Sequence record: OR836606.1
Source: Staphylococcus phage LY01
Length of the DNA stretch: 64,000 nucleotides
Reading direction: 5' to 3' (one strand)
Shown: positions 1 to 64,000 of the stretch, piece after piece
How the letters are laid out: every line of letters starts with the position of its first letter
Position numbering within the stretch: position 1 is the first letter of the stretch
Notes under the pieces: model-generated
Told to the model about the DNA's origin: nothing
The model's input: the letters and a program-made list of their open reading frames with translations, nothing else
Databases searched by the model: none
Program-made: the position numbers and the translations under genes

Positions 1-551
1 TTGTGAATTAAAAGAAATAAAATATTTAATAGTCTAGTTTTTTAATATTAGGGTCAAAACTAGAAAACAAATTAAGTTAAAGTTAGTCAATTATTAAAAG
101 ACCTCTTTAACAAAAATAAAATCTAATAACTAAACGTAAATTAGATATAAGCTTTAATTTTACAACTGACGATATGCCTTAACGACAGTTGAATCTAACA
201 GCATAAGTATGGCATATGACTCATACTGTGTTTCATTTACACTAAGTCTGCAGCCTTAGTGTGAGGATGATTAATCCTATCAGTTTGTTCTTGGTGAGAG
301 TTGAACTCACAAAATATCGATTTGTTCGATATGCTTTAACCAGTAGCAACAAGAACATAATAAATAAAGTGGATCATTTTTCTATGATCCACTTAAATAA
401 AGCGCAACATTATACGGGTCGGAGGCTCATGTAAATCACTTGACGTAGAGCAAATTACATGATTGAATGAGAAAAAGAATTTACGAATATAGTAAATAGA
501 AATATATCTATTACTATATTAAAATAGTTATTTATAAATCCTAAATAAAAA

Positions 552-600
552 AAAAAAATAATTATAATACAGTGACAAATTAATGTCACTGTATTATATT
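552..600 (-). terminator. rho-independent terminator downstream of 599..2782
   Basis: Inverted repeat acagtgacaaattaatgtcactgt adjacent to an A/T run immediately 3' of the minus-strand stop codon. Confidence 0.45.
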
Positions 601-2782
601 AATAAATCATAATAGTTCTACCGCAATCATAAATTCTATTAGGATTATTAGGATCTTTCTTTTCAAGTCTTTTGCTTCGATATTTAACTTTTCCTTTAGT
701 TCGGAAATTTCTATAATCTGGCGATTCTTCTTCAATACTAACGAATCCATATTCTTTAAATTTATATTTGTTATAAGAATCAGATCTTAAATTAAAAATA
801 ATATTTGGATATTGATTTAAAATTAAATCAATATCTGCATTGGTCCTATAATTAGTGCAATAATTATTAGATATACCTTTATTATTATAAGAAAATACAG
901 ATATTAAAGTGTTTTTATAAAAAATTCCTTTATAAAATTTATCTTCTTTATTAAAGAAATCTAAAGAGTGATTTTTATAAAATTCTTTTATTTGTGTATA
1001 ACTTATTTTTCTTATTTCTAAATTATTTTCTATTTCTTTATCAATATTAAGATTTTTATCACCAAACAATAGAATTTCTTTTAAGATTTTACTATATTGA
1101 TTTTTTATATGCTCATACTTGTTAAAGAATTGATCTTCATATAGATTTATTAATTTATAACCTTTATTTTCCATTATATCCATTTTTTCTTTTTGATGCG
1201 TTTTTGCGTAATGTTCATCTTTAATCATATTTGAATGCCATCTTAATCCATTTACTTCAATACCCAAACCAATATCTTCTATAAAAATATCTATTTCTTT
1301 TCTATTACCTAGTATTAATCTATTAGAAATTTTAATATTTTGATACAGAGTATATTTTTTGATAATATTAAATAGAGTATCTTCTAAACTTGAAGGACCC
1401 GCAAATTTACATTTAGGACAACCTCCTCCTTTTATAATATTCTCTACTCTAGATTCAAAATAACCATGTTTTTTACATCCAAATATTGATACAGCTTTAT
1501 CATAATCATATTGAAAATTGAATTTATCTAAAATTAGTTGATCTTTTCTTTTATAACGTATCTTATATTTATAAAATTCATTTTTCTGTTTTTGATTGAA
1601 TTGTATTTTTGCTATCATTCCTTTTTCTCTATTATTTAAGTTCTTATCTTTAAATAACTCAAAAGGTGTATACTTTTTAAAATTGGTTTTAATGCTTATT
1701 AAAGGAATGTCTTTTTTATTTAGAGGTTTTCCTGTAAAATTTCCTGCTTTTTCTCTTTTAATAGCCGCAGTTTTTTCTAAAGCACATTTTCTACAACCAT
1801 AACCATTTGAATGAGATCTTAAAGATGTTCGAACTCTACCATGTTTTTTACATTTTATAATTACATGATCTTTATTAAAATTATTAAATCTTAATTCACT
1901 ATAATCATATTTATTGTTATGGATATAACTTAATTTCATTTTCATAAATTCATTTTTTTCATCAATATTAAATTTTATATAATTCTTACGAAAATCTTTA
2001 TCGCCTTTTTTCCATTTTTTAAACAAAGATTCTGGAGTTTCTTTTTTACTAATAGATGCATTTCTTTTTATTTTTTCTTTAACACAATCAGGACAGCTTT
2101 CATTATTTCTTTTAGAATAGTGGTTTACTGCTATTATTTCAAATTTTCTGTTGTGTTTTTTACATCTTAATTTTAACCTACAATGCCTTCCTGTATATAC
2201 TGCTTCAGAATAATCATATTTCTTTTCATATTCTGGGTGTCTTTTAAAAACATTTTTTAAAAATTGTTCTTTCGTTAAAATTTTATTTTTACTATCTCTT
2301 TCTTTTTGACATTTAGGACAATCTACAAATCTTAATAAATGATTACTTATACTTCTTTTGAAGGTGCCATGTTTTTCACATTTTATTTCTATATAGGTCG
2401 ATTTATTATAACGTTTATCTAAGTCTAAATTAGGATAAGTAAATTTATCACCATATATCTCTTTAAATTTAGATAAAAATTCTCTTCCAGTTAGATAATG
2501 TTTTTCTTCATAACATTTAACACATCTTTTAGCACATTTAGCATTGCCCCATAAATCAAAATATTTCTCATGTCCTTTTTCACATGTATATTTTATTCTT
2601 AAATCTTTTTTCTTCATCCCTTTACTATAATTCAATATCTCTATACTACCACCATAAGCATTAAGTAATTTACTCATACTTTTTTCTATATCTTTTTTAG
2701 TAAATGTAACCATTATCCTTTTCATCTCCGTTAAATTTATTTTTATAATTATGAATGTATATTTTAAATTAATACATAACAA
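599..2782 (-). CDS. multi-zinc-ribbon protein with C-terminal Vsr/DUF559-like (PD-(D/E)xK) endonuclease-like domain; possible homing/HNH-like nuclease
   Basis: 727 aa ORF. Five tandem repeats of roughly 110 aa, each with the pattern C.KHG.F......H....G.GC.KC (paired CxxC). C-terminus ...EIDIFIEDIGLGIEVNGLRWHS... resembles the very-short-patch-repair/DUF559 restriction-endonuclease-like fold. Confidence 0.45.
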   Translation of the reverse strand: MLCINLKYTFIIIKINLTEMKRIMVTFTKKDIEKSMSKLLNAYGGSIEILNYSKGMKKKDLRIKYTCEKGHEKYFDLWGNAKCAKRCVKCYEEKHYLTGREFLSKFKEIYGDKFTYPNLDLDKRYNKSTYIEIKCEKHGTFKRSISNHLLRFVDCPKCQKERDSKNKILTKEQFLKNVFKRHPEYEKKYDYSEAVYTGRHCRLKLRCKKHNRKFEIIAVNHYSKRNNESCPDCVKEKIKRNASISKKETPESLFKKWKKGDKDFRKNYIKFNIDEKNEFMKMKLSYIHNNKYDYSELRFNNFNKDHVIIKCKKHGRVRTSLRSHSNGYGCRKCALEKTAAIKREKAGNFTGKPLNKKDIPLISIKTNFKKYTPFELFKDKNLNNREKGMIAKIQFNQKQKNEFYKYKIRYKRKDQLILDKFNFQYDYDKAVSIFGCKKHGYFESRVENIIKGGGCPKCKFAGPSSLEDTLFNIIKKYTLYQNIKISNRLILGNRKEIDIFIEDIGLGIEVNGLRWHSNMIKDEHYAKTHQKEKMDIMENKGYKLINLYEDQFFNKYEHIKNQYSKILKEILLFGDKNLNIDKEIENNLEIRKISYTQIKEFYKNHSLDFFNKEDKFYKGIFYKNTLISVFSYNNKGISNNYCTNYRTNADIDLILNQYPNIIFNLRSDSYNKYKFKEYGFVSIEEESPDYRNFRTKGKVKYRSKRLEKKDPNNPNRIYDCGRTIMIY

Positions 2783-2873
2783 TCACCTCATAATTATAAT
2801 ATAAATTTGAAGAATGATTTAATACAATAAAATTGGGATAATAATCATTAATTAGATTATTATCCCTTTTATA

Positions 2874-3300
2874 TTATTCTATATAACTTTCTATATCTAC
2901 TTCATTTTGTTTAATTGTCATGTCATGGAAAGATTTCATTGAGCTTGTTACAATAGCTTGAGCCACTTGGTTGACCAGTAGACCAATATTCTCAATTCCT
3001 AATTTATAAGGTAATTCTCCCGCACATTTACTACAAATATCTTCATTAGCACAATACATAGGACTTCTAAACTCTAATACTTTACCCATATAATCATCAA
3101 CATTTTCAGGAGTTAACAAAATTAATTGACCCGATCTCGCATTGTTATCTTTGAAATATCTATACATCATTAATGATGCGTTTGACTTGTCTAATGTCAA
3201 TTTAAGAAAATGATTCGTTCTACAATCCGAACCTTTTTTATCTAAAACTGTTGTTTGAAAGGCTGACATCAATTGCTTGGCTTGATCTAATTTAATTTTT
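2874..3300 (-). CDS. rpoC: RNAP beta-prime subunit, C-terminal exon (region F/G, trigger-loop region); spliced, no own start codon needed
   Basis: RSPMYCANEDICSKCAGELPYKLGIENIGLLVNQVAQAIVTSSMKSFHD aligns to E. coli beta-prime [65 protein letters not shown] aligns to EDDCGTHEGI. The reading frame is open upstream of the annotated Met as far as the intron boundary. Confidence 0.65.
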
Positions 3301-3449
3301 CTGTATTAGTACAATACAGATAAGACTATATCTTCTAATGTAATATATTTAGTCGTTGAACAACTTGTATTAAGTTGATGCTGATTAATCTAATAAGATA
3401 CTTCCAGCAATTAATATTATTTAATGTGAGCATCAAGTTTACCCACCTT
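3301..3449 (-). mobile_element. mini group I intron (family copy, minus orientation) in beta-prime C gene
   Basis: On the minus strand it contains the family core TTAATTGCTGG / ATCAGCATCA / GTTCAACGACTAAATA / GATATAGTCT plus a P9 hairpin (ctgtattgtactaatacag). It is flanked by coding sequence that aligns to beta-prime. Confidence 0.6.
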
Positions 3450-3461
3450 CTTGAGTCATTT

Positions 3462-3636
3462 ATGTTAACTATATTAAAATAATACAGATCAGACTATATC
3501 AAAAACTCTATATGAGCTTAATTATATTTAGTCGTTGAACACTATTTTTAGTGATGCTGATTAACTTAATAAAGGATCTCAGCAATTAATAATTTTTCGT
3601 ATATTATATTACTATAATAAAGGGCATTCATATACC
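3462..3636 (-). mobile_element. mini group I intron (family copy, minus orientation) in beta-prime C gene
   Basis: Same P/Q/R/S core elements as the other copies. The 5' leader aatgccctttattatagtaatataatatacgaaaaat is shared with the copies at 10056 and 10669. About 12-17 nt of exon (atgactcaagaaggtgg) separates it from the intron at 3301-3449. Confidence 0.6.
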
Positions 3637-4431
3637 TAGTGCACGTCCAGCTGAACCAGCAGTCATGACATCTCCAAACATATAAAGTTCATTAGGATCA
3701 ATTCCTTCAGCTAGTGAGCTTTTAGCAATTCTAATTTTACTTGGATCAGCAAAGTTTTTATTGGCTCCACGAATCAATGCAGTTAATTTATAGTTATTAC
3801 CGAATGAACCACGTGAACCACTATCATAAATATCTAAATCGGCTAAACCTTTTAATTCTTCTTTACTTAATTTAATTAATTCTTTTTCAATAGCAGATAT
3901 TGCGTTTAATTCTTCTCCAGAAGTATTCAACTCTTTTTCATATTTAACTAATAATTCTTCTTTCTTTTGTTTAACCTTATCAGTAGCAGTCATCATTGTA
4001 GTAGTTAAACTAGAATTAATAAAACTAGCTATAGAGAATCCTAACCATTGTAATTTATCAATGTAATCTGACATTTCTTGTGTAGTAATAATATCATTGA
4101 GTAATAAGTTTGATAAATCAGATTGAAGCTTACCAATTCCAGAACCACCCATATCGTGATTCATATATCCTATAATTGGCCCAATTTTATTATCTAAAAT
4201 AAATTTATTAAATATATATCTACCTACAGTAGTCTTTTCATCTTTTTTATTATAAACTAAATCTTTTTTTAATGTAAATTTATCTGATGGATTATACATT
4301 GGTTCTGTATTCTGTCTAAAGGCAAATAATTCTTTTAACTTGTCTAATGTAATATCATCTTTACCAACACTTAATAATGTAGATACTTCTTTTTCGTTAA
4401 GTGTTTTATTCTCATAATTCATATTAGCCAA
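3637..4431 (-). CDS. rpoC: RNAP beta-prime subunit, middle part (regions E-F), start of the C-terminal beta-prime gene
   Basis: TTVGRYIF aligns to E. coli TTVGRAIL. YDSGSRGSFGNNYKLTALIRGANKNFADPS aligns to [28 protein letters not shown]. The annotated C-terminal tail ...GI and its stop are read-through into the intron; the true exon ends near 3637. Confidence 0.6.
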
Positions 4432-4970
4432 TTTATTTTCACTTCTTTCATTATTTTATTCATATTTAGATGTTATTGAGCATTTTATAATTTTTATATA
4501 ATTAAACAATGTATATGAAGTTAATAGTTATTTTTATATTAAATATTTAATTGTATTAATTTAATAAAGATAATATAAATAGTCAATGATTTATATTAAA
4601 TTAATATAAATTACAGAAATAAATTATGTAAAAACTATAAATTTTTATAATTATGTGATAAAAAATTTGAAAATGCCCGGAATATTATAATTATATTATA
4701 ATAAAATTATAATAATAAATATATTATTCTTATAATATATTTATATAAATTAAAATATTATGAGGGGATAGTACACATTTTTATTTCATAAAAATGTATT
4801 AAGAAAATAACGAACGAAGTGAGTTATTTTATTTATATAAATCCAATTAAAATACATAACAATAATAATCAAAACTATTGTATATAGGAAATTTATTGAA
4901 TAATATTATAAAATAAAAATAATATAAATATATTAATCAATAAAATTAAATACGGAAAGGAATGGCATAA
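4432..4970. promoter_or_regulatory. 540-bp AT-rich divergent intergenic/promoter region between beta-prime C (-) and beta (+) genes
   Basis: No ORF of 60 aa or longer; extremely AT-rich with many TATAAT-like hexamers. Sits between divergently transcribed RNAP subunit genes. Specific promoters cannot be assigned by eye. Confidence 0.3.
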
Positions 4971-6560
4971 TTGAAATATCTTAATAGATTAAAAAATCTT
5001 AAATTCTATTCAATATCTGGATATAAAATTAAAGCTATTGATGAAGAAATCGAAGATAAGAAAAAAGATCAGTTAGTTATTTATAAAGGTTTTAAAGAAA
5101 ATTCATTTACTGATTTTTTAAATAGTGGATTATTATATCATCAGAATTTTAAGAATATCTATATTCCGAGATTGTATAGAACTAGAAATAGAAGAACTAG
5201 ATTATTAACAAATATAACAGATTATCAAAAAGAGATTAAATCTAAATCTTACAAACAGTATAGAGTTGAAAGAAATGAGAAATTATTTAAAGGTAGAAAC
5301 TATATTGTTGATTCAACTAAATTTATTGATTTAGAAGATAAATCATTAATAACTAGAAATTTTAATACAGTATTGGATTCAATTAAATCAACTTTTAATT
5401 CTTTAAATAATGCAGAAGATTACAATAATTTATTATATGTAATTAATGTTGATGGGTATAATAAGTCTTCTCAAGAAGCAATTAGACCTAATACAAAAGA
5501 TTTCATGTCAAGCTTATTCATGATGATTAAGAATCAAGAGGAATTACCTCATGGTGAAAATCAAAATATTAATTTATTATTTGTCTCATTAGATAATGGA
5601 ATAATGTTTAAATTTGATTATAAAGATTATAATAAACTTAATATGAGACTTAGACAAAGATTAAGAAGAATCATTGATACTAATACACAAGCATTAGATA
5701 CTGATGAAATTAGTAAAGTTGAAGATGATGACAATACTGAAGCTGTAGATGGAGTAATTAAAAAGAAAGCATTTGATAATGTAGGAACAATTGATCCTAT
5801 CGAAGCTCAGAACGATGAAGCTGAATATGAAAATGATGAACAGTTAGAAAAAATATCTAATAAAATAGATTCTACAATAAGTTATATTAGATCATTAGAC
5901 AATACTGAAATGGATGTTGATGATGAATATAATATAGCTATGATAATTGAAAAAGAATTAAATAATAATAAAGATTTAATTGATATTGATACTGAAACAT
6001 TATATTCGGATGTATTGGATAAAAATGATTCATTTAAATCAATTAAGAGAAATATTAAAAATAAATCTAGTATTGGCGATGAAGCACTTAAAAATACTAA
6101 AAAGATATTAGCTTTATCCAAGAAACAAGATGAATACCTTAATGATTTAGAGGATTTTAGCTTTTCTGAAGATAAATTAATCGATAGAGAAATTAATGAA
6201 AATATTAATAATATTAATGAAGAGACTATTAATAATATTGCTTCTAATGATTTTGATGTTTCTTATATGCAAAAAACATTTAATAAAGACTTTATTGATA
6301 TAATGAAAAGCTTTAATGACAATGAAGATATTCCGGTATTTATTAATAAAATGAATATTGAAGATAATTCAGATAGTCAATCATTAAAAAATACAGTTAA
6401 AGTTCAATTTAGAAGTCCAGACGGTTTAACTCATAATGTTAAATTTGATGTTCCTAAAGTTATTGACGGTAAGTACATGAAGCTTAACGGTGGGAAAAAG
6501 ATATTAACTAAACAGTTAATGATGTGGCCAATCGTTAAATATAAACCGGATTGTTCATAA
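4971..6560 (+). CDS. rpoB: RNAP beta subunit, N-terminal exon 1
   Basis: C-terminal part VQFRSPDGLTHNVKFDVPKVIDGKYMKLNGGKKILTKQLMMWPIV aligns to E. coli rpoB [35 protein letters not shown]. A long acidic insertion is present. A Shine-Dalgarno-like sequence lies upstream. Confidence 0.55.
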   Translation: MKYLNRLKNLKFYSISGYKIKAIDEEIEDKKKDQLVIYKGFKENSFTDFLNSGLLYHQNFKNIYIPRLYRTRNRRTRLLTNITDYQKEIKSKSYKQYRVERNEKLFKGRNYIVDSTKFIDLEDKSLITRNFNTVLDSIKSTFNSLNNAEDYNNLLYVINVDGYNKSSQEAIRPNTKDFMSSLFMMIKNQEELPHGENQNINLLFVSLDNGIMFKFDYKDYNKLNMRLRQRLRRIIDTNTQALDTDEISKVEDDDNTEAVDGVIKKKAFDNVGTIDPIEAQNDEAEYENDEQLEKISNKIDSTISYIRSLDNTEMDVDDEYNIAMIIEKELNNNKDLIDIDTETLYSDVLDKNDSFKSIKRNIKNKSSIGDEALKNTKKILALSKKQDEYLNDLEDFSFSEDKLIDREINENINNINEETINNIASNDFDVSYMQKTFNKDFIDIMKSFNDNEDIPVFINKMNIEDNSDSQSLKNTVKVQFRSPDGLTHNVKFDVPKVIDGKYMKLNGGKKILTKQLMMWPIVKYKPDCS

Positions 6561-6803
6561 CAGTCCACTTTTATAGCAATATGAAAGTAAAAAGAATATT
6601 AATTGCTGAAACGGTTTTATTAAATTAATCAGCATCAATTATTATTAATTGTTCAACGACTAAATATATTCACTCTTATTGAGAGTATGATATAGTCTGT
6701 GCTCTAAATTGATAATTTAGAGATTGTATAAAATACAGATAAAAAATTCATATCAGAATTTCTCTTAACATATTTTTATAATATGATTAGGAGGTGAAAT
6801 TAA

Positions 6804-8006
6804 ATGATAAACAAAAACGGAAAATTAGTTAAATCTTTCAAAACTAGAATATACCCAAATCAAGATCAAATAAATTATTTCAATAAATGTTTTGGTGTAA
6901 GAAGAAAAATATGGAATATGGCTTTAGAAGACTATCAAAATAAAGATGATGACGCTCAATTTAGCGGATTTGATTATCAGAAAAAATTAAATAATGAAAT
7001 TTATGAATCTGGTAAATATCCCTATCTTTATGAAGTTAATAGCATGGTTAGACAAGAAGCTTTAAAAGACTTAGATGAATCTTTTAAAATATATAGAAAT
7101 GAACAAAAGAAAGCTAGAAAGTCTAAAGATGCAATTGACACTGAAAAATTTAAACCCAAGTTTAAAAAGAAAAAACATTCTAATGAGTCATTTAGATTTA
7201 TGGTTAAAGATAAGAAATATTTACCTATTAGATTTTTATCTAAGAAATGGATAAAAATTTCCGTAATGAAAGGAATTAAACCTTTTATAATCAAATCTAA
7301 AGAATCAATGAAGTTTATTAATTCTAATAACCATAGATTTCTCACTTACACTATAAGCAGAAAGAATGAAAAATATTATATTTCTGTAACTTATGAGATA
7401 AACAATTATAAGAAACAGAGATTGAATAATGATTCAATTGGTATTGATATGGGTATGAAAACACCATTAGTATGTGTAGATTCAAATGGTCAAACATTTG
7501 AATTTAAAATCCCACATAACTTATGGAAACAAGAAAGAAAAACTGAGAAATTGCAAGCAAAACTATCAAGTAAGAAATATTATTCAAAATCATATTACAA
7601 AACTTTAAAACAATTAAGAAAATCTTATAATAGAGAGTGTAATATATTAGAAGATTATAGAGATAAAATCACTAATTGGTTAGTTAAAAACTATAAAGTG
7701 ATTAATATTGAACCATATAGTCATAAAGCTTCTAATAATTTAAGAAATGCTCGTAGATCTAATAGAAGATTTGGCAAATATGATTTCCTAGAAAAATTAA
7801 AGTATAAGATTTTACAATATGATAATGAATTGAATATAATTACTAAAAAGAAAACTACACAAACATGCTCATCATGCGGTTATGTAAGAACTAACGATGA
7901 GAAACTTGTCATTGGCGATGATATTCATGATTGTCCTAAATGTAATGTAGTTCTTGATAGAGATTTAAATGCGGCTAAAAATATTCTAGATTTAAAATAT
8001 GTTTAA
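6804..8006 (+). CDS. tnpB: TnpB (IS200/IS605 OrfB-family RNA-guided nuclease), no TnpA
   Basis: RuvC-I (IGIDMGMK) and RuvC-II (VINIEP) motifs, Zn-finger (CSSCGY...CPKCN), and RuvC-III (DRDLNAAKNIL). Strong Shine-Dalgarno site. Confidence 0.85.
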   Translation: MINKNGKLVKSFKTRIYPNQDQINYFNKCFGVRRKIWNMALEDYQNKDDDAQFSGFDYQKKLNNEIYESGKYPYLYEVNSMVRQEALKDLDESFKIYRNEQKKARKSKDAIDTEKFKPKFKKKKHSNESFRFMVKDKKYLPIRFLSKKWIKISVMKGIKPFIIKSKESMKFINSNNHRFLTYTISRKNEKYYISVTYEINNYKKQRLNNDSIGIDMGMKTPLVCVDSNGQTFEFKIPHNLWKQERKTEKLQAKLSSKKYYSKSYYKTLKQLRKSYNRECNILEDYRDKITNWLVKNYKVINIEPYSHKASNNLRNARRSNRRFGKYDFLEKLKYKILQYDNELNIITKKKTTQTCSSCGYVRTNDEKLVIGDDIHDCPKCNVVLDRDLNAAKNILDLKYV

Positions 8007-8180
8007 TTAATTTCACAAAATAAAAGATATGAGAGTCGCCTGCGGTCAGCGGGAGACGATAAACGGGTGATAAGCTAATGTCTGATTAGCTTTACAAGGA
8101 GTACAGAGGTACCTCTATACGTTAGTCACTGAGCCAAGTGTATTTTATACAAGATCTTGCCTTTAGATTTAATTATTTAA
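8007..8180 (+). ncRNA. putative omega-RNA / IStron right end
   Basis: A GC-enriched segment with several hairpins (gtcgcctgcggtcagcgggagac...) lies immediately 3' of tnpB. This is atypical for a genome at about 25% GC and sits where TnpB guide-RNA scaffolds are encoded. Confidence 0.45.
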
Positions 8181-8189
8181 AATCAAGAT

Positions 8190-9556
8190 TTAACAAGACA
8201 GACAGTATGGATTACAACTAACTATAATAAATTCATTATAGAAAAATTTGGTTATAAAGAAAATGCTGAAACTGAATGGATCAAGAAAGTTATTGAAGAT
8301 GACCAAGTTATAGATTATATTGAAAATAAATCTAACTTATCTGTTAAAAAAGGTAATGCTTCTTTAATCAATAATAAATATGTAACTTCAGTTATTTATA
8401 ATAGCTTATCTAGAAATATATTAAATTTCCAAGATGACACTAATGTACTTGAATTTAATCAAAGAAGTTTATTAGCGATGATTTCTGATAGTGCTAGTTT
8501 ATCTAAAATTGATTATGATCAAGATAAATATTTCCCTATTGGTTATAATATTAATAAATCTAAATTAATATTAGCAGATAAGACAGAATCTGTTATGTAT
8601 GAATGTAGTAAGACTAATATTAAGTCAATGGAAATGAATATATTTGATTACCTTATTGATAAATTAGACAATGAAGTTGACTTTGGTGTTATTGATAAGA
8701 AATTCAGTAAGAATATTCAGGCTAATAAGACTATGGCATTTTCACGTGTTAAAATTACTAATAAATTAGTACCTACAATTTTATTATTAGGTTTCTATAA
8801 AGGTTTAACTAGTATTCTTGATCTTTATGAAGTTGATTATAAATTTACTACTGAGAATGAAAGAATTAGTATTCATGATAAAAAGAATAAAATTAAATTC
8901 CAAGATGGTTATTTAATATACTCTACTGATAAATTAAGATATGATTTATTAATGTCTGGATTAACTGTATTGCCTACATCACAATACAATTTCAGTGATT
9001 TTGAAACTGAAACACCTTACTTAGAATATTTCAATGATAAATTCTACAGTCGTAATGTTGGTAAAGGTATCAAAAATACTATGGATTTAGCAATGGATCC
9101 TATTACTAAAGAAGTATTAAGGGATTTAAAACTTCCTGATAATATGGTTGAATTATTACTATTAGCTAATACGATGTTAGAAGATGTATCAGCTAGAGAT
9201 CATAATGATATGGGAATTTATCGTGTACGTGGCCCAGAACAAATTAATGCATTATTATATAAAATGATGGCAAATGCTTATAAAGAATATTCAGATTCTT
9301 ATAATAATAAAAATCCTAAGAATATTTCAGTTAAACAAGATCAATTAATTAAAACTATTATGGAACAACCTACAGTGGATGAAGTATCTGATTTAAACCC
9401 TAACTTAGAAATAGATAAGATGACTTCTGTTACATTTAAAGGACCTGCTGGACGTAACTCTGAACAATCATATGAACCTGATATTCGTTCTTACGATGAA
9501 AGTATGCAAGGTATATTAGGAATAAGTACACCTGACAGTAATAAGGTAAATTACTT
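8190..9556 (+). CDS. rpoB: RNAP beta subunit exon 2
   Basis: The frame is open from about 8200, upstream of the annotated ATG at 8478. KGPAGRNSEQSYEPDIRSYDESMQGILGISTPDSNKV aligns to E. coli [39 protein letters not shown]. The annotated C-terminal LPLITVM* is intronic read-through. Confidence 0.6.
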
Positions 9557-9725
9557 GCCCTTAATTACAGTAATGTAATTCAATGAAAATTTATTAATTG
9601 CTAAAAATCTTTATTAAGATGATCAGCATCACTAAAAATAGTGTTCAACGACTAAATATAAATTCACTTATTATAAGTGTAAGATATAGTCTAATCTGTA
9701 TTAGATTATTATAGAATAATACAAA
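9557..9725 (+). mobile_element. mini group I intron in beta gene
   Basis: Family core elements; P8 hairpin cacttattataagtg; P9 ctgtattag...taataca. The exon ends ...AAGGT and the next exon begins after ...ACAAATG. Confidence 0.65.
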
Positions 9726-9885
9726 TGAGGTATTGTCAGACAACTTTCATATGATACACAAATTAAATCTACTCGTGGTTATACTGATGGTAGTAAAAAA
9801 GATGTAAGTGATACAGCTTTATACACACCATTAGAATTATTAAATCCATATACTAGTAGACATGCGGATATACGAAATGAGGTAA
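9726..9885 (+). CDS. rpoB: RNAP beta subunit exon 3 (about 50 codons)
   Basis: (G)IVRQLSYDTQIKSTRGY...LNPYTSRHADIRNE aligns to E. coli INSLSVYAQTNEYGFL...IPFLEHDDANRAL. Confidence 0.55.
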
Positions 9886-10031
9886 GTTCGCAATAAAATT
9901 ATTTAATTGCTGGAAAGCTTTATTAAGTTAATCAGCATCAGTTAAAGACTGTTCAACGACTAAATAATAATTACCATTTATATGGTGAAGATATAGTCTA
10001 ATCTATATTAATTTAATATAGAATAATAAAA
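9886..10031 (+). mobile_element. mini group I intron in beta gene (shortest copy; 5' leader GTAAGTTCGCAATAAAATTAT)
   Basis: Family core; P8 hairpin accatttatatggt; P9 ctatattaatttaatatag. Confidence 0.6.
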
Positions 10032-10055
10032 ATGTCACCTCGTATAGGAATGACT
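10032..10055 (+). CDS. rpoB: RNAP beta subunit micro-exon (about 8 codons, SPRIGMTG)
   Basis: Lies between two introns. With the flanking exons it reads HADIRNE-SPRIGMTG-TQAKHLIATKTNDRPLVGSG, which aligns to E. coli [30 protein letters not shown]. Confidence 0.45.
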
Positions 10056-10238
10056 GGTATTAAAATGAATGCCCTTTATTATAGTAATATAATATACGAA
10101 AAATATTTAATTGCTAAGAATCTTTAATTAAAGAAATTAGCATCAAATTAATACAATTTGTTCAACGACTAAATAATATTATACTTATTTAAGTATTTGA
10201 TATAGTCTGATCTGTATTAAATTAATACAGTTAACATA
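10056..10238 (+). mobile_element. mini group I intron in beta gene
   Basis: Begins after the exon ...ACTGGT and ends ...ACATAAATG. P5 stem shows covariation (GCTAA/TTAGC here versus GCTGG/TCAGC in other copies). P8 is atacttatttaagtat. Confidence 0.65.
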
Positions 10239-10668
10239 AATGACTCAAGCTAAGCATTTAATTGCTACTAAAACAAATGACCGTCCATTAGTTGGTTCCG
10301 GTGTAGATAAATCTTTAGCCTACCAAATTTCAGACACATTTGCTTTTAAAGCTAAAGAAGATGGAAAAGTAACTTCTATTAATGAGAAAACAGGATTAAT
10401 GATTGTTGAATATATTAATGGAGATAAAGATGTAATTGATATATCTGAAAAACTTGCTAAAAACTCTAATGGCGGATTTTATCAAAATAATAAACTTACA
10501 CCGCAATTTGAAGTAGGTAAGAAATTTAATAAAGGACAAATATTAGCTAAAAATGATAATTACTTTGCAGGTTCTGGTAGTAATAATGATATTCAATTCA
10601 CTGCTGGTAAATTATCTAAAGTTGCAGTAGCTAGCTCATATGGTATTATAAATGCCTTTCATTATAGT
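10239..10668 (+). CDS. rpoB: RNAP beta subunit exon 5
   Basis: TQAKHLIATKTNDRPLVGSGVDKSLAYQ...GKVTSINEKTGLMIVEY aligns to E. coli [29 protein letters not shown]. The exon ends ...VAVASSYG, aligning to VAFMPWNG. Confidence 0.65.
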
Positions 10669-10828
10669 AATATAATGTATAAAAAATATTTAATTGCTGG
10701 AAAGTCTTTATTAAGACAATCAGCATCATTAATTTATAATGTTCAACGACTAAATAATATTATACTTAATTAATATGTATTTGATATAGTCTAATCTGTA
10801 TTGATTAACTCTTAATGCAGTTAATATA
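10669..10828 (+). mobile_element. mini group I intron in beta gene
   Basis: Inserted between WNG|Y-NFED codons (exon ...TCATATGGT | intron ... ATAAATG | ACTTATGAGGAC). Family core elements present. Confidence 0.65.
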
Positions 10829-11591
10829 AATGACTTATGAGGACAGTTCTATTATTTCTAATAGTATGTCTGAAGCTATGTCAACTAAAGTTACTATGAA
10901 GAAAACAGTAAATTTAGCTTCCAATACGAATATTCAATATATTGTAAAAGAAGGTCAAAATGTACGTACAGGAGACCCATTAATGATATTTGAGAATTCA
11001 TTTGATGATGAAGGTATCGGTTCTTTATTAGATAAAATTGGATCTGAATTTGAACAAGAAATCCAAGATATTTCTAATAGAGCTGTTAGATCTAAATATA
11101 CAGGCGTAATTAAGAAAGTAAATATCTATTATAATGATGATATTGAAAATATGTCTCCTACATTAGCTAAATTGGTTAATAGTTATATTAATAAATCTAA
11201 GAATAAATATAAAGAATATAAAAATGCAGTTAAAGGTAACAAATCTACATTACCTGGATTAGATGTAGATATTCCTGCAGTTGAAAAAATCAATAATGAA
11301 AAAATTAAAGGTGAAAAAGTTGATGGTGTTCTTATTGAAATCTTTACAGAATATGAAGATGATATGAGTATCGGTGATAAGATTAGTTTCTATGGGGCGT
11401 GTAAAACGGTCATTGCTGACGTTACTCCACCTGACGAATCCCCTTATGCAGAATATAGACCTGATGAAGAAATTGAAGCTATATTCTCTCCATTAAGTAT
11501 CGTGTCTCGTATGACTACAGATATATATCTCATGTTGTTTACCAATAAAGCACTCATAGAGCTTAAGAGAAAAGTTAAAGATATGCTTTAA
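10829..11591 (+). CDS. rpoB: RNAP beta subunit C-terminal exon
   Basis: TYEDSSIISNS aligns to E. coli YNFEDSILVSE. MSIGDKISFYGACKTVIADVTPPDESPY...EAIFSPLSIVSRMTTDIYLMLF aligns to GDKMAGRHGNKGVISKI...[20 protein letters not shown]. Confidence 0.75.
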
Positions 11592-11596
11592 TATTA

Positions 11597-11640
11597 TATA
11601 CCCTAACCATTTATACTTTGGTTAGGGTTATTTTTAATAA
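11597..11640 (+). terminator. rho-independent terminator
   Basis: Hairpin ccctaaccatttatactttggttaggg followed by a T-run. Confidence 0.5.
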
Positions 11641-11695
11641 ATCATTATTTTAACACATTAATATTAATAAAATAAATAGAAATGAGGAAAATATA

Positions 11696-12115
11696 ATGGA
11701 TTTGAAATCTTTAGAAGAATCTCTAGACAAAGAATTTAATTTAGTTAATGAAGATCCAGAACAAGATTTTTTTAAAAGCATGATAGGGGTTATCATAAAT
11801 CAATATCAAAAAGGGATAGATGGTTTAACAAAACAAGGATATGCTAACTTCCAACCTAGTAAATTTGTTTATGCAGGAACTAATATAAACTTAGAAGTAA
11901 AATGTAAAAACCTAGTTAGTGGAGAAAATACAGAAAGAGATTTTGCTGTAGTTAGAATTAATAGAACTATTGCTTCAGGAGGACAGTATGAAAGCTTAAT
12001 GAATAGAAATAAATCATCTGTATTCCCTGAACTTAAAAAGATGAAACCTTCAGATGAAGCTAAAAAAGCTGCTGAAAGTAGAATTAAGAAGGATAAAATA
12101 AAATTAGAACTTTAA
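11696..12115 (+). CDS. hypothetical protein (late/virion block)
   Basis: 139 aa ORF. N-terminus carries the motif LEESLDKEFNL, which is shared with the C-termini of the next two ORFs. Confidence 0.5.
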   Translation: MDLKSLEESLDKEFNLVNEDPEQDFFKSMIGVIINQYQKGIDGLTKQGYANFQPSKFVYAGTNINLEVKCKNLVSGENTERDFAVVRINRTIASGGQYESLMNRNKSSVFPELKKMKPSDEAKKAAESRIKKDKIKLEL

Positions 12116-12190
12116 AAAGATATCGAGGATATTAGAAATACTAAAGATAAACAAGAGAAAAAAAGAAAGATTAAAGAATATAAAGAAAAA

Positions 12191-12724
12191 TTGAAAAATA
12201 GTAAGAAAAAATTAAATGAAGAATTAAAAAGAGATATTGACACTGATAAAGAAGAACCTATTTGTGAAGAATGTGGATCTAAAATGTCTCCAAATGAATC
12301 AGGTCAATTAGTATGTGAAGAATGTGGTAACACTTCTGATGTTGCAGTTCAAGAAGGAGTTGTTGAACCTGATAATCTTGAAGCAGATTTTGCTAAAGCT
12401 TGTATGAATTTTAAAATAAAAGCTAAAAGTAATGGCATTAGAATTGATTCAGGTAATGCTGTAGTTGTAGCCAAACGTACTGGTGGTAAAAATGCTGCTT
12501 TGGAGGTACCTATTAAATATAAAGGTAAAGATAAAATTAGAAGAATACCGATTGGTATAGTTGCAGATCGTTTCAAAGAAGCACAAAAATGGGTTCAAAG
12601 TAATGGTAATAAATTTGTATCCATCTTTAAGAAAGCTCCTGATAAGAAACCTGAAATTGATGAAGATGATAAAGTTATTGAGAACTTAGAAAAAATATTA
12701 GATGAAGAATTTAATTTAAACTAA
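12191..12724 (+). CDS. hypothetical protein with Zn-ribbon (CEECGS...VCEECG)
   Basis: 177 aa ORF. Zn-ribbon motif CEECGSKMSPNESGQLVCEECGNTS. C-terminal LEKILDEEFNLN. Confidence 0.5.
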   Translation: MKNSKKKLNEELKRDIDTDKEEPICEECGSKMSPNESGQLVCEECGNTSDVAVQEGVVEPDNLEADFAKACMNFKIKAKSNGIRIDSGNAVVVAKRTGGKNAALEVPIKYKGKDKIRRIPIGIVADRFKEAQKWVQSNGNKFVSIFKKAPDKKPEIDEDDKVIENLEKILDEEFNLN

Positions 12725-12767
12725 ACTATATAGAAAAAAATAAATTAAGAAAGTAGGAATTATAATT

Positions 12768-13277
12768 ATGGAAGATTTTTTACAAGAAACACTATTAAAT
12801 GAAGGTAAAGTAAGAGACACTGCTAGAAAAATGTTAAACCCTTCCGATAAAGATACTGAAGAAAGATTCGTAGCACGTGCTACTAAAAAGAAAGCTAAAA
12901 TTATCGCCAAAGGTAAAAAGTTTGATGAAAATGAATTTAGTTTAGACGCAGAAAAAGATGGAACAGTTAACTTTATTTTTAGATTAGTTGACAAATCAGG
13001 GTCTTCTTCTGTATTACAACGTTTTATTCAGGTATGCAAATTTTCAGATCCTGAGAAAGCTAAGAAATGGGCTCAAGCTAATGAAAAGAAATATATTGCA
13101 TTATTCAAAAAATTACCTACTAAATTAAATGAAGCTATGGAAAATAAAATTGATTCAGTTGTAAGTCCTGTTGAAGAAGCTTTATTTAGTTTATTTGAAG
13201 CTATTAAAGAAGAAGAACAAACTAATGAAGAAATCAATTCTTTAGAAGAAGCTTTAGATAGAGAATTCGGTCTTTAA
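12768..13277 (+). CDS. hypothetical protein
   Basis: 169 aa ORF; C-terminal LEEALDREFGL; Shine-Dalgarno site upstream. Confidence 0.5.
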   Translation: MEDFLQETLLNEGKVRDTARKMLNPSDKDTEERFVARATKKKAKIIAKGKKFDENEFSLDAEKDGTVNFIFRLVDKSGSSSVLQRFIQVCKFSDPEKAKKWAQANEKKYIALFKKLPTKLNEAMENKIDSVVSPVEEALFSLFEAIKEEEQTNEEINSLEEALDREFGL

Positions 13278-13278
13278 T

Positions 13279-13322
13279 TTTTTATCCCAATACCTTATAT
13301 TAATAGGTATTGGGATTATTAT
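13279..13322. terminator. rho-independent terminator
   Basis: Hairpin cccaataccttatattaataggtattggg flanked by T- and A-runs. The same stem sequence recurs at 44925-44955 and 57668-57712. Confidence 0.5.
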
Positions 13323-13394
13323 ATTAAAACAAAATTCAAAGATAACAATACCATATACGAAAATTAATAAAGAAAGTGAGGATAATGAGAATAT

Positions 13395-14663
13395 ATGGGT
13401 ACATTTATATCAAATGATGAATTACAACCAAAAGATATTGTAAATAGTTACGTATCCTCATATTTATCCGGTACAGAAAAATATAGTAAGTTTCAAGCAG
13501 GAGCTCCTAGTTTTGTTACATACTATAGTAAAGATCATGAGAAATCTACTTCTGATCGTTCACTAGATAATGTTGAAGAAATTATTGGAGATAATTCTCC
13601 ACTGAAATATAACAAATTAAAAGATTTTCCCTTATATAATGTAGCTGAAATGAATCCTACAATTGAATGGGACGAAGAATGGGGAACTGATAAAGACCTA
13701 GAATCTGAAGCGGTTATATTACCAGGTACTATTGAACCTTTACCAGATGATTTTATTGTATTTCAGTATCAATCTAAAGAAAATGCAACTAGTAGAATAT
13801 ATCGTGTAACTAACGTAGAAATGAGTTCACTAGAGAATTCAGCTTACTATAAAATACAATATCAGAATTTTAATGTTAATACAGAAGATATTGAAAATCA
13901 AGTATCAAACGTGTATAGAACAGTATTTTCCAATATTGGAACAGATAATAAATCGCTGATATTAGAAGAAGATTTCTATCAAGTTAATCACAGTATTAAA
14001 TATGCTGATGAATTTTCACAAATATTTATTGATCATTTCTATAATTCTTCATTAAATACTTTTATTTACTATGAAGATGAGTTCAGTGCAGTTGCATCAA
14101 CTAAATATATTGATTTGAATTTATCTAGATTTATTTATGATAATAATCTATTAGTAAAATCTAACACCTATCTTTCTAATATATTACCTTATAAAGATAA
14201 AAATCCTAAGAATGAAAGAATAAATCAAAAGAATTATAAATTCTCTCTATATGAAAAATTAAAGGATAAAAAGACTTTACCTAATGTTATTACTCTTAAT
14301 GACACTAAGGATAATTTCTTAAAAATGTTTAGAGAGAAGTATAAAGAAATAAGCTTCGTTCATAAAAGTATAGAAGACACTGAAGTATTAGATGGATTAA
14401 ACGATTTTATAGAATTGAGTAATTTAACTAAGATTAATGAAGTTAATGAAGATTATCAAGGCACTAAAAGTTTAACTTACTTTGACGATAGATATAAATT
14501 AATCTCAATGTATATGAATGATGAAAAGGTAGAAGAAAAAATATTAAGTAAAGTGTTTAATTACTATGATGATAAATATGATATGAATATGGAAGATTAT
14601 GTATTACTTCCGTGTATATTATTTATTATTAAAGATAGTATTGAAGGAACTTTTAGAAAATAA
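13395..14663 (+). CDS. hypothetical (possible virion structural) protein
   Basis: 422 aa ORF in the late-gene block; no recognisable motif. Confidence 0.4.
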   Translation: MGTFISNDELQPKDIVNSYVSSYLSGTEKYSKFQAGAPSFVTYYSKDHEKSTSDRSLDNVEEIIGDNSPLKYNKLKDFPLYNVAEMNPTIEWDEEWGTDKDLESEAVILPGTIEPLPDDFIVFQYQSKENATSRIYRVTNVEMSSLENSAYYKIQYQNFNVNTEDIENQVSNVYRTVFSNIGTDNKSLILEEDFYQVNHSIKYADEFSQIFIDHFYNSSLNTFIYYEDEFSAVASTKYIDLNLSRFIYDNNLLVKSNTYLSNILPYKDKNPKNERINQKNYKFSLYEKLKDKKTLPNVITLNDTKDNFLKMFREKYKEISFVHKSIEDTEVLDGLNDFIELSNLTKINEVNEDYQGTKSLTYFDDRYKLISMYMNDEKVEEKILSKVFNYYDDKYDMNMEDYVLLPCILFIIKDSIEGTFRK

Positions 14664-14683
14664 TTTAAGGAGGATATTTAAAA

Positions 14684-16606
14684 ATGTCTGAAGAAAATAA
14701 AAATGATATGTTGTTATTTGAAGATGATTTAAATGATGATGAAAATGAAGAATTAAAACGTGACATTCCTGAAGATGATGAGGAATTAGAAGAAATGTTT
14801 AATGGATTAATTAATGAAGAAGAAATTGATGATGAAGAATCTGATGATCTTGATGAAATTGAAGATGCTGAAGAAGAAGATGGTGTCGAGATAATTGATT
14901 CTGATCATCCTGACTATGATCAACCAATCATATTAGATAAAGATGAAACTATTACTACAGATGTAGCTAATTCAGATAATGAAATTGAAGAAGATTACTT
15001 ATTCGAAGATGAAAAAGAAGATGAAGATAAGAAACAACCAGGATATTCTGAATTGAGAGCTAAATTCTTAGATTCTCAAATGATAGTTCCTACTACTTTT
15101 GGTCCACATAACTCAGTTTCTGTAAATACTTCTAATTCAGGTGTGAGCGCATCTTCTGTTAGTGATGGTGGAATGTCAGCAGCTAACGGTTCAGCTACAG
15201 TATCTGGTGCTGTAACTGAGAGTGTTAGAGGTGGCGCTTATTTATATGAAAAAGATCTACCTCCAGAATACACTTATGTAGATTTAAGAAATGGAATTCT
15301 AGCTACTGACGCTAAAGTTGGTTACACTATCGGCACACCGGAAGTGGATGACGTTAATAAAGATGGTAAAATTGATATTATTGCTAATGAAAATTATGTA
15401 GATGATAAAAATAAAGCATTTCCATTCATTGCCATTGGAGAAGATTCTGATTTTGCTGTAGTCAAATCATTTAAAAACCATGCAGAGAAAATTCATGAAA
15501 CTCTATTAAACACATTTAAATTAGAGAATGAAAATAAAAAACAAATTTTTGTTACTAATGAATCAATTGAAAATGTTAGACGTATTTTAAGTGAAACTGG
15601 TAAAATTGAAAATGGAAAGGCTATTTGTGAAAATTGTGGAAGCAATTTAACAATGAATGAATCAAATGAATTAGTATGTGAAAATTGTAATGAAGAAATT
15701 GAAGAATCTTTAAAAAATTCTAAAGAAGTTGGAGAAGTAATTTGTAATGAATGTGGTGTTCAAGAAACAGTCGACCCTAACGTCAATGAAGATGAGTTAG
15801 TATGTGAAAATTGTGGTTCTACTGATGTTGAATTTAAAACTAAAGTTATTAATGAAGATGAAGTTAATGAATCTTATACAATTAAAGATTTGATTAGATA
15901 TACAAATGCTTTATCTGAATCTTTAGGTAAACGTGTTGATATTGTCATTAGTAAAGAATCTTATATGGAAGAAGTTCCTAAAGTTTATAATCCTTCTTCA
16001 TTATTAGTTAATAAAGTGGATTTTGGTGAAGGATTTAAAAAAGTAATTGTAGTTGAACCTAAAGTGAACAATATACTTAAAGAATTCTATACGGATAATG
16101 AAATAACTTTAGAAAATTTAGAAAAAGAATTTAATATGAATGCAATTCAACGTGTTAATAATGAATCTCAATCAGGTCTTTTAGAAAATTATCTTAATCC
16201 TTTAGATGAGGTCAATGAAGATGTTAAAGAAAAATTATCTAAGGAAATTAATTTAGAATTACTAGAAGAAAATATTAATTTCCAATTAAAAAATAAAGAT
16301 GATTCACTTTATGAAGGAATTGAGGAATCATTAGAAGAATACTATGAAGATATAGTGTTTGAAGCTTATGAAAATGTACCTAATGAAGATGAAACTCGTC
16401 TTAAAAAATTCTTAGAAGAAAATATTAATGATCTTAATGTAAGCAAAGTAATTCAAGTTAATGAATCTTCTATTTCTATTAATGGACATGATTCCGTATC
16501 TTTTGATGAATATACAGAAAAAGAATTAATGGAAAAACTTTCTGAAGAAAGTAGATTAGAAAGAGATTTATTAAATGAAAATATTTTTAAAATTATTAAT
16601 ATTTAA
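14684..16606 (+). CDS. acidic protein with three Zn-ribbon motifs
   Basis: 640 aa. The N-terminal 120 aa are rich in D/E. Three Zn-ribbon motifs (CENCGSNLTMNESNELVCENCN, CNECGVQETV...LVCENCGS) match the motif in the 12191 ORF. Confidence 0.5.
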   Translation: MSEENKNDMLLFEDDLNDDENEELKRDIPEDDEELEEMFNGLINEEEIDDEESDDLDEIEDAEEEDGVEIIDSDHPDYDQPIILDKDETITTDVANSDNEIEEDYLFEDEKEDEDKKQPGYSELRAKFLDSQMIVPTTFGPHNSVSVNTSNSGVSASSVSDGGMSAANGSATVSGAVTESVRGGAYLYEKDLPPEYTYVDLRNGILATDAKVGYTIGTPEVDDVNKDGKIDIIANENYVDDKNKAFPFIAIGEDSDFAVVKSFKNHAEKIHETLLNTFKLENENKKQIFVTNESIENVRRILSETGKIENGKAICENCGSNLTMNESNELVCENCNEEIEESLKNSKEVGEVICNECGVQETVDPNVNEDELVCENCGSTDVEFKTKVINEDEVNESYTIKDLIRYTNALSESLGKRVDIVISKESYMEEVPKVYNPSSLLVNKVDFGEGFKKVIVVEPKVNNILKEFYTDNEITLENLEKEFNMNAIQRVNNESQSGLLENYLNPLDEVNEDVKEKLSKEINLELLEENINFQLKNKDDSLYEGIEESLEEYYEDIVFEAYENVPNEDETRLKKFLEENINDLNVSKVIQVNESSISINGHDSVSFDEYTEKELMEKLSEESRLERDLLNENIFKIINI

Positions 16607-16776
16607 AATTTATAACATTATTATATAATAATTATTTTTGCTATTAAATAAATTCCCTAATACATTACTAAACGATGAGCCAATTAAAAAAATAAGAGAC
16701 TGTCATCGATTTACAAGTGTATTAGGGGAATTTTATCGCATTTATTTTAACATCAAATAGAAAGTAGGAGAAAATC

Positions 16777-17862
16777 ATGGCAGAAAACAATGAAATTTTA
16801 ATAACTGTTCCTCATAAAACATATATACCTAATAAAGGAATGGGACCAATAAATAAACCTTTTTATGTTGACAAAGATATTTTAAAATTATATGACTTAA
16901 TGAATATACAATATAAGAGAATAACCGATTATGATTATACAGATATAAATGAAGATGGAAAATATGAAGTTAAAGAAATCAAATCAGTGGAAGATTATAT
17001 TGAACAGAAGTATTTACAAGTTAATGAAATATTTAAACAAATAAAAATTATGTCTAATGATAGTGAAAATATTAATAGAGAAATAGAAGATAAATTTGAA
17101 AAAGTTAAAAAGAACTTAATTAACGCTGACAGTCTTGATGCATATTTGAGCGATCTTGATAAATTTAAATATGATATAGAAGATAAAAAACTAGATCTCC
17201 AAACTGAAAAAGAAAATGTAATTTCAACAATAGAAGATATGAATAATAAATTGGATAGTGTGAAAGAAACTTTATCTGATTTTGAAAATGTAAGAGAACA
17301 ATTCAATAGTAATTATAACAACACAATGAGTCTTAATGATGAAATGCAGAACTTAAGTGAAACTGCAAACTATATTAAGAGCATGGTAAATGATGTAGCT
17401 AATGTAGAAAAAAAATTAAATCTTATAAAAGATAAAACTGCAGAATTAGAATTATCACAGGAATCATTTAACAATAGTATAAGTGATTTTGAAAATAAAT
17501 TATTAGATTATAAAGAGAATCTTAAAAATTATATGATAGAAAATGCTGAAATGTATAAAGGTGAACCAGGCAAACAAGGACCAAAAGGAGAACCTTTCAA
17601 ATATTCTGATTTCACTCCAGAACAATTAAAGGAATTAAAAGGAGAACCTTTCAAATATTCTGATTTCACATCAGAACAATTAGAAGAATTAAAAGGAGAA
17701 TCTTTTGAATATTCTGATTTTACTCAAGATCAATTAGAGCTATTAAAAGGTGAAAAAGGTGATAAAGGAGATTCAGTTCCTCCTAAAGTATTTACCAAAG
17801 AAGAATATGAAAATTTACCAAATAAAGATCCAAATACTCTATACTTTATAAGTGAGGGATAA
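16777..17862 (+). CDS. tail fibre-like protein with coiled coil and collagen-like/tandem repeats
   Basis: Coiled-coil heptads; GEPGKQGPKGEP followed by three tandem repeats of about 20 aa (FKYSDFTPEQLKELKGEP), then GEKGDKGD; C-terminal ...DPNTLYFISEG. Confidence 0.5.
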   Translation: MAENNEILITVPHKTYIPNKGMGPINKPFYVDKDILKLYDLMNIQYKRITDYDYTDINEDGKYEVKEIKSVEDYIEQKYLQVNEIFKQIKIMSNDSENINREIEDKFEKVKKNLINADSLDAYLSDLDKFKYDIEDKKLDLQTEKENVISTIEDMNNKLDSVKETLSDFENVREQFNSNYNNTMSLNDEMQNLSETANYIKSMVNDVANVEKKLNLIKDKTAELELSQESFNNSISDFENKLLDYKENLKNYMIENAEMYKGEPGKQGPKGEPFKYSDFTPEQLKELKGEPFKYSDFTSEQLEELKGESFEYSDFTQDQLELLKGEKGDKGDSVPPKVFTKEEYENLPNKDPNTLYFISEG

Positions 17863-17867
17863 TTAAT

Positions 17868-18578
17868 ATGATTAATATAGGAAAACAAACAATCCCTTTT
17901 TTGTATAAAGGAAATAATCTTTTATACCCAAGTATAACAAAAGAAAATTTAGTATTGTATTTGGATTTTAAACAATTAACCGGTAAAAGAATTAATAATC
18001 GTCAAATGAAAGATTTGACTTTAAATAATAATATAACATTCAATAATTTCCCAATTTATCCAAATAATTTAATAATGGATTCTATCAAGCTTGACGGAAT
18101 TGATGATTATATCCTTAGTGATGCTAAAGTTGGCGGAAAATCTTTCACCTTACTTCAAAGTCTAGAGATTGTTAGTGATAAAGAACAACAGTTTTTCCAC
18201 TGTTTTAACAATCCTTCTTTTTATATGAGAAAATATCGAAATTTATTACAGTGCTCAGTTAATTATGGGACGCAGACATTAATAACTGCAAATGATATTT
18301 TTCTAGAATTTCCTAAAAAAATTTTTATAGGTTACTCATTCGATTATGAAAAGAAAGAAATAAAACTAATAATTAATGGAAATATTGTTGATAGTAGAAT
18401 TATCACTATCACGTCAAATGTTGATTTAACATTAACTAACATAGGACAGTATTACACTCCTAGTAAAACATATAATTTTGATGGTAATCTTTGTTCTATT
18501 TCATTGTATGATAGAGCTTTAACTAATGAAGAAATAATGAAAAATTATTTAGTGGATAAAGAAAGATGGGGTGTTTAA
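17868..18578 (+). CDS. LamG/concanavalin-like domain protein (paralog 1)
   Basis: N-terminus GKQTIPFLYKGNNLLYP is paralogous to the next ORF; C-terminal LamG-like region (IINGNIVDS...). Start overlaps the preceding stop. Confidence 0.45.
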   Translation: MINIGKQTIPFLYKGNNLLYPSITKENLVLYLDFKQLTGKRINNRQMKDLTLNNNITFNNFPIYPNNLIMDSIKLDGIDDYILSDAKVGGKSFTLLQSLEIVSDKEQQFFHCFNNPSFYMRKYRNLLQCSVNYGTQTLITANDIFLEFPKKIFIGYSFDYEKKEIKLIINGNIVDSRIITITSNVDLTLTNIGQYYTPSKTYNFDGNLCSISLYDRALTNEEIMKNYLVDKERWGV

Positions 18579-19406
18579 GTGAGTATAATAAGAATGGGTG
18601 ACAAATCTATTGCCTTTGTATATAAAGGTAATGATTTAATTTATCCAAATCCTATTGAAGATGGTTTAATATTATGGTATGATTTTGCGGGAATGAAAAA
18701 TGATAGTGTTAATAAAAATATTACAAAAGATTTAACTAAAAACACAAATGAAAGTGCTAAACACTTTAATTTTTTATACAATTCTCAAAGCGGTTATAAT
18801 AAGGGAATAAAGTTTGATGGCATTGATGATGAAATTATTCCAATGATAAAATATAAAGACGATATAACACGACAGCTAGATATGAAAAAAATAAATAATG
18901 GTCAAATCTTTTCAATTGAAATGACATTAAAAATGTCAGATAAGATTATAGACAAAGGATCAGAAATATTTATGACTGACAAAACATATGGTAGGTTCTG
19001 GTTACAATTTTTGAAAGATAATAACTATACAGAGACTGATGAGTTTGTTATATCTGCTTCAACATATTATGGAAATGAGGGTGGAAGAAATACTTCTGCC
19101 TTTAGCATAAAAGAATCATATAAATACGGAGATGAATTTCATTTAATTACTACATTAGATAAAAATGATAAAATCGTATTATATGTAAATGGAATAAAAA
19201 AAGATGAAAAAACTTTAGGTGACATTGCAATTACGACACCTCAGGAGGAAGAACTTTTAGTTTATATAGGTCAAGGAGATTCAAGTACGTATTATCGTAG
19301 ATTTGATCATGAAATATACTCAATGAAAATATATGACAAGGTTCTTACTGAAGAAGAAGTTAAACATAATTATGAATTGGAAAAAGTAAGATGGGAGTTA
19401 GAATAA
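18579..19406 (+). CDS. LamG/concanavalin-like domain protein (paralog 2), possible receptor-binding protein
   Basis: GDKSIAFVYKGNDLIYPNP; HLITTLDKNDKIVLYVNGIKKDEKTLGD is typical of the laminin-G/ConA-like fold. Confidence 0.5.
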   Translation: MSIIRMGDKSIAFVYKGNDLIYPNPIEDGLILWYDFAGMKNDSVNKNITKDLTKNTNESAKHFNFLYNSQSGYNKGIKFDGIDDEIIPMIKYKDDITRQLDMKKINNGQIFSIEMTLKMSDKIIDKGSEIFMTDKTYGRFWLQFLKDNNYTETDEFVISASTYYGNEGGRNTSAFSIKESYKYGDEFHLITTLDKNDKIVLYVNGIKKDEKTLGDIAITTPQEEELLVYIGQGDSSTYYRRFDHEIYSMKIYDKVLTEEEVKHNYELEKVRWELE

Positions 19407-19520
19407 TAATCTAAATAATGAACTATCTTTTTTGATTATTATGACTTACTCAAGAAAAATAGATATATGATAGATTGTTGCTATTAAATATTATAGATTA
19501 GAAAAAGAAAGAAGTGATAT

Positions 19521-19745
19521 TTGATGAAATTTGTTATTGCAAATATAGAATTATTTGAGAGAATGGGATACAATACTAAATATTGGAGAAAATCAATAGA
19601 TGGTAATAAAACTATTTGTCATTTAGAATATGCTGAGATTTTAGATAACGGAATTCAAGAAGAACCAGATACTTTAGTTGTTGATGCAGCTGAAGCTCAA
19701 GATATTATGAATTCTGAAGAATGGACTAGTAAAGAAGAAGAATAA
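19521..19745 (+). CDS. hypothetical small acidic protein
   Basis: 74 aa ORF upstream of the lysin genes. No transmembrane segment, so not an obvious holin. Confidence 0.35.
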   Translation: MMKFVIANIELFERMGYNTKYWRKSIDGNKTICHLEYAEILDNGIQEEPDTLVVDAAEAQDIMNSEEWTSKEEE

Positions 19746-19787
19746 AAACAAGTAAATATAATAAAAATAATTGGAGGAATTTTAATA

Positions 19788-20738
19788 ATGGCTAAAAAAT
19801 ATATCGGTACATGGAATGGTGTTCCAGTATATACTGATTTTTTACCTATTGGTACACGTAGAACTGGAGACAAAATCAACAGCCCTAAATTTATTGTTGC
19901 TCATGACACAGGAAATCCTAACTCTACAGCTCAAAATAATGTCGATTACTATCGTAATTCATACAATATTAATTGGAATTATACGGCTTCAGCACATATT
20001 TTTGTTGATGATAAGGAATGTATTATCTGTGTTCCTTTAGATGAAAAAGCATGGCACGTTATGTATAATACGCCAACTGATAATATTTGGTATGGAGTAG
20101 ATGCAAACGATGCAGCTATCGGTGTAGAAGGTTGTTATTTCTCTAATAGAAACCGTTCATTAAAATCATTTGATAATTATTGTCGTATTCTTGCTTTCTT
20201 ATGTAAAGAATATAAAATTAATGCTAGTACTAATATGCCAGGACATCAAAATATTCAAGCTGATAAACAAGATCCAGGCAATTTGTTAGCTGCTTGCGGC
20301 ATGTCTCGTAATATTTCTAACGTAGATAAAAAAGTTCTAGCTTATATGAAATCTGGAGTAACTTCTACTGCTAAAAAAGAAACTGCTACAAAAGCACCCG
20401 TAAAAGAAAAAGCACCTGCAAAACCTAAGAAAACTAGTACAGTAACTTCTAAAACATGGAAACGTAATTCTGACGGTATTTTATGGAAAACTGAAAGAGC
20501 TATTTTTAAATGTGGTGTCTCAGTAGGAATTGTCACTCGTAAAAATGGTCCATGGACTGGATGGCCGCAAGGTCCTCTTATGAGTAAAGGAGATACTATT
20601 AAATATGATGAAATCCAAGATTTTAATGGTTATATTTGGGTCTCAGGTAAATTTAAAGGTCAATATGTATATGTACCAGTAGGTAAATCAAATGGTAACG
20701 GTAAACGTATTGGACCAGCATGGGGAACATTTAGCTAA
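19788..20738 (+). CDS. endolysin: N-acetylmuramoyl-L-alanine amidase (amidase_2/PGRP) + SH3b (SH3_5) wall-binding domain
   Basis: Amidase_2-like region (HDTGNPNSTAQNNVDYY... and ...PGHQNIQADKQDPGN). C-terminal SH3_5-like WKRNSDGILWKTERAIFKCGVS...GPWTGWPQGP...YIWVSGKFKGQYVYVPVG. Shine-Dalgarno GGAGG. Confidence 0.85.
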   Translation: MAKKYIGTWNGVPVYTDFLPIGTRRTGDKINSPKFIVAHDTGNPNSTAQNNVDYYRNSYNINWNYTASAHIFVDDKECIICVPLDEKAWHVMYNTPTDNIWYGVDANDAAIGVEGCYFSNRNRSLKSFDNYCRILAFLCKEYKINASTNMPGHQNIQADKQDPGNLLAACGMSRNISNVDKKVLAYMKSGVTSTAKKETATKAPVKEKAPAKPKKTSTVTSKTWKRNSDGILWKTERAIFKCGVSVGIVTRKNGPWTGWPQGPLMSKGDTIKYDEIQDFNGYIWVSGKFKGQYVYVPVGKSNGNGKRIGPAWGTFS

Positions 20739-20769
20739 TAAATGATTCTATAATGTAAATTACAATTTA

Positions 20770-20812
20770 ATATTACCCTAACGATCATATTAAAGATTCG
20801 TTAGGGTATTTT
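20770..20812 (+). terminator. rho-independent terminator
   Basis: ccctaacgatcatattaaagattcgttaggg hairpin followed by a T-run. Confidence 0.5.
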
Positions 20813-20906
20813 ATTTTTATATTATTGTGAAACATATTATTTTTATAAAAGAACAACTAAATATAAAGGAATAAAGAAAAATTTATCGAAAGGGTTTGAA
20901 TAAAAT

Positions 20907-21689
20907 ATGAAAACTAAAGCTCAAGCTTTAAATTGGGTTAATGATCGTATTGGTCGTAGACTTGACATGGATGGAGCTTATGGAGCTCAATGTATGGATT
21001 TGACTATTGGTTATTGTAATTATTTAACTGATGGAAAATTCTGGCCATGGGGTAATGCTAAAGATCTTAAAAATAATACACTACCCGAAGGATGGAAACT
21101 TATTAAAAATACTCCATCGTTCTTGCCTCAACCAGGGGATATCGCTATTTGGGCTTATTCTCCATACGATGTTTATGGACATACAGGTATTATTACTTCA
21201 GCTAACTTAAATAATTTCTATTCAGTTGACCAGAACTGGTTTAACGCAGGTAGCAATGGTTCACCTGCAGCTAAAGTATTCCATGATTATACAGGATTTT
21301 GGGGAGTAATTCGTCCAGCTTACGGTATTGATACTAACAAGAAAGCGACACATAAGAAAAAAGCAGTTAAGAAAGTAGCTCCTAAGAAAGCAGTTACATC
21401 TAATAAATGGAGACGTAATTCTGCAGGCATTCTATGGAAAACTGAAAGAGCTACTTTTAAATGTAATGTTTCTTCAGGAATTATTACTCGTAAGAATGGT
21501 CCATGGACTGGATGGTCTACAGGTCCATTCATGAAAAAAGGAGATTCTATTGAATACGAAGAAATCCAAGATTTTGATGGTCTTATCTGGGTTTCAGGTG
21601 AATTTAAAGGACAATACGTTTATATTCCAATTGGTAACTCAAATGGTAAAGGACAACGTATTGGTAAAGCATGGGGAACATTTAGCTAA
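20907..21689 (+). CDS. CHAP-domain peptidoglycan hydrolase + SH3b (SH3_5) domain
   Basis: CHAP catalytic Cys/His context (GAQCMDL ... YGHTGII). The C-terminal SH3b module is almost co-linear with that of the amidase (WRRNSAGILWKTERATFKCNVS...YIPIGNSNGKGQRIGKAWGTFS). Confidence 0.85.
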   Translation: MKTKAQALNWVNDRIGRRLDMDGAYGAQCMDLTIGYCNYLTDGKFWPWGNAKDLKNNTLPEGWKLIKNTPSFLPQPGDIAIWAYSPYDVYGHTGIITSANLNNFYSVDQNWFNAGSNGSPAAKVFHDYTGFWGVIRPAYGIDTNKKATHKKKAVKKVAPKKAVTSNKWRRNSAGILWKTERATFKCNVSSGIITRKNGPWTGWSTGPFMKKGDSIEYEEIQDFDGLIWVSGEFKGQYVYIPIGNSNGKGQRIGKAWGTFS

Positions 21690-21762
21690 AGAAGGATTTT
21701 TATAAGATCCTTCTTTAACTTTTATTTATAAAATAAAATATGATAAAGGAGATCACGTATTT

Positions 21763-22314
21763 ATGTTAAATTTCAACGAAGATAATAATTTCATTATTAT
21801 TAATGAAAAAGCATTTGTGCCTGGTAAAGGTAAAGGTCCTTTTGTTAAACCTTTCCGAGCTTCAGGTTCACAAATCCGTTTATTTAAACGTTTAGGTTTA
21901 CAAGTAACAATTGTCGATGAAGACTATGTATACCCAAGCGATAAATCAGATAAAAAAGAAGATAAAAATGAAACTGTTTCCGAATCAAGTGACACACAAC
22001 CTCAAGAAGAAAGCAACAATGAAGAGAAGAAATTGGATGAAGAAACAGAAAGTAAAGAAACAGAAAGTAAAGAAACAGAAAGTAAAGAAACGGAAAGTAA
22101 AGAAACGGAAAGTAAAGAACCAGAAAGTAAAGAAACGGAAGAATTAAAAGAAGAAGACAAAGAAGCAAAAGTTTATGGAGAAATCAAAGTTACAGAAGAA
22201 GAACTAAATGAATTCACTGTAGCTGAACTTAAAGAAGAATTAGATTCTAAAGGAATCGATTATGTTAAAAATGCTCGCAAACAAGATTTAATTAACTTAT
22301 TATTAAAAAAATAA
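21763..22314 (+). CDS. SAP-domain protein with ETESK tandem repeats
   Basis: Six copies of KETES encoded by 15-bp tandem repeats (22040-22140). C-terminal SAP motif FTVAELKEELDSKGIDYVKNARKQDLINLLL. Confidence 0.55.
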   Translation: MLNFNEDNNFIIINEKAFVPGKGKGPFVKPFRASGSQIRLFKRLGLQVTIVDEDYVYPSDKSDKKEDKNETVSESSDTQPQEESNNEEKKLDEETESKETESKETESKETESKETESKEPESKETEELKEEDKEAKVYGEIKVTEEELNEFTVAELKEELDSKGIDYVKNARKQDLINLLLKK

Positions 22315-22337
22315 AGAAAGGAAAGTGAATTCTAAAA

Positions 22338-24266
22338 ATGGCCACTACTAACTACTTTAAAGTAAAATTATTAGATGAAAAATTAATTCCATTTTTAGGA
22401 TTAGGTGAACGTGGACCTCGTGAAAACGTTATTCTTTCTAGTAATGATTTAGCTAGCTTAAAACAAGCTGGCTGGACTGTTACTGATATTCAACCTCTTC
22501 CTGAAACTGGTAAAATTAAATATGATAGAAGAACAGTTTATTTCAAATCTGAAGGAGAAAGTAATAAATTTATTAATGTGCCTTTCTATATTAATCCTGT
22601 AGACGCTCGTGACGTATTAGGTTTATTAAAATTTGATTTAATTAAACTTTCAGATAAATCTGTAGTTAATACTTATACTGCTAAAGATATTAAGTCTGAA
22701 GTTTTAAGTTTACCTACTTCTGATTTAGAAATTAATGAAGAATATGAACTTAAATTGTATTTCCCTAAAGATACTGCAGAAAAGTATGATATTGCTATTT
22801 CTGAAGGTCATGAAAATATTTTTGAACGTGTTAAAGATTCAATCTTTATTAAAGTTAAGGAATATGGCAAATTTACAGGACGTCTTGTTCAATTACAACA
22901 AGATATTAATGTTTTTAAAGAATCTGTTTTACCTTTAGATAAAATTTTAGGTTATAAAGACTTTGATTCTAAGGAAGTTACTCCTGTAGCTAAAGAAAAC
23001 TTATTACAATTATTGTCTGTAAATATTAGTGATGAAAGTTATGCTAAATATCAGTCAGATAAAAAACGCTTATTATTCTTTAGTAAAACTGGTGAAATCT
23101 TAGTTAAAGTACATGAAAGAAGCATTCAAGATAATATTGTTAATTTCAATATTCGTATTTTAAATGAAGAAACAGTACAAAACGAAATTGATAAAAAAAT
23201 TGATTATTCCATTTATAATCCTAAAAATGGAGAATTTGAAAGTATTAATCAAACTAAAAGTTTAACCGTTACTCCAGAAACAGTTAATATTGAAGCTGAA
23301 GAAACTCAGAAATTAGAAGTTACTACTGAACCTGAAGGAAGAAAAGTAAGCTTTGAATTAAAAGACGGTTCTGAATTTGCTTCATTAGATGATGAAGGAA
23401 ATATTACTGGTATCTCTGAAGGAACTGCAAATGTGACGGTTAAATCAGACAATATTTCTAAAAATGTGGAGGTTAATGTAAGCCGTTTAAAGACTAAGAG
23501 TCTAACTGTTAATCCAGAAGAAGTTAACATCGATGCAGAATCAACTCAACAGTTAGACGTTAAAATTCAACCATCCACAAACCCTGTAAGTTATTCCATT
23601 ACTGAAGGATCTGAATTTGCTTCAGTTAATGATAGCGGTCTTGTGACTGCACAAGCTGAAGGAACTGCTAAAGTCAAAGTAAGTTCTGACGATATTAGTA
23701 AGACAGTCATTGTTAATGTAACTAGAGTGAAGACTAAAAATCTAACTGTTACCCCAGAAGAAGTTAACATCGATGCAGAATCAACTCAACAGTTAAATGT
23801 AACTACAGATCCTGAAGGGAATCCTGTAAACTATTCTATCGTTGAAGGCTCTGAATATGCTTCCGTTAATAGTAATGGTCTTGTAACCGCTAAAGAAGTA
23901 GGAACTGCTAAAGTTAATGTAAGTTCTGATAGCGTAAATAAAGAGATTACTATTAATGTAACTAAAGTAGAGACTAAAAATCTAACTGTTACTCCTGATA
24001 GTATTGATATGAAAGATAATGAAACTCAACAATTAAATGTAACTACTGAACCTGAAGGAAATCCCGTAAGTTATTCTGTCACTGAAGGTTCTGAATATGC
24101 TTCCGTTAACGAAAGTGGTCTTGTAACTGCTAATGCGGTAGGAACTGCTAAAGTTAGAGTTACTTCTGATAGCGTAACTAAAGATATTAACGTTAATGTA
24201 ACTACATCACAAGTAGAAGAAACTCCATTAGAAGAAACTCCAGAAGAAGAAGAAGCTACAGAATAA
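22338..24266 (+). CDS. structural protein with four tandem Big_2 (bacterial Ig-like) domains
   Basis: Four repeats of about 80 aa each (TKSLTVTPETVNIEAEETQKLEVTTEPEG...SEGTANVTVKSD...) between roughly 23260 and 24190; acidic C-terminus. Confidence 0.65.
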   Translation: MATTNYFKVKLLDEKLIPFLGLGERGPRENVILSSNDLASLKQAGWTVTDIQPLPETGKIKYDRRTVYFKSEGESNKFINVPFYINPVDARDVLGLLKFDLIKLSDKSVVNTYTAKDIKSEVLSLPTSDLEINEEYELKLYFPKDTAEKYDIAISEGHENIFERVKDSIFIKVKEYGKFTGRLVQLQQDINVFKESVLPLDKILGYKDFDSKEVTPVAKENLLQLLSVNISDESYAKYQSDKKRLLFFSKTGEILVKVHERSIQDNIVNFNIRILNEETVQNEIDKKIDYSIYNPKNGEFESINQTKSLTVTPETVNIEAEETQKLEVTTEPEGRKVSFELKDGSEFASLDDEGNITGISEGTANVTVKSDNISKNVEVNVSRLKTKSLTVNPEEVNIDAESTQQLDVKIQPSTNPVSYSITEGSEFASVNDSGLVTAQAEGTAKVKVSSDDISKTVIVNVTRVKTKNLTVTPEEVNIDAESTQQLNVTTDPEGNPVNYSIVEGSEYASVNSNGLVTAKEVGTAKVNVSSDSVNKEITINVTKVETKNLTVTPDSIDMKDNETQQLNVTTEPEGNPVSYSVTEGSEYASVNESGLVTANAVGTAKVRVTSDSVTKDINVNVTTSQVEETPLEETPEEEEATE

Positions 24267-24278
24267 AAAAAAGATATA

Positions 24279-24312
24279 AATTCCCCTAACCTTAAATTAA
24301 TAAGGTTAGGGG
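24279..24312. terminator. bidirectional rho-independent terminator
   Basis: cccctaaccttaaattaataaggttagggg hairpin between convergent genes. Confidence 0.5.
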
Positions 24313-24319
24313 ATATATT

Positions 24320-25156
24320 TTATTTTTTATGAATTATATTATCATCTTCTAGTCTTATTTGATTAGATACATCAATTTTATTGACTTCATCAGTATCTAT
24401 AACGTCCTTTATAAAATCGACTTTAATATTCATACCTAAAGAATTTGTTATAGTTTCCATAGTTTTCCATGTCAATTTTCCTTGTTTGATCATTTTATCC
24501 ATAGATGATTTAATTTTACTTATAGGATTTTTCTCATCAGAATTATTTTCAAGTTCTCCAAATAACATCTCAAAAGTATATCCTTCTTTTCCTAATTCTT
24601 CTAAAAACTCTACAAACTCTAATATAAAATCTTCATATATAACATCAGGCATTAAATCGAAATTTAATTTACCCATAAATCTAGAAGACTTAACTTTACG
24701 TTTAGGTTCATATAATTTTAATTCATTCATGCTTTTAAACTCTTCAGTTATTATATGAACTTTATAATCTATAGCTTCAGTAATAGTCATTAATGACTGT
24801 ATTGTAAAAACTTTACTACTTTTAAGTCTATAAATAGTGTTTTTAAAGGAATCAATTTCATCTTTACCATACGCTTTTGCATATCTTTCGAAATAAGATT
24901 CAAAATCTAGATTTTCTTTATCAGCTACAATATTTTCCATAAATTGAATAGCACGTTTACCTAAATATGGAAGACTTTCATATTCCTCCTTAGTTACTAA
25001 ACCTTTAATATCTCCTTTATATTTAGATGAATTTAGATCATCTTCTCCATTAATATTATCTGAACTCCTTACTTCTTTAAAAACTTCTCTAACATCAATA
25101 GTGTCCATACCGCTTATAATTCTTTCTAATTCACTTAAATCCTTTTTGTTCGCCAT
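24320..25156 (-). CDS. hypothetical protein
   Basis: 278 aa ORF; no recognisable motif. Confidence 0.4.
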   Translation of the reverse strand: MANKKDLSELERIISGMDTIDVREVFKEVRSSDNINGEDDLNSSKYKGDIKGLVTKEEYESLPYLGKRAIQFMENIVADKENLDFESYFERYAKAYGKDEIDSFKNTIYRLKSSKVFTIQSLMTITEAIDYKVHIITEEFKSMNELKLYEPKRKVKSSRFMGKLNFDLMPDVIYEDFILEFVEFLEELGKEGYTFEMLFGELENNSDEKNPISKIKSSMDKMIKQGKLTWKTMETITNSLGMNIKVDFIKDVIDTDEVNKIDVSNQIRLEDDNIIHKK

Positions 25157-25254
25157 ATAATATCACTCGCTTTATTTATTTTTTATAAAAAATAAAAGGT
25201 ATATATGATCTAATATAGACATTTATCTATATTAGATCATAAATTATTTGATTC

Positions 25255-26457
25255 TTAAATTCCTAAATCATCATCTTCTTGTTCTGATTCTTTACCCTTT
25301 TTAATAAAATCATCTAGTAAAGAACTAGCTTTACCTTCACTTTCACTGTTTACCTTATTTGATAAATCTTCTAAAGAACCTGATTCTTTGTTAACTTCAG
25401 CATCTTTAAACATGTTAGACTTATCAATTTGTCTATCATTTTGTTCTGGAGTCTCTTTACTTCCAAATGGTAAATCATCATCACTAATTTGATCCACTTG
25501 ACCAACATTAAATGGATTGTCATTTTTTTGTGTTTGTTGATTCTGTTGTTGCGGAGCTTGATTAAAATTTCCAAAAGGATTTCCTTGAGTTTGATTATTA
25601 GATTTTTGTTGGTTAAAGTTATTCTGTTGTTGCGGAGCTTGATTAAAATTTCCGTTATTGCTGCCAAAATTACCAAATTGATTATTGTTATTGAAACCTC
25701 CACCATTGTTATTATTAAAGTTATTATTACGTGGGGCATTACTTTGCGTTGATTTTTCATCCATATGATGATTACTCATATCCGTAGGTAAACCTTGAGC
25801 TCTTAATAGCCCTTTTAATAACTGATTATTTTCAATTTCTTTAGCTTGCATTTCTGCTTGTACACATTGATTTCTGAATGTTAGTGGATCATTAGTAATT
25901 CTAACTAATAAATTAATTAAACTGATAAATGTATTAGCAGATACAAAATCATATTTATTGGCATCATTTACCATAATATTAAATCCAATTTCAAAATTAT
26001 TAGTTCTATTATTTTGGATTACTGCAGGCGCAATAGCAATTTCTTTACCAGATACTAATTTTGGTGATTGCCAAATATGTTGTTGATAGTTTGGATTAAC
26101 TTGATTATTAGAGAAAATATTATTAAAATTCTCACTAATACTTTTATAAGTTGCTTTTAAGAAATTATTAAATTCTTGTAAATGTGGATAACTAATTAAT
26201 ACATCTTCACGAATAGGTGCTTGACCTTGTTGAAATTTGTTATAAGAAAAAGAAATATAATGATTACTATTATTTTCAATCTCACTTAAGAAAGGTACAT
26301 TGTTATATTGACTTGATTGATACGTATTAATATACTCGCTATGAATAGCACTACCAGTATTTTTATTTTTTCTAGTAAATAGTGTATAAATTGAAATTGA
26401 AAGGTTTCCGCCTCTGTGTAAATGATCTTTGAAATTTGTTAACATAATATCCAACAC
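25255..26457 (-). CDS. hypothetical protein with Q/N-rich low-complexity (prion-like) C-terminal half
   Basis: NNFNNNNGGGFNNNNQFGNFGSNNGNFNQAPQQQN... duplicated; the C-terminus is acidic. Confidence 0.45.
   Translation of the reverse strand: MLDIMLTNFKDHLHRGGNLSISIYTLFTRKNKNTGSAIHSEYINTYQSSQYNNVPFLSEIENNSNHYISFSYNKFQQGQAPIREDVLISYPHLQEFNNFLKATYKSISENFNNIFSNNQVNPNYQQHIWQSPKLVSGKEIAIAPAVIQNNRTNNFEIGFNIMVNDANKYDFVSANTFISLINLLVRITNDPLTFRNQCVQAEMQAKEIENNQLLKGLLRAQGLPTDMSNHHMDEKSTQSNAPRNNNFNNNNGGGFNNNNQFGNFGSNNGNFNQAPQQQNNFNQQKSNNQTQGNPFGNFNQAPQQQNQQTQKNDNPFNVGQVDQISDDDLPFGSKETPEQNDRQIDKSNMFKDAEVNKESGSLEDLSNKVNSESEGKASSLLDDFIKKGKESEQEDDDLGI
25540..25665. repeat. about 80-bp direct tandem repeat within the Q/N-rich ORF
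   Basis: ctgttgttgcggagcttgattaaaatttcc occurs twice (about 25545 and about 25625) and encodes the duplicated NFNQAPQQQ segment. Confidence 0.5.
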
Positions 26458-26527
26458 TCTCCATTTAAATTATTTGTATAATAAATATTTCATTATTAAT
26501 ACATCGTTATAATATATATTTAAAAAT

Positions 26528-27127
26528 TTATTTTAATATTCCAGCATTTTTAATAAATGTTAATAGGAATGATGAAATTGATAAAGATGAATCCGTTAGT
26601 GATTCACTTGTCCCCATTAATTCTTCTGCATAAGAATAATCATCATCTCTTATAGCTGACATCCTAACTACTGACTTAATATCAATAGGCTGGAAGTCAA
26701 TGTATGAAGGTAATTCATACGTGTTATCTGATGAGCCTCCATAAACCAATTCTATCAACTGAGACCATAAAGTAATTTCATCAATCCAAAATACTAATTT
26801 ATCAGCATATTCAGATAATTCTTCAAAGTAATCTCTAATACGTTGTATTTGGATAACTGTATCATCTTTAATCATTCTAATATTATAATTATCTAAAGTC
26901 TGATCAATTTTAGTATACTCTGACAATTGACCATTTTCATAAGCTTCTTTAAGTATTTCATTTTTAAATACTTCTGATAAATCGATATCAGAAAATTCTA
27001 AATACATATCTTTAAATTTAGGATTATCTACCATAAATGTCATATTAATAAATTCTGTATTGGTCTTAGGCGTAGTAGTCACTGCAGAAACAATAATATT
27101 TAATGCAGGCAATTTTTCTTCAGACAT
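26528..27127 (-). CDS. hypothetical protein
   Basis: 199 aa ORF. Confidence 0.4.
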   Translation of the reverse strand: MSEEKLPALNIIVSAVTTTPKTNTEFINMTFMVDNPKFKDMYLEFSDIDLSEVFKNEILKEAYENGQLSEYTKIDQTLDNYNIRMIKDDTVIQIQRIRDYFEELSEYADKLVFWIDEITLWSQLIELVYGGSSDNTYELPSYIDFQPIDIKSVVRMSAIRDDDYSYAEELMGTSESLTDSSLSISSFLLTFIKNAGILK

Positions 27128-27156
27128 TTAAAATTCACCCTTTCATAATTTTTATT

Positions 27157-27867
27157 TTATATGATCTCATTTTTAATGTAGAACTCAAAACCATATTCGT
27201 TTTTAAAGTACTGTGCAAATTCATTAATCTTATTGAATAAATATTTATCATTAGTGAATCTAAAATCATATTTATTAATATCTTTCTTATTTTCTTCTAA
27301 TAATTTTATATCACTATCATTATTCTCTATAATTAAATTATTCTTTTCAATACTTTTATTAAGTTCATCTATTTCTTCTTTTAATTTAAATGAATTAGGC
27401 ATTTTTAGCATATTTAGTAAGGCATTGGTAAAAATACCTAATTTAATTCTTTCATTAAGCTCATCATTTTTTTCAGCTATTTCATTATTAAATTTTTTAT
27501 TCTTATTTCTAAGTCTATTATTGACTTTATATTTAGTATCTAGTTTATTTTCTATCATGGATTTTTGAATGTCTATTTTTTCTTTCATTAAACTAATATT
27601 TTCTTTAAAGTTATGAAGAATGATAAATCCTTCATAAAGATCGAATTCAATAAATTTATCATCTAATAATAAATATATCCTATCTTTTTCATTTTTAACT
27701 TTAAATTCTGAATTAACACTGTTCATAATAGAATTTTTAAAATCAGTATGATTAATTTTAAATATCTCACTAGATAAAAATTCATTAATTTCTTTTCTAA
27801 AACTTATAAATAATTCATTGAGGTATTGATAATTATCAATAGCCTCTCCACGAGATATAATAGACAC
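27157..27867 (-). CDS. hypothetical coiled-coil protein
   Basis: 236 aa ORF; K/E-rich heptad-like sequence. Confidence 0.4.
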   Translation of the reverse strand: MSIISRGEAIDNYQYLNELFISFRKEINEFLSSEIFKINHTDFKNSIMNSVNSEFKVKNEKDRIYLLLDDKFIEFDLYEGFIILHNFKENISLMKEKIDIQKSMIENKLDTKYKVNNRLRNKNKKFNNEIAEKNDELNERIKLGIFTNALLNMLKMPNSFKLKEEIDELNKSIEKNNLIIENNDSDIKLLEENKKDINKYDFRFTNDKYLFNKINEFAQYFKNEYGFEFYIKNEII

Positions 27868-27888
27868 AATACCTCAACAACCCTTCTA

Positions 27889-29436
27889 TTACTTAATTTT
27901 AAAATCAGTTATATTTAAAGCTTTTTTCTTATATACATTTCTCAATCTATTACTTCCTTGAGAAACTAATTTCTTAAAACCATGGTCAATTAAATCAAAG
28001 AACATTAATTTTTCATTTTCAATATATCTCAGTCTACCCATAATTTGAGTTACTTTGCTTTCACTTGATAAAGGTACTGTATTAATTACTGCTTTTAAAT
28101 CAGGTATATCTATTCCAGTACCTAAAGATAAATCAGTAGTGATAATTAAATTAGATTCCAATACTTTATCTTTTTCTTCCTTATCAATACCGTCATAATA
28201 TCTAATACAGTTTAAGAATTCTAATCCTTCAGGTCCAAGTTTATCTTCTAAATATGAGTAAAAATCATCTATCATATTCTTCAATTTAAACATAACCACA
28301 GTCTTTTTAACTTCTTCTTTCATAATGACATTATTAATAATATTAAATACAATATCAAAATATTCTTTCCTTCTTCTATCTTCTTCAATTAAGTATTTAC
28401 TATAATGATTTACATTAAGGCCATTACGTTTAGAAGCTTTCATGAAATCAGCTAATTCAACTTCTTTAGGATTACTATTCCATCTGATAATAAATACATC
28501 ATGGTATTTAGATGGTATTTTTCTATTATTAGCTATTTGCCTATCATAATTATTAGAACTAAATATAGGTGTTTTTAAGAATATATTACTAAATACTATA
28601 TTTTCTGATTTATCAGATCTTCTAGGTGTAGCTGATAAGTATATTGATGGCAAATCTGTTTGTATATCAATATTGGTTAAACTGCGAAAATCCAAATGTG
28701 CTTCATCAAATATTTTAATACCTACTTTAGTTTTTAATAATAATTCTTGCAACCTTTCTTCGTCTTCTTGAATAAAAGAATTTAATGTTTTATACATTAC
28801 TATATAGAAATCTATTTTATTTCTTTCTTTAGATTTCATTTTAAATAACTTATTGATACTTGATCTCCCTTGAATCACATATATTTTTTCATCATCGATA
28901 TTAGTATATTCTTTTATTTTTTCTTCCCATTGCTCTTTAAGTTTATTATTATTAACGAAAATCATAGGCACTAATTCTCTATCAATGACTGATTTTAAAG
29001 CACAGAAAGTTTTACCTTCACCAGTTTGTAATGAAAGAAATTTTTGAGTTGATGGATCATATATACTAAATGAATTTAAAAATTCTATAGCTTTTCTTTG
29101 TAGAAGATCTCTAGGTTTAAAATTCATTTCAACATCATAATTTGGTTTAGGCTTAAAGAATAAATTTTCAACTGCTCTGAAATCTTGATAGTCAATTTCT
29201 CCATGATTTTTTAATGACTGTAATAATAATTTAGTATTAATGCCTGCTGGAAAAGATATAGTTTTATTTTCTTCATCATATTTGAAAGCTTTATAAGTAT
29301 GTTTATGATATATTTTATCCCATACTGATAAATAACTTTCTATTGCAGAACAAAATCCTAACTCGTAATTTTCAACTAATATACGAGTAGGATATACAGA
29401 TACTTTTATTTTTCTTGTTTCATTTAATACTACCAT
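27889..29436 (-). CDS. SF2 DEAD/DEAH-box helicase (UvsW/RecG-like or SNF2-like)
   Basis: Walker A LQTGEGKTF, motif II IFDEAHLD, helicase C-terminal region (TDLSLGTGIDIPD...QIMGRLRY). Confidence 0.7.
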   Translation of the reverse strand: MVVLNETRKIKVSVYPTRILVENYELGFCSAIESYLSVWDKIYHKHTYKAFKYDEENKTISFPAGINTKLLLQSLKNHGEIDYQDFRAVENLFFKPKPNYDVEMNFKPRDLLQRKAIEFLNSFSIYDPSTQKFLSLQTGEGKTFCALKSVIDRELVPMIFVNNNKLKEQWEEKIKEYTNIDDEKIYVIQGRSSINKLFKMKSKERNKIDFYIVMYKTLNSFIQEDEERLQELLLKTKVGIKIFDEAHLDFRSLTNIDIQTDLPSIYLSATPRRSDKSENIVFSNIFLKTPIFSSNNYDRQIANNRKIPSKYHDVFIIRWNSNPKEVELADFMKASKRNGLNVNHYSKYLIEEDRRRKEYFDIVFNIINNVIMKEEVKKTVVMFKLKNMIDDFYSYLEDKLGPEGLEFLNCIRYYDGIDKEEKDKVLESNLIITTDLSLGTGIDIPDLKAVINTVPLSSESKVTQIMGRLRYIENEKLMFFDLIDHGFKKLVSQGSNRLRNVYKKKALNITDFKIK

Positions 29437-29453
29437 AGTATCAGCTTCTTTCT

Positions 29454-29900
29454 TTATTGTTTAAGCTCAATAGTGGTAGGAAATACTTCTGCAATAGTTT
29501 TAAAGAAATCTAAACCGTCTTTTTTAAACATGCCGGATAAATCAAATGTAGCTTCAGGATTTTCTAAATCAGTGTATACGGGCACAGAACCCATTAAATC
29601 AAATACCATATAGAAACAACCTTTTTTAAATTGATCATCTTTTTCAGCTTTAATCAAAGTAATTTGCTTATCATCTTCAACAATCACGTTAAGCTTATAA
29701 ACATCATCTACAGTTACTCCATCTTTAGCATGTTTGAAAAATTCTTCAATATTATCATTAATAGTTTTATTTACCATATAAGTACCTGACTGATTATTAA
29801 AAAATGCGTCTCTAATTTCTTTAAGGTTTTTATCATTGCCGGTTAATTCAATTGTTTGTTCTTTATTACCTTCTAATTCTTTTAATTTAAAAATTTCCAT
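29454..29900 (-). CDS. hypothetical protein
   Basis: 148 aa ORF. Confidence 0.4.
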   Translation of the reverse strand: MEIFKLKELEGNKEQTIELTGNDKNLKEIRDAFFNNQSGTYMVNKTINDNIEEFFKHAKDGVTVDDVYKLNVIVEDDKQITLIKAEKDDQFKKGCFYMVFDLMGSVPVYTDLENPEATFDLSGMFKKDGLDFFKTIAEVFPTTIELKQ

Positions 29901-29968
29901 ATTAAATTAAATTCTCCTTTTTTATTTTAAAAATTTATATCTAAGAGTTATTATAAAAAATTAATTTT

Positions 29969-30286
29969 TTAAGAATTGATACTTTCTACTATAATTTTAT
30001 TAAGTTCTTCAAATTCATAAATGTTTTCAATTGAAAAACTATGACTTGAAACAGGCATATTATCTTTAACTAATAAGAAAGAAAATACATATTTATTATC
30101 AATTTCTAAATCAGATAATCTATAAATGTCTCTCTCACCATTTTCGTTTATATTGTCAAATACGGTATAACAACTCTTTAATATAGCCTCTATCAATTTA
30201 TTATCTTTGTTAAACATATATTTCTCCAATAAACTTTCATTTAAAATATTATCTATTTCCATATTAAATCCTCCTAGAGTTATCAT
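29969..30286 (-). CDS. hypothetical protein
   Basis: 105 aa ORF. Confidence 0.35.
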   Translation of the reverse strand: MITLGGFNMEIDNILNESLLEKYMFNKDNKLIEAILKSCYTVFDNINENGERDIYRLSDLEIDNKYVFSFLLVKDNMPVSSHSFSIENIYEFEELNKIIVESINS

Positions 30287-30335
30287 ATATAACCAAACTC
30301 CTAAATTAATAGAAGTTTGGTTGAATTATGTTGTT

Positions 30336-32249
30336 TTAAATATCAAAATCAAATAACGGATCAAACATTGAATCTCCATCTTTACTGAAGAAGTTATTAG
30401 TTTCATCAGTACTTAATTGAGCTTTAATCTTTTCAAATATTAATGATTGTACTGGTGAAGGTGAACTTAAAATAGCACTACCTACATTTTTTAATTCAAT
30501 ATTAGGTTCAAAGTTAGGGTCTTTATAATTGATTCTTTCTTCATAACCTCCATTTAAGAATACCATATTTCTAATAATAGTTTCTAAATGAACACTCATA
30601 ACATTTGTACCTGATTTAAGTAATAAATCTGTTACATCATTGAACATTGCCTGATAGTTTTTTTCTTCATAGTCATTTCTAATGTATTTAGTACTTTCTA
30701 ATATAGATCGTATTTTAAGAAGTGGGTCAGCGACACCTTCATTTTTAATTTTAATATTAAATAAGAAATTTTCTTTTAAGTCTTTCATACTGAATATGAA
30801 TGCATTTTCGTCTTCATCGTAAAAATTATCTATAGTTTCAATATTTTGGTCTGGTATTTTAAGAGTTACAGGAGATTTAACAGTATGAGTTTTATTACCT
30901 ACTTTAAATTTAAAGCTTTTAGCTTTATATCTTCCATATTCATAATCTTCATTAATAATCATTTCATCAATAATGACTTTAGTCTTTTCATTACGAGGAA
31001 CAATATTGTCTCCAGAAAATTCAAAATGTTCTTTAAAGATATCAGGCCAAGAGAAACCAGATAATTGTACTGCTTGCAAGTGTTTTGTTGAAAGTAATTT
31101 TTGAGTCATAGGCTCTGTTAATCTTAAAGTAGCCAAAATGCCTACAGATAAGTTTCTATTAATATCGTATAAACGTTTGCCGTAACAAGTTTGACATATT
31201 TTTCCTTCAGATTCGGCACATGTAATAGGGGAACGTAATGGAACAATTTGTCCTATTAAATGAGTGTCTTCTTTAGAATTAATTAATTTTAATTCTTGAT
31301 CCTTATCATCATAATAGAATCTATCATTAAATCTATCTAATTTATCTTGACTGTCCATATTAACATAAACAAAATGTTTACTTCCGCAATCTTCATTTTC
31401 TGATAATTTTAAATCTGATGTTAATAAAGTAATTTTACGGTTTAAGTAGCCTGATTCACGTACTTTATTCTTAGAGTTCATTAATGCGTTTAATGAAGAT
31501 TCTGCATCAATAGCAAATTGTGTTGTATCTTTTAAACCACGCATGAATGAGGTATCAATAATATCAGTTACAACATCGCCACGAATATCTGGTTTATATC
31601 CCACGAAACTTAAAACTTCATTTAATTGTATCTTATTAATACCTGTTCCTGAATGTAAGAAAGTTTTATAATCATTTTCTTTATCAGATTTAATACGTTC
31701 AATTAATTTATGCATATTAGGTTTTTGAACTTCATTAATAATTTGTTGATAGTTTAAGCTAGGATCAATGTCTTCTTTATTAAAGTTAATTAATTTTTCT
31801 ACTTCTTTATCTTCATTAGCTAATCTCATAATATCATATAATGAAATAGAAGGACCGTCTAGAGGTAAAATATATTCATTTGAAAATATAGTTAATTCAT
31901 CAATAATAAATGCAATAGATTGACTAACTTTTATTGGGTCATGTCCTTCATGAATAAAATTGACAACAACTTTGTCAAAATAATCATAATAATCATCAAT
32001 AACAGTTGGATTAACTAGGTATTCTTCTGTAAACTCTTTATTCATATCTCTAAAAGGTTTACCTAATACTAATAGAGTGAAATAATTACTTTTAGAAATA
32101 TTGTCTTCAAAATAGTCTTGCATTCTTCCTTGAGGATTACCAATAATATCTTTCTTTAAATCTTCTAAGATATTAAAGTAATTATCTGAATGTAAATAAT
32201 CATTGTACTTACCTAATTTTAAGTCTAAAACAATTTCTTCATTTGTCAT
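30336..32249 (-). CDS. second RNAP beta-prime-like subunit, C-terminal half (regions F-G), intron-free paralog
   Basis: [42 protein letters not shown] aligns to E. coli beta-prime [88 protein letters not shown] aligns to [21 protein letters not shown]...[23 protein letters not shown]. Confidence 0.6.
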   Translation of the reverse strand: [637 protein letters not shown]

Positions 32250-32349
32250 ACCTAATTCATTCTCCTTGTAAATAAATATTTTATACTACATTTATATAAT
32301 ATAAATTTGAATAACGAATTGTATTTAATCCGTTATTCAAATGTCAATA

Positions 32350-34800
32350 TTAGAAATCGTCCTCAAGATTATCTTCAGAATTGTCTGAAGAAGATAAATT
32401 ATCTTCATCGCTATTGCTATTTACCATTTCATTTCTTTTTTTATCTTTATTTATTTCATCTTTAATGTTATTAATAATATTTTCGTATCTATCATAATCT
32501 AAATTAGACATGAATTCTTGTTGAACTAATTCTTTACGAAATAGACGTTTTAGTTTTTCGTTATCATCTTCTTCTTCATCACCGGAAGCTTCTGAAGTAT
32601 ATAAAGGAACTAAAAAGTCTACCATTTGTGTAACAGCTCCAACTTCTTCATTAAGATTTCCTAAATTTAAGAATACTGGTGCTGGGAAGTATGCTTCAAT
32701 TTCTTGTAGTTTATTATTTAATTCCTCATTATATTTTTTATCTTTACTATTTACATTTTCTAAATAATAAAGCTTTCTTAGTACATCAGTATAGAATTTA
32801 CCAAAAGATTTTTGATAATTAACTACACGTCTGACAAAGTTATTATTTTGCATTGATAATGAGCGAGCATAATCAGTTTCATTTTCAGCATCAATATAGT
32901 TTAAAGGAACTCCTGTACCTGATATAACTGATTTTTTAAGCCATTCTAAAAATTCATCATTAATATCAACTTGAATACCAGAAATTGTATCTATTTCTAA
33001 AGGAGAAGTTCCTTCTTTATTTTGAGGGATGTACATATTCTCTAAGTTACCTACTTGATTAAATAATGTTTGAACTGAAGTTCCATCACCAAATAATCCT
33101 GTAGACATTTCGTTCTGTCTCACATTACGGATTATTTCTTCTACAGTTCCTTCATAATCATCATCTAAACCTGCATTAACTCTAAATACACGTCTATCTC
33201 TTGATTGATTTAATTTAACCATCATTGTAGTTATTAAAGTACTTAAATATAATTTAGCAAAGAATAATGATTTACTAAGTTTAGAGACTCCATAAGTTTT
33301 TTGACTATCTAATTTATGATGAAATACTTCATCCGCTTCTAAGAAAGTCATTTTAATACCATTTTCAATAATATAATTCTTACGGATTAATCTATATATA
33401 ATATCTTTAAATGAATCATTTTTATTAATAAAATCCATATTGATTTTTTGAGAAATACCTTTAACTATAACATCAACTAATCCTTGATATGCCATAACAG
33501 TGTTTCCATTTTCATAATATGAACCAGAGGTAGCATTCATTCCTGAATTAGGATTTTTAGAATTGCTAGACATGTTATTTCCTGCAACACCGCCAGTAAC
33601 AGGATCCAGATTAGTAATTCCCATGCCTCCTGAAAAAGATCCTGTTTGACCTTGTTTCTGATATCCGTCTCCCATTAAATTATTCATAGCGGACAATAAA
33701 GGATTACTACCTCCTCTTAAATCAGTTCCAGAATCAGGTTCAATATAAATATATCCAATGCACATACCATCAATTTCTAATTTAATCATATCTTCAGGTT
33801 CCACAGCTCTAAAATATATTGAGCCAGACTTTAATTTATTAGATTTATTTTTATTATTTGCTTTATTTAGAAATGTTTGTAAGTCATTAGATCCTTTGTA
33901 TTTACCTATATCCGAAAGTAATTCAGAAGAATTTTCAAAAAATATTACATTTTCATTAATGCTCTTTAATATTTCATTTTTAAAATTAGCTCTTTGTTCA
34001 TTTAATTGCTCTTCATCTTTAATGGGTTTCTCAAATTGATTATTAAATTCATTAATTATAATATCTAAATCAGATTCTTTAAGATTCTGATCGATAAATG
34101 ATTCATTAATTACTTTTTGATTCTCTTGTGTTTCTCTTCCTAATACATCATCATTTTCATTAAGAATTTCTTCAAAATCAGATTTAGTATCTTTAATAAT
34201 ATAGAATACGTCACCTAATAATAAACCTTCACGAATAGAAGTATAAGTTAAATCATCCAAATTATATTTCTTTACAATCCTATCTAATTCATTTAAAACT
34301 TCTTTATTTTCTGATTCATTTTTATTATTTGTGTCTCCATAACGATACATCAATGATAATTTAGAAGTATCGTCAGGTGCAATAATAGAAGTAGCGAATA
34401 CATCAATACTTGTTGATATTTCAGGTATAAATTTATCTATAATTCTGTAGTCATCATATCTAGAAACTCTAGCAATTTCAGATGAAAAGTCTTGATTTTC
34501 AATATTATTTTCTATGAAATCTTTAATGAAATCTTTTTTATCGTCACCCGTATTAGATTTTCTAAAATTTCTATTCTTACCGTTCACTTTAGATGCTAAA
34601 GATAAGATATCTCCATTACTATTACCATGATTACTTTTACGTCTTATCTTTTTTAATCTATCATCAAAATCAGGTATATTATCAGATAAATTCTTAGGAT
34701 TTTCTTCATCTCCTAATCCTCTGACCATATCCTTATTGATATTATTTATATTTCTCTGAGTTTTATTCTCATCAGCCAAATTTAAAACACTCCTTTTCAA
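32350..34800 (-). CDS. large hypothetical protein (816 aa), candidate divergent RNAP subunit or virion protein
   Basis: Adjacent to and co-oriented with the beta-prime-like paralog. No conserved RNAP motif (GDKxAGRHGNKG, NADFDGD) can be confirmed by eye. Confidence 0.35.
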   Translation of the reverse strand: MKRSVLNLADENKTQRNINNINKDMVRGLGDEENPKNLSDNIPDFDDRLKKIRRKSNHGNSNGDILSLASKVNGKNRNFRKSNTGDDKKDFIKDFIENNIENQDFSSEIARVSRYDDYRIIDKFIPEISTSIDVFATSIIAPDDTSKLSLMYRYGDTNNKNESENKEVLNELDRIVKKYNLDDLTYTSIREGLLLGDVFYIIKDTKSDFEEILNENDDVLGRETQENQKVINESFIDQNLKESDLDIIINEFNNQFEKPIKDEEQLNEQRANFKNEILKSINENVIFFENSSELLSDIGKYKGSNDLQTFLNKANNKNKSNKLKSGSIYFRAVEPEDMIKLEIDGMCIGYIYIEPDSGTDLRGGSNPLLSAMNNLMGDGYQKQGQTGSFSGGMGITNLDPVTGGVAGNNMSSNSKNPNSGMNATSGSYYENGNTVMAYQGLVDVIVKGISQKINMDFINKNDSFKDIIYRLIRKNYIIENGIKMTFLEADEVFHHKLDSQKTYGVSKLSKSLFFAKLYLSTLITTMMVKLNQSRDRRVFRVNAGLDDDYEGTVEEIIRNVRQNEMSTGLFGDGTSVQTLFNQVGNLENMYIPQNKEGTSPLEIDTISGIQVDINDEFLEWLKKSVISGTGVPLNYIDAENETDYARSLSMQNNNFVRRVVNYQKSFGKFYTDVLRKLYYLENVNSKDKKYNEELNNKLQEIEAYFPAPVFLNLGNLNEEVGAVTQMVDFLVPLYTSEASGDEEEDDNEKLKRLFRKELVQQEFMSNLDYDRYENIINNIKDEINKDKKRNEMVNSNSDEDNLSSSDNSEDNLEDDF

Positions 34801-34843
34801 TAAATTTTAGAATTTTCTCTTAATTTATAAGTATTTTTTCACA

Positions 34844-35626
34844 TTATATATTATAAATTAAAGTCTTCAGTTTTGCAACAAATTTATCCTGATAAATTGA
34901 AAATTTTAACATAATCAATTCACTATATACATCTGTTTCTGGGGCATAGATATCTATTTTAACTAAAGGACAAATTATTTTATCTTTAGACTTTTTATAT
35001 TTTAACCCTAATAAATACTTTTTAGAAGTTCTAAAATCAATAAGGTAGTCTTTTTCATTATAAATATAATAAGGGTCCTTAACAATAACTTTGTCTTTGG
35101 TAAATATAAATTTAAAGAACTCGGAAGGTTTCCTTTCTTTAATATCTAATAAACTATCATTATCTAATTTAAAATTTAGACTTGGTTTAAAAGAACTAAA
35201 ATAATTAATAGCTTCTAATGAATAATTTAATTCTTCATCTAATCTATCTTCATCAAATTCATCATTATTAATAATAGTTTCTAAATCAGATTCTCTAGTT
35301 ATTTTAATACCACTATTATCAATTTCATTAAAAAATTCAACTTTAATAATTTTATCCCCTTTATTCTTTCTTACTTCAATAAAATCTTCTACATTAAAAA
35401 TGCAATTTTCAACAGGTAAAAGATAATCATAAATTGGATTATCTTCTATAATTTCTACTTCGACTGCATTGGGATTGTCATCTGATTTAGAATAATTTTT
35501 TATAATGTTTTTATTTAAACTAATATACTTACTTCCATCAACAATATTATTGAATAACTTAGATATCTCTTCAAAAGTCATTACTAATTTATTTACTATT
35601 TTTGATTCTTCAATAATAATGGACAT
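34844..35626 (-). CDS. hypothetical protein
   Basis: 260 aa ORF; its start overlaps the stop of the DNA polymerase part-1 gene (ATGA). Confidence 0.4.
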   Translation of the reverse strand: MSIIIEESKIVNKLVMTFEEISKLFNNIVDGSKYISLNKNIIKNYSKSDDNPNAVEVEIIEDNPIYDYLLPVENCIFNVEDFIEVRKNKGDKIIKVEFFNEIDNSGIKITRESDLETIINNDEFDEDRLDEELNYSLEAINYFSSFKPSLNFKLDNDSLLDIKERKPSEFFKFIFTKDKVIVKDPYYIYNEKDYLIDFRTSKKYLLGLKYKKSKDKIICPLVKIDIYAPETDVYSELIMLKFSIYQDKFVAKLKTLIYNI

Positions 35627-36548
35627 TAACCAATTTCCCCCTCTAATTCTTTAATGATATCATCAGAAGCTTCAATAAGAGAAGGTAAACCATGAAACTC
35701 TTGAGCAAAAGCAACACTGTCTTGACTATTAAATTTACTTACGAATTCAGTATTAAAATCATAATTATCTTTATCTTGCTCATATTTAGGTACCGTTATT
35801 CTATCTTTATCAAGAATATTCATCTTACCTACATGTCCTTCAGGTGTTATATTAAATGCTCTAATAATAGATGGATATAGAGAACTTAAGTCAAAGTCAC
35901 AAACATTACTAAATAATCTATTAGATCTAATATCTTTACCTTTAACCAATACGTCTCCATTACGTTCGATTAACATCATATCAGCTACAAATCCGCCACG
36001 AATTTTATCAGCATTAGGATCCGATAATAATTTTGAATGATTATTGCTTAATACATATCCTTGATTTTCAAAGAATACTGAACTACGATTTCTTAAACAA
36101 ATAGTTTTCTTAAGTGCTTTACTAGGTCTTGTTCTAGTCATGTCTACAATAGAGAATAATAGATCAAACATATTAGTGTTATGTTCAATCAATGCAGCTA
36201 ATACAGTATCCTTAATATTATAAAGAATAAATGTATAGTAATCTCTAAAATGTAAATCAGAGATAGAACCTTCATATACATCTTTAGTAACTCCTGCTTC
36301 TTTTTCTCCAATATCATTTAACTTAACTGATTCCAAAGCACCATTGGGCTTATTAATATTTGCATATAACGCTAATTGGTCAATCCAATTAGTATAAGAA
36401 TTAGTCTCAAATGTAGAAGATCTATTAGCCATATCAGTAGCATTTTTATCTAATTTATAATATGCTTTTTTATCTTCAAATTCTTTAGAACAGAAATAAT
36501 CTGCAGGATTTTCTCCATTAGCTCTAATACGTTCAAATATTGCAGGAA
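35626..36548 (-). CDS. family B (T4 gp43-like) DNA polymerase, part 1, exon 3 (polymerase motif A)
   Basis: DFDLSSLYPSIIRAFNITPEG aligns to T4 gp43 DLTSLYPSIIRQVNISPET. The exon begins (K)LDYDFPAIFERI, aligning to T4 IEGFDVPYIMNRV. It ends ...ELEGEIG* with a stop, so the polymerase gene is split here. Confidence 0.75.
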
Positions 36549-36714
36549 AGTCATAATCTAGCTTTTATATTTATTAAATATAAAATAGACTATATCATAC
36601 TCATTAATATGAGTGAATATATTTAGTCGTTGAACAACTCTTATTAAGTTGATGCTGATCATTCTAAAAAGAACGTTCCAGCAATTAATATTCTTTTAAT
36701 GGAACCTATTATCA
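36549..36714 (-). mobile_element. mini group I intron in DNA polymerase gene (minus orientation)
   Basis: Family core elements. Splits the Exo II motif between ...ICTAWN and LDYDFP (T4 ...IFTGWN|IEGFD). Confidence 0.6.
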
Positions 36715-37018
36715 ATTCCATGCAGTACATATGTCAGGCTTACTAATTTCATTAATATAATATAAGAAAGATTTAATTACTTGCATTTCTGTATCTAATT
36801 CATATATCTCAAATTCTAAACCTAAATTTTTACCAATTTCACTATTTTCATTATTATAAATTTCATTTAAGTTTTTAATTAATTTATCTTGATCTTCCAT
36901 AGTTTCTTTATAAGTGTCAGTGTCATATTTAAGAGCAAATGTTAATACTTTTTTCTTACTCCAATCCACTACAGTTATAATATTTATCTCTGCCTCAGCT
37001 TTAAGCGGGTCCGGGACA
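36715..37018 (-). CDS. DNA polymerase part 1, exon 2 (Exo II region)
   Basis: VPDPLKAEAEINIITVVDWSKKKVLTF aligns to T4 FPDPMKAEYEIDAITHYDSIDDRFYVF. PDICTAWN aligns to PAIFTGWN. Confidence 0.7.
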
Positions 37019-37151
37019 ATTTGTATTAAAAGTAATACAAATTAGACTATATCTTCTTAGTAATATATTTAGTCGTTGAACATTAAATTTTTAATGATGC
37101 TGATTATCTTAATAAAGAATTTCCAGCAATTAATATTATTTTATCTGAGCT
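37019..37151 (-). mobile_element. mini group I intron in DNA polymerase gene
   Basis: Family core. The junction ...TTAAAGGT | intron | CCCGGACCC restores LKVPDP in frame. About 133 nt, among the smallest copies. Confidence 0.6.
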
Positions 37152-37642
37152 ACCTTTAACCCAGTTACTTGAGATCCATCAACCTCAATATCGAATAGAC
37201 ATATATCTATACCAACTTTACTGTCTAAATTCTTTTTAATATACTCATTGATATTATAATCTTCTATATTTATATCAGAACCATGAGCATTATTTAATAA
37301 ATGGAAATCTTTTAGTTTTCTATATTCTTGCCAATTACCTGACTTCATAATTCTATCGTATTCTGCTTTATCTTGAGAATTACCAGCTTCTTTAACTACT
37401 GATTTGATAATATCTTTATGCTTACAAATAACAGTTCTTACTTTATCTTTTTCAATAGAACCTACAATTTTATTAGGAGGTAACCAATGTTCATCTTTAG
37501 TTACATAATAATGCATCATAGGATCTGTTATTTCCATATGTTTTTTAGTACCATCCTCTTCTTTAACTACCATTACTACTTTTTCTTTACCAGAAGCAGT
37601 TTCTTTTTTATTTAAATATGTTGATTTAATGAATCTTCCCAT
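37152..37642 (-). CDS. DNA polymerase part 1, exon 1 (N-terminus, Exo I motif)
   Basis: ICLFDIEVDGSQ aligns to T4 ANCDIEVTGDK (Exo I DxE). The annotated tail VAQIK* is intron read-through. Confidence 0.7.
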
Positions 37643-37761
37643 TTATCAATTCCACTCCTTAATTCAAATGTTACTTTGATAATTTAAACGTTATCTAGAA
37701 TTTGTAAAAAATTAAAATATAAATTGCCAAACATTCTAATTTAAGAATGTTTGGCTTATTA

Positions 37762-37917
37762 AATTAAATAAACAATGGTTCTTCCATAAAAGAATCCTCA
37801 GCAGTATCAACTTCATCTTGTTTATAAATTGTCTTATTTAAAAATAATTTAGTGGCTATTGTTGAAGATATAAATAATATAATTGATATAAAAATGATTA
37901 ATAATTTCTTTTTATTC
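37762..37917 (-). CDS. small membrane/secreted protein (51 aa)
   Basis: MNKKKLLIIFISIILFISSTIATKLF... has an N-terminal hydrophobic helix. Below the 60 aa ORF-track cutoff. Confidence 0.35.
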
Positions 37918-37958
37918 ATAGAATTTCATCTCTCCTCTAGATATAAAATAAAGTCTTT

Positions 37959-38156
37959 TTAGAAAAATGTATTTTTAACATTTAGCATTTCAATTCGTTT
38001 ATTAACGATATTAATATCCTTTTGAATTTCTTCTAATTTATCTTTATCAGGGCCATTAGTATGATGTGCTCCATTATTTAATATAATTTGGTAGTGTAAT
38101 TTATTAAATCTTTGAACTAATTTCATTTCATCTAATTTGTTTGTTTTATTTAACAT
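37959..38156 (-). CDS. hypothetical small protein
   Basis: 65 aa ORF upstream of the DNA polymerase gene. Confidence 0.3.
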   Translation of the reverse strand: MLNKTNKLDEMKLVQRFNKLHYQIILNNGAHHTNGPDKDKLEEIQKDINIVNKRIEMLNVKNTFF

Positions 38157-38171
38157 ATTATCATCTTATCC

Positions 38172-40907
38172 TTAATTTACTTTAAATAATACATTTTTGC
38201 CTTGCATCATTTCTTTATCATTAATGTCAATTTTACTTTCATAACCTTTAAGTAAAATTAAATCAATATCAGCGCTATAGAATTCATCGTTATGACTAAT
38301 TAAAAATACCTGTTCAAGACCCATTAACTCAATTTGCCTGTCTATCACATCAACAAATCTTCTTCGGTTATGAGAATCTAATGTACTATCCATTTCATCT
38401 AAGTAAAGAATATTATAATCTTGAGAAACTTTATTTAATAATGATAATGATAAGCTAATATTAGTTAAAGCTGTTTCTCCTTGGGAAGCTTCTTTAATAT
38501 CTTTAAGCTCAGTTCCATTACCTTTATATACATTGATAAAGAAATCTTTATCTGTCAAATCAAAATCAATTTTAAATGAATTATTATAAGCTACTGAAAG
38601 TAATTCATTAGTACTTACTGCAATATCTTTAAGATAGTTAGTAATGAATATTAATGGTATAGAGTCTTTCTTAGGATTTAATGAATCTACCACCATATTA
38701 TATTTCCATAATACTGATTCAATTTCATCAATCTTAGTAATAATAGAATTAACTGCAAAATATTTTTCTTTAGTGGATTCTAAATCATTTTTCTTCATAG
38801 TTAAATTATCTTTAATAGATTGAATCTTATTATCTGCTTTCTGATTAAGTTCATACAAATTGCTTAGTTTTGAAAGATCTTTATCAATATCATTAACTAT
38901 ATCATTTTTATCTTTAATTTTTGATTTAATTTCTTCAGATTTCTCTGTTAAATTAATAAATTCATTAATAATATTTAAGTTAGTGATTGCTTTTTCTTTA
39001 CGACCATTAAGGTAATTAAGATTCTCAGAAATTTCATTATTTTTATTTTTAATTTCTTCAATTTGTTTAATTAAATCTTCTTTATCTTCTTTATATTGAT
39101 CTAATATTTTCTTATTAGAATAATCTTCTTTAAGAGCATTTTCTTTTCTTTCTAATTCAATAGTCAATTTATCTCTATTAGTTTCATTAGTACGAATTTC
39201 ATTTGTCTTTTCAATTAATGAATTAAGACTATTTAGTTCACTAGAGAATGTATTGCCATTAGTAAATATTTCTTCAATACTATCAATATTAATTATTTCA
39301 AACCCAATATATTTAATTAAACTATTTCTACTAGTAAGTATATCATTGAATTTACGTGATAAGTCAATATGATTAGATAATAGTTTATTATCTTTTTCTA
39401 ATTCTTGATTATTTTTATAAAGTTGATTACCTTTATTTTCTAATTCAGAAATTGAATCAAATTCATTATCTTTAAAATCAGCTACTAAAGGAACAAATAC
39501 ACATTCATTATAGTGTTCATGATCTTTTTGTTCCAATATTTTTAATAAGTCTGATTTACCTTTAATTTGATTAAGCTTAGTATTAATTTCATTAAATTCA
39601 TTCTGGTTCATAGAAATTTTTTCATTATTACCTTTAATTTCTCTTTCAAAATCTCCATGAATAGAATTATATTTGAATTCATTATCATTAATGAATTCTT
39701 TAAAGTTATTTATTTTAGAAATTAAATCATTTACATATAATCTTAATGAATCTTCTTTAATATTATCTTTAATCTGTAATCCGAATTCACTTACAAAAGA
39801 CCCTCTAGAAATATCTACATCCTCTTTAATACCTTCTAAATCTTCTTTATACCCTTCAAGAATTGAATCAATTTCATCAGAAGCATCATAATCTTCATTA
39901 AACTTAATAGCATTCATACGAGATTCTATTTTAGATTTTCTACTAATTAAATCATCTAATTTATCTTGATTATTTTCTTTATCTTTTTCAACAGAAGTTA
40001 ACTCGTTATTAGTGTTATTTAATATAGTATCTATTTTATCTTTTTTATCATTAGCAGATTCAATAGTATATTTATTTAAATTCTCATTATCTTCTTTTAA
40101 TTTTCTTTCTTTTTCTAATTTTTGATTAAGTTCATTAATTTCATTAATTAATTGATTTTTATATTCAGTTGGATGAATCTCTTTGTATTTATCTTCCATA
40201 ATAGAGTTCATCTTAGTTTCATGAGTTGTTTTATCTTTATTAGCTTCATCAAGTTCATCCTGTAATTGATCAATTAAAGTTTCTAAATTCTCTTTTTCTT
40301 TTTTAATTTCATCAAATTCTTTATATTTATCTAAATCAAATCTAAGTGATTTTAAATCTTTAGTAATAACTCTTAATTTCTCATTAGCTACTTTATAAGC
40401 TTCTAAGTATCTATCAATGTTAGGTACAAATTTATTAATATATGATTTACGATCACCTGTAGTATAATCGATAAAGTTTGATACATTATCGCCTAAACGT
40501 CCTACAGTAAAGTATTCTTTAGATACACCTAATTCTTTATCTACTATTTCATTAAATAATTTAATGCCACCATTTTCATTGAGTTCTTCACCATTCTTCT
40601 TAATGAATGATTTATTTTGAGAACTATTTTTTCCATAGTGATGTTTAATTTCATAAAGATCATTATCTTTAATATAATCAATTTCTTTTAATCCTTTTTC
40701 ATTTTCTATGATAATATCTCTTCTTTGGTCATTAGATTCTCTATAAGGACTTAATTGAGAGAGTATGACAGTTTTTGAGCTTCCATTATCTCCAAGAAGC
40801 ATTATCATATTATTTTTACTTTTACTAAAATCAATTTCAACTTCTTTTAATCCCATACCAGCATAAATGCCGATAAAATTCTTTAACTTTAATCTTTTAA
40901 TCTTCAT
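38172..40907 (-). CDS. SbcC/Rad50-like recombination ATPase (T4 gp46-like)
   Basis: N-terminal Walker A (LLGDNGSSKT), very long coiled coil, C-terminal signature/Walker B/D-loop (LYLDEMDSTLD...VFLISHNDEF). Confidence 0.75.
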   Translation of the reverse strand: MKIKRLKLKNFIGIYAGMGLKEVEIDFSKSKNNMIMLLGDNGSSKTVILSQLSPYRESNDQRRDIIIENEKGLKEIDYIKDNDLYEIKHHYGKNSSQNKSFIKKNGEELNENGGIKLFNEIVDKELGVSKEYFTVGRLGDNVSNFIDYTTGDRKSYINKFVPNIDRYLEAYKVANEKLRVITKDLKSLRFDLDKYKEFDEIKKEKENLETLIDQLQDELDEANKDKTTHETKMNSIMEDKYKEIHPTEYKNQLINEINELNQKLEKERKLKEDNENLNKYTIESANDKKDKIDTILNNTNNELTSVEKDKENNQDKLDDLISRKSKIESRMNAIKFNEDYDASDEIDSILEGYKEDLEGIKEDVDISRGSFVSEFGLQIKDNIKEDSLRLYVNDLISKINNFKEFINDNEFKYNSIHGDFEREIKGNNEKISMNQNEFNEINTKLNQIKGKSDLLKILEQKDHEHYNECVFVPLVADFKDNEFDSISELENKGNQLYKNNQELEKDNKLLSNHIDLSRKFNDILTSRNSLIKYIGFEIINIDSIEEIFTNGNTFSSELNSLNSLIEKTNEIRTNETNRDKLTIELERKENALKEDYSNKKILDQYKEDKEDLIKQIEEIKNKNNEISENLNYLNGRKEKAITNLNIINEFINLTEKSEEIKSKIKDKNDIVNDIDKDLSKLSNLYELNQKADNKIQSIKDNLTMKKNDLESTKEKYFAVNSIITKIDEIESVLWKYNMVVDSLNPKKDSIPLIFITNYLKDIAVSTNELLSVAYNNSFKIDFDLTDKDFFINVYKGNGTELKDIKEASQGETALTNISLSLSLLNKVSQDYNILYLDEMDSTLDSHNRRRFVDVIDRQIELMGLEQVFLISHNDEFYSADIDLILLKGYESKIDINDKEMMQGKNVLFKVN

Positions 40908-40963
40908 TATCCAGTTTCAACTCCTATTGATAAATATATTTCCGTTATTATAAATTTTTAATT

Positions 40964-41764
40964 TTATTTAAAATTATTTTTCACTAAATATTCTCTAACA
41001 AATTTTTCATCGGTAATTTCTTCAAATATATCATCTAAATCATCTTCAAAAATATTTATTTTATAACTATGATGATTATTATTAATAACATCATAATCAT
41101 AAACATTTAGCATATCTAAAAAAGAGGCTTTAGAAAAGAAAAATTCAATATTAAAATGATGTCTTAATGATTTTAATAAAATAAGATAATTATTAAAGAT
41201 ATCTTTAATTAAATTCTTAAAATCATCATGGTGCTTTATATTTTGATCTTGAATTTCATTTAATAATTTTTCAAGATTGTCAACTAATATCATTCGTTTT
41301 ATTTCTATTTCATCTTCTTCGTTTAAAATATCTTTTATAATACTATTAAATAAAATTTTATCAATTTTATTTTTTATAGGTTTGATTGTAAATAGTATTT
41401 TATCATTAACACTATTTTTATCTATACTAAAAATAGATTTAGTAGAATCTCTTTTAAATTTAAAATCTGCAATAGTTATAAGTGTTTCAAATGAATTTTT
41501 ATTATTAACATTGTAAAGAACAGGAGGTAGACATCTTGGTAAAAATTTTAAATTGCCTTTAATTGCATTATCTTCTTTTTTATAATGAACATCTATTGCA
41601 AGAGTTTCATATGAATCTTCTTCAGTCTGATTAATTATTTTTTCAGCTATTATTAAAGGTAAATAGTCATATAAAAATGAACCTCTATTATTCTTATCAA
41701 CTTCAAATAATTCATCATTTATTTTACATAAGAAATATTTTTTATCACTTTTCATTGCACCCAT
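40964..41764 (-). CDS. NNFK-tail paralog family member
   Basis: N-terminus MGAMKSDKKYFLCKINDELFEV; C-terminus HFNIEFF...IFEEITDEKFVREYLVKNNFK. Confidence 0.6.
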   Translation of the reverse strand: MGAMKSDKKYFLCKINDELFEVDKNNRGSFLYDYLPLIIAEKIINQTEEDSYETLAIDVHYKKEDNAIKGNLKFLPRCLPPVLYNVNNKNSFETLITIADFKFKRDSTKSIFSIDKNSVNDKILFTIKPIKNKIDKILFNSIIKDILNEEDEIEIKRMILVDNLEKLLNEIQDQNIKHHDDFKNLIKDIFNNYLILLKSLRHHFNIEFFFSKASFLDMLNVYDYDVINNNHHSYKINIFEDDLDDIFEEITDEKFVREYLVKNNFK

Positions 41765-41778
41765 TATATTGATCTCCT

Positions 41779-42558
41779 TTATTTAAAATTATTTTTCACT
41801 AAATATTCTTTAATAACTTTCTCATCTGTAATTTCTTCAAATACTCCAGATATTTTATATTCATCAAACAAATTATAATATTCATCATCTATATCATCAT
41901 TATTTCTTTTATCATTCTCTGGTATGTGCGAGAAACAACTATCTGATACAAAGAATTCTATATCAAAATGTGATCGGATTTGTGATAAAATTTCTAATAT
42001 ATAACTATTTACTTCGGTTAATATTTGGTATAAATCTTTATTATTTTTAAAATTAGTTTCTTTACTATTATTATAATCTGATATTAGATTTTCAGGACTT
42101 TCTATAGGTAAATTAAAAGGTATTTTTAAGATATTATCATTATCTAATATATTACCAATGACATTATTGAAAAATATTGAAGTTACATCTGGATTATATA
42201 TGGGTTCAATTCTAATTTTCAAACAATTTTTATTTTCTATTTTTTCATTGAATATAATATCAAAATCAATATTAAGTATATTTATTCCTTCTTTATTACC
42301 AACCTTATATTCTAAAAATGGAAAAATATTGCCAACTGATATAATTCCTGACCATAAATTATTTCCATTACTATCTTCACCCACAATCTCTTCAGAAAAT
42401 ATATCTATTTCTTCACTTTTTATTTGTAAATTAGGAAGTAAATAAGGTAGATATAAATGATCTTCATTTATACCATATCTAGATAAGTTATTAACTATAA
42501 ATAACTCATCTGTCATTTTACTTAAAAAATATGTTTTATCACTTTTATTTATACTCAT
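41779..42558 (-). CDS. NNFK-tail paralog family member
   Basis: MSINKSDKTYFLSKMTDELFIV ... HFDIEFF ... VFEEITDEKVIKEYLVKNNFK. Confidence 0.6.
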   Translation of the reverse strand: MSINKSDKTYFLSKMTDELFIVNNLSRYGINEDHLYLPYLLPNLQIKSEEIDIFSEEIVGEDSNGNNLWSGIISVGNIFPFLEYKVGNKEGINILNIDFDIIFNEKIENKNCLKIRIEPIYNPDVTSIFFNNVIGNILDNDNILKIPFNLPIESPENLISDYNNSKETNFKNNKDLYQILTEVNSYILEILSQIRSHFDIEFFVSDSCFSHIPENDKRNNDDIDDEYYNLFDEYKISGVFEEITDEKVIKEYLVKNNFK

Positions 42559-42574
42559 TAAATTGATCCCTCTT

Positions 42575-43279
42575 TTATTTAAAATTATTTTTCACTAAGT
42601 ATTTTTTAATAACTTTTTCATCTTTAATTTCTTCAAATAATCCAGATTCATTAAGTAAAAATTTATAATCAAATATAGAAAATGATGTGTCTTCGTGTTT
42701 TTCCATTTTTGTATATATTCCTGTCATAAAATATGCTAACTCTGATTTCCTAACATTTAATTTTAAATTTCCATAACTCATTAAATCCATAATATAATTT
42801 AAAAGAGTTTTATTAAATTCTTTGACTAGTAATTCTAATCCTTCAAAATTTTCAATAGTGTGCCTTATAGTATCACTTAAGATTAAGTATTTTCCATCTT
42901 CTCTATTTTCTATTTCGTAAATAAAAGATTCTTCTGGAAAATCTTTTTTAAATATTCCTCCATCTAGAATAGAATTAAATTCTAAATTAAAATCTGTTTT
43001 GCAAATTTTTAAATTTCTTACATAATCATTACTTATTATATTAGAATTTTGTTTGATTTTAACTACTTTATCATTAAAAAGAGAATAGGTTAAAGAAAGT
43101 TCAGATCGGTAATTAAGATATCCAGGGTCTTTATTCAAATTCTCATTTTTATTAATATATTTCATACACATTTTAGTAAATATTTCAGTCAATTTATCTA
43201 TACGAAAGTCAGTTCTATCTATATCGAAGTGAAGTATTTCTCCATCTAATTTATATCTATAGTAATTATTATATTCCAT
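42575..43279 (-). CDS. NNFK-tail paralog family member
   Basis: C-terminus LFEEIKDEKVIKKYLVKNNFK. Confidence 0.6.
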   Translation of the reverse strand: MEYNNYYRYKLDGEILHFDIDRTDFRIDKLTEIFTKMCMKYINKNENLNKDPGYLNYRSELSLTYSLFNDKVVKIKQNSNIISNDYVRNLKICKTDFNLEFNSILDGGIFKKDFPEESFIYEIENREDGKYLILSDTIRHTIENFEGLELLVKEFNKTLLNYIMDLMSYGNLKLNVRKSELAYFMTGIYTKMEKHEDTSFSIFDYKFLLNESGLFEEIKDEKVIKKYLVKNNFK

Positions 43280-43300
43280 TATGAAAATCCTTTCTTTATA

Positions 43301-44158
43301 TTATTTAAATCCTTTTCTAACTTTAAACGCTTTCATTTCTTTTTCTGTTTTAATTTCTTTAAATAAATTATTTTCATCACTTTCTATTAAATCTAATATA
43401 TTAACTAAACCATAATTTTCATTATAAAAATCAATATAAAATTCTATATCATCTTTATACATATATTTAATTTCATAAAGAGACATTAATATACTAAGAT
43501 TATTCTGGTATAATATGATAAAGAATAAATCCTTAAAATCTTCTATAAATTTAATAATAGGATTTTTATCAAATGCTGATATTGGAAAACTTAAATCCAT
43601 AAATGGTTCATTGCCATATTTGATCTCATATAAATTCTTTTCAAACAATTCAATATTATTTACAAGAGCTCTCATTTTTTCATTTATTCCTTCATTAACC
43701 AAATTATTTTCATTTACTAAATCATTAGTAATTACATTGAAATATTCTTTATATAATGAATTATCAAAATGAAAATCTAATTTAAATTCTCCACTTTCAA
43801 TAGTTTCAATTTTATTCATTCTAGCAATATTAAAATTAATATGAAAATTAGTATTAAATTTTTTAAGAGTATCATTTTTATTATGTGTATTTCTAAAATA
43901 AATATCGCTATCAATTTCTTTATAATGAAAAATCATATAATCTTCTTCTTTAGAAATATTATCTATGAAAGATTTAGCATATCCTTTGCTACTTAAAAGA
44001 TTATTAATATCCATAGTAGTTAATACGTATGCAATATATTCATATCGGTTAAGATAATTTCTATCAATTTCAATTAATTCATCTCTCTCTTTATCTATAA
44101 AATATTTCATATTAGGAAAATCCTTTCTTAACTTTAAATTTTTTAATTTCTTTCTCAT
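43301..44158 (-). CDS. NNFK-tail paralog family member (divergent)
   Basis: C-terminus LFKEIKTEKEMKAFKVRKGFK; N-terminus overlaps the previous member by 47 nt. Confidence 0.55.
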   Translation of the reverse strand: MRKKLKNLKLRKDFPNMKYFIDKERDELIEIDRNYLNRYEYIAYVLTTMDINNLLSSKGYAKSFIDNISKEEDYMIFHYKEIDSDIYFRNTHNKNDTLKKFNTNFHINFNIARMNKIETIESGEFKLDFHFDNSLYKEYFNVITNDLVNENNLVNEGINEKMRALVNNIELFEKNLYEIKYGNEPFMDLSFPISAFDKNPIIKFIEDFKDLFFIILYQNNLSILMSLYEIKYMYKDDIEFYIDFYNENYGLVNILDLIESDENNLFKEIKTEKEMKAFKVRKGFK

Positions 44159-44888
44159 CAGTTATTTCTCTAAAATATGCATCAACATCAAAATCATTTA
44201 AACTAATATACTTATCATATTCTTTTTCAAAACTAAAATCTTTTTCTTTTTCCCTTTCTTTACCACTAAAATTCCAATCTGTTGCAATAAGAAATTCAAT
44301 ATCTGAATGATCTTGTATCTGATCTAGCAATTCAAAAATTAATTTATTTGTAGTAGTAAACATCTTGTGTAAATCTTCCTTGAGTTCTAAAGGTCTTTTT
44401 CCCTTTTGTATATGACTTTTAAAATATTTTAAAAAGCGAATCATAACTTCTTCATTAAAGTCATGCGGTAAATCTAGTTCACCATTATCATCAAATATAC
44501 CAGATCTTTTACTAAATAATCTCTTCCCTATTTCACTATTATTATATAAAGGAATAGCTTTAAACTTAATATAATTATCGTCTTCTTCATTTAGACTAAA
44601 GCGTATTATAGCGTATATAAGAAGTTCCATTTTATTTTTCTTACCTTTATATTTGTATTTAACTTTGGGGAAAGCATTAAAATTTATTCTAAGACCAACT
44701 AAACCATTGTCATCATGTTCTTCATGAGATATAAGAAAACTCTCATTATAATTTATTTGCATTGTAGTGAATAGCTCACTTAAAACTTTCCACTTAAAGT
44801 CAAAATAGAGTGTTTCATTTTCATTGAAAGTTAATTCTATAAATTCATCTTTCGATTTACTAATGTAGTATTTGTTAATTTTCTCCAT
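44112..44888 (-). CDS. NNFK-tail paralog family member (divergent)
   Basis: HSDIEFL ... YFREITDEKEIKKFKVKKGFS. Confidence 0.55.
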   Translation of the reverse strand: MEKINKYYISKSKDEFIELTFNENETLYFDFKWKVLSELFTTMQINYNESFLISHEEHDDNGLVGLRINFNAFPKVKYKYKGKKNKMELLIYAIIRFSLNEEDDNYIKFKAIPLYNNSEIGKRLFSKRSGIFDDNGELDLPHDFNEEVMIRFLKYFKSHIQKGKRPLELKEDLHKMFTTTNKLIFELLDQIQDHSDIEFLIATDWNFSGKEREKEKDFSFEKEYDKYISLNDFDVDAYFREITDEKEIKKFKVKKGFS

Positions 44889-44992
44889 TTACTTAACTCC
44901 TTTTATTATAATAATCCCAATACTAATTTAATAGTATTGGGATAACATTTTTATAATATATATTTATTCTAATTTTCAGAATTAGGCGATAC

Positions 44993-45370
44993 TTAACTAT
45001 TTTCCATTTCTTCACGTTGTCTTTTTAATCTATCAAGAACTTCTTTTTCTTCTACATTTTGATTTAATTCTGGTTCAATTAATAATTCTTTTTCTTTCAT
45101 ATCTTCTAATATATTTAATCCTTTTCCAAACTCTGGAGATTCATTAGGAGGATTAAATCTATTGTGTTTATTATCATAGAAATTTAATTTAACTAGATCT
45201 GAATTAGGTTCAATAACTACCTCAGCTTCTATGAATAAAATATCATAAGGGTCAGTGACACGTTTTCTATATAGCAAAGCTTTAGTATAAGAATCTTTTT
45301 TAAATCCATAATCTCTTAATTCTTGTTTAATATTTTCTTTACTTAAGTTTAATTTGTATTCTGATAACAT
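44993..45370 (-). CDS. hypothetical protein
   Basis: 125 aa ORF interleaved in the paralog array. Confidence 0.4.
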   Translation of the reverse strand: MLSEYKLNLSKENIKQELRDYGFKKDSYTKALLYRKRVTDPYDILFIEAEVVIEPNSDLVKLNFYDNKHNRFNPPNESPEFGKGLNILEDMKEKELLIEPELNQNVEEKEVLDRLKRQREEMENS

Positions 45371-45519
45371 TACTTATTGCACTCCTTTTCATTGTATTCA
45401 TGAACTTCATTAAGATGTCTATGGTCATGATAAATAAACATGCAATCTTCTAATTTAGGTTCATATCTCTTTTTAGTTAATAATTCATATAATCTTTTTA
45501 ACATGATAAACCTCCTTCC

Positions 45520-45861
45520 TTAAAATGATACGTGTAGAAATATATAAAAATCATTCTTAACTCTATCAATTTTATATATTTCTGACATAAGAGCATGATA
45601 ATAAGATAAATCATAATAAAAGTTATCTTCTTTTAAGTCATCAATCATTAGATCTCTTAAAGTTTCATTATCTATAACAATAATATCATCATGCGGAACT
45701 TTTGATTTAAACTTTAATGTTTTATAAAGTTCTTTAGGTGTATTAAAATATAATTCAAATAAATGGTTATCTTCTTTTTTATATCGTTCTTGATCAAGAT
45801 ACCATTGTAAATCTCTTTGTTTACTTTTATTAATTCCGTATATACTTAAACTAAATTCCAT
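45520..45861 (-). CDS. hypothetical protein
   Basis: 113 aa ORF. Confidence 0.4.
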   Translation of the reverse strand: MEFSLSIYGINKSKQRDLQWYLDQERYKKEDNHLFELYFNTPKELYKTLKFKSKVPHDDIIVIDNETLRDLMIDDLKEDNFYYDLSYYHALMSEIYKIDRVKNDFYIFLHVSF

Positions 45862-45915
45862 ATTCTCTCCTCCGATATAATATAGCTCCGTAATACATTA
45901 TAGAGATAAAATTAA

Positions 45916-46695
45916 TTAAAATTCAGCTTTTTGATATAAGTTTCCGAATTCATCTTTAACTATATCATCTCTGCCCTCAACTTCTTCAAATACTAAATCT
46001 CTGGTCATGGTAAATAATTCTGGGTATTCTTCTTGAAGTTCATCTTCTTCAATAATATTCATATCCATATCAGCAACTACTAATTCATATTCTTCAGGAG
46101 AATCCCCTAAAACAAAGAATTGTAGTGAACCTTTATAGACTTTTAATATAGAAGATAAATCTTGTTGATCTAATTCATTAATTTCTTGACTCAATTCTTC
46201 TTTTCGATCCAATTCTTTATTAATAGATTTTTCTTCTTCATCCAATTGTAATAATTTTGCGTCTAATTCTTCTCTAAAATCATTGTCTTCATCATTTACT
46301 TCTTCAGGTTCCATCATACTGTCTAGAATGTCTTTATTAGACATTGTATTAAGTTGATTAAGTACATTCTTAGCAAGCTCTTTATAATTATCTTCTGATT
46401 CATCATCAATAGACATTTTCTGAGCTTTCATAGTTAAGTCTATAATATCTTTCTTAACATTTTTCATTTGCATAATAGTATCTTTAATTTCTTTCTCTAC
46501 ACTAATAATGTTAGCTTCCATATTAGATACAAATGTATGTTTAGGATATTTCAGATTCTTAGTTAGATCCATTATACGATGTTCTAATTGAACTTCTTTC
46601 TTTTCCATTTTATCCTTAAATTTTACTAGCATTTTATATTCTTCCATCATATCATTAATTTGTGATATCAAATCAATTTCAACATTATCGGACAT
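45916..46695 (-). CDS. hypothetical acidic coiled-coil protein
   Basis: 259 aa ORF. Confidence 0.4.
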   Translation of the reverse strand: MSDNVEIDLISQINDMMEEYKMLVKFKDKMEKKEVQLEHRIMDLTKNLKYPKHTFVSNMEANIISVEKEIKDTIMQMKNVKKDIIDLTMKAQKMSIDDESEDNYKELAKNVLNQLNTMSNKDILDSMMEPEEVNDEDNDFREELDAKLLQLDEEEKSINKELDRKEELSQEINELDQQDLSSILKVYKGSLQFFVLGDSPEEYELVVADMDMNIIEEDELQEEYPELFTMTRDLVFEEVEGRDDIVKDEFGNLYQKAEF

Positions 46696-46751
46696 TTATT
46701 TTTTCAACTCACTTCCATCATATTAATTAATATAAAAGAAAGTTAATTAAA

Positions 46752-47390
46752 TTATTTAAAATTTTCTTTAACCGCTAACTTTTTTATTTCTTTTTCATCT
46801 TCTACCTTTTCTAAAATCTCATAAAGTTCATTAAAAGTATATTCATTTAAAATTAAATCTTTTCTAAATTCTTGACTGGTTATGAAATCGACATTATCTT
46901 TTTTTGAATTAACTGTGTATACTAATAAACTTATATCTTTTTCGTTATTAAAAAGATTAACTATATTTGAAATTAATTCGTATTCTATATTATTTATATT
47001 TTCAATTTGAATATAAGTTACATATGAAAATACATTACCGCTAATTAAAGTTTTAAAAGGTCCTATATTTTTACATTCTTTATCAATATTACGTAATAAT
47101 GAAAATACAAAATATAATTCAAAACAACCATTACCTTTATCAGTTATATCTATATAAAAACCTCTAGTTCTATAATAGGTATTTTTGTCCTTTATCAAAA
47201 TACCATCATTTCTTAACGAAAATGAGCCATTTTCATCTATCTTATTTTTAATATTGTTAGAATTAAATAACTCTTTAAATAATTCAATATTTAATTCTTC
47301 TTTACTAGTATCTTTTTTAACGGAAACTATGTCACCTCTATCATCAATCTTATAAAAATCATGATTTTTGATATATTGATTTATACTCAT
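46752..47390 (-). CDS. NNFK-tail paralog family member
   Basis: C-terminus LYEILEKVEDEKEIKKLAVKENFK. Confidence 0.55.
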   Translation of the reverse strand: MSINQYIKNHDFYKIDDRGDIVSVKKDTSKEELNIELFKELFNSNNIKNKIDENGSFSLRNDGILIKDKNTYYRTRGFYIDITDKGNGCFELYFVFSLLRNIDKECKNIGPFKTLISGNVFSYVTYIQIENINNIEYELISNIVNLFNNEKDISLLVYTVNSKKDNVDFITSQEFRKDLILNEYTFNELYEILEKVEDEKEIKKLAVKENFK

Positions 47391-47406
47391 TAAGTTATTC
47401 TCCTTT

Positions 47407-48015
47407 TTATTTAAAGTTTTCTTTAGTTAGATATTTTTTAATTTCTTTTTCGTCTTCTAACTCTCTAAAATATGCATGAGGTTCAAATATATCAATACCA
47501 TTTATAAAGATTTTAATATTTCCATTATTTTCTTCTTTAAGCATTTCATCTAGCAAATTAGATAATTTATCTAAATCATTTTCATGTTCATCATAACCTA
47601 TAATATTTTCTTTATGAAAATTTTTCATCATGATTATACTGACACCGAGTGAATTCTTATCAACTTCTAAAAGTTCTTTATCCGCATGTCTACTAATAAA
47701 AGCCCTTAATTGCAAAGTTACTTTATTATCTTTAATTTTTGCATATGAGAATTCTAAGAATTCTACTGGAAGATTCTTTCTAACTTCATTATACATATTG
47801 CTGAAATATATATTTTCACTATCAATTAATTCAAAGAGTAAACTTAGATTATAATAAAGGTCATCATTTAAACTATAGTAATCTAAATTTCTTTCTATTA
47901 ATTTTTTATAATAGAGTTTATTTATCTTATCTTTAATATCACTTTCATCTTTACTAATTATAAAAAGCTCATTAATATCTTTATTATAATAGAATTTATT
48001 TTCTTTTAAAATCAT
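47407..48015 (-). CDS. NNFK-tail paralog family member
   Basis: C-terminus YFRELEDEKEIKKYLTKENFK. Confidence 0.55.
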   Translation of the reverse strand: MILKENKFYYNKDINELFIISKDESDIKDKINKLYYKKLIERNLDYYSLNDDLYYNLSLLFELIDSENIYFSNMYNEVRKNLPVEFLEFSYAKIKDNKVTLQLRAFISRHADKELLEVDKNSLGVSIIMMKNFHKENIIGYDEHENDLDKLSNLLDEMLKEENNGNIKIFINGIDIFEPHAYFRELEDEKEIKKYLTKENFK

Positions 48016-48120
48016 ATCTTTTCCACTCCCTTAATTAGATTAATATAGAGATAATGAATTAATATAATTCATTATCTCATTTTTATAATATATATTTACA
48101 TACATTTTTCATCTAAATAA

Positions 48121-48165
48121 AAGAGATAACGGACAATTATAGTCCGTTATCTCATCTTTTTAAAT
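48121..48165 (-). terminator. rho-independent terminator of the beta-prime N gene
   Basis: On the minus strand: gagataacggactataattgtccgttatctc hairpin followed by a T-run, directly after the TAA stop. Confidence 0.55.
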
Positions 48166-48198
48166 TTATTCTTTAGTTAAAGAGTATAAAGCTTGTAC
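48166..48198 (-). CDS. rpoC: RNAP beta-prime N gene, last exon (VQALYSLTKE*)
   Basis: Joined to the previous exon it gives ...NESNMLVQALYSLTKE, aligning to E. coli ...PSQDVVLGLYYMTRD. Confidence 0.5.
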   Translation of the reverse strand, partial: VQALYSLTKE

Positions 48199-48327
48199 CA
48201 TATTATTTATGATAATTAGACTATATCTTCTTAGTAATATATTTAGTCGTTGAACAACTTATATTAAGTTGATGCTGATTAATCTAATAAGATACTTCCA
48301 GCAATTAATATTATTTATTGAGAGCAT
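48199..48327 (-). mobile_element. mini group I intron (minus orientation)
   Basis: Family core elements; 3' end ...ATAAATAATATG. Confidence 0.55.
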
Positions 48328-48461
48328 ACAAGCATGTTACTCTCATTACCCAAATTACGTACTGAATTACCAGTGTAGTTTAGGTAGTTAGTTTTCTTAT
48401 TAAGAAGTTTATTAGCTTCTTTATTAGCCTCTACAGTCCAGAGAGATCTGATAGAAATCAT
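48328..48461 (-). CDS. rpoC: RNAP beta-prime N gene exon (DMISIRSLWTVEANKEANKLL...)
   Basis: D-MISIRSLWTVEANKEANKLLNKKTNYLNYTGNSV aligns to E. coli [36 protein letters not shown]. Confidence 0.6.
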
Positions 48462-48621
48462 ATCCATTTACGTTATCTATATTAAGATAATATAGATCAG
48501 ACTATATCTTTACTTTAATAAGCATATTATATTTAGTCGTTGAACACTATTTGTAGTGATGCTGATTAAGATAATAATCTTTCCCAGCAATTAATAATAT
48601 TTAAATACGGCAATATAAATT
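48462..48621 (-). mobile_element. mini group I intron (minus orientation)
   Basis: Family core; 5' end GGT|AATTTATATTGCC..., 3' end ...AACGTAAATG|GATATG. Confidence 0.6.
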
Positions 48622-48630
48622 ACCGTCAAA
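48622..48630 (-). CDS. rpoC: 9-nt micro-exon TTTGACGGT (Phe-Asp-Gly of the catalytic NADFDGD loop)
   Basis: The splice model gccgaT | intron | TTTGACGGT | intron | GATATGATTTCT reads ...LGADFDGDMISIRSL, reconstituting the universally conserved ADFDGD. No other junction choice gives the motif. Confidence 0.5.
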
Positions 48631-48811
48631 CGTTTATGTTATCTATAATAAATGATATCATAGACCAGACTATATCATCATCTCAATTGAGATATATTAT
48701 ATTTAGTCGTTGAACAACTTATATGAAGCTGATGCTGATTGCTCTAATAAGAGTTTTCAGCAATTAATAATATTTTCATTCTTAAATCACTTTAAGAAGC
48801 GACTTTTTCAA
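48631..48811 (-). mobile_element. mini group I intron (minus orientation)
   Basis: Family core. Its 5' leader GTCGCTTCTTAAAGTGATTTAAGAATGAAAATATTATTAATTGCT is shared with the copy at 49393-49550. Confidence 0.6.
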
Positions 48812-48825
48812 ATCGGCACCTAACG
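48812..48825 (-). CDS. rpoC: 14-nt micro-exon (..LGAD) of beta-prime N gene
   Basis: cgttaggtgccgat lies between the large intron and the next mini intron and supplies G-A-D of GADFDGD. Confidence 0.4.
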
Positions 48826-49200
48826 CTATTTAATTTATAATTAAATTTGGACTATATCATAAACCTAAATATTAGGTTCCCTCACACTTCGGGAATTCAT
48901 TTCCCTACTCTACTCACTTCGTTATAGTATTTCAACTATACTTATTCTCTATATAAGAGTTACATTTATTGTTTTCGATAGTCTCTGAACGTTTATCCAT
49001 CATGTGGATACTTCGCTGCTAGACTTTCCCATTATTAAATACCCTTAGCATTTTCAGCATAGGTCATCAAAGAGATTTTTTCTGTCTTTCGACTGCATGT
49101 CACGCTATCCATTACTGGCATACGTTGTAGCTCTCTAAGCATTAGGGTTTACAAGCAATTCATAAGGTATTTTTTATCCTATATTACTATAAGACTGGAG
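48826..49200 (-). mobile_element. larger group I intron (about 370 nt, no ORF), same R/S core with expanded peripheral domains
   Basis: The minus-strand reading contains GAATTGCTTGTAAAC (P), GTTCAGAGACTATCGAAAAC (R-like) and GATATAGTC (S). It is about 80% identical to the segment at 56265-56640. The 5' boundary is uncertain (about 49190-49215). Confidence 0.55.
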
Positions 49201-49392
49201 CGTAAGTTACTCCGGCATAACTGTTGTGTATAATAGCGGTATCTATAAATACATCTTCATCAACAGGATATTCATGAACAACTTTAGGATAATCTTTAAG
49301 TACAATATCGTCTAAAGTAATTTCAGGAATTGTATCAACTGTAGTCAATATTTTAATTTTGGCAGGTGCAACATTCAAGAAATTTTCGCAAA
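49201..49392 (-). CDS. rpoC: RNAP beta-prime N gene exon
   Basis: (C)ENFLNVAPAKIKILTTVD...NSYAG; follows region ...HVVYSRYPINTLV, which aligns to E. coli EHPVLLNRAPTLHRL. Confidence 0.45.
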
Positions 49393-49550
49393 CTATATTA
49401 AATTAATACAGATCAGACTATATCATTACCTACTTTTAGGTATATTATATTTAGTCGTTGAACAAGTTTAATTGACTTGATGCTAATTAACCTATTAAAG
49501 TCTTTTAGCAATTAATAATATTTTCATTCTTAAATCACTTTAAGAAGCGA
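49393..49550 (-). mobile_element. mini group I intron (minus orientation)
   Basis: Family core elements; 3' end ...TTTAATATAG. Confidence 0.6.
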
Positions 49551-50712
49551 CCAGTGTATTAATCGGATATCTTGAATAAACCACATGCTTATCTTCACAT
49601 ATTTCTGTAGCAGCTATATAAAGTAAATCAATTACAGTAAAAGTTCTACCTAAAGTATTTTCAAATAATTTAACTTTATGACGTTTACCTTGTCTATCAT
49701 TTACATATATAGGACTAAATCTTTCATTAGGATCCTTAATAAAGAATTCTAACATATTCTTAATAGCTTTATCATCAAACTGTTCATATACTTCTTCTAA
49801 TGATAATTCATTTTCATCAGTTCCAGTAGCGGTTTGGAAGGCATCTTTGTGGATTTCAATAAAATCGATAATGTATTTGCTAAAGAAAGGTAAGAATAAA
49901 GTAACTAATTGAGTTAATGGTACCCCTAACTGACCAAATTCAATTTGCATTTCATCCCATTTATTTGAATTAATCTTAGGTGAAGAAATAACTGAGCGAG
50001 TACTGTTATCTACCGTCTTACCTAAAATATTTCTTTGCATCATACCAGTTTTACCTGATAGTTCTCCTGAAGTTAATTTAACGTATATTTCAAATAATTT
50101 ATTTTGAATATTATATTTAGTCGTATTAGCTACAAAGTCAAATGAATTAAAACTAATTGAATCTACAGATCTTAAGATGCTTGCATACATATCATTTATT
50201 TCTTCAGTATCTTGAATTTCCCCTGAAGTTTCATTAGGATTAAAGTCACGATAGAAAGCAGGTATTACGAGCCATTTATCTGTGAATATTCTATCTTTAG
50301 GAGTATTTTTAAGCATATCAATTTTTTCATTTCGGATACGAGAATCATTTTTTCTAAATTTAAGATTTTCATAATTATCGTATAAGAAATTTAATCCAGT
50401 TTCACCATTTTCATCTGGAACTAATTGTCCTTTCTCAATTTTAAAGTAATCAGAACCTTGAATACATAGATCTATATTCTTATCTAATTCTCTCATAGCT
50501 TTATAAGCTACAGGATTCAAGTATTTGCCACCTAAATTAATCCAACCTATATTATTCTTTCTTTCATCAGTACCTATTAAACCAAATATTTCATATGAAA
50601 ATAAACCATCTTCTTTAGGTAAAGTTCCTGAATCAAAGAAAATAGGATTAGTAACTTCTTTAGCTCCATAAGCTGTAATAACTTGATCAACATTAACCAT
50701 ATCTATTTTCAT
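49551..50712 (-). CDS. rpoC: RNAP beta-prime subunit N-terminal exon
   Basis: LPKEDGLFSYEIFGL aligns to E. coli KPERDGLFCARIFGP. GWINLGGKYLNPVAY aligns to GHIELASPTAHIWF. WLVIPAFYRDF aligns to WMILTVLPVLPPDLRP. NILGKTVDNSTRSVISSPKI aligns to [21 protein letters not shown]. Confidence 0.75.
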
Positions 50713-50798
50713 TTAATACTTCACTTCCAATCTAATTTTATAAAAAAATAAATATATAAAAGCCATGTTAAGCTATAAACTTAACATGGCAATAATTA

Positions 50799-51551
50799 TT
50801 AATTAACTAAGCTGTTACTCATATAACTAAAATAATTTAAATCTATTTCTTTTTCTTTAGCTTTCATAATAGTTGCTTCATCTAATTTTTGATTATATCC
50901 TAATGAAGGAATATCAATACCGGTCTGCATAACATTATCACAGTTCATTATAATATCTTTAATATTACTAACCTCGTCTTCATATATTCTAGTAACATAC
51001 CCTAATGTGTTAATTACATCTGATTTCTTTTCATCTGATTCAAGATAATAAATATCAACCTTTTCCATACTTCCCCTAAATAAAGTTTTTAAAAATCTTT
51101 CTTTAGATTTTAAGTTATTGTCAGAAGTCTTAGTTACAATTGACAATTTATTCATTAAAGGAGTATTAATTGTATATGACAAACTTTTAGCTAGATTTGT
51201 TGGCTGTAATGTATCGTATAAATCTTTTTTAAATACAATTTCTTCGTGAAGTTTATTTCTAGCTTCATTAACTTCATCTTCAGAAAATCTTTCATAAACA
51301 TCTTTTCTCACTAACCATTGGTCAATATAATATTCAGGACGATTGAGAACTGTATTGTAATGAGTGCTATAATTATAATCTGGAGATAGTCTGAAAAATT
51401 GATTGTAATAATCAAAATCTTCATGCATTAATTGAACAATTTTAGGTGAAATATTCACTAAAACTTCATCGCAATCAACAACTATATGACCTGTATTCAT
51501 TTCGTTCTCTTTATACATATAATTAAAATTCTCCTTTGTCATAATCTTCAA
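50799..51551 (-). CDS. hypothetical protein, possibly HAD-like 5'(3')-deoxyribonucleotidase
   Basis: N-terminal GHIVVDCDEVLVN resembles the DxDxV motif I of HAD nucleotidases. The call is weak. Confidence 0.3.
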   Translation of the reverse strand: MKIMTKENFNYMYKENEMNTGHIVVDCDEVLVNISPKIVQLMHEDFDYYNQFFRLSPDYNYSTHYNTVLNRPEYYIDQWLVRKDVYERFSEDEVNEARNKLHEEIVFKKDLYDTLQPTNLAKSLSYTINTPLMNKLSIVTKTSDNNLKSKERFLKTLFRGSMEKVDIYYLESDEKKSDVINTLGYVTRIYEDEVSNIKDIIMNCDNVMQTGIDIPSLGYNQKLDEATIMKAKEKEIDLNYFSYMSNSLVN

Positions 51552-52863
51552 TGAATCTATTTTTTAATTCTTTTATTTTATCTTCATGAAATTTAGTTTG
51601 TCTAATTTTAAAAGGTTTAGTGCTGTCAAGAAAATCTGTTGAATGAATATTTTCTTCATCAACTAAAGTCATATATTTAGGATTAGTTGTATTTAGTGCA
51701 TCATATAAATCAAATTTATTCTTTTTCATAAGATTGTATTTATCTTGAGTCATTAAAACTGAATAATAAATATCCTTTAATTTAACTGATCTTCTGTAAT
51801 TAGAAGGATCTTGTAAACCAGGTGTTTCTTTAGTATTAGTTATAATTCCTTTACCATGATACTCCTTACCAATATAATAAACTAAATAAATGAACCCCAT
51901 ATTATCTTTAACGCTAAATAATCTATATCCATCTTTATTTTCATCAAATACCTCATAAATATTCCAATCATTAATTACTCTACGCTTAGCATAATAGGGT
52001 CTATTTTCTGGTTTTAAATGATATGGTTGTCCTCCAATACTAAGTCGTTTCTCATATTCTTCTTTTTCAAGTTGTTTAATATAAGTTTTACTAAATTTAT
52101 CCAAAACAATTGAATGTTCTTCATCAAAACTTTCATAATTATAATTAAAAGGTAATACAATCCTAAAAGTTTTACTTGTACATCTATATAAAACTTTACT
52201 TAGATTTTTTTCATTTAATTTAATTTGGATTTCATTAGTTTCTTCATTATAATTAATATCTTCATCATTTATAGAATATAGACTTTTAGTAATTACATTA
52301 AATGTAATTGGATTAACGTCTTCAATCATATTAATAATGATTAAATTTCTTTCATAATCTATATATGCTAACATGTTATACATATCTAAGTTAAGTGAAT
52401 CAGGGTCATACTTATCCTTTGTTTTATGAGGATCTCTAGCCCATACCTCTAATTCTCCCGCATTTTTAATTTTTAATTTAGAATTATCTTTTAATGTGAT
52501 ATCTTTAAGAAAATCTTTACCAATATGATTTCTACCAATCTCATTTAATAATATTGCTAGTTGATGTTCAAATAACTTAGGTATATCTTTCTCTAAAGTA
52601 AAGAAATAACAATCATTATTAAAATTATTTTTATTGCTTTTACGATATTCCTTTAATAAATCAACTAACTCTTTATCTTCATTAAATCGAATAATATTAT
52701 CAATAATAAATCTATTTTGATCAAATCTATAGAACCATGTCCCATTATCATCCATTTTTCTTAACTTAGCCGGTATTTTTCTACCATTTTTTCTGTATAA
52801 ATTCAAATTTTTACTAAATACATCTGACTGTTTTGCCATAGCATTAATACACTCCATTTTCAT
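51523..52863 (-). CDS. hypothetical protein
   Basis: 446 aa ORF. Confidence 0.4.
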   Translation of the reverse strand: MKMECINAMAKQSDVFSKNLNLYRKNGRKIPAKLRKMDDNGTWFYRFDQNRFIIDNIIRFNEDKELVDLLKEYRKSNKNNFNNDCYFFTLEKDIPKLFEHQLAILLNEIGRNHIGKDFLKDITLKDNSKLKIKNAGELEVWARDPHKTKDKYDPDSLNLDMYNMLAYIDYERNLIIINMIEDVNPITFNVITKSLYSINDEDINYNEETNEIQIKLNEKNLSKVLYRCTSKTFRIVLPFNYNYESFDEEHSIVLDKFSKTYIKQLEKEEYEKRLSIGGQPYHLKPENRPYYAKRRVINDWNIYEVFDENKDGYRLFSVKDNMGFIYLVYYIGKEYHGKGIITNTKETPGLQDPSNYRRSVKLKDIYYSVLMTQDKYNLMKKNKFDLYDALNTTNPKYMTLVDEENIHSTDFLDSTKPFKIRQTKFHEDKIKELKNRFIEDYDKGEF

Positions 52864-53050
52864 TTATTTAAAAATGTATCTTAAAAAAGATACATTTCTA
52901 TTACAATTTTATAATATATATTTTAACATAAATTAAAAATTTATGCAAGAAATTTTATATGAAAGTTGATAAATTTTTCTAATTATATAAAATCAATTAT
53001 TTTATCTGAATACATACCAATATTTTCCAATATGTATCCAGATAAATTAT

Positions 53051-53751
53051 TTAGAATTTAATCATATTAGATACAAATGAACTATTTGAAGATTCCAATA
53101 CTCTAACACCAATAGATTCAATAATATCTTTACCTGGTTTAATATGATCTTCAATCATACTATCATAGTCAATAAAAGGTCTAAACTCTTCAGGAATTGT
53201 ATTACCTTCAACTGCAATTACATTTAAACCGTTTTTAACTAAACTTTCATTCTTAAATACTTCTCTAAATCTATCTAAAGTATCTTCATCAGTTATCTTA
53301 TTTTTAATATCTCCAAATGTACTAATATTCAATTTAACTGCTAATATCTTAGCAGGTAATGCTATTTCTTTTTCTGGGAACATTATATTCCATGCTAAAG
53401 CAGCTCTATATGCCATTTGAGAATAAGGGTCTTTATATACCTCAGCATTATTAGCTTTAAACGGTTTTAAGAATTCGATTTCTCCATTATCTAATGATTT
53501 CTTAATCATTTCTTCTATATCTTTAAATTTACGTATTATCTTAATACGATCTACACCGGTTTTATTTTCTAAAATATCTTTTTGTAATATTTCAGTAAAT
53601 AGTTCTCTAATACGTTTATTAGTATTAACTTTTCTAATAGCCATACCTTTAACATCTAAATCTGGAGGTTGAATTAAATTACCCTCTTGTTGAATTACTG
53701 ATGATGCATAAGTTTTCTTTTTATCAGTTGTTAATTGTTTATCAAGTAAAA
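53051..53751 (-). CDS. DNA polymerase part 2, C-terminal exon
   Basis: The frame is open upstream of the annotated Met. ...DKKKTYASSVIQQEGNLIQPPDLDVKGMAIRKVNTNKRIRELFTEILQKDIL aligns to T4 gp43 ...[51 protein letters not shown]. Confidence 0.6.
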
Positions 53752-53893
53752 CATTTTTATTAGCTTTATTAAATTAATAAAGATTAGACTATATCTTATA
53801 CTTATATTAAGTACATTTATATTTAGTCGTTGAACTTAATTTCTTAAGCTGCTGATTTAATTAATGAACTATTCCAGCAATTAATAAATTTAT
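53752..53893 (-). mobile_element. mini group I intron (minus orientation) in DNA polymerase part 2
   Basis: Family core elements; 3' end ...GCTAATAAAAATG. Confidence 0.55.
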
Positions 53894-54161
53894 CTTTCTG
53901 TATATCGCTATACAACGGAGCATTAACTTGATAATACTCATTTTTCATTGATATTAAACCTAAATGTTCTTCCTCTAATCCTACATCTTTACAGAATCTA
54001 TAGTAAGACAATTCTAATAATTTAGTTATTTGATAGTTAATAATAGATATATTACTTACACGTTGTTCTAATTTATCCTCTAAACCATTCTCTGCAATTG
54101 GAAAATCTTCAGGTTTTAAAGATTTAAATTTTTCGTATAACGGATCTAAGTGAACAAAGTT
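53894..54161 (-). CDS. DNA polymerase part 2 exon (after motif C)
   Basis: NFVHLDPLYEKF... follows DTDS directly. T4 gp43: DTDSVYVCVD. The annotated ATG is the ATG of the intron 3' end ATAAATG. Confidence 0.6.
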
Positions 54162-54315
54162 CATTTATGTTAGCTGTATCAAATATAATACAGATCAGAC
54201 TATATCTTCTTTAGAAATATATTTAGTCGTTGAACTTAATTTCTTAAGCTGCTGATTTGATTAATAAATCATTCCAGCAATTAATATTTTTTATTGACAG
54301 CAATTTTTTATCACA
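54162..54315 (-). mobile_element. mini group I intron inserted right after polymerase motif C (DTDS|)
   Basis: Family core elements. Read-through tail ...NCWNDLLIKSAA of the upstream ORF is intron-encoded; the same tail occurs on ORF 53844..54164. Confidence 0.6.
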
Positions 54316-54888
54316 ACTGTCAGTATCTATAGTTAATACGCTTCTACGTTTCTTGTAATTCATTCTATACATTCTATTATAATCTTGATAATTATATATA
54401 ACCCAATCTTTTAATATTTCAAATAATTCATCTAATAATGGAATCATATCTTCAGGAGGATCATTTGGATCTAAGAAATCTTCTCTGCCAGTCATTTTAC
54501 TAATTTTATTATCAAATATATCGGTATGATCAATTAACCCAAATAAATTATTTTTGAAATATACTTTATTTTTATCTTCTTGACTTAATTTACTAAATAC
54601 TTCTTCTAACTTAAGAAAATCTTCTTCACTATAATCTTCTTCAACATTAGAAACTAAACCTTCTAAAATTTCTTTATCAGTTGGAATTGATTTTATCTTA
54701 ATATCATGATCTTCATATTTTTCACTAATTATTCTTAATATATAATGATATATTTCATCAATCTTCATGAAAAAGATTTTACCGCCAATAAATCTTTCTA
54801 AAGCTATCGCTGAAGTAGTTACAATATCAACTGCTATATAAATTCGTGAATTTAATTTAATTAATTCGAATTTATTCGACTTCGTCAT
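54316..54888 (-). CDS. DNA polymerase part 2 exon containing motif C (LTIDTDS)
   Basis: RSVLTIDTDS aligns to T4 gp43 FIAAGDTDS. The true 5' end of the exon is the IStron 3' splice site near 54889 and is not determined. Confidence 0.55.
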
Positions 54889-55030
54889 TACTTTTACTTA
54901 CTTTGCACTTTAAGTTTTTCGTTATAAACTACTTCAACATAAAGTGTCAACCAAAGCAGAGGTTAAAGCTCTTAAGTCATCACATTTGGACATTCAAGAG
55001 AATTTAAATCTAGTTAGCCTGCCCAACAAA
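54889..55030 (-). ncRNA. putative omega-RNA / IStron right end of TnpB-2
   Basis: GC-enriched segment ...gctgctgtcaacctcaaaatgtacggtaagcgttttgttgggcaggctaac... overlaps the tnpB 3' end and extends beyond it. Confidence 0.4.
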
Positions 55031-56158
55031 ACGCTTACCGTACATTTTGAGGTTGACAGCAGCGTTATAATCTCTATCCATTTTATTTCCACAATCACAC
55101 TTATACCATCTATCTGATAACTTCATCTTATTTTCTTTAGTTAAGACTTGACCACAATTAGAACATAATTGAGTTGATGGGAACCATCTATCTGCTACAA
55201 TAATAGTATTACCATTGCTTTCAGCTTTTTGTTTTAATAAAGTTCTGAATTGTCTCCAATTCATTGCAGAAATAGATTTAGACAAATTTCTATTTTTAAT
55301 CATATTTGAAACTTTAAGATCTTCAATTGTAATATACTGATAATTTTTAATTAAGTTAGTAGTTATTTTATGAAGATAATCTTTTTTAATGTTATTAATT
55401 CTCATCCATATTTTTTGTATTTTGGTTTTCAATACATTGTATTTGTTAGAACCATAAACTTTACGAGATAATCTTTTTTGATAGTACTTAATCTTATTGT
55501 ATAGTGGAATCAATTTATCATTTAATGAATGATATTTCTTAAATTTACCGAAATCATCATTAATGATAGCTAAATCTTTTACACCTAAATCAATACCAAC
55601 ATGGCTATTGTTATGAATTAAGCTCTTATTATTATCAACTTTCATTACTATTGAAGCGAAATATTTTCCAGCATATTTAGATATAGTAACTTCTTGAATG
55701 GAATTATAATTAAACGGGATAGATTCTTTCATTTTAATTAATGAATTAATTCCTTGAAGTTTTAATTTATTATTTTTATCGCCTTTAATTTGTAATGAAT
55801 AATTATTCTTCTTATAGAACCTTGTACTTAATTTAGAATGTTTTTTAGATTTAAATCTCGGATACTTACCGTAACCTTTCCACATCATATTAAAAGCTTT
55901 ACCTAAATCTTCAGTTGCTGTGTCCATAACTTGAGATATTTGATCTTTTTCCCAATCTTCTTTACATTTTTTAAGTTCATCACGAACTTTCCTATGTGTT
56001 GGTTTTGGAAGAGATGTATCAAGTTGATGAGCATTCCACATTTGTTTCCATTTATTAAGCCCTTTATTATAAATATATCTAGAATATCCAAATGCTTGAT
56101 TAAATACTTCTTTTTGTTCTTTATTTGGTTTCAATTCGATTTTAATAGATTTGTACAT
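55010..56158 (-). CDS. tnpB: TnpB (IS200/IS605 OrfB-family RNA-guided nuclease), no TnpA
   Basis: MYKSIKIELKPNKEQKEVF (N-terminal HTH); RuvC-I VGIDLGVKDLA; RuvC-II ITIEDLK; Zn-finger CSNCGQ...CDCGN; RuvC-III DRDYNAAVNL. Confidence 0.85.
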   Translation of the reverse strand: MYKSIKIELKPNKEQKEVFNQAFGYSRYIYNKGLNKWKQMWNAHQLDTSLPKPTHRKVRDELKKCKEDWEKDQISQVMDTATEDLGKAFNMMWKGYGKYPRFKSKKHSKLSTRFYKKNNYSLQIKGDKNNKLKLQGINSLIKMKESIPFNYNSIQEVTISKYAGKYFASIVMKVDNNKSLIHNNSHVGIDLGVKDLAIINDDFGKFKKYHSLNDKLIPLYNKIKYYQKRLSRKVYGSNKYNVLKTKIQKIWMRINNIKKDYLHKITTNLIKNYQYITIEDLKVSNMIKNRNLSKSISAMNWRQFRTLLKQKAESNGNTIIVADRWFPSTQLCSNCGQVLTKENKMKLSDRWYKCDCGNKMDRDYNAAVNLKMYGKRFVGQAN

Positions 56159-56724
56159 GTGATTTCACCTCCTTCAAATATATAATATATACTTAAAGTT
56201 AGTGATGAATTTTAATTAAATTAAACTCACGAATTCCTGATTTAGTGTTTCCACATCAGTTAAATAGCAAGACTATATCATATTCTATCAGAATGATAGA
56301 ACCCTCGCACTTCAGGAATATTATTTCCCTACTCTACTCACTTCACATAGTATTTCAACTATGCTTATTCAGGCGTTAATCCTGTGCTTTCGATAGTCGT
56401 TGAACGTTCATCCATCATGTGGATGCTTCGCTGCTAGATTTTCCATTAGTCCACCCTTAGCACTTAATTTACATTAAGCTTTTATTTCAGCCTAGGTAAT
56501 CTTAGAGTATTTTTTCTGATTTTCATCTGCTTTCACGCTATCCATTACTGGTATACGTTGTAGCTCTCTAAGCTTTAGGAGTTTACAAGCAATTCACGAG
56601 GTTTGCTCACTTCTTTCATGAATTAAACTAACTTTAATTCACTATGAAGTAAGGGAGTTTTGATTAACTATTTTAAAATAATTTAAGTGAGCAATTCGTG
56701 TTAAATCACTTAAATTATATTAAA

Positions 56725-57234
56725 CTAAAATAGTTTCTTTTCTCCACTATAAGTAGTTGCTGGACCTGAATTAGCATCATAGAATGTACTATTTTTCTGT
56801 ATCATAGCACCGTAATAACTGTTAGCTAAGATCTTAATTGTTTTTTGTTCATTCATATATTTATCATGTAAAACATCATCTTTACCTTTATAAATAAACA
56901 TATTGTGCTTAGCTACTTTACGAGAATCTATAAAGTCTTTTAACATTTCCGCATTTAAATTTTTTCTTTGTGATTGAGGCTGATAAATAGAACCAGAACC
57001 AGTTACAATTAAATTATTATTAATAATTTGTCTTAAGGTTGTATCTACATTCATTTTTTGTCCTGATATTTCTATTAAAGCTGGATCTAAATGTTTTTTA
57101 ATATATTCTCTACAGGCATTAATTAGTTTCTCATCATCAATATCAGGTTTTCTTATTTTAATTAATTTAATTAAATTTTCTAAATAACCCGTTATAGCCC
57201 TTTTACGTTCATATTTATTATCTTGATTAGACAT
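56725..57234 (-). CDS. DNA polymerase part 2, first exon (starts with its own Met; polymerase motif B)
   Basis: QKTIKILANSYYGAM aligns to T4 gp43 motif B KILINSLYGALG. GPATTYSGEK aligns to ATAITIFGQ. N-terminus NKYERKRAI aligns to T4 QRKDWKKKM just after the part-1 split point. Confidence 0.65.
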   Translation of the reverse strand: MSNQDNKYERKRAITGYLENLIKLIKIRKPDIDDEKLINACREYIKKHLDPALIEISGQKMNVDTTLRQIINNNLIVTGSGSIYQPQSQRKNLNAEMLKDFIDSRKVAKHNMFIYKGKDDVLHDKYMNEQKTIKILANSYYGAMIQKNSTFYDANSGPATTYSGEKKLF

Positions 57235-57361
57235 AAATACATTCTCATCTCCTTATAAAATCATACTTATATAAGATAAGTTACTATAGTTTAATAATTT
57301 TTTCATATTTCTTAAATAAAACATATTTCTTATAATCATTATAATGAATAATAAAAAATAA

Positions 57362-57664
57362 TTGAAAGGAAGATCTTCCGTTATGAAAAATAATATTACT
57401 CCACTAGAAGAGCAAATTATGCAAGCAACTGATGAAGCTCTTTTACGTGAACAAAATATCATGCGTTTAGATGAACGTACTAAACGTAAGCGTAGATTAA
57501 ATCAATTAGCCTTAGTTGCTGCTAAAGAAGCTCAAGATCCAATCTACTTTAAATATCAAAAAGCTGCTCGTGCTCGTAAAAAATGGCGTGATATAATTCG
57601 TCAAAAATATGCCACTAAAGCCAAATTAAAATTAGCAGAATTAGATAATGTGAATAAAAAATAA
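57362..57664 (+). CDS. small basic protein (100 aa), lone plus-strand gene in a minus-strand block
   Basis: K/R-rich; uses CGT Arg codons, unlike its neighbours; a bidirectional terminator follows. Confidence 0.4.
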   Translation: MKGRSSVMKNNITPLEEQIMQATDEALLREQNIMRLDERTKRKRRLNQLALVAAKEAQDPIYFKYQKAARARKKWRDIIRQKYATKAKLKLAELDNVNKK

Positions 57665-57667
57665 TTA

Positions 57668-57712
57668 AAATTTATCCCAATACCTATTAATGCAATAGGT
57701 ATTGGGATTATA
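57668..57712. terminator. bidirectional rho-independent terminator
   Basis: tcccaatacctattaatgcaataggtattggga hairpin between convergent genes. Confidence 0.5.
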
Positions 57713-58372
57713 TTATTTAAAATTTTCATTTATTTTATATTTTTTAACTTCACTTTCAGAAAGTTCTTCAATTATACTATTCCTTCTGGTATTAAATACA
57801 ATTTCAATATCTTCTAAATAAAATATATTACTATCTTCTATCTTCCCATTTTTAAATAAAGATAGATTAAATGAATATATTTTCCATCCTAAAATAAATT
57901 TAATTTTGTTTAGAATAGAGCAAACTACATTTTCAAAATTATCTTTATCTGTATGGATTATAACATCGTTATCCGAATATTCTATATGAAATTCTTCATT
58001 TAAGTCTATTAAAGATATTTTAGTTGCATGTAAATCATAATATACACCTAAATCTAATTTCAATTCAATATCAGAACGATACTTAGTGAATAATATAGAA
58101 ATAAAATTATTATTATCAATATCACTTGAAAATACTAATGACACATCATTTTTATTTAAATTATTCGAAATAAAATCTTGGATTAAAATTTTAAAATATA
58201 AGAAAAAGCTGATTTTATCATTTAATTTAAACACATTATTTTTTCTTAAGTTTACATCTTTAGAAAAATTGAAGTTCAAATAATTAATTTTTAATCTATA
58301 ATAAAAAGAATCATCGTTGAATCTCAATAAATTTGTATAGTGATTTATTAATTCATCTCTAAATTTTTCCAT
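57713..58372 (-). CDS. NNFK-tail paralog family member (remote copy)
   Basis: C-terminus EDIEIVFNTRRNSIIEELSESEVKKYKINENFK. Confidence 0.5.
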   Translation of the reverse strand: MEKFRDELINHYTNLLRFNDDSFYYRLKINYLNFNFSKDVNLRKNNVFKLNDKISFFLYFKILIQDFISNNLNKNDVSLVFSSDIDNNNFISILFTKYRSDIELKLDLGVYYDLHATKISLIDLNEEFHIEYSDNDVIIHTDKDNFENVVCSILNKIKFILGWKIYSFNLSLFKNGKIEDSNIFYLEDIEIVFNTRRNSIIEELSESEVKKYKINENFK

Positions 58373-58394
58373 TCAAAATTTCCTTTCTCACTGT

Positions 58395-59108
58395 TTATTC
58401 TAATTCTAATCTTTCGTATCCTAAATAACCTTTAGCTTCTTGTATATTATTGTACTTATTAATTACATTAACTAAACTATGTCTTAATCTATGATAAATA
58501 GGTCCTTTAAGACCATCTATTTCATAATCAATGAACATGATCCATTTATTTAATAATTGATCATCAATTTCAATTATTAAATTACTATTCATCAAATATT
58601 CAAATAATGATGTTAAATGAGGATTAGACATTAAACCTTTTAATCTATCCAATGGAACATCTTCTCTAAAATTAGTATATAAAAAATAAGCTAAGTCTTT
58701 GCTATCAGTTTCTTTTATATTAGATTTAATATTTTTTAATCTAGTAATAAATAAATTTTCATTACTGATAGTTTTATCAATTGGATCAATCATTTTAAAT
58801 AATCTAGAGATAGAAGCTTTTCTTATTAAATTAGTTAGAAATTCATCTGGTTTTTTATTTATAAATAAACCATTTGATTCGAAATTATCTATAACAAAAT
58901 CTATAAATCTATTATATTTATCTAATTCTTTTTTAGTAAATAGAGTAGTATCTAAGTTGTTATTAATATAACAACTTAAAATATTACTTTCTATTAATAA
59001 TTGAAATGAAACCATATTAAGCGCAGAAGGATCATCTAAATTAATACTCATGATATGGTCTATTCTAATATCATTTCTATTTTTTAATTTTTCTTCTTTA
59101 ACTAGCAT
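58395..59108 (-). CDS. hypothetical protein
   Basis: 237 aa ORF. Confidence 0.4.
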   Translation of the reverse strand: MLVKEEKLKNRNDIRIDHIMSINLDDPSALNMVSFQLLIESNILSCYINNNLDTTLFTKKELDKYNRFIDFVIDNFESNGLFINKKPDEFLTNLIRKASISRLFKMIDPIDKTISNENLFITRLKNIKSNIKETDSKDLAYFLYTNFREDVPLDRLKGLMSNPHLTSLFEYLMNSNLIIEIDDQLLNKWIMFIDYEIDGLKGPIYHRLRHSLVNVINKYNNIQEAKGYLGYERLELE

Positions 59109-59122
59109 AAGCGGATTCTCCT

Positions 59123-60313
59123 TTAAATAAATGTCTTTTTAATTGTTTCATTCATAATTAATCTCTTTAATTTTCCTTTAGACATTTTAACAAGTGTAGA
59201 TGTTTTACTGTATTTCTCATTTGAAATATTAAATGTATTGTCTTTCATATTCATGTATTCTTTAACAAATTGTCTTTTCTGATTTTCCGTAAAATTATTT
59301 TCAATTAATTTTAATATCTCTTTAACTGCAATATCAGTATATTTATTAGCTGATTTAAAAGATAATAAGAATGATACCTCTTTATAAATATTATCTATTA
59401 ATGTAAAGAAACCAATTTTTGAAAAATATTTAACTTTATCTTCATTCTCAGCTTCCTGTATTTTATCGGTAAAATAATTATAATTTATTCCATTATTATA
59501 TCCTAAGAATTCATGTCCATATAAATTATCTATACCTAATACAAATCTTTCATATAAATAATATTTATTAAATTCATCATATTTAAGACTATTTATTTTA
59601 GACTCCATTAATAAATCTGCGTACTCTAGATCTTCTTTACTATTAATATGATTATTAAATAATTTATAAAAATTGTTTATAATTTTTAATTTAAGCACAT
59701 TATCTTTATGTGAAATATCCAAATCTATTAAACTAGATAATAGTTTCATAAATTTCTTTTTATCACCATTAAACGATAATTTAGTATCTAATAATTCTTT
59801 ATTTAAATTAAAAAATTTATTATTACTTATTTCATCCATATCATTAATGAATTCATCTATATATTCTTCTTTTAATAATCCAAATGAAAAATTTTCATAA
59901 GAAGATTTAAAACTATAAAGGAATTTAATGTTTTTAATATCATTATCTTTACAAAATTTATTTATATAAAATATTAAAGGTAATTGAGATATATTTAAAA
60001 TTATATTTCTATCTTCTTTATAACCATGCATAATAATATCTTTAATAACATTCTTTAAAAATGCTTTTAGTGATTCATTATCTGTATAGTAATAATTAAA
60101 TACAAAACTTATTAAAGAATTACCGTTAAAATTATTTAATATAATATTATCACTTATTGAAATATCAATCTTCTTTTCGAATACAATATCAATATCTGGT
60201 ATTTTTAATAATTTTTCTTTATCAATTTCATTAAGTTCATGATCTTCACTAACATCAATATAACCAATATCATAGTTAATAAAGAAATCTTTCATTGATT
60301 CACTCATATCCAT
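59123..60313 (-). CDS. hypothetical protein
   Basis: 396 aa ORF. Confidence 0.4.
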   Translation of the reverse strand: MDMSESMKDFFINYDIGYIDVSEDHELNEIDKEKLLKIPDIDIVFEKKIDISISDNIILNNFNGNSLISFVFNYYYTDNESLKAFLKNVIKDIIMHGYKEDRNIILNISQLPLIFYINKFCKDNDIKNIKFLYSFKSSYENFSFGLLKEEYIDEFINDMDEISNNKFFNLNKELLDTKLSFNGDKKKFMKLLSSLIDLDISHKDNVLKLKIINNFYKLFNNHINSKEDLEYADLLMESKINSLKYDEFNKYYLYERFVLGIDNLYGHEFLGYNNGINYNYFTDKIQEAENEDKVKYFSKIGFFTLIDNIYKEVSFLLSFKSANKYTDIAVKEILKLIENNFTENQKRQFVKEYMNMKDNTFNISNEKYSKTSTLVKMSKGKLKRLIMNETIKKTFI

Positions 60314-60386
60314 TTCACTCTCCTATTAATTAAAAATTAAATTGAGTTGATAATTTAACTTACCAACTCAATTATATAATATATAT

Positions 60387-62453
60387 TTAAATAAATATTC
60401 TAGAAACTAAATACTTAGATCTTACCTTTTTAAATTTCTTTTTAAAATCAGGTGTTATATTTTTATTATTATTGATTATATTAATATAACTATCAACTTC
60501 TAATTCATTTTCTTCATTAATATATTCAAATTTATTGTAATATAAAATACTATAGATATATTTATCTTCTTCAAAAGAATTATCTGATAAAGCCAACAAA
60601 TTATAAATCAAAGACATATATTTAGATAAACTTTCCCCATCCAAATCAGTAAAGATATTATCCATATTATTTATAAATTTATTTATATCTTTTCTAAAGA
60701 AATAACTTCCATCATTGATATCCAATTTTTTGTCTGGGTATAGACTGATTTCTCTATGCGAATATAAAAAGATAGTAGCAATATCCTCATCAGTTAATTT
60801 TTTCTTAAAAGTAACTCCTTGCATCATTATTTCTATTTTTTTAATATGCGTCCTATTTCCTATTACAGTAAAATTAATATTAAAGTTATCAAATTCAATA
60901 ATAGCGTTGGAATTTACTTTAGATGCATCATTAAAATTTTCTAATAATTTTTGCTCCATATACTGCATATTATTTTTTAATATATCACGATTTAATTCTT
61001 TTTTCACACTTAACTTATAGAAATATTCCATATTGATTTCGCTAGGTTTCATAAGAAGATTATTTACTTCTCCATTTGTTATGAAATCATCTAATAATGC
61101 AAAAGAGCTATCCTTCAATTTACTTACATCAACATTGGATAAATCTAAATATAATTTTTTAGTGTTATTTTTAAAATAATCAATTATTCTATTCATAACT
61201 TTTTCTTTTGATTCTCTAACATCTCTAATTACAGGCTTATATACACTATCATCTAAAACTTTGTATATACTTCTAATCATTAAAATTTCGAGATCGTCCA
61301 ATTCTATAAAGAAATCAAATAAACTTTCACCTATTAAAATCTTAGATGAGTCTTTTAATAGATTGGTATCATCTTTAATATATTTTCTAAAATTAGATAA
61401 TGTATTGTCAATATAATCTCTCAATATTTTTTCAAGGTCTTCATCTAATTCATTTTCTTTAATTATTAAATTAATATTATCTTCTATATTATCCGAATCA
61501 CTCTGTTCTATAAATTTATTAATAGAATCTGTTTTCATTTTAATACTTCTAATTAAATTAAACATGATTTCAATATCATCATTATTAGATAAAGATAATT
61601 CAGCATTTTCTAAGTGTTTTGGATTTTTATTTAAATAATCCTTATCTATTAAATCTAATATTAATTTGTAATTGATATTAGATGTTAAAGATAATATTGA
61701 TTTCAAAACTTCCGAAATACTTCTATCTACATTGATAATACTTCTATCCATGTTTGATAATTTGAAATCTGACCCTTCATATATGCTATTCGCTAATATA
61801 AATACTACTTCTGGAACTTCTTTAAATATAATATTCATGTCAGGTAATTCTTCATTTTCAATTGAATTTAGCCATTTTTTTCTTAATGAATTAGATACCA
61901 TTGTATCGATAGCTAGTAAAGATTCTAAACTAACTTGTTTATTTTTGTTTAAAAAATCTTTTTTCACATTTTTATCTAAAAATTCTATAGGTAGGCCATT
62001 ATCTGTTTTAAAAATATTAATATTTGTATTTCCATTTCTTAATAAGAAAGAGTCTTCCAATTTGGAGTTATTTTCTATAGATTGATGTATTTGATGTTTA
62101 CTTCTTTTAATTATGTCTACATCGTATATAAAAGATCTGAAAAATTTATCTGTACGACCAATACTATTCTCATCTAATAAATCTCCTTTATCAAGTCTAT
62201 TTATTAGGAAATTAATATATTTATCTTTATATTCATTAGAGCGAGTTAAAAACATATGTGTCATTCCCGCTTTAGAATAATTAATGAAATTTATTAAATT
62301 CTCATATACTCTAGAATTTTGATTATCATTTAATTTATCCCTAGTATTAGTATTTTTTCTATTATACATAGGTTTTAAATTAGAAAATTCTTTATTATAA
62401 ATAGTGACATTAAATAATTTTTCTAATTCATTTTTTACATTCTTATTTAACAT
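60387..62453 (-). CDS. hypothetical large protein
   Basis: 688 aa ORF. Confidence 0.4.
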   Translation of the reverse strand: MLNKNVKNELEKLFNVTIYNKEFSNLKPMYNRKNTNTRDKLNDNQNSRVYENLINFINYSKAGMTHMFLTRSNEYKDKYINFLINRLDKGDLLDENSIGRTDKFFRSFIYDVDIIKRSKHQIHQSIENNSKLEDSFLLRNGNTNINIFKTDNGLPIEFLDKNVKKDFLNKNKQVSLESLLAIDTMVSNSLRKKWLNSIENEELPDMNIIFKEVPEVVFILANSIYEGSDFKLSNMDRSIINVDRSISEVLKSILSLTSNINYKLILDLIDKDYLNKNPKHLENAELSLSNNDDIEIMFNLIRSIKMKTDSINKFIEQSDSDNIEDNINLIIKENELDEDLEKILRDYIDNTLSNFRKYIKDDTNLLKDSSKILIGESLFDFFIELDDLEILMIRSIYKVLDDSVYKPVIRDVRESKEKVMNRIIDYFKNNTKKLYLDLSNVDVSKLKDSSFALLDDFITNGEVNNLLMKPSEINMEYFYKLSVKKELNRDILKNNMQYMEQKLLENFNDASKVNSNAIIEFDNFNINFTVIGNRTHIKKIEIMMQGVTFKKKLTDEDIATIFLYSHREISLYPDKKLDINDGSYFFRKDINKFINNMDNIFTDLDGESLSKYMSLIYNLLALSDNSFEEDKYIYSILYYNKFEYINEENELEVDSYINIINNNKNITPDFKKKFKKVRSKYLVSRIFI

Positions 62454-62535
62454 CGTTTATTCTCCTTTAAGTAAAAAATTTTAAATATGAACGTCAATGG
62501 ATATTAATATTTATCCATTGACGTAAAATTTAAAA

Positions 62536-64000
62536 TTATCTATTATTGTCTATTTTTAATTCCAATACTTTACCTTTTGGCTCTCTAACTGAAAGATTAT
62601 TTTCATTTTCAGTGATAACCCAAATAACATCAGTTAATAGACCATATTCCACTTCAGGTTCACCAAATCCGTCTGAGAAGAATAGTAATGTGTCATCTTT
62701 TGATACTGAATATTTACGTTTATTATCTTTATTATTCAAGAAATTAAATACAGAACTGAAATAAGTTCCACCACGACCCATTACATAATCATTAAATTGA
62801 TTTGGTCTTTTCACTTCAACTACTTCTTCAACATCAGTTGAGAAGAATAATAAAACTAAATCAATTTTCATATCATTACTAATGTAATATAATTCAGCAA
62901 TAATTTCTTCAATTTCATTTCTACTCATTGAACCTGAAGTATCAATAGCTGCAAATAATTTACCTAATTTTCTACCAGGTAAAGTTCCACGTACATCATT
63001 ACGATAAGGTTGTCTTCTATTTCTTCTTAAGATAGTTTTTGTACTAGAAGAACGTTTTTTACCTACCTTAGCTTTAAGATAATCTTGCCATTTAATCTTA
63101 GGTTTACGTTTTAGAATTTCAATTTGTTCTTTAATATGAGCAGGTGTATCACCACGACTGTTATTACTAGCAGTTTCTAATAAATCATATAACTGATCTT
63201 TCATTCTCTCTTCTGTAGCATCTCCTTCAAGAGGATTAGAATCAAATTTATCTGCATATTTAGAATTTCCATCTAAAGAAGATGACATAGCCATATTACT
63301 TCCCATATCAGAAACATTTTGCCCGTCTTGCATACCGCCATCTTCACATTGCATACCTTGAGAACCTTGTTGCATATTATTTTGAATCATTTGATTTAAT
63401 ATATCTGATTTCATTTCTTGTATTTTATCAGATAAATCACTATTGTCTTTACTATCAAATTTATTATCTGAAGTATTATTTCTCATTGAATCTAGTAAAT
63501 CATTCATTTTCTCTTCTATATTTTTCTGATTTTGAGTATCATTACTGTTGTTTTCATCATTTTGATTCATTTCATCTAATTTATTCATATACTCTTGAGC
63601 TTTATTTTCAAAATCATCAACTTTGTTTTCTTCTAATTTGTTATCTTCTAATTTACTAGATAAATCATTTTTATCTTCAATATCTTTTAAATCTTCTAAC
63701 ATGTCTTTCAACATTTCGTTTTCTTCTTTCAATGAATCTTCATCACGTCCATTTTGTTTTTCTGAAGACTCTTGAATCATATTTTGCATAGATTCACCCA
63801 TAGAATCAAATATATCTTCTTCATTATTCTCTTTGTAGACATCTACTAATTTCTTAATATAATAGTGAGAAGCGTCATTATGATTTAATTTAAAATCTGT
63901 TTTATTAAATTTATCTTGAATATATCTTTCAATCTTGTCTACGTTAGGTGCAATTTCAGGTAAAACTTTTTTACTTGTATTAGCTTCACGTTTACCTAAT
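62536..64000 (-). CDS. vWA-domain protein (5' end beyond window)
   Basis: MIDAS motif AAIDTSGSMS with downstream vWA fold features; acidic, coiled N-terminal half. The reading frame stays open beyond 63801 to the window edge (...YIKKLVDVYKENNEEDIFDSMGESMQ). Confidence 0.5.
   Translation of the reverse strand, partial: LGKREANTSKKVLPEIAPNVDKIERYIQDKFNKTDFKLNHNDASHYYIKKLVDVYKENNEEDIFDSMGESMQNMIQESSEKQNGRDEDSLKEENEMLKDMLEDLKDIEDKNDLSSKLEDNKLEENKVDDFENKAQEYMNKLDEMNQNDENNSNDTQNQKNIEEKMNDLLDSMRNNTSDNKFDSKDNSDLSDKIQEMKSDILNQMIQNNMQQGSQGMQCEDGGMQDGQNVSDMGSNMAMSSSLDGNSKYADKFDSNPLEGDATEERMKDQLYDLLETASNNSRGDTPAHIKEQIEILKRKPKIKWQDYLKAKVGKKRSSSTKTILRRNRRQPYRNDVRGTLPGRKLGKLFAAIDTSGSMSRNEIEEIIAELYYISNDMKIDLVLLFFSTDVEEVVEVKRPNQFNDYVMGRGGTYFSSVFNFLNNKDNKRKYSVSKDDTLLFFSDGFGEPEVEYGLLTDVIWVITENENNLSVREPKGKVLELKIDNNR

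Follow-up and report, generated by a model that had tools for sequence, protein, structure and literature searches.

A family B DNA polymerase predicted to be assembled from two separately encoded, intron-interrupted subunits in a Staphylococcus jumbo phage

Two independent genes on the minus strand of the phage DNA analyzed here (the window, a stretch of 64 kb) very probably specify the replicative family B DNA polymerase as a two-subunit enzyme. The genes are ancestrally split and carry mobile RNA insertions; both the splicing of these insertions and the assembly of a heterodimer are predictions made from the sequence. The two-gene split is already known and is an ancestral layout of the phage group, not a new one. 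The core genes of these phages have previously been reported to include a "split family B DNA polymerase" (PMC7598289), a review also lists the split polymerase among the core genes (PMC7824862), and MarsHill-like phages have been reported to carry introns in the genes for their DNA polymerase subunits (bioRxiv 10.1101/2020.12.14.422802). New here are the site of an IStron, an intron inside motif C, and an intron in the Exo I region; the other insertions are not new.

Phage and relatives

The 64-kb window shares 93-95% nucleotide identity with the Staphylococcus jumbo phages Madawaska, MarsHill, PALS_2, S6, and DC4, and 80-95% when the relatives considered are MarsHill, Madawaska, Machias, PB50, AH12, PALS_2, S6, DC4, and SA1. 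Its sequence places the source phage among the Staphylococcus jumbo phages related to AR9/PBS1. The Staphylococcus jumbo-phage relatives have an identical split of the polymerase, with the labels 'DNA polymerase exonuclease subunit' and 'DNA polymerase catalytic subunit'. Among the matches listed, the best coverage of the catalytic gene region by any relative is at most 54%.

Two genes encode complementary parts of the polymerase

The first gene encodes the exonuclease subunit and is arranged as follows.

35626..37642, minus strand: DNA polymerase exonuclease subunit gene; 3 exons, 572 aa after splicing, Exo I-III and motif A
37159..37642, minus strand: exon 1, with 3' end ...ACTGGGT in the Exo I region (empty-site alignment with Madawaska, spliced ORF)
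36714..37016, minus strand: exon 2, with 3' end ...TGGAATT within Exo II
35626..36557, minus strand: exon 3, with the second half of Exo II, Exo III, motif A, and the stop

Once two insertions are taken out, this gene is a single 572-aa ORF. All the family B exonuclease motifs, Exo I (DxE), Exo II (Nx2-3F/YD), and Exo III (Yx3D), are present in the spliced protein, as FDIEVD at residue 150, AWNYYDFP at residue 260, and YNIKD at residue 375; motif A follows as DFDLSSLYPS at residue 483. The original prediction had placed Exo I, Exo II, and motif A in this part, with an end at ...ELEGEIG, and these positions together with the stop codon bear it out. That stop codon overlaps the ATG of the next ORF. 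The gene has its own ribosome-binding site (RBS), start, and stop, and a terminator hairpin lies just upstream of it; in Madawaska, too, each polymerase gene is annotated with an RBS, and a terminator is annotated ahead of the exonuclease gene. Its homologues include the Madawaska 'DNA polymerase exonuclease subunit' and AR9 g132.

The second gene encodes the catalytic subunit.

53051..57234, minus strand: DNA polymerase catalytic subunit gene; 4 exons, 644 aa after splicing, motifs B and C, KxY, thumb
56742..57234, minus strand: exon 1, with the fingers and motif B
54316..54830, minus strand: exon 2, with 3' end ...GAT ACT GAC AGT, which is motif C (DTDS)
53936..54161, minus strand: exon 3
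53051..53751, minus strand: exon 4, with KKKTYA, the thumb, and the stop

Removal of three insertions yields a 644-aa ORF whose N-terminus is MSNQDNKYERKRAI..., and the gene has its own RBS, ATG, and stop. Its product shares 97% identity with the homologue in PALS_2. As had been proposed, this part starts with its own Met and carries motifs B and C, which are found as KILANSYYG at residue 134 and TIDTDS at residue 331; KKKTYA is at residue 422. The polymerase motifs of family B are divided, with A (DxxSLYPS) in the first part and both B (Kx3NSxYG) and C (DTDS) in the second, and HMM searches, PDB searches, and empty-site comparisons all agree with a family B polymerase split between motif A and motif B.

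The catalytic subunit matched the Pfam family PF20286 (divDNApol), which comprises divergent family B DNA polymerases of jumbo phages, with 182.1 bits (cut-off 25.7, E 2e-53, spliced protein); when exon-level and spliced-protein matches are pooled, the catalytic subunit alone covers positions ~71-704 of the 705 in the profile. It also matched PF00136 (41.6 bits, cut-off 23, E 1e-10), and archaeal PolB and Pol zeta align with it at motif B. The exonuclease half, for its part, is under the Pfam gathering cut-off, with 16.6 bits for PF00136 (spliced protein) and 16.6 bits for PF03104 (exon 2 alone). In a phmmer search of PDB structures, however, it matched RB69/T4 gp43 with E 1.6e-10: residues 144-389 align to the exonuclease domain of RB69 gp43 (107-337), and residues 478-533, which include motif A, align to 404-459. 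The identity of this half to the gp43 of more than 1500 T4-like phages is 25-27%. The description of the polymerase as "T4-like" consequently holds for the exonuclease half and fails for the catalytic half, which belongs with PF20286, had no match to RB69/T4 gp43 in the PDB search, and has only AR9-like and phiKZ-like phages as phage relatives. A single-chain gp43 of the T4-like type was rejected for the whole enzyme given this lack of a gp43 match in the catalytic half and a gene that is not contiguous.

In the arrangement that we propose, the 572-aa subunit would supply the 3'-5' exonuclease along with the N-terminal domain and the initial portion of the palm (motif A), and the 644-aa subunit would supply the fingers (motif B), the remaining palm (motif C), and the thumb. 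Because both genes come with an RBS, start, and stop of their own, we infer that the halves are made as separate polypeptides, and they would assemble after translation, by analogy with gp43A/43B of phage 25.

Another route to a functional enzyme would be to join the halves after transcription or translation, either by trans-splicing through split intron halves or by a split intein. The machinery for joining exists in this lineage, since mobile introns are extremely abundant (15 mini-intron cores in the window) and an intein has been reported in gyrA of relatives (bioRxiv 10.1101/2020.12.14.422802). Yet the first part ends in a stop that overlaps the ATG of the next gene, the second part has an RBS and ATG of its own, and there is no intron core motif near 35626 or upstream of 57234. 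Nor do the protein ends look like intein junctions: neither the C-terminus of the first part, ...ELEGEIG, nor the N-terminus of the second part, MSNQDNKYERK..., shows a Cys/Ser/Thr-initiated N-intein block or an HN+C/S/T C-intein block. With the separate genes also conserved in AR9, EL, and Asesino, we consider that joining of the halves has next to no chance of being correct, and we retain two subunits that assemble as separate polypeptides.

A second concern is that the interrupted genes are decaying pseudogene fragments, with replication carried out by another phage or host polymerase encoded outside the window. Naive gene calling indeed gives seven ORF fragments with in-frame stops, and the view is limited to 64 kb of the genome. 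However, removal of the insertions gives full-length frames in which every catalytic motif is intact, and every insertion has splice-competent features. Comparison of the catalytic gene with that of S6 gave 83 synonymous and 23 nonsynonymous codon changes, a ratio that indicates purifying selection on the catalytic gene. No second copy of either polymerase half is present in the 64-kb window, and the complete genomes of relatives have one locus per polymerase half and no other match, among the matches listed. Decay of the two genes is extremely unlikely, and we treat both as functional.

The two-gene layout is ancestral

The positions originally given for the two genes, 37642-35626 and 57234-53051, about 15 kb apart, proved correct: both are on the minus strand, and the distance between the exonuclease and catalytic genes is 15,408 bp. 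The SbcC and virion RNA polymerase beta'-N genes stand between them. Such a wide separation is not confined to this genome, as AR9/PBS1 shows. There, the same two-gene split is seen, with g132 encoding the exonuclease and a partial catalytic domain and g152 encoding the catalytic subunit. The gene order matches (g132, g139 SbcC, g145 virion RNA polymerase beta'-N, g152), and the order portal, exonuclease part, SbcC, beta'-N, 5'(3')-deoxyribonucleotidase, catalytic part is common to both phages. The AR9 polymerase genes are 15.1 kb apart, like the ~15 kb here, and the catalytic subunits are 36% identical over 88% of the length. Because AR9 has the same order and spacing, the split and the ~15-kb spacing appear to have been inherited from a common ancestor with AR9.

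Separate genes for the halves also occur in phiKZ-like phages, as in the catalytic-only gp021 of EL (700 aa) and the exonuclease-only gp61 of Asesino (596 aa), although the identity is just 20-25% and the hosts are Gram-negative. Since these phages have the split as well, it is likely to be older than the AR9 ancestor. Separate, non-adjacent exonuclease and catalytic genes are found across the clade, in the window, AR9, Madawaska, EL, and Asesino. To the question of whether the separation is ancestral, the order and spacing in AR9 and the split in EL and Asesino answer yes.

What does differ from AR9 is the integrity of the genes. Both AR9 polymerase genes are uninterrupted, and the AR9 DNA polymerase has been described as intact (bioRxiv 10.1101/2020.12.14.422802), whereas the two genes here have five insertions. 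Because mobile RNA elements have colonized the ancient split arrangement, both polymerase pre-mRNAs would need splicing before translation.

Mini group I introns in both polymerase genes

Intron boundaries were set by empty-site comparison with the intron-free alleles of relatives. This comparison upheld the original count of two introns in the first part and one IStron plus two mini introns in the second, and after the five insertions are taken out the reading frames are colinear with the intron-free S6 genes. The four mini introns are predicted to be as follows.

37017..37158, minus strand: mini group I intron 1, 142 nt; P1 CUGGGU/GCUCAG with U·G, terminal G, P8 vestigial
36558..36713, minus strand: mini group I intron 2, 156 nt; P1 GGAAUU/GGUUCC, terminal G
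54162..54315, minus strand: mini group I intron B, 154 nt, directly after motif C; P1 GACAGU/GCUGUC with U·G, terminal G, P8 vestigial
53752..53935, minus strand: mini group I intron C, 184 nt; P1 GAGU/GCUC, extra P2 hairpin, terminal G

The occupancy of these sites varies. The site of intron 1, in the Exo I region, is empty in Madawaska and in S6, whose gene is intron-free. Intron 2 also occurs in Madawaska (97% identity). PALS_2 and Machias have HNH endonuclease ORFs in the exonuclease gene region instead. In the catalytic gene, intron B is absent from 5/5 relatives in which this gene could be aligned (S6, SA1, Madawaska, Machias, and PB50); Machias and PB50 have a different intron in motif C, ~9 nt upstream of the intron B site. 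Intron C is shared with Madawaska, and its site at codon 411 is also occupied in Machias. The catalytic genes of S6, DC4, and SA1 are without introns, so that the uninterrupted S6 gene contains none of the IStron, intron B, and intron C; the published DC4 gene table gives uninterrupted genes of 573 aa and 644 aa (PMC10638138). Because presence and absence differ between such close relatives, the insertions into conserved catalytic motifs are probably recent.

Several features point to group I ribozymes. Each of the four mini introns ends in G and follows an exon whose final U forms a U·G pair in P1. The P, Q, R, and S elements (P UUAAUUGCUGG, Q AAUCAGCA, R GUUCAACGACUAAAU, S GAUAUAGUC) were compared with the established consensus. 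The window holds 15 copies of the mini intron, across which 97.9% of the cells in P3, P4, P5, P7, and P9 are paired. Covariation was seen as 16 pairs with double changes, including five of the six pairs of the P3 strand that crosses P7; 0 of 500 shuffles reached the observed values, and slid controls gave 26-46%. All 15 copies have a P6 hairpin, with differing sequences. P8, normally a core helix of group I introns, is found in 11 of the 15; four copies have almost none, and introns 1 and B are without a stable P8.

It could be argued that the short insertions do not self-splice, and that the genes yield several small polypeptides, are spliced with the help of proteins, or are translated by bypass. 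The Rfam group I intron model gave no match at the gathering score in the whole window, and no group I match even at E<=10 in 35000-38200 or 52800-57500, a range that includes the IStron ribozyme. The size of 142-184 nt is far below that typical of group I introns, and two of the mini introns have no stable P8. On the other hand, each internal exon begins mid-codon, with neither a start codon nor an RBS at its 5' end. A strongly covarying P3/P7 pseudoknot, together with P/Q/R/S elements, a terminal G, and U·G pairing in P1, is the signature of a group I ribozyme. In addition, mature mRNAs have been determined experimentally for introns of the related phage AR9 (bioRxiv 10.1101/2020.12.14.422802). 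These alternatives are very unlikely, and we describe the four insertions as very compact, ORF-less group I introns with predicted splicing.

The mini-intron family is present in 9-26 copies per genome in five Staphylococcus jumbo-phage relatives. One member, with its 5' splice site near 6550, has a TnpB ORF (6804-8006) downstream of the same mini ribozyme. Because this member keeps TnpB downstream of the mini ribozyme, the ORF-less copies could be MITE-like derivatives of IStrons. We offer only as a doubtful suggestion that the mini introns are an unusually minimized, actively proliferating group I lineage whose ORF-less copies may home with TnpB/TnpA acting in trans. If true, MITE-like mini introns would spread via TnpB/TnpA supplied in trans and not via classical homing endonucleases, and few natural group I ribozymes capable of self-splicing would, to our knowledge, be as small as the P8-less copies.

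An IStron in the catalytic-subunit gene

The largest of the insertions lies at codon 164 of the catalytic gene.

54831..56741, minus strand: IStron, IS607-type (group B), 1911 nt relative to S6, after the G-rich site ...AGUGGAG
56213..56741, minus strand: ribozyme part of the IStron, with P/Q/R/S elements
56597-56578, minus strand: ribozyme element P, GUGAAUUGCUUG
56440-56425, minus strand: ribozyme element Q, AAUCUAGCAGC
56405-56387, minus strand: ribozyme element R, GUUCAACGACUA
56281-56267, minus strand: ribozyme element S, AUGAUAUAGUC
55010..56158, minus strand: TnpB ORF, 382 aa, with HTH_OrfB_IS605, OrfB_IS605 (RuvC), and Cas12f1-like TNB domains
54841..54863, minus strand: 3' arm of the inverted repeat, 23-24 nt, AU-rich, long-range; partner 56236-56213

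From 5' to 3', the element consists of a group I ribozyme, the TnpB ORF, and a 3' region predicted to encode an omega-RNA. Its boundaries are ambiguous by 2 nt, with AG at both junctions, and its removal restores the frame of the host gene. The site at codon 164 is empty in 5/5 relatives with an aligned catalytic gene (S6, SA1, Madawaska, Machias, and PB50). Region 56602-56302 of the ribozyme shares 78% identity with an ORF-less intron (49168-48879) and ~79% with an element of Listeria phage LPJP1. The TnpB domains were matched with E 3e-21, 2e-19, and 2e-13, and the best phage homologues of TnpB are in LPJP1 (42%) and Machias (38%). Pairing of the inverted repeat would close the TnpB loop and put the 3' splice site beside the ribozyme.

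The 5' flank of the IStron, ...UAUAGUGG(AG), is a GG-containing target, and the 5' exon does not end in U. At this 5' splice site there was no U·G pair, and no convincing P1 could be drawn. A serine-recombinase TnpA was found nowhere in the IStron, and the interval from the ribozyme to tnpB (56213-56158) is too short for an ORF; the LPJP1 homologue of the IStron retains a TnpA ORF with a Resolvase domain. Lacking TnpA, the IStron probably cannot transpose autonomously. ORF B is the only ORF in many published group B IStrons (PMC4227781), and for this reason the missing TnpA marks a non-autonomous copy and does not exclude the element from group B. By the group B features taken from PMC4227781, the insertion is, on its sequence, a group B IStron.

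By analogy with characterized IStrons, TnpB and a guide encoded at the 3' end could cut intron-free alleles in co-infecting relatives and so lead to homing. The proposed target would consist of a TAM-like AGTGG followed by GTTGATATTGTAAC....

Comparison with known systems

A division of a family B polymerase into two polypeptides has a precedent in the Aeromonas phages 25 and 44RR, in which gene 43 of the T4 type is also split (43A/43B), and gp43A and gp43B of phage 25 co-purify and are polymerase-active (PMC2988022). In those phages, however, the two cistrons are neighbors, with either a short spacer that is not translated or a seg endonuclease gene between them, whereas they are 15 kb apart here, and the Aeromonas split is recent within the T4-like phages, whereas the one here is ancient.

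Group I introns likewise occur at conserved motifs of the phage polymerase genes of SPO1 and Bastille (PMC3984707), and Twort-type IA2 ribozymes have a P/Q/R/S core like that of the mini introns. The SPO1, Bastille, and Twort-type introns are larger, and that of Bastille encodes a homing endonuclease (PMC3984707); in contrast, the mini introns are ORF-less.

The IStron has close counterparts in BcISt1 of Bacillus cereus and in CboIStron/CbISt3-4 of Clostridium botulinum and its phages c-st and D-1873, in which a 5' group I ribozyme is followed by ORF B, as here. Published group B IStrons share with it a G-rich, GG-containing target, a 5' exon that ends in a base other than U, and a long AU-rich inverted repeat that closes the ORF loop; BcISt1 has been shown to splice after G (PMC4227781), and the TAM of CboIStron is TGGG (bioRxiv 10.1101/2023.11.20.567912). 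IStrons are already known in phages (PMC4227781; bioRxiv 10.1101/2023.11.20.567912). Compared with the known group B elements, the present one differs in its host gene, an essential polymerase gene of a Staphylococcus jumbo phage, and no phage homologue of its TnpB exceeds 42% identity.

Two interrupted genes encode the polymerase

The original prediction, that a family B DNA polymerase is divided between two intron-interrupted genes, was correct both as an observation and in its core interpretation. In this DNA, with a G+C content of about 25%, the coding sequence of both genes is broken into open reading frame (ORF) fragments. We delimited the insertions by alignment to other Staphylococcus phages, using the uninterrupted S6 gene of 644 codons as the reference for empty sites in the catalytic gene.

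37642-37136, 36969-36712 and 36432-35626, minus strand: ORF fragments of the exonuclease gene, carrying the N-terminal, exonuclease and motif A parts
57234-56725, 54888-54244, 54164-53844 and 53644-53051, minus strand: ORF fragments of the catalytic gene, carrying polymerase parts
56158-55010, minus strand: ORF with three TnpB domains (domain search), among the catalytic-gene fragments
37158-37017, minus strand: 142-nt insertion (intron 1), missing from Madawaska
36713-36558, minus strand: 156-nt insertion (intron 2), common to the window and Madawaska
56741-54831, minus strand: 1911-nt insertion (the polymerase IStron), relative to S6
54315-54162, minus strand: 154-nt insertion (intron B), relative to S6
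53935-53752, minus strand: 184-nt insertion (intron C), relative to S6

Removal of the five insertions yields continuous ORFs of 572 and 644 amino acids, the first 96.5% identical to its S6 counterpart and the second 97% identical to the PALS_2 homologue. Between the catalytic genes of the window and S6 there are 83 synonymous and 23 nonsynonymous codon changes, indicating purifying selection. No second copy of either half is present within the window. A terminator hairpin, annotated as such in Madawaska, lies upstream of the exonuclease gene, and there was no clear match to the AR9 early-promoter core (AAATATATATTAT) upstream of either gene. Run on this DNA, a standard gene caller would list seven pieces of a polymerase and a "transposase"; the correct model has two genes, one of three exons and one of four.

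The stop codon of the exonuclease gene overlaps the ATG (TAATG, 35626-35630) of a conserved 260-aa ORF of unassigned function (35626-34844, minus strand), which suggests translational coupling. This ORF has no Pfam match; in AR9, g132 is immediately followed by a gene with the annotation DnaQ-like 3'-5' exonuclease.

Homology and assembly of the two halves

For the exonuclease half, Pfam searches with single exons gave weak, sub-threshold matches, and both spliced proteins and a PDB sequence search were needed. The spliced 572-aa protein still scores under the curated Pfam cut-offs, and it matches RB69/T4 gp43 in the PDB search (E = 1.6e-10), with the exonuclease domain aligned to RB69 residues 107-337 and motif A to residues 404-459. 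More than 1500 T4-like phages have a gp43 that shares 25-27% identity with it. For the 644-aa protein, the Pfam matches are PF20286 ("Divergent Family B DNA polymerase"; 2e-53) and PF00136 (1e-10). Its PDB alignments, with archaeal PolB and Pol zeta, are weak and run through motif B, and among phages it is related to AR9/PBS1 (36% identity) and to phiKZ-like jumbo phages (20-25%). Every catalytic motif is found across the two proteins, and we identify both halves as polymerase parts. The description "T4-like" thus suits the exonuclease half but not the catalytic half.

The break falls between motifs A and B. From the RB69 alignment, we infer that it lies near the palm-to-fingers junction, at about RB69 residues 460-470, with extra residues on either side. 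The predicted start of the catalytic half at T4 residues 480-490 is approximately right, as a position that sequence alone does not fix. In the archaeal PolB alignment, FFMKIDE occupies the usual place of motif C after motif B, and the true DTDS comes about 150 residues beyond it (region of catalytic residues ~184-330, exon 54830-54316); in the palm of this divergent clade, motifs B and C thus seem to be separated by a large insertion.

Because each gene has its own ribosome-binding site, ATG and stop, and no intron halves or intein blocks were found at the gene ends, the two polypeptides would be made separately and joined as a complex after translation. Biochemical work on Aeromonas phage 25 has demonstrated such post-translational assembly for its split gp43A/43B (PMC2988022).

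The four short insertions as compact group I introns

We regard the four short insertions as group I introns of compact size. All four have a 5' exon with a terminal U, and this U pairs with G in a P1 hairpin to which the first 10-25 intron nucleotides contribute; the final intron base is G. They carry the elements P UUAAUUGCUGG, Q AAUCAGCA, R GUUCAACGACUAAAU and S GAUAUAGUC, which, by comparison with the established consensus, we take to be the classical group I elements. The window contains 15 occurrences of the core motif AACGACTAAAT, all on the coding strand, against about one expected by chance. RNAalifold analysis of the 15 aligned copies returned P4, P5, P7 and P9; with the crossing P3 added, 97.9% of cells are paired, with double changes at 16 pairs, and P3 itself is 100% paired with 5/6 pairs covarying. 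None of 500 shuffles reached the observed pairing and covariation, and slid controls gave 26-46%. A P6 hairpin, differing in sequence, is present in all 15 copies.

P8 normally belongs to the group I core. It forms a hairpin in 11/15 copies and is vestigial in four, including introns 1 and B:

3357, 37077, 48251 and 54231, minus strand: mini introns lacking the P8 hairpin

These four copies, located in essential genes, have about 11-12 nt, TTAC(AT)TAAGAAG or TTTCTAAAGAAG, compared with the 5-8-bp hairpin of the other eleven.

Rfam gave no intron match, either at gathering thresholds on the whole window or at E<=10 on both gene regions; because the evidence from structure and covariation is strong, we attribute this to insufficient sensitivity of the library. 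Rfam likewise found no introns in DC4 (PMC10638138), which appears to be genuinely without this family. The genomes of Madawaska, MarsHill, Machias, AH12 and PB50 each contain 9-26 of the mini introns; none was found in S6, PALS_2, DC4 or SA1. A literature search for the smallest known group I intron gave no useful figure. The compactness of these introns, their invisibility to Rfam and the link to a TnpB-bearing copy are the only points of mild novelty, and introns this compact could be of interest to ribozyme engineers.

Eleven copies lie outside the polymerase genes, all on the coding strand, in regions whose counterparts in relatives carry the annotation virion RNA polymerase beta or beta' gene:

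3357 and 3536, minus strand: mini-intron cores
6655, 9647, 9955, 10164 and 10745, plus strand: mini-intron cores
48251, 48541, 48711 and 49459, minus strand: mini-intron cores

The best relatives cover only 56-62% of positions 1-12000, indicating more insertions there than in any compared genome. In IMG/VR contigs, the 16-nt R-element GTTCAACGACTAAATA was found in at least 120 stretches, many of which belong to 200-400-kb genomes, so group I introns with such a core are common in uncultivated large phages. As a family marker it was rejected: it is not family-specific and cannot count members outside the window.

The large insertion as a group B IStron

The 1911-nt insertion is an IStron of group B (IS607-type). 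Group I P/Q/R/S elements lie in the first ~530 nt from its 5' end; next come a 382-aa TnpB ORF and then 180 nt before the 3' junction. Pairing of a 24-nt AU-rich inverted repeat (56236-56213 with 54863-54841) would leave the TnpB ORF looped out. The insertion fits the account of group B IStrons by Tourasse et al. (PMC4227781): GG-containing targets, splicing after G (shown for BcISt1), inverted repeats that are long and AU-rich, and an ORF A that is often lost; the same study notes such elements in C. botulinum phages. The closest element, in Listeria jumbo phage LPJP1, retains a resolvase-type TnpA beside its TnpB.

The 5' flank is G-rich (…UAUAGUGGAG), with the intron-free S6 and Madawaska allele reading …TATAGTGGTGTTGATATTGTAAC…, and no reading of the junction gives a 5' exon ending in U. 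A canonical U·G P1 was not found, the best pairing being GGAG/CUCC about 95 nt downstream; we accept its absence because group B IStrons splice after G (PMC4227781). The boundary is ambiguous by 2 nt, with AG at both junctions; as a serine-recombinase crossover core this AG is indistinguishable from chance (1 in 16).

Part of the ribozyme region (56602-56302, minus strand) is 78% identical to 49168-48879, within an intron lacking an ORF:

~49208-48824, minus strand: larger group I intron of ~385 nt without an ORF, in a region annotated as virion RNA polymerase beta' in relatives

This intron has a canonical P1 (GGAGU/GCUCC) and resembles an IStron minus its IS part, or the free intron that the IStron was made from. 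A second IStron lies elsewhere:

~6550-8210, plus strand: second IStron, with TnpB ORF at 6804-8006

It has a ribozyme of the mini type (core 6655, P1 GGAU/GUCC near 6550), then a 400-aa TnpB (Pfam E 1e-15 to 2e-16) sharing 31% identity with the TnpB of the polymerase IStron. The ~200 nt that follow, with an approximate 3' boundary, are richer in G+C and are where an omega-RNA would be expected.

The CboIStron, also IS607-type, has the TAM TGGG; its TnpB with omega-RNA cuts vacant sites, and omega-RNA structure and splicing compete (Zedaveinyte et al., bioRxiv 10.1101/2023.11.20.567912). Splicing, guide RNA production and homing are inferred activities of the polymerase IStron. With TnpB, an RNA-guided nuclease, inside an essential phage gene, it offers a natural case of intron-nuclease conflict.

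Intron turnover and comparison with known polymerases

At the DNA level, both gene regions share 93-95% identity with Madawaska, MarsHill, PALS_2, S6 and DC4, and ~80% with Machias, PB50, AH12 and SA1, all of them Staphylococcus jumbo phages. We compared catalytic-gene intron sites among the window, Madawaska, Machias, PB50, S6 and SA1. Codon 164 is occupied, by the IStron, in the window alone among the relatives aligned; codon 411 carries an insertion in Madawaska and Machias as well as in the window. At motif C the window's insertion follows DTDS, and Machias and PB50 have a different, 179-nt intron about 9 nt upstream. The catalytic genes of S6 and SA1 have no introns. In the exonuclease gene, PALS_2 and Machias instead have HNH endonuclease ORFs. 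Intron content changes fast among phages ~95% identical. This follows the usual pattern of mobile introns, which target conserved motifs of phage polymerase genes (PMC3984707), and the selfish RNA elements seen here sit within catalytic motifs, namely the Exo I region, Exo II and motif C.

Records of the relatives label the loci "DNA polymerase exonuclease subunit" and "DNA polymerase catalytic subunit", and those of Madawaska and Machias join exons predicted by alignment to AR9 proteins. Introns in "DNA polymerase subunits" have been reported for MarsHill, Madawaska and Machias (Korn et al., bioRxiv 10.1101/2020.12.14.422802), and the divergent family B clade was described by Iyer et al. (PMC7824862). 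The AR9 genes are:

AR9 108407-110071: g132, exonuclease and partial catalytic domain
AR9 125147-127072: g152, catalytic subunit

The order in AR9 (portal, g132, g139 SbcC, g145 virion RNA polymerase beta'-N, g151 deoxyribonucleotidase, g152) is identical in the window, and the polymerase genes are 15.1 kb apart in AR9 and 15.4 kb apart here. The separation of the halves, which the original prediction contrasted with the gp43A/43B split of some T4-like phages, is therefore not special to this genome. The array of paralogs noted earlier (40964-48015, minus strand) consists of about ten ORFs, each 200-285 aa long, that separate SbcC from the beta'-N gene; the two scanned had no Pfam match, and AR9 has different small genes at this position.

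Elsewhere, Pseudomonas phage EL has a catalytic-only gene (700 aa) and Erwinia phage Asesino an exonuclease-only gene (596 aa) with no catalytic gene adjoining. Wide separation is not unusual, and the split is ancient and already published. These findings leave the known workings of such polymerases and introns unchanged; they do confirm that in jumbo phages related to AR9/phiKZ the ancient family B replicase of two subunits withstands heavy colonisation by selfish RNA elements. The split, the wide spacing and the introns inside were already known for this phage group; the window contributes a new, intron-rich member with three insertions unseen in the compared relatives.

Follow-up and report, generated by a model that had tools for sequence, protein, structure and literature searches.

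Staphylococcus phage LY01, an AR9/PBS1-like jumbo phage whose relatives include S6, PALS_2 and Madawaska, encodes eight proteins with divergent bodies that all end in the same short C-terminal module. We tentatively favour the view that their genes form a lineage-specific, fast-evolving early accessory family, in which the variable bodies would act as host-directed effectors and the tail as a shared C-terminal handle, constrained at the protein level.

Members of the family and their genes

The eight genes lie in the window (the whole 64,000-nucleotide stretch of LY01 DNA analysed here, from record OR836606.1) as minus-strand open reading frames of 202-285 aa sharing the C-terminal module (Table 1). 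A preliminary description, made from the letters alone, had listed them at 40964-48015 and 57713-58372; all are present at these positions and on that strand, and the array lies among replication and transcription genes. A census of the whole window brought no additional family member. Three non-family genes separate the two sub-arrays, and that at 45916-46695 is a homologue of AR9 g142. One gene model was changed: the true start of member 4 is almost certainly 44110 (MKYFIDK...) and not 44158. The new start follows the stop of member 5 by 1 base, the ribosome-binding site that would serve it (AAAGGA) is contained in the last codons of member 5, and annotations of the relatives use this short form. 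Members are 200-270 aa long, with a pI of 4.4-5.7.

Table 1. Family members, neighbouring genes and predicted expression signals in the LY01 window
Feature	Coordinates	Strand	Remarks
Member 1	40964..41764	-	266 aa, long type; ORF; family HMM E 1e-39; tail ...IFEEITDEKFVREYLVKNNFK-stop
Member 2	41779..42558	-	259 aa, long type; ORF and family HMM; modelled with AlphaFold2
Member 3	42575..43279	-	234 aa; ORF and family HMM
Member 4	43301..44110	-	269 aa; start moved from 44158 to 44110
Member 5	44112..44888	-	258 aa; ORF and family HMM; tail ...YFREITDEKEIKKFKVKKGFS-stop
5' hairpin after the 44946 promoter	44914-44943	-	stable, -16.9 kcal/mol
AR9-type early promoter	44946-44965	-	AAATATATATTATAAAAATG; exact consensus match; predicted start G at 44946
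Three non-family genes between the sub-arrays	44993..46695	-	44993-45370, 45520-45861, 45916-46695
Member 6	46752..47390	-	212 aa, short type; ORF and family HMM
Member 7	47407..48015	-	202 aa, short type; ORF and family HMM
5' hairpin of the second promoter	48048-78	-	
Second AR9-type early promoter	48078-48097	-	upstream of members 7 and 6; exact consensus match
Terminator-like hairpin	48123..48153	-	closes the upstream RNA polymerase gene unit
Bidirectional terminator-like hairpin	57674..57708		just downstream of member 8
Member 8	57713..58372	-	219 aa, remote copy; without N-terminal motif; tail ...IIEELSESEVKKYKINENFK-stop
AR9-type early promoter	60369-60388	-	leads the unit 59123-60313, 58395-59108, member 8

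The C-terminal module is conserved as protein

In all eight window members the protein ends with F-x-E-I-T-D-E-K-E-I-K-x-Y-L-V-K-x-N-F-K-stop. A broader pattern, [FIL]-x-[EK]-[IVL]-x-[DN]-[ED]-K-x-[IV]-K-x-[YFL]-x-[VI]-x-x-x-F-[KSR]-stop, defines the family: it is found in 8/8 window members and in 88/88 members collected from eight genomes, where it is always the extreme C-terminus, and every copy is an intact open reading frame with the tail in frame. In the alignment the tail is the best-conserved part, with 2.4 bits per column where the middle has about 1.1. A tail-only HMM run against the six-frame translation of the window matched these eight open reading frames only, with E values of 1e-13 to 4e-8; the next match, at E 0.004, is the C-terminus of a laminin-G-like protein and was dismissed as chance. 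This specificity, together with the conservation, means that the shared tail is real and not a low-complexity, K/N-rich coincidence. The N-terminal motif attributed to the members, K-Y-Y-x-x-K-x-x-D-E-L-x-E-I, was found in seven of them and is absent from member 8.

The ends of these genes could also have been kept as nucleic acid, for translational coupling, RNA structure or as a recombination site, the peptide being a by-product. Indeed, stop codon, Shine-Dalgarno site and next start are closely packed, the K-K-G-F codons of member 5 hold the AAAGGA of member 4, and the member 3/member 2 and member 2/member 1 junctions are 80-90% identical across about 150 nt (tail, spacer and head of the next gene). 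Between paralogs, however, the tail has a pS of 0.51-0.69 and a pN of about 0.30, so that synonymous change is close to saturated although the peptide is preserved, which largely refutes this explanation. Moreover, the peptide also closes genes that are not followed by another family member (members 1, 6 and 8; S6_0400, S6_2010 and S6_2540). We consider a nucleic-acid origin of the conservation highly improbable; as read from the substitutions, the constraint on the tail acts on the protein, not on the DNA. As for the conserved junction DNA described earlier, it holds for the two junctions named above and, weakly, for that between members 7 and 6, whereas the other junctions share nothing beyond the Shine-Dalgarno site.

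Distribution among phages

The family comprises about 24 orthogroups distributed patchily over 8 phages, with 8-14 copies per phage; eight relatives of LY01 have 9-14, and counts in relatives reach about fifteen. Its designation as a multigene family is supported, and copy number varies among close relatives. Orthologues of member 8 occupy the equivalent site in S6, DC4, PALS_2 and PB50. Searches by tblastn with member 2 and with the tail found 9 Staphylococcus phages and nothing else, and the syntenic site of AR9 holds no family member. A strict DNA pattern of the tail matched in every relative retrieved, whereas IMG/VR, the JGI metagenomes and a set of 185,579 species genomes gave no match. 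On these searches, the family is confined to Staphylococcus AR9/PBS1-like jumbo phages. We found no mention of the family in those genome papers on these phages that were accessible.

Phage S6 carries 13 members, which total about 8.6 kb, or about 3% of its 267-kb genome, with no known function, fold or homologue. Its tail-bearing proteins number at least 17, four proteins outside the array bearing the tail on unrecognisable bodies. The tail goes further still: a metagenomic contig (L010) from a distant relative, with 61-62% identity to LY01 in the core proteins, keeps it in at least 14 genes, while a body-only HMM recognises a single body. Judged from these comparisons, the tail outlasts the bodies.

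Bodies, models and the question of a common fold

No known family was found for the members in Pfam, PHROGs, NCBIfam, PADLOC or PDB sequences, in agreement with the earlier remark that no domain could be recognised, and a search of 1.84 billion representative proteins gave 14 matches, all in Staphylococcus jumbo-phage relatives. None of the members resembles a known anti-defence or takeover protein, and the PADLOC models of anti-phage defence gave 0 families across all eight proteins. The PD-(D/E)XK nuclease family DUF4420 was rejected: in Pfam it was hit by member 4 alone, at 12.6 bits (E 0.079), well short of the gathering score of 27. The uracil-DNA glycosylase inhibitors Ugi, SAUGI and p56, which are small and acidic and have an Ung-binding strand motif, had no match in Pfam, PDB sequences or PDB folds, the last being searched with a predicted model.

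The eight genes had been called paralogous. With the tail removed, profile-profile comparison (hhalign) links members 1, 2 and 5 with orthogroup 15, orthogroup 11 with orthogroup 13, and member 6 with orthogroup 12, at P values of 1e-14 to 1e-33 (3e-18 for members 1 and 2, 7e-23 for member 6 and orthogroup 12 of the relatives). The body of member 3 is only weakly linked to other members outside the tail, and most remaining pairs are unlinked. Paralogy is demonstrable only in part, for some groups such as members 1, 2 and 5 or member 6 and orthogroup 12.

All members might nevertheless be versions of one divergent fold, an ancient domain whose invariant core would be made by the N-terminal hairpin and the C-terminal strand-helix together, with the middle as a tolerant surface insert and a tail that serves folding only; the family may then do a single job, for instance as a structural or scaffolding part of a factory for replication or transcription. 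Conservation among the members is indeed found at both ends. In the AlphaFold2 model of member 2 (pLDDT 71.6, pTM 0.74) the tail forms a strand (240-243) and a helix (246-258), with a mean pLDDT of 87 at residues 241-250. At this fairly high local confidence, a tail built into the fold accounts for the prediction no less well than a free docking peptide would. The model of member 7 is poor (pLDDT 39.8), yet its low-confidence order of elements, which runs from a hairpin and a helix through a five-strand meander to helices, a strand and a last helix, is that of member 2. Models of proteins resembling members 1 and 5, obtained independently from BFVD, superpose on that of member 2 with a TM of about 0.7. 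A search of PDB folds with the member 2 model (pLDDT about 72) gave no match. Against a common fold, the tail also ends S6_0400, a 75-aa helical protein, and occurs on bodies without the N-terminal motif, among them S6_2010 and member 8; for most orthogroup bodies, profile-profile comparison without the tail shows no similarity; and a single essential structural job is hard to square with the turnover in copy number. We regard a common fold as a somewhat doubtful explanation. Should the tail be a fold element only, the family would be an ordinary, though large, orphan expansion.

Rates of evolution and age of the copies

Members evolve faster than their neighbours, with an omega of 0.20-0.54 compared to 0.03-0.16 for the neighbouring core genes; member 5 belongs to the orthogroup with the highest conservation (omega 0.20 versus S6). 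Tandem copies, a varying copy number and this faster evolution are together the features of a lineage-specific multigene expansion. Within orthogroups, omega falls from 0.46 in the middle to 0.36 at the N-terminus and 0.26 in the tail. The diversifying selection suggested for the middle is unsupported: omega is below 1 everywhere, hence there is no arms-race signature at the gene level.

The raised omega, and the fact that presence and absence often differ between close relatives, would also be expected if the array were made of decaying duplicates, neutral baggage drifting to loss. This we judge very unlikely: none of the 88 copies is disrupted and each ends with the tail in frame, omega (0.2-0.5) is well below 1, and the family survives in a relative that has only about 61% identity in its core proteins. 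The idea of a recent tandem duplication found no support either, since orthogroups are common to several phages, paralog bodies are past BLAST recognition and the tail pS between paralogs is 0.5-0.7. For the most part the copies are old, and the homogenised look is limited to the junctions of members 3, 2 and 1.

Predicted early expression

In AR9, the early promoters used by the virion RNA polymerase have the experimentally defined consensus AAATATATATTAT-N6-G (PMC5312081). It occurs 9 times in the window, against 0.88 expected, and exact copies lead all three units that hold members (Table 1). These promoters, with the hairpin at +1, are kept in every relative. Since all eight members lie downstream of exact matches, they are predicted to be early genes, by a motif whose consensus was defined in a Bacillus phage. 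Such expression would fit host-takeover or anti-defence factors. The text of the SA1 RNA-seq paper assigns no class to these open reading frames individually; it counts the SbcC gene that lies downstream as 'middle'.

A working model

The favoured reading, an early accessory family of effectors, can be put as follows. Each protein consists of a divergent body of 150-250 residues, usually with an N-terminal beta-hairpin motif, and a strongly constrained C-terminal module of about 20 residues, made of a short strand (F-x-E-I) and an amphipathic helix ending F-K-COOH. The injected virion RNA polymerase would transcribe the genes minutes after infection from the AR9-type early promoters, and the products would form a set of effectors that act on the host from inside its cell, with different specificities coming from the variable bodies; a role in host takeover or counter-defence is plausible. 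The tail would be the common handle, either docking all members on one conserved partner or closing a common fold with the N-terminal hairpin. Recombination between conserved tail-spacer-head blocks could then let the arrays gain, lose and exchange members. Counting against this reading are the omega values below 1, the origin of the promoter motif in a Bacillus phage, the missing similarity to known anti-defence or takeover proteins, and the modelled tail, which may equally be part of the fold.

A more specific proposal, which we think unlikely, is that the last 16-20 residues serve as a portable tag by which diverse early proteins are sorted or docked, read by one conserved phage or host partner, which may be a protease, a chaperone, a replication or transcription machine, or a compartment. 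If true, this would be a phage-specific protein-addressing system. A narrower possibility within this proposal is that at least one member is the uracil-DNA glycosylase (Ung) inhibitor that has been reported as unidentified in the Staphylococcus uracil-DNA phages (PMC10303552); the family touches on that question. These phages are considered for therapy and transduce plasmids across Staphylococcus species, and early accessory families are the usual home of host-range and counter-defence determinants. The shared module, being only 20 residues long, offers a tractable handle.

Comparison with known systems

The tail pattern T-x-x-x-E-[IL]-[KR]-x-x-L-x-[KR]-x-G/N-[FL] resembles the first helix and turn of SAP/HeH DNA-binding motifs, a likeness that we take as a lead only. 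SAP domains pair two helices through a conserved loop. The members have no Pfam SAP match at E values up to 1, and the second helix is absent because the proteins end directly past the turn; the candidate was set aside.

In T4, a capsid targeting sequence is common to the internal proteins and Alt; it is N-terminal, is cut by the prohead protease and is carried by late packaged proteins. The likeness lies in a short terminal peptide common to otherwise dissimilar phage proteins, and by analogy it suggests one partner reading a common handle. It would also allow the members to be packaged or ejected virion proteins, the tail being a capsid-targeting or packaging signal and the arrays resembling the inner-body families of phiKZ. 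In addition, Madawaska and Machias have 'virion associated' as the annotation of the SbcC-like neighbour, and a small plus-strand gene beside member 8 matches a virion-protein PHROG, its DC4 orthologue having been found in virions. In contrast to the T4 proteins, the members stand behind early promoters, away from the late structural genes, their tail is C-terminal with no evident protease site, and none was among the 15 proteins of the shallow DC4 virion proteome. Packaging of the T4 type was rejected on these grounds, and a role as packaged or ejected virion proteins is very improbable.

Large Firmicute phages have host-takeover modules of early genes, such as the gp37-gp60 cluster of SPO1. 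The LY01 genes are like these in being clusters of predicted early genes of unknown fold, beside replication and transcription genes and within a narrow phage lineage. They differ in that the SPO1 genes encode mostly unrelated small proteins with no common tail, and no sequence similarity was found between the two.

Lineage-specific multigene expansions are also found in other large viruses, as in the multigene families of ASFV. Bacillus phage G carries a roughly 35-copy expansion of zinc ribbons (Iyer et al. 2021, PMC7824862). Unlike these, the LY01 family has no known fold match, is unified by a 20-residue C-terminal module rather than by a recognisable domain, and includes many bodies that are not demonstrably homologous. 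It is like them in its tandem copies, its variable copy number, its evolution faster than that of core genes, its place in a variable region of a large genome and its presumed accessory or host-interaction roles.

Members of the family and their conserved ends

The preliminary description of eight minus-strand genes sharing a C-terminal tail, a module of about 20 residues at the very end of the protein (for example GVFEEITDEKVIKEYLVKNNFK), holds: the ORFs are present, all eight can be aligned end to end, and a family HMM run on the six-frame translation of the window retrieves exactly these eight. Member 1 matches a Staphylococcus phage LY01 protein at 100% identity. The start of member 4 was corrected to 44110, one base past the stop of member 5, and the AAAGGA site that it uses is encoded within the K-K-G-F codons of member 5. 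The alignment, which had been proposed as a gauge of conservation along the protein, bears out the expected gradient, the last ~20 residues being best kept (2.4 bits per column versus about 1.1 in the middle), with a second, smaller peak over the first ten columns (1.65 bits). A tail-only HMM picks out the eight members in the six-frame window (E 1e-13 to 4e-8); beyond them, the best match (E 0.004) is a laminin-G-like C-terminus, hit by chance. The N-terminal motif resembles the capsid-targeting sequence of T4 (MKTYQEFIAE), which was treated as a coincidence.

Coordinates of the tail-family genes, early promoters and neighbouring elements (positions in the window unless an accession is given)
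Feature	Coordinates	Strand	Remark
Members 1 to 5	40964-44888	minus	
Members 6 and 7	46752-48015	minus	
Member 8	57713-58372	minus	remote copy
g142-like gene	45916-46695		non-family, between the sub-arrays
Exact early promoter	44946-44965	minus	heads members 5 to 1
Exact early promoter (second promoter)	48078-48097	minus	heads members 7, 6 and three non-family genes
Exact early promoter	60369-60388	minus	heads a three-gene unit ending in member 8 and a strong hairpin
Further early promoters with AR9 core	26502-26521, 52904-52923	minus	
Early-promoter-like site	56175-56194		one mismatch; just upstream of the TnpB gene
Five intron-like elements	48200-49588	minus	
TnpB gene	55010-56158	minus	
Family-B DNA polymerase catalytic gene pieces	56725-57234, 54244-54888, 53844-54164, 53051-53644		
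PHROG 26909-like gene	57362-57664	plus	
Chance tail-HMM match	17868-18578		
S6_0400	LC680885.1 47703-47954		extra-array tail protein, 75 aa
S6_2010	LC680885.1 213491-214075		extra-array tail protein
S6_2530	LC680885.1 243537-244097		extra-array tail protein
S6_2540	LC680885.1 244084-244647		extra-array tail protein

Distribution and copy number

Nine Staphylococcus jumbo phages (S6, PALS_2, Madawaska, MarsHill, Machias, PB50, DC4, SA1 and AH12) are 81-89% identical in DNA to this region, and the G+C content of the window is 20-28%. Iterating the HMM over the syntenic regions of seven relatives gathered 88 members, 8-14 per genome, which fall into 24 orthogroups at 50% identity with patchy presence. 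LY01 is the genome poorest in members: it is without the four short members that separate the g142-like gene from member 7 in S6, and without those that S6 carries upstream of the second promoter. In S6, a census of the stitched whole genome places all 13 HMM-recognised members within 58.3-77.9 kb. When window positions 48015-48200 are compared with S6 66.3-68.9 kb (L008 16336-18883), LY01 is seen to be without a block of about 3 kb that encodes two further members of the family plus three or four small ORFs; in S6, DC4, PALS_2 and Madawaska, this block separates the RNA polymerase gene from the promoter of member 7.

A more distant metagenomic contig, L010, whose SbcC and g142-like proteins are 61-62% identical to those of LY01, carries at least 14 tail-bearing genes (176-273 aa) at the syntenic site. 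No family member was found at this site in Bacillus phage AR9, where g142 instead matches the non-family gene between the sub-arrays. An exhaustive profile search across 1.84 billion representative proteins yielded 14 matches; wherever the source was readable, it was a phage of this group or a short metagenomic contig that resembles the group. Among 50,697 phage records, tblastn with member 2 and with the tail as queries hit the nine Staphylococcus phages and no others. Back-translated into a strict pattern, the tail is present in every relative examined and is absent from IMG/VR, the JGI metagenomes and 185,579 species genomes (GTDB). Since these collections seem to be without the clade, absence elsewhere is shown only for near-consensus tails.

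The tail outlasts the bodies

BLASTP connects only members 1 and 2, 2 and 3, and 2 and 5. Profile-profile comparison with the last 26 residues cut joined members 1, 2 and 5 with orthogroup OG15, OG11 with OG13, and member 6 with OG12 (P 1e-14 to 1e-33), and left most other tail-less body pairs unlinked. An HMM built from the bodies only, that is, the proteins without their tails, recognises one of the 14 tail-bearing L010 proteins and none of four S6 proteins located away from the array, which end in ...K-x-Y-L-V-x-x-N-F-K on bodies unmatched by the family model; the LY01 counterparts of these four fall outside the window. Taken together, these comparisons indicate that the tail persists far longer than the bodies do and is also found outside the array. 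Membership of a single family is only partly demonstrable from the sequences.

Between paralogs, synonymous sites of the tail differ at a pS of 0.51-0.69, with a pN of about 0.30. Such divergence contradicts the idea that the conserved element acts as a nucleic acid; judged by these substitutions, the tail is conserved at the protein and not at the DNA level. The junction DNA had also been described as conserved. This is so at the junctions of member 3 with member 2 and of member 2 with member 1, which are 80-90% identical over about 150 nt spanning the tail, the spacer and the head of the next gene, but no extended block exists at the others. The two blocks point to local gene conversion or unequal crossing-over.

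Comparison of LY01 with S6 gave omega values of 0.20-0.54 for the members versus 0.03-0.16 for neighbouring core genes (SbcC, polymerase and RNA polymerase pieces), meaning that the members evolve faster and under weaker constraint. Across 179 orthologous pairs taken together, omega comes to 0.36 in the first 25 codons, 0.46 in the middle and 0.26 in the tail. Diversifying selection, suggested earlier for the middle regions, is not demonstrated by pooled values of 0.26-0.46. These same values, together with the position of the tail at the very end of the protein in 88 of 88 members, contradict the view that the array consists of decaying duplicates.

Predicted early transcription

In AR9, the injected virion RNA polymerase uses early promoters that share the consensus AAATATATATTAT-N6-G and whose positions are known from dRNA-seq and primer extension (PMC5312081). 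Allowing up to one mismatch, this consensus occurs 9 times in the window against 0.88 expected, and an identical search retrieves AR9's own annotated early promoters. The 13-nt core is exactly identical in the Staphylococcus phages and in AR9. At most of the five promoter sites a stable hairpin (-12 to -17 kcal/mol) starts at, or at most 4 nt from, the predicted start site; all three predicted transcripts with family members open with a stable hairpin, and promoter and hairpin are kept at the same places in all relatives. On these grounds, we predict that the members are transcribed early. A sigma-70 promoter scan was uninformative at 22% G+C (164 sites versus 175 expected). The accessible part of the SA1 transcriptome paper, the only one for the clade, assigns no temporal class to these individual ORFs, and places the SbcC gene downstream of the array in the 'middle' class.

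A role of the tail as a packaging signal is contradicted by the early promoters that head the members and by the DC4 virion proteome, in which none of the 15 proteins belongs to the family.

Neighbouring elements

Within ~1.4 kb, five compact group I intron-like elements, none with a homing-endonuclease ORF, leave the beta' N-terminal gene of the virion RNA polymerase with very short exons in its 3' part. Unseen in a whole-window gathering scan, they were detected in a local E-value scan, with Rfam RF00028 scores of 54.6, 43.4, 39.9, 30.9 and 27.2 bits, the first exceeding the gathering score of 50. A full TnpB / IS605 OrfB-type gene (HTH_OrfB_IS605, OrfB_IS605 and Cas12f1-like TNB domains; E 3e-21) interrupts the fragmented family-B DNA polymerase catalytic gene. 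The sole plus-strand gene of the stretch matches PHROG 26909, 'virion structural protein' (E 1e-17), and among the proteins detected in DC4 virions is its orthologue, UFVDC4_00019. The gene converges with member 8 at a bidirectional terminator.

Fold and possible function

That the members contain no known domain was confirmed: scans with Pfam, PHROGs, NCBIfam and PADLOC gave none of the members a match above threshold, nor did a profile search of PDB sequences find one, and weak matches to DUF4420, SiaC and Phr lay far under the cut-offs. An AlphaFold2 model of member 2, from a 17-sequence alignment (pLDDT 71.6, pTM 0.74), consists of an N-terminal hairpin, a helix and a five-strand meander, then several helices, one of them long (residues 174-198), the conserved D-I-E-F strand, a lower-confidence linker and finally the tail, as a strand (240-243) and a helix (246-258). 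A fold search of BFVD returned family members only; its independent models of member-1-like and member-5-like proteins reach a TM of ~0.7. The model of the short member 7 is unreliable (pLDDT 39.8, too poor for searching); its order of elements is the same as in member 2.

The best-supported reading is that of a lineage-specific early accessory family, with divergent bodies and a shared C-terminal strand-helix module constrained at the protein level. The tail may be a docking handle; the main rival is that it merely closes a common fold together with the N-terminal hairpin. As for the accessory family as a whole, its members may be host-directed effectors, a role that fits their early promoters, clade restriction, turnover and raised rate. 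Concerning paralogs or duplications, the genome papers on MarsHill, Madawaska and Machias (bioRxiv version) and on PALS2 hold nothing on the tail family, nor do the DC4 paper and a jumbo-phage comparative-genomics paper have any paralog, tandem or expansion passage on it; we found no paper on LY01. According to PMC10303552, no inhibitor of Ung has been identified in these uracil-DNA phages of Staphylococcus, which makes clade-specific early proteins worth assaying, but nothing connects the tail family to such inhibition.

Follow-up and report, generated by a model that had tools for sequence, protein, structure and literature searches.

RNA polymerase genes of MarsHill-like phages are split by introns, and the numbers and boundaries of their exons vary (Korn et al., bioRxiv 10.1101/2020.12.14.422802). 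The locus described here lies in a stretch of 64,000 nucleotides from Staphylococcus phage LY01 (OR836606.1), hereafter the window, and is the same gene in a member of the same phage group, with introns of the family that also occupies the DFDG↓D site (arrow, splice site) and the C-terminal site in MarsHill and Machias. However, the introns of the earlier study were inferred from protein alignment only, those relatives have no introns at q1330 or q1344 (sites are stated in coordinates of the PALS_2 coding sequence, CDS), and no exon annotated in this gene is shorter than about 100 nt. In the jumbo phage PhiPA3, a group I intron of gp210, a gene for an RNA polymerase beta subunit, adjoins the codons of conserved acidic residues (PMC11620839). 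Both cases have in common an insertion right beside such residues in an RNA polymerase subunit of a jumbo phage, but PhiPA3 is a nucleus-forming phage with a single intron that carries an HNH homing endonuclease, the subunit is beta, and a role in phage competition has been shown there experimentally. IStrons are group I introns fused to IS605/IS607 elements with TnpB (PMC10690162). The window likewise contains two large TnpB-bearing introns, elsewhere than in the gene under study, with ribozymes of the two types found in that gene, but the five introns of the gene itself are without an ORF, and no TnpA gene was seen in the two TnpB-bearing elements. Landthaler and Shub are said to have described in 1999 a single gene of phage Twort, orf142, with three group I introns and exon skipping; it would resemble the present case in that several group I introns lie close together in a gene of a Staphylococcus phage and neighbouring ribozymes can reportedly skip an exon, and would differ in phage family, in gene and in the ordinary size of its introns.

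Very short exons between self-splicing introns, needed for a conserved residue, are known from mitochondrial cox1: placozoans have two group IB introns separated by an exon of 1 nt, with RNA-seq support (PMC5436844), and Agaricus bisporus has a 3-nt exon next to group I introns (PMC2987802). These are organelle genes with large introns (>1 kb in Agaricus), whereas the present gene belongs to a bacterial virus and has two micro-exons in a row among introns of 157-384 nt. Because the mitochondrial exons are shorter, the 9-nt exon described below is not a record, and its ranking among the shortest known for self-splicing introns, made in a preliminary description of this DNA, was overstated; the claim of near-record length fails once organisms other than viruses and bacteria are considered. 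A search of open-access literature text found no phage micro-exon reported. The case in the window is an extreme instance of a known phenomenon and not a new kind of system: judged from sequence comparison, the gene for the N-terminal part of RNA polymerase beta-prime has very probably been invaded five times by group I introns, three of them within 23 coding bases at the Mg-binding DFDGD loop, leaving micro-exons of 14 and 9 nt.

Positions 46000-52000 of the window match AR9-like Staphylococcus jumbo phages by megablast (89% for MarsHill, 90.6% for S6 and 93.6% for PALS_2); the idea that the inserts might be euglenoid-plastid or group II/III introns, which came from the AT-richness, was dropped after this placement. 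In S6, PALS_2 and SA1 the ortholog is a single uninterrupted open frame of 1512 nt that reads ...YAGALGADFDGDMISIR, and the PALS_2 product ends in ...NSYAGALGADFDGDMISIRSLWTVEANKEANKLLNKKTNYLNYTGNSVRNLGNESVQALYSLTKE. The ortholog in MarsHill is annotated as 'viral RNA polymerase beta-prime subunit', and its N-terminal nature is given in notes to the Madawaska and Machias records. Joined, the six exons of the window amount to 1512 nt and 503 amino acids, reading ...GALGADFDGDMISIR. Residues 404-501 of this spliced product align to residues 412-514 of E. coli beta-prime (E 2e-4), in agreement with the E. coli alignment of the preliminary description; its best PDB matches are the beta-prime chains 7s00/7s01 (E 1e-11), and its score against Pfam RNA_pol_Rpb1_2 (PF00623), 25.0 bits, falls just below the cut-off of 25.3. 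Similarity around the catalytic loop, together with the three-aspartate motif DFDGD at residues 448-452, marks the spliced product as multisubunit RNA polymerase beta-prime and supports its assignment as a predicted N-terminal fragment of a beta-prime homolog. A search of IMG/VR with the spliced protein returned distant relatives only (27-32% identity), and an exact look-up of the product of the unspliced ORF returned no record.

Comparison of the PALS_2 CDS with the window by blastn gave four collinear blocks (Table 1) and left exactly 23 nt, q1331-1353, unplaced; pieces of 14 and 9 nt in the window fill this gap with the same amino acids. The preliminary description had read the DFDGD catalytic loop across three exons including one of 9 nt, and this reading is now backed by intron-free orthologs, covariance-model matches to group I introns and guide-exon pairing. 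Both TTTGACGGT and the 181-nt insert upstream of it were found where that description had them, and the 14-nt exon that it had placed between a large and a small intron lies between inserts of 384 and 181 nt. The downstream intron that it had put at 48462-48621 is present and correctly started, but its other end was 3 nt off, the intron ending at 48465 and GATATGATTTCT starting at 48464. Splice sites were placed by the rule of U at position -1 of the exon and terminal G of the intron, together with the reading frame; recoding of exon bases close to the introns made placement by nucleotide comparison with S6 alone ambiguous. The boundary of exon 1 was moved one base to the 5' side, giving an exon that ends in U, an intron that ends in G and the Ile codon AUC. 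The spliced protein is identical to that of PALS_2, and likewise to that of S6, at 493 of 503 positions (98%), all differences preceding residue 377. The bases of the two micro-exons differ from S6 at 4 of 23 positions and from PALS_2 at 7 of 23. A contiguous D[FY]DGD is absent from all six frames of the unspliced window, and the predicted spliced protein spans the catalytic loop as ALGADFDGDMISIR / SYAGALGADFDGDMISIR. The fit is just as exact for two more micro-exons of the window, which measure 16 and 24 nt.

Table 1. Parts of the beta-prime N-terminal subunit gene in the window, blocks of similarity to the PALS_2 CDS, and occupancy of intron sites in related phages. Introns are putative; q, position in the PALS_2 CDS.
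Feature	Window coordinates	Strand	PALS_2 position	Description
RNA polymerase beta-prime N-terminal subunit gene	48166..50712	-		six exons, five group I introns; from ortholog alignment
Exon 1	49562..50712	-		1151 nt; from blastn block q1-1152
I1	49389..49561	-		mini group I intron, 173 nt, P2 hairpin; RF00028 39.9 bits, E 3e-08; U at -1, terminal G
Exon 2	49210..49388	-		179 nt; from blastn block q1153-1330
I2	48826..49209	-		larger group I intron of a different lineage, 384 nt; RF00028 27.2 bits, E 2e-4, below gathering score
Exon 3	48812..48825	-	q1331-1344	14-nt micro-exon CGTTAGGTGCCGAT; completes Ala, then Leu Gly Ala Asp
I3	48631..48811	-		mini group I intron, 181 nt, P2 hairpin; RF00028 54.6 bits, E 1e-12, above gathering score
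Exon 4	48622..48630	-	q1345-1353	9-nt micro-exon TTTGACGGT; Phe-Asp-Gly of DFDGD; identical to S6
I4	48465..48621	-		mini group I intron, 157 nt; RF00028 43.4 bits, E 3e-09
Exon 5	48339..48464	-		126 nt, starts GATATGATTTCT (Asp-Met-Ile-Ser); blastn q1354-1475; tblastn 100% identity, residues 452-493
I5	48199..48338	-		mini group I intron, 140 nt, no P2, no visible P8; RF00028 30.9 bits, E 1.5e-05
Exon 6	48166..48198	-		33 nt including stop codon; blastn q1480-1512; translation ends ...VQALYSLTKE*, as in PALS_2
blastn block	50712-49561	-	q1-1152	94.7% identity
blastn block	49387-49210	-	q1153-1330	94.9% identity
blastn block	48464-48343	-	q1354-1475	
blastn block	48198-48166	-	q1480-1512	
Intron site			q1152	window (I1), Machias, PB50, AH12
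Intron site			q1161	MarsHill; intron contains an ORF
Intron site			q1330	window only (I2)
Intron site			q1338	AH12 only
Intron site			q1344	window only (I3)
Intron site (DFDG↓D)			q1353	window (I4), MarsHill, Machias, PB50, AH12: mini introns of two types; Madawaska: 1472-nt ORF-containing intron
Intron site			q1478	window (I5), MarsHill, Machias, PB50, AH12

The five inserts (I1-I5), of which the outermost two, I1 and I5, lie beyond those that the preliminary description covered, are 140-384 nt long with 23-33% G+C, and all terminate in G. The 181-nt insert upstream of the 9-nt exon ends in ...AACAUAAACG and the 157-nt insert downstream of it in ...AACGUAAAUG, and the inserts contain the classical group I core elements AAUUGCUGG, AAUCAGCA, GUUCAACGACUAAAU and GAUAUAGUC. 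The RF00028 scores of Table 1 come from a search of 1.8 kb with E-value thresholds, in which only I3 passes the gathering score of 50 bits; Rfam run over the whole window at gathering thresholds gave no match, which is an effect of the filter and not absence, the same introns having been matched in the 1.8-kb search. Each intron has an in-frame stop codon 21-30 nt past its 5' splice site, ahead of the core; such stops in phage group I introns keep ribosomes away from the ribozyme. The 5' exons of I1, I3, I4 and I5 have a terminal U that makes the U·G wobble with the guide in P1. The 5' exon of I2 ends in G, against the near-universal U, and this G pairs with C. I2, with 33% G+C, has the R and S core elements GUUCAGAGACUA and GAUAUAGUCC and finds its nearest DNA relative outside Staphylococcus phages, in the Listeria jumbo phage LPJP1. 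The window copy nearest to I3 is I1, which is 77% identical with the same guide; the guide GUCG and target CCGAU that they have in common recur 192 coding bases apart. A twintron was considered and rejected: I2, I3 and I4 lie side by side, each with complete ends and core, and the bases between them are coding and required by the ortholog alignment. Identity of I1-I5 with IStrons was also rejected, as no TnpB or other ORF lies inside them; being without an ORF, they are therefore at most IStron derivatives. Core elements, terminal G and the P1 and P10 pairings described below support I1-I5 as putative self-splicing group I introns. Unaided self-splicing is not guaranteed for introns that are so poor in G+C and so small (140-188 nt in the mini family), in a family of which four members have no P8 hairpin, and host or phage factors may be needed.

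Pairing between guides and exons is the strongest evidence at the level of sequence that the predicted splice sites are those that would be used. The guide GUCG of I1 pairs with CGAU of its exon. In I3, P1 is CGAU·UU[GAAA]AA·GUCG, and a P10 of 3 bp (UUU/AAA) joins the three A residues that precede the guide G to UUU, with which the 9-nt exon begins. P1 of I4, ACGGU·AAU[UUAU]AUU·GCCGU, consists of ACGGU/GCCGU plus a 3-bp extension and uses bases 5-9 of the 9-nt exon; its P10, of 7 bp, joins GAUAUGA of exon 5 with UUAUAUU. I5 has a P1 of 7 bp (UGAGAGU/GCUCUCA) and a P10 of 8 bp. In I2 a continuous guide, CUUACGCUCC (CUUACG↓CUCC), pairs at 9 of 10 positions with the ligated junction GGAG↓CGUUAG, the P10 part contributing 5 of 6 bp, and because it matches the ortholog-based junction to this extent that junction was accepted. 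Within the 14-nt exon, CGUUAG pairs with the guide of I2 and CGAU with that of I3, and in neither micro-exon do the P10 and P1 pairings of the neighbouring introns overlap. The same arrangement is found among mini introns throughout the window, where the bases after the P1 loop complement the 5' exon of the copy itself, for example GACAGU/GCUGUC, GAGAGU/GCUCUC, UGGAAU/GUUCCA and ACGGU/GCCGU. P1 pairing is specific to the intron's own exon, the observed total being reached in 0 of 20000 exon-swap permutations, and P10 pairing is specific to its own 3' exon (0 of 20000 permutations). Synonymous recoding near the introns improves guide pairing, GCA having become GCC at P1 of I3 and GCACUU having become GCGUUA at P10 of I2. 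The minimum-energy fold of the segment from exon 3 through I4 falls into two distinct modules, with a P1, P4-P6, P7/P8 and P9 in each (z = -4.4).

On this comparative evidence, the mechanism would be ordinary group I splicing, with three independent ribozymes at the catalytic loop. Each intron is predicted to fold separately into a group I core and then to remove itself by the usual two transesterifications, its splice sites being set by the internal guide, through P1 with the end of the 5' exon and P10 with the start of the 3' exon, and its 3' end being marked by the terminal G. The 9-nt exon UUUGACGGU would lend UUU to P10 of I3 and ACGGU to P1 of I4, at junctions GCCGAU↓UUUGACGGU↓GAUAUG, and the 14-nt exon would lend CGUUAG to P10 of I2 and CGAU to P1 of I3. 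As these P1 and P10 pairings do not overlap, no special mechanism would be needed, and the extremely precise double splicing that the preliminary description thought necessary gives way to ordinary pairing, bases 1-3 and 5-9 of the 9-nt exon being separate. The simplest course would be splicing in 5'-to-3' order during RNA synthesis; once I3 had gone, I4 would meet the same substrate as in MarsHill. As for their arrival, the introns may have entered the most conserved part of the gene through homing or through reverse splicing directed by their guides.

Among close relatives the gene in the window is the most fragmented version seen, and adds two insertions: in the other GenBank phages compared there are no introns at the sites of I2 and I3. 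The exact words of the junction between I3 and exon 4 are found in no viral contig, and the matches to them elsewhere, 4 in metagenomes and 6 in genomes, are 18-mers that occur by chance in unrelated organisms and have no intron core. Across close relatives, four insertion points lie within 23 bases of the DFDGD codons, and one of these points holds three different introns. At DFDG↓D, exon GAUGGC and guide ACCAUC of the Machias clade stand in place of GACGGU and GCCGU of the window, a compensatory change in which a U-A pair replaces C-G and C opposite A replaces the U·G wobble. The ORFs inside the Madawaska and MarsHill introns of this gene were tested as TnpB candidates and are not TnpB. AH12 (OR455461) is the nearest parallel, with a 15-nt exon, GCTGACTTTGATGGC (A-D-F-D-G), flanked by two mini group I introns in the same catalytic loop and absent from the annotation of that genome; it differs from the window in having two introns there and not three, the upstream one being at q1338 instead of q1344, belonging to another subfamily and following an exon that ends in C opposite A. 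The AH12 record annotates the gene only as 'hypothetical protein' fragments, the PB50 gene is split into 'hypothetical' fragments as well, and the annotation of MarsHill overlooks the last intron, reading 24 nt into it.

Four other accounts of the locus were weighed. It is very unlikely that the allele is decaying or non-functional, with micro-exons that are relics among introns some or all of which no longer splice. Decay would fit the failure of all introns but I3 to reach the Rfam gathering score, the G that ends the 5' exon of I2, the missing P8 of some family members and the presence of I2 and I3 at their sites in this sequence only, but the spliced frame is intact at its full length, its last 127 residues carry no amino-acid change and the changes in the 23 micro-exon bases are synonymous only. 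Moreover, guide-exon pairing is kept in every intron and improved by the recoding, no other sequence within the window encodes DFDGD, and the subunit is a member of the RNA polymerase set on which phages of the AR9-like group depend (10.1101/2020.12.14.422802). An assembly artefact, in which repeated mini introns were mis-joined into spurious tandem introns with short spacers, is so improbable as to be nearly negligible, even for a repetitive family with 14 copies per 64 kb and common exact 15-mers: the halves of I2, I3 and I4 are just 61-80% alike, with I2 of a different lineage, the spacers are exactly the 14 and 9 coding bases required, in frame, each guide fits its own spacer, the micro-exons of 16 and 24 nt are as exact as these, and AH12, an independent genome, has a comparable exon at the same loop.

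The remaining two accounts concern the spliced product. The strands of P4, P7 and J8/7 are identical in I3 and I4, so that cross-pairing and exon skipping are conceivable, whether through a hybrid of the 5' half of I3 with the 3' half of I4 or through attack of the I3 5' exon on the I4 3' splice site. Loss of exon 3 would shift the frame, while loss of exon 4 would leave an in-frame product of 500 amino acids, ...GALGADDMISIR, a beta-prime without F-D-G that might be regulatory or poisoning. Skipping as a major outcome is nevertheless highly improbable: minimum-energy and centroid folds of the segment contain no cross-intron helices and confine every helix to its own intron; the I3 guide pairs with UUU of the micro-exon, and would in skipping have to pair with GAUAUG, whose first bases, G and A, would face A residues of the guide and stay unpaired; and a polymerase without one catalytic Asp would be dead, so that skipping as the main route should be selected against. 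The last alternative concerns I2 and would have both of its splice sites shifted one base downstream (after U 49209 and after C 48825), giving a 13-nt exon, Val and not Ala before LGADFDGD, and GGAGUGUUA at the junction of exons 2 and 3 in place of the GGAGCGUUA that follows from GGAG↓CGUUAG. It would gain a U·G wobble of intron U1 with G9 beside the GGAG/CUCC helix, such as usually marks the 5' splice site of a group I intron, but the intron would then end in C and not G, Ala occupies this position in 8 of 8 GenBank orthologs examined, the guide forms one continuous 10-nt complement to GGAG↓CGUUAG and the TnpB-carrying paralog also follows ...GGAG; this placement has only a slight chance of being the right one. 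The preferred reading is still that of three separate group I introns around exons of 14 and 9 nt.

Four of the five introns (I1, I3, I4 and I5) belong to a family of small elements dispersed in the window. The 15-mer GTTCAACGACTAAAT has 15 exact occurrences, and 18 with up to 3 mismatches where about 3 occurrences are expected by chance. Fourteen copies, 140-188 nt long and without an ORF, could be delimited; all follow U and end in G. S6 is without any family copy, and in collinear comparison every copy in the window is an insertion. They are housed in the present beta-prime gene and in two genes each for DNA polymerase and RNA polymerase beta. Alignment of the 14 copies shows an invariant core, from which RNAalifold recovers P4, P5, P7 (GACUA/UAGUC) and P9; 9 of the 24 pairs show compensatory changes. 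One of the two TnpB-bearing introns begins with a ribozyme of this family, and the ribozyme of the other is of the I2 type. The family's size and abundance, its P8-less 140-nt members and its TnpB-bearing relatives, like the G-ending 5' exon of I2, are noteworthy additions to the preliminary description. Group I introns are described as 250-500 nt in a passage of a 2024 review (PMC10964413). It is a tentative and, taken as a whole, rather unlikely reading that the 140-188 nt elements are the smallest natural self-splicing group I ribozymes, some without P2 and P8, and at the same time TnpB-less offshoots of phage IStrons that multiply in the genome by guide-directed insertion. If it were true, the three introns stacked in the catalytic loop would make polymerase production dependent on ordered, possibly temperature-sensitive co-transcriptional splicing, and exon skipping would yield an in-frame, catalytically dead subunit.

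For annotation, the consequence is that genes of this phage group will be miscalled unless group I introns and micro-exons are modelled. The very small group I introns of the window (140-188 nt), with their varied guides and peripheral helices and each presumably functional in an essential gene, form a natural series that RNA biology could use as a test set for the minimal group I fold. The 14-nt and 9-nt exons would provide a direct test of independent action by adjacent ribozymes. With respect to intron mobility, the four insertion points near DFDGD show a strong concentration of mobile introns on the most conserved codons and, together with the TnpB-bearing copies, provide a system for asking how ORF-less introns spread.

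A default Rfam search at gathering thresholds gave no hit anywhere in the 64 kb, even though no fewer than 17 group I introns are present; one of them scores above the gathering score in a local search. The AT-rich mini introns (the ORF-less family of 140-188 nt) readily escape standard annotation. In the record of phage AH12 (OR455461), a 15-nt exon, GCTGACTTTGATGGC (ADFDG), is flanked by two mini group I introns (about 4033-4378 of locus L020); for this region the record lists nothing but individual hypothetical proteins. The annotation of PB50 has three separate beta-prime CDS fragments because introns interrupt the gene, as in AH12. The joined beta-prime CDS of MarsHill stops at position 5433 of locus L001, which is 24 nt inside an unrecognised intron of the 140-nt class (L001 5410-5549; read-through NMLVCSQ*), and the annotated CDS lacks the actual last exon (5550-5582, ...VQALYSLTKE*).

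In I2, the second beta-prime intron (48826-49209), the last base of the 5' exon is G, paired with the guide as G-C, and the usual U·G wobble is found one base inside the intron; ...GGAG precedes not only I2 but also the TnpB-carrying paralog (boundary 56741) and a relative in Listeria phage LPJP1 (L021, about 258-262). In the intron at the DFDG|D site of the clade of Machias, PB50 and AH12, the wobble is replaced by a last exon base C opposite guide A (GAUGGC/ACCAUC), and the base preceding the extra intron of AH12 is likewise C opposite A.

The TnpB-carrying paralog is one of two large introns that are insertions compared with S6, a relative with an uninterrupted beta-prime gene. One interrupts a phage gene for DNA polymerase and the other a phage gene for RNA polymerase beta; both TnpB ORFs match OrfB_IS605 and Cas12f1-like TNB plus HTH domains, and both introns are similar in architecture to IStrons. 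The ribozyme of the 54831-56741 intron is of the I2 type, and that at the start of the 6552-8201 intron belongs to the mini-intron family. No collinear S6 counterpart was found for window positions 51579-53044, 17764-19758 and 1336-2710, which would be gene replacements or insertions separating conserved blocks.

Selected introns and micro-exons of the window
Feature	Position	Strand	Description
Mini intron	48199-48338		140-154 nt class, without P8 and P2
Mini intron	37017-37158		140-154 nt class, without P8 and P2
Mini intron	3287-3440		140-154 nt class, without P8 and P2
Mini intron	54162-54315		140-154 nt class, without P8 and P2
Micro-exon, 16 nt, ACTCAAGAAGGTGGGT	3441-3456	minus	RNA polymerase beta subunit gene; mini intron on each side
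Micro-exon, 24 nt, TCACCTCGTATAGGAATGACTGGT	10035-10058	plus	RNA polymerase beta subunit gene; mini intron on each side
Group I intron with TnpB gene	54831-56741	minus	ORF 56158-55010, 382 aa
Group I intron with TnpB gene	6552-8201	plus	ORF 6804-8006, 400 aa

The 24-nt micro-exon is strongly recoded compared with S6 (AGTCCGAGA to TCACCTCGT), resulting in better pairing with the guide of the upstream intron. An intron subfamily with the guide GCC(C) followed by UUUAUUAUAGUAAUAUAAU is preceded by GGU in all four copies (9548-10832 and 3287-3633) and followed by ACU (Gly-Thr) in three of them, at motifs that resemble each other in two distinct beta-subunit genes, which suggests that one target is recognised in paralogous beta-subunit genes. 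Between P3' and the GAUAUAGUC element of the four mini introns of 140-154 nt, no sequence capable of forming a P8 hairpin was found. A 2024 review (PMC10964413) gives 250-500 nt as the size of group I introns; if spliced, these four would be far smaller.

Follow-up and report, generated by a model that had tools for sequence, protein, structure and literature searches.

A 1911-nt insertion separates motifs B and C of the DNA polymerase gene in a Staphylococcus jumbo phage, and it is most probably an IS607-type ("group B") IStron, a single composite mobile unit whose serine-recombinase gene has been lost. The IStron is already known as an element type. Literature searches on IStrons and TnpB in jumbo phages and in Staphylococcus phages gave no account of this element, of its Staphylococcus jumbo phage host or of its polymerase setting. 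Below, the window means the whole 64-kb stretch of DNA that was analysed, positions refer to it, and a slash within a sequence marks a junction.

Insertion in the polymerase gene

The intron-less PALS_2 polymerase aligns to four blocks of the window, and the four exons have 91-96% DNA identity to it with no frame defects (Table 1). When 1911, 154 and 184 nt were removed in silico, an ORF of 1935 nt was obtained, and its 644-aa product is 97.4% identical to the PALS_2 protein without gaps. Exon 1 alone is 94% identical to nt 1-491 of the PALS_2 gene, and its motif B was read from the ORF at 56725-57234. The dinucleotide AG is present at both IStron junctions, and from the DNA the element could just as well be placed at 54833-56743. 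Among the three DNA-level registers, however, only the intron end ...GCAG/TTGAT both restores the frame and leaves a terminal G (omega G). It is only from this exact restoration of the frame that we infer splicing, through which the phage likely keeps a working polymerase. The ORF start "MTKSNKFELIKLNSRIYIA" falls within the IStron. Unlike the IStron, the two mini group I introns of the same gene follow 5' exons that end in U; for the 154-nt one, the partner of this U in P1 is G, and G is also the last base of the intron.

The sequence-only reading had placed an IStron, consisting of a group I intron and a TnpB part, between motifs B and C of the polymerase gene. This central reading holds, and all the parts that it listed were found on the minus strand in the order it gave (Pfam, R and S boxes, ORFs, DTDS), including a second TnpB with its own Shine-Dalgarno site, which is the 382-aa ORF with AAGGAGGT upstream. 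Several details were revised. By comparison with the uninterrupted PALS_2 allele, the edges are 56741 and 54831 rather than 56720 and 54889, a shift of 21 and 58 nt, and the exon junction is ...TTYSG/VDIV... instead of ...TTYSGEK.... The group I intron, taken to be about 450 nt, extends about 505 nt to P9 and 583 nt to the tnpB start, and the right end described as GC-rich has 27.9% GC compared with 25.0% for the window.

Table 1. Coordinates of the IStron, its parts, the polymerase exons and the related intron in the window.
Feature	Position	Strand	Remarks
Whole IStron	54831..56741	-	1911 nt; AAAAGAAAC...TTTATATAGCAG; missing from the intron-less PALS_2 allele; excision restores the frame exactly
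DNA polymerase catalytic subunit, exon 1	56742..57234	-	493 nt; motif B (KILANSYYG); end ...TATAGTGGAG; Pfam divDNApol/DNA_pol_B
GGAG, last 4 nt of the 5' exon	56742..56745	-	also flanks the LPJP1 copy and the beta' copy
Long AT-rich hairpin in the P1 loop	56666..56735	-	inverted repeats I2, I4, I6; direct repeat D5; copy of the inverted-repeat motif
Internal guide sequence AUCAAAACUCC	56654..56664	-	CUCC pairs with exon GGAG (P1); TCAAAACTCCC kept in the window and LPJP1
Ribozyme core	56237..56653	-	P2, P3, P4, P5 with extensions, P6, P7, P7.1, P7.2, P8, P9; subgroup-IA2-like
R box GTTCAACGACTA	56405-56394	-	motif search
S box GATATAGTC	56279-56271	-	motif search
GTGGAAACAC in the P9 loop	56245..56254	-	start of similarity to stand-alone TnpB elements L007-L012
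Inverted-repeat stem, 5' arm	56207..56236	-	AT-rich; encloses the TnpB part; inverted repeat I1
Ribosome-binding site AAGGAGGT of tnpB	56167-56174	-	upstream of the tnpB start
tnpB	55010..56158	-	382 aa; Pfam HTH_OrfB_IS605, OrfB_IS605, Cas12f1-like_TNB
3' untranslated region to the right end	54831..55009	-	resembles a guide-RNA (omega RNA) scaffold; predicted 3' splice site ...UAUAUAGCAG/
Inverted-repeat stem, 3' arm	54842-54867	-	within the 3' untranslated region
First 20 nt of exon 2, TTGATATTGTAACTACTTCA	54811..54830	-	would-be omega RNA guide, reading through the right end
Polymerase exon 2	54316..54830	-	515 nt; ends in motif C, ...LTIDTDS (GACAGT/); PALS_2 comparison
Mini group I intron	54162..54315	-	154 nt, directly after DTDS; R and S boxes; boundaries set by PALS_2
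Polymerase exon 3	53936..54161	-	226 nt; PALS_2 comparison
Mini group I intron	53752..53935	-	184 nt; R and S boxes; boundaries set by PALS_2
Polymerase exon 4	53051..53751	-	701 nt; Pfam divDNApol C-terminal part
ORF-less relative of the IStron ribozyme	48826..49209	-	384 nt; inside the viral RNA polymerase beta' gene; follows ...GCCGGAG/, end ...AAATTAAATAG/

The 5' ribozyme

In an alignment of eight sequences (A2), a hand-drawn P1-P9 fold left 82.5% of the cells paired, compared with 36-44% when the partners were slid. Compensatory changes were detected in 43 pairs of this fold compared with 8-20 in the slid controls, and 0 of 500 shuffles matched it. The Rfam group I model gave no match at the gathering threshold across the whole window, nor at E ≤ 10 in a 12-kb and a 2-kb region, so ribozyme membership is judged from comparative structure; Rfam missed all 17 motif-found intron cores of the window.

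The conserved CUCC at 56657-56654 is complementary to the exon GGAG. The resulting P1 comprises no more than 4 bp. Where a canonical group I intron has a U-G wobble at the cut site, it has a G-C pair between the last G of the 5' exon and a C of the CUCC guide. P1 was seen in three copies and shows no covariation among them. The AUCAA of the internal guide sequence could also pair with UUGAU of the 3' exon (P10), a pairing that was seen in the window only and may have arisen by chance. We propose that GGAG acts as the exon strand of P1, as the insertion target and as the motif adjoining the TnpB target. At the left end, a recombinase may bind in the region of the long P1-loop hairpin. A hairpin with a different sequence stands at the same place in the copy of the element in Listeria phage LPJP1, and the ORF-less copy in the beta' gene is without one. 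An alternative P1 within this hairpin (AACTATTTT... with ...AAAATAGTT) would add 5-6 residues to the polymerase; it was excluded by comparison with PALS_2 and by the conservation of the CUCC guide. Sequences resembling the ribozyme core were also found in other phages, between the parts of split ribonucleotide reductase ORFs and beside capsid and DNA polymerase III genes.

TnpB and the 3' RNA

The TnpB protein scored 254.6 bits with NCBIfam guided_TnpB (cut-off 100) and matched the structures 8iaz and 8bf8 over its full length. GIDLG, TIEDL and MDRDYN, its RuvC-type catalytic motifs, are all in place, as are the cysteines of the zinc finger, and the tnpB dN/dS of 0.07-0.18 points to purifying selection. 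Together, the sequence comparisons indicate that TnpB is intact and under purifying selection in its clade. Relatives were detected in 355 phage records by tblastn, and none was found among the viral contigs searched. Two intact 86%-identical TnpB copies occur in Staphylococcus phage LY01.

For the 3' RNA, an RNAalifold consensus of six homologues contains 19 pairs, 12 of which show compensatory changes, and includes a long-range stem between AUGACUU (54974-54980) and AAGUCGA (54876-54882). In this model the structured RNA looks like an omega RNA scaffold; the Rfam omega RNA families gave no match in the whole window at the gathering threshold or in the 12-kb and 2-kb regions at E ≤ 10. The position of the would-be guide follows the known TnpB/omega RNA layout (PMC10690162), and the empty site in MarsHill and PALS_2 has the same 22 nt as the start of exon 2. 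The TnpB part is enclosed by inverted repeat I1 (24 nt, complementarity 96%, arms 1347 nt apart), whose predicted duplex has an energy of -28.7 kcal/mol compared with -9.0 ± 2.9 for shuffles, and equivalent pairings were found in LPJP1 and in the copies L004 and L005.

Relatives and type of the element

The LPJP1 copy has 71% DNA identity to the IStron from the ribozyme core to the exact 3' end, and it lies at an unrelated site just upstream of groL. Both of its ends are the same (GTGGAG/AAAAGAA... and ...TTTATATAGCAG/), and the 5' flanks read ...TATAGTGGAG/ in the window, ...AAAGTGGAG/ in LPJP1 and ...GCCGGAG/ at the beta' copy. It encodes a serine recombinase (NCBIfam transpos_IS607, 178 bits, cut-off 110; Pfam Resolvase), and its TnpB has an in-frame stop within the zinc finger. 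Because a copy with the same ends carries an IS607-family serine recombinase, the element of the window is best described as a group B IStron minus its transposase gene. A serine recombinase gene was not found in the IStron or elsewhere in the 64-kb window, so present-day transposition would need help in trans; group B IStrons without ORF A are common among those published (PMC4227781). Published descriptions give as hallmarks of group B a target that contains GG and ends in G, together with splicing after a G (PMC4227781, PMC13565253). The 3' terminus is CAG, not CGG, in the window and in L003, L004, L005, L006 and L007. A group A IStron was ruled out by the target, since the 5' flank is GGAG and not a T-ending pentanucleotide (TTGAT, ATTAT or TTTAT), and by the recombinase type, which is serine in LPJP1 with no Y1. 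Complete composites whose outer ends are identical were also found at unrelated places in LPJP1, L004 (between genes) and L005 (upstream of NrdD-domain genes). Together with the ORF-less copy in beta', these copies are evidence of mobility.

The same TnpB clade also occurs as a stand-alone element in related phage contigs. The left-end similarity of this element to the IStrons starts at GTGGAAACAC in the P9 hairpin loop, where L007 and L012 read ...ATATAAAGTGGAAACACAAAATCAAGAAATTTAAATTTATA and L004 reads ...TTGATGTGGAAACACGAAATCAAGAAATTTAAATTTATA. The sequence-only reading had deduced modular recombination between intron and IS parts from a shared P/Q/R/S core. That argument is weak, because all 17 introns of the window share the boxes and the first IStron of the window carries a mini-intron of a different build, but modularity itself is supported by the stand-alone elements of the same TnpB clade.

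Two further points of the sequence-only reading concern other parts of the window. The TnpB-less copy reported at 48826-49200 in beta', with about 80% identity, aligns with 56265-56640 at 82.6% identity over ungapped columns (score 388, shuffles 127 ± 11). Its boundaries were set by the intron-less PALS_2 beta' gene, the identity of the gene was taken from annotated relatives, and its predicted splice site is the same GGAG as that of the IStron. The two TnpBs of the window, judged to be distinct at roughly 25-30% identity, are 31% identical (E = 6e-25). The R box and the S box were each counted 17 times in the window, where about 3.4 and 0.7 are expected, and both the boxes and the alignments are above the chance level.

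More distant relatives were sought with sequence patterns. The exact right-end pattern had no match in viral contigs, and a 16-base P9-loop pattern had 38 matches there, which were treated as chance because none adjoined an S box. The longer pattern from the S box to P9 gave 0 matches in 185,579 reference bacterial and archaeal genomes and one match in JGI metagenomes.

Proposed splicing and homing

From these data, a scheme for splicing, guide-RNA production, the target-adjacent requirement of TnpB and homing can be inferred. In the polymerase pre-mRNA, the 5' part of about 505 nt would fold as a group I ribozyme and its CUCC guide would pair with the exon GGAG, while the AT-rich stem would loop out tnpB and the structured 3' RNA. 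By means of this 24-bp inverted-repeat stem, the 3' end (...UAUAUAGCAG) would be returned to the catalytic core. Cutting would occur after the exon G rather than the usual U, and ligation after the intron's own terminal G. The spliced product would encode ...TTYSG-VDIV..., with an expected RNA junction of ...AGTGGAG-TTGATATT..., that is, ...ACTTATAGTGGAG joined to TTGATATTGTAAC....

This transcript, or another that starts internally, would yield TnpB and a guide RNA, with the right end of the element as scaffold and the first ~16-20 nt of exon 2 as guide. The complex would then cut an IStron-free polymerase allele (GGAG followed by TTGATATTG...), either in a co-infecting phage or after excision, and repair from the IStron-bearing copy would copy the element in, which amounts to RNA-guided intron homing. 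The target GGAG and the right end GCAG differ at position -3, and the resident copy would escape cutting, since the sequence before its target is GCAG and not GGAG. A difference at -3 (TGGG against TCGG) is also found in the C. botulinum IStron that has been tested (PMC10690162). In all five IStron-free relatives (5/5), the site reads GGTG, not GGAG, and TnpB might therefore have no natural target among the known relatives.

Alternative explanations

This last observation is what one would expect if the IStron were a relic, spliced and thus harmless to its host, immobile since a single entry and the loss of its recombinase, and with a TnpB and 3' RNA that are now inactive in this phage. The missing serine recombinase gene fits such an account, as does the element's presence in the polymerase gene of no other phage in the collection, and the zinc-finger stop in the LPJP1 TnpB means that copies do decay. 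In the window, however, TnpB is full-length with its catalytic motifs kept, the dN/dS of its clade indicates purifying selection, the 3' RNA structure is kept with compensatory changes, and phage LY01 holds two intact TnpB copies. On balance we regard a relic as improbable.

Very unlikely, in our opinion, is a nested arrangement of two independent parts, in which a stand-alone TnpB element entered the P9 loop of an ordinary group I intron in a separate event. The stand-alone elements L007-L012 share IStron sequence from the P9-loop GTGGAAACAC onwards and the beta' gene has a ribozyme copy without an ORF, both of which fit this arrangement. Against it, the intron has no 3' end of its own, since both the 3' strand of P9 and the predicted 3' splice site belong to the TnpB part, either within it or at its end; moreover, the identical outer ends at the unrelated sites of LPJP1, L004 and L005 belong to the whole composite, and a copy of the end-repeat motif is present in the P1 loop. 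Least credible of all is that the polymerase gene is truly interrupted, its halves being separate polypeptides or the gene dead. Exon 1 does reach a stop codon 6 codons past the junction, and an ORF starting at an in-frame ATG (54888) runs into exon 2, but this ATG has no ribosome-binding site and the cut would fall between motifs B and C, within the catalytic domain. The high identity of the exons to PALS_2 at the DNA and protein levels, free of frame defects, and the covariation-supported ribozyme fold of the insertion also argue against a broken or split gene. A spliced group B IStron thus stays our preferred reading.

Comparison with known systems

The published group B IStrons are BcISt1 of Bacillus cereus and CboIStron/CbISt1-4 of Clostridium botulinum, with CbISt3/4 in phages c-st and D-1873 (Tourasse 2014, PMC4227781; Zedaveinyte 2023, PMC10690162; NAR 2026, PMC13521648). 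Like them, the element has a 5' ribozyme of subgroup-IA2 type, TnpB and a structured RNA at the 3' end, a target containing GG, a terminal G of the 5' exon paired to C, and a long AT-rich inverted-repeat stem around the insertion-sequence part. The element ends are again the splice sites (here predicted), and the right end and target again differ at -3. Loss of the recombinase gene with retention of TnpB is common in that group, and the LPJP1 homologue still has its IS607-family serine recombinase. The differences lie in the terminal trinucleotide (CAG here, CGG there), the dinucleotide repeated at the junctions (AG here, GG there), the target (GGAG here; AGGG, TGGG or GAGG there), the first intron base (A here, U there), the 70-nt hairpin in the P1 loop, and the host and site, a jumbo phage and its DNA polymerase gene. 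TnpB is only ~36% identical to the phage c-st protein.

Group A IStrons such as CdISt1 of Clostridioides difficile (IS200/IS605, tyrosine HUH transposase) likewise combine a group I intron with TnpB and have their splice sites at the ends, but their T-rich pentanucleotide target (TTGAT), 5' exon U, TCAG end, subterminal palindromes and Y1 transposase are not seen here. Phage introns with homing endonucleases (T4 td, SPO1, Twort/K-like staphylococcal) share with this IStron an intron, here predicted to be self-splicing as well, in a conserved DNA-metabolism gene, a nuclease ORF looped from a peripheral stem, and an expected spread by cutting of the intron-less allele in mixed infection. Unlike these introns, which use protein-only HNH, GIY-YIG or LAGLIDADG nucleases, the IStron has RNA-guided TnpB, transposon ends and a recombinase-bearing relative. 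The stand-alone IS607/IS605-family TnpB elements of phages (L007-L012) belong to the same TnpB clade (~60% identity) and have the same architecture at the right end, with CAG as the terminus; they have no ribozyme and are sited between genes, whereas the IStron lies inside an essential gene.

Significance

IStrons studied so far come from bacterial chromosomes and the Clostridium botulinum phages c-st and D-1873, and according to a 2026 review, intron homing by TnpB-only IStrons has yet to be tested by experiment (PMC13565253). The present copy is a natural candidate for such a test, as the gene it interrupts is essential and the Staphylococcus jumbo phage lineage that carries it can be cultured. 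In close relatives without the IStron, the proposed recognition motif is changed at a single base, so that mixed infections could show directly whether TnpB drives the element into empty alleles. The finding is also useful for annotation, in that published annotations of related phages label such genes fragments or "hypothetical".

Related phages have been reported to contain uracil replacing thymine in their DNA (bioRxiv 10.1101/2020.12.14.422802), which may count against TnpB activity in this clade. As a tentative idea, which we hold to be possible although rather doubtful, the TnpB-only IStrons of large phages may be RNA-guided homing introns, that is, gene drives, acting on uracil DNA, with the synonymous GGT-for-GGA change as a resistance allele. 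If this is true, the GGT change at the site of all IStron-free relatives would remove the motif that TnpB needs, and TnpB would take the place of the protein homing endonuclease of classical phage introns.

Insertions in the polymerase gene

The family-B or 'divergent' DNA polymerase domains are spread over fragmented ORFs on the window minus strand. Using the uninterrupted 1935-nt polymerase gene of phage PALS_2 as the empty-site reference, we aligned that gene to four window blocks (91-96% identity) separated by three insertions (see table). When all three were removed in silico, a 1935-nt ORF was obtained, encoding 644 aa that are 97.4% identical to PALS_2 with zero gaps. The largest insertion is an IStron, for which the sequence-only reading had given edges of 56720 and 54889; the insertion is the same, but it starts 21 nt farther 5' and ends 58 nt farther 3'. 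After removal, the protein junction reads TTYSG/VDIV (slashes mark junctions), and 'EKKLF*' belongs to the intron, as does the ORF start 'MTKSNKFELIKLNSRIYIA'. Because AG is present at both junctions (..GTGG AG AAAAG.. and ..ATAGC AG TTGAT..), three DNA-level registers are possible, and the sole one giving an intron-final G is GGAG/...GCAG/. The right end, described earlier as GC-rich, has a measured G+C of 27.9% (window, ~25%) and is thus not GC-rich; a GC-rich 3' region is found in the other IStron of the window, where a mini-intron core is followed by a 400-aa TnpB.

At the polymerase and beta' loci, the only two regions compared, the window shares ~93% identity with the Staphylococcus jumbo phages MarsHill, Madawaska, PALS_2 and S6. 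These phages are AR9-like, and uracil is reported to replace thymine in some of them (bioRxiv 10.1101/2020.12.14.422802).

Coordinates of introns, IStrons and associated features in the window
Feature	Position	Strand	Remarks
Polymerase insertion 1 (IStron)	56741-54831	minus	1911 nt; junctions vs PALS_2
Polymerase insertion 2	54315-54162	minus	154 nt; junctions vs PALS_2
Polymerase insertion 3	53935-53752	minus	184 nt; junctions vs PALS_2
Inverted-repeat arms	56235-56212 / 54864-54841		24 nt
Beta' gene	48166-50712	minus	six exons
Beta' copy (TnpB-less intron)	49209-48826		384 nt; vs intron-less PALS_2 gene
Beta' micro-exons	48825-48812; 48630-48622		14 nt; 9 nt
Other IStron	~6560-8200	plus	R box 6651, S box 6689
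TnpB of other IStron	6804-8006	plus	400 aa
Mini-intron R/S box pairs (near)	3324-3361, 3492-3540, 6651-6697, 9643-9691, 9951-9998
Mini-intron R/S box pairs (near)	10160-10207, 10741-10791, 36588-36635, 37045-37081, 48219-48255
Mini-intron R/S box pairs (near)	48500-48545, 48668-48715, 49416-49463, 53787-53835, 54198-54235

The ribozyme and its beta' relative

The window has 17 R boxes and 17 S boxes, where 3.4 and 0.7, respectively, would be expected. Rfam scans of the window gave no group I match at any setting used, and none of its seventeen group I cores was detected. The structure was drawn by hand on the polymerase copy (P1, P2, P3, P4, P5 with extensions, P6, P7, P7.1, P7.2, P8 and P9), and the modelled layout is subgroup-IA2-like. 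It was compared with an alignment of eight sequences (the polymerase and beta' copies, Listeria phage LPJP1, two metagenomic contigs, and Streptococcus, Enterococcus and Lactococcus phage sequences), with P7 written as a pseudoknot and partners slid by 1-3 columns as control. Standard pairs occupied 82.5% of cells in the proposed structure versus 36-44% with slid partners, 43 pairs were changed on both sides versus 8-20, and the observed pairing values were matched by 0/500 shuffles. Compensatory change was found in 7/7 pairs of P5a, with co-variation also in P3, P6, P8 and P9, and the exon-final GGAG is complementary to a conserved CUCC within TCAAAACTCCC. The Streptococcus, Enterococcus and Lactococcus relatives fill gaps between split ribonucleotide reductase ORFs or adjoin capsid or DNA polymerase III genes.

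The alignment to the beta' copy, proposed earlier with an estimate of about 80% identity, bore this out at 82.6% over ungapped columns. This copy, in the gene of the viral RNA polymerase beta' subunit, likewise follows GGAG (...GCCGGAG/UAACUUACGCUCC...; 3' end ...AAAUAG/) and has the same unusual P1 as the polymerase IStron. It looks like an ORF-less IStron relative, of the kind reported for BcISt1.

The beta' gene itself consists of exons of 1152, 178, 14, 9, 126 and 33 nt and introns of 173, 384, 181, 157 and 140 nt, and its joined exons give an ORF collinear with the PALS_2 gene, which lacks introns. Its ADFDGD catalytic motif is partly encoded by the two micro-exons, which sit between three consecutive introns. 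Fifteen of the seventeen cores per 64 kb are 'mini', with just 37-51 nt from R box to S box, and the six mini-introns with fixed ends (140-184 nt) are very small for group I introns.

TnpB and the 3' RNA

The TnpB ORF of the polymerase IStron encodes 382 aa and has its own ribosome-binding site. Three TnpB Pfam domains were found in it, it scores above the NCBIfam guided_TnpB cut-off, and its alignment to solved TnpB structures spans the whole protein. The catalytic motifs (GIDLG, TIEDL and MDRDYN) are retained, as are the zinc-finger cysteines. Its dN/dS against two metagenomic homologues is 0.07-0.18, which, since dS is close to saturation, is a rough sign of purifying selection. The TnpBs of the two IStrons are 31% identical. 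For the 179 nt from the tnpB stop codon to the right end, a consensus structure common to this IStron and five homologues was obtained, with compensatory change in 12/19 pairs, as would be expected of a putative guide-RNA scaffold.

IStron type and modularity

The region's longest inverted repeat (96% complementary) forms a predicted duplex of -28.7 kcal/mol, against -9.0 +/- 2.9 for shuffles; this stem loops out the entire TnpB part and leaves UAUAUAGCAG/ immediately past it. A full-length IStron in LPJP1 (MZ422438, 254-2710) is 71% identical to the polymerase IStron and has the same ends (GTGGAG/AAAAGAA... and ...TTTATATAGCAG/), at an unrelated site directly upstream of groL. A further gene product of the LPJP1 element, 209 aa long, hits NCBIfam transpos_IS607 at 178 bits (cut-off 110) as well as Pfam Resolvase. 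The LPJP1 IStron is annotated just as 'hypothetical protein' and 'IS607 family transposase', and its TnpB is interrupted by an in-frame TGA within the zinc finger (CSCC*).

Group B IStrons are marked by a GG-containing target, a G-ending 5' exon, an AT-rich inverted-repeat stem and a serine recombinase, although they often lack the recombinase yet carry TnpB; splicing after G was demonstrated experimentally for BcISt1 (PMC4227781, PMC13565253). No serine recombinase gene was found within the 64-kb window. Compared with published group B IStrons, the polymerase IStron has the terminus CAG instead of CGG, the repeated junction dinucleotide AG instead of GG, and a 70-nt P1-loop hairpin with a copy of the end-repeat motif.

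TnpB genes ~60% identical to that of the polymerase IStron were found on large-phage metagenome contigs, sometimes several per contig of ~240 kb. A protein search gave >100 distinct clusters of such TnpBs, carried by ENA metagenome contigs ~235-255 kb long, on which two or three different clusters often co-occur. Homologues of a neighbouring gene were found in 506 phage records. These counts suggest a large-phage group rich in this TnpB clade. One metagenomic phage contig (L004) carries a complete ribozyme and TnpB, whereas others (the ENA/Logan contigs L007-L012) carry a stand-alone TnpB of the same clade (e.g. L007:2501-3712) without ribozyme. Their left-end likeness to IStrons begins at GTGGAAACAC, the IStron P9-loop sequence; similarity starts ...AAAGTGGAAACAC and the elements end ...TATAAGGCAG. 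These contigs support the earlier suggestion that intron and IS parts can separate or join, but the argument from shared P/Q/R/S boxes fails because the boxes are common to every window intron. At L004:4320-4340, the called start codon of the downstream gene lies inside the IStron right end (TTTTATATGACAG/TTAGT), so the element may supply or mask that start.

Discussion

IStrons are already known, including phage copies in c-st and D-1873, and TnpB relatives were found in 355 phage records by tblastn. In the literature searched, we found no IStron report for a jumbo phage or for a phage polymerase gene, and the IStron was absent at the polymerase site from every phage in a 50,697-record collection.

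The anatomy of the polymerase IStron and the exact in-silico restoration of the gene are directly observed. By analogy with the experimentally studied C. botulinum IStron (PMC10690162, PMC13521648), the polymerase transcript may either splice, rescuing the polymerase, or mature into a guide RNA whose putative guide would correspond to the start of exon 2. Guided in this way, TnpB would cleave an allele in which GGAG is joined directly to TTGATATTG..., whereas the resident copy, with GCAG in front of the target, would be spared; the two motifs differ at position -3, which is also where the difference lies in C. botulinum. In 5/5 IStron-free relatives (L001, L002, L017, L018 and L019; e.g. L002:3477-3526), the site reads GGTG/TTGAT versus GGAG/TTGAT in the spliced window, a synonymous Gly codon change at the proposed recognition motif and P1 pairing. 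These relatives are therefore possibly poor TnpB targets, and GGTG fits either resistance or simple ancestry. The polymerase IStron is mainly of value as a system in which TnpB-driven intron homing could be tested.
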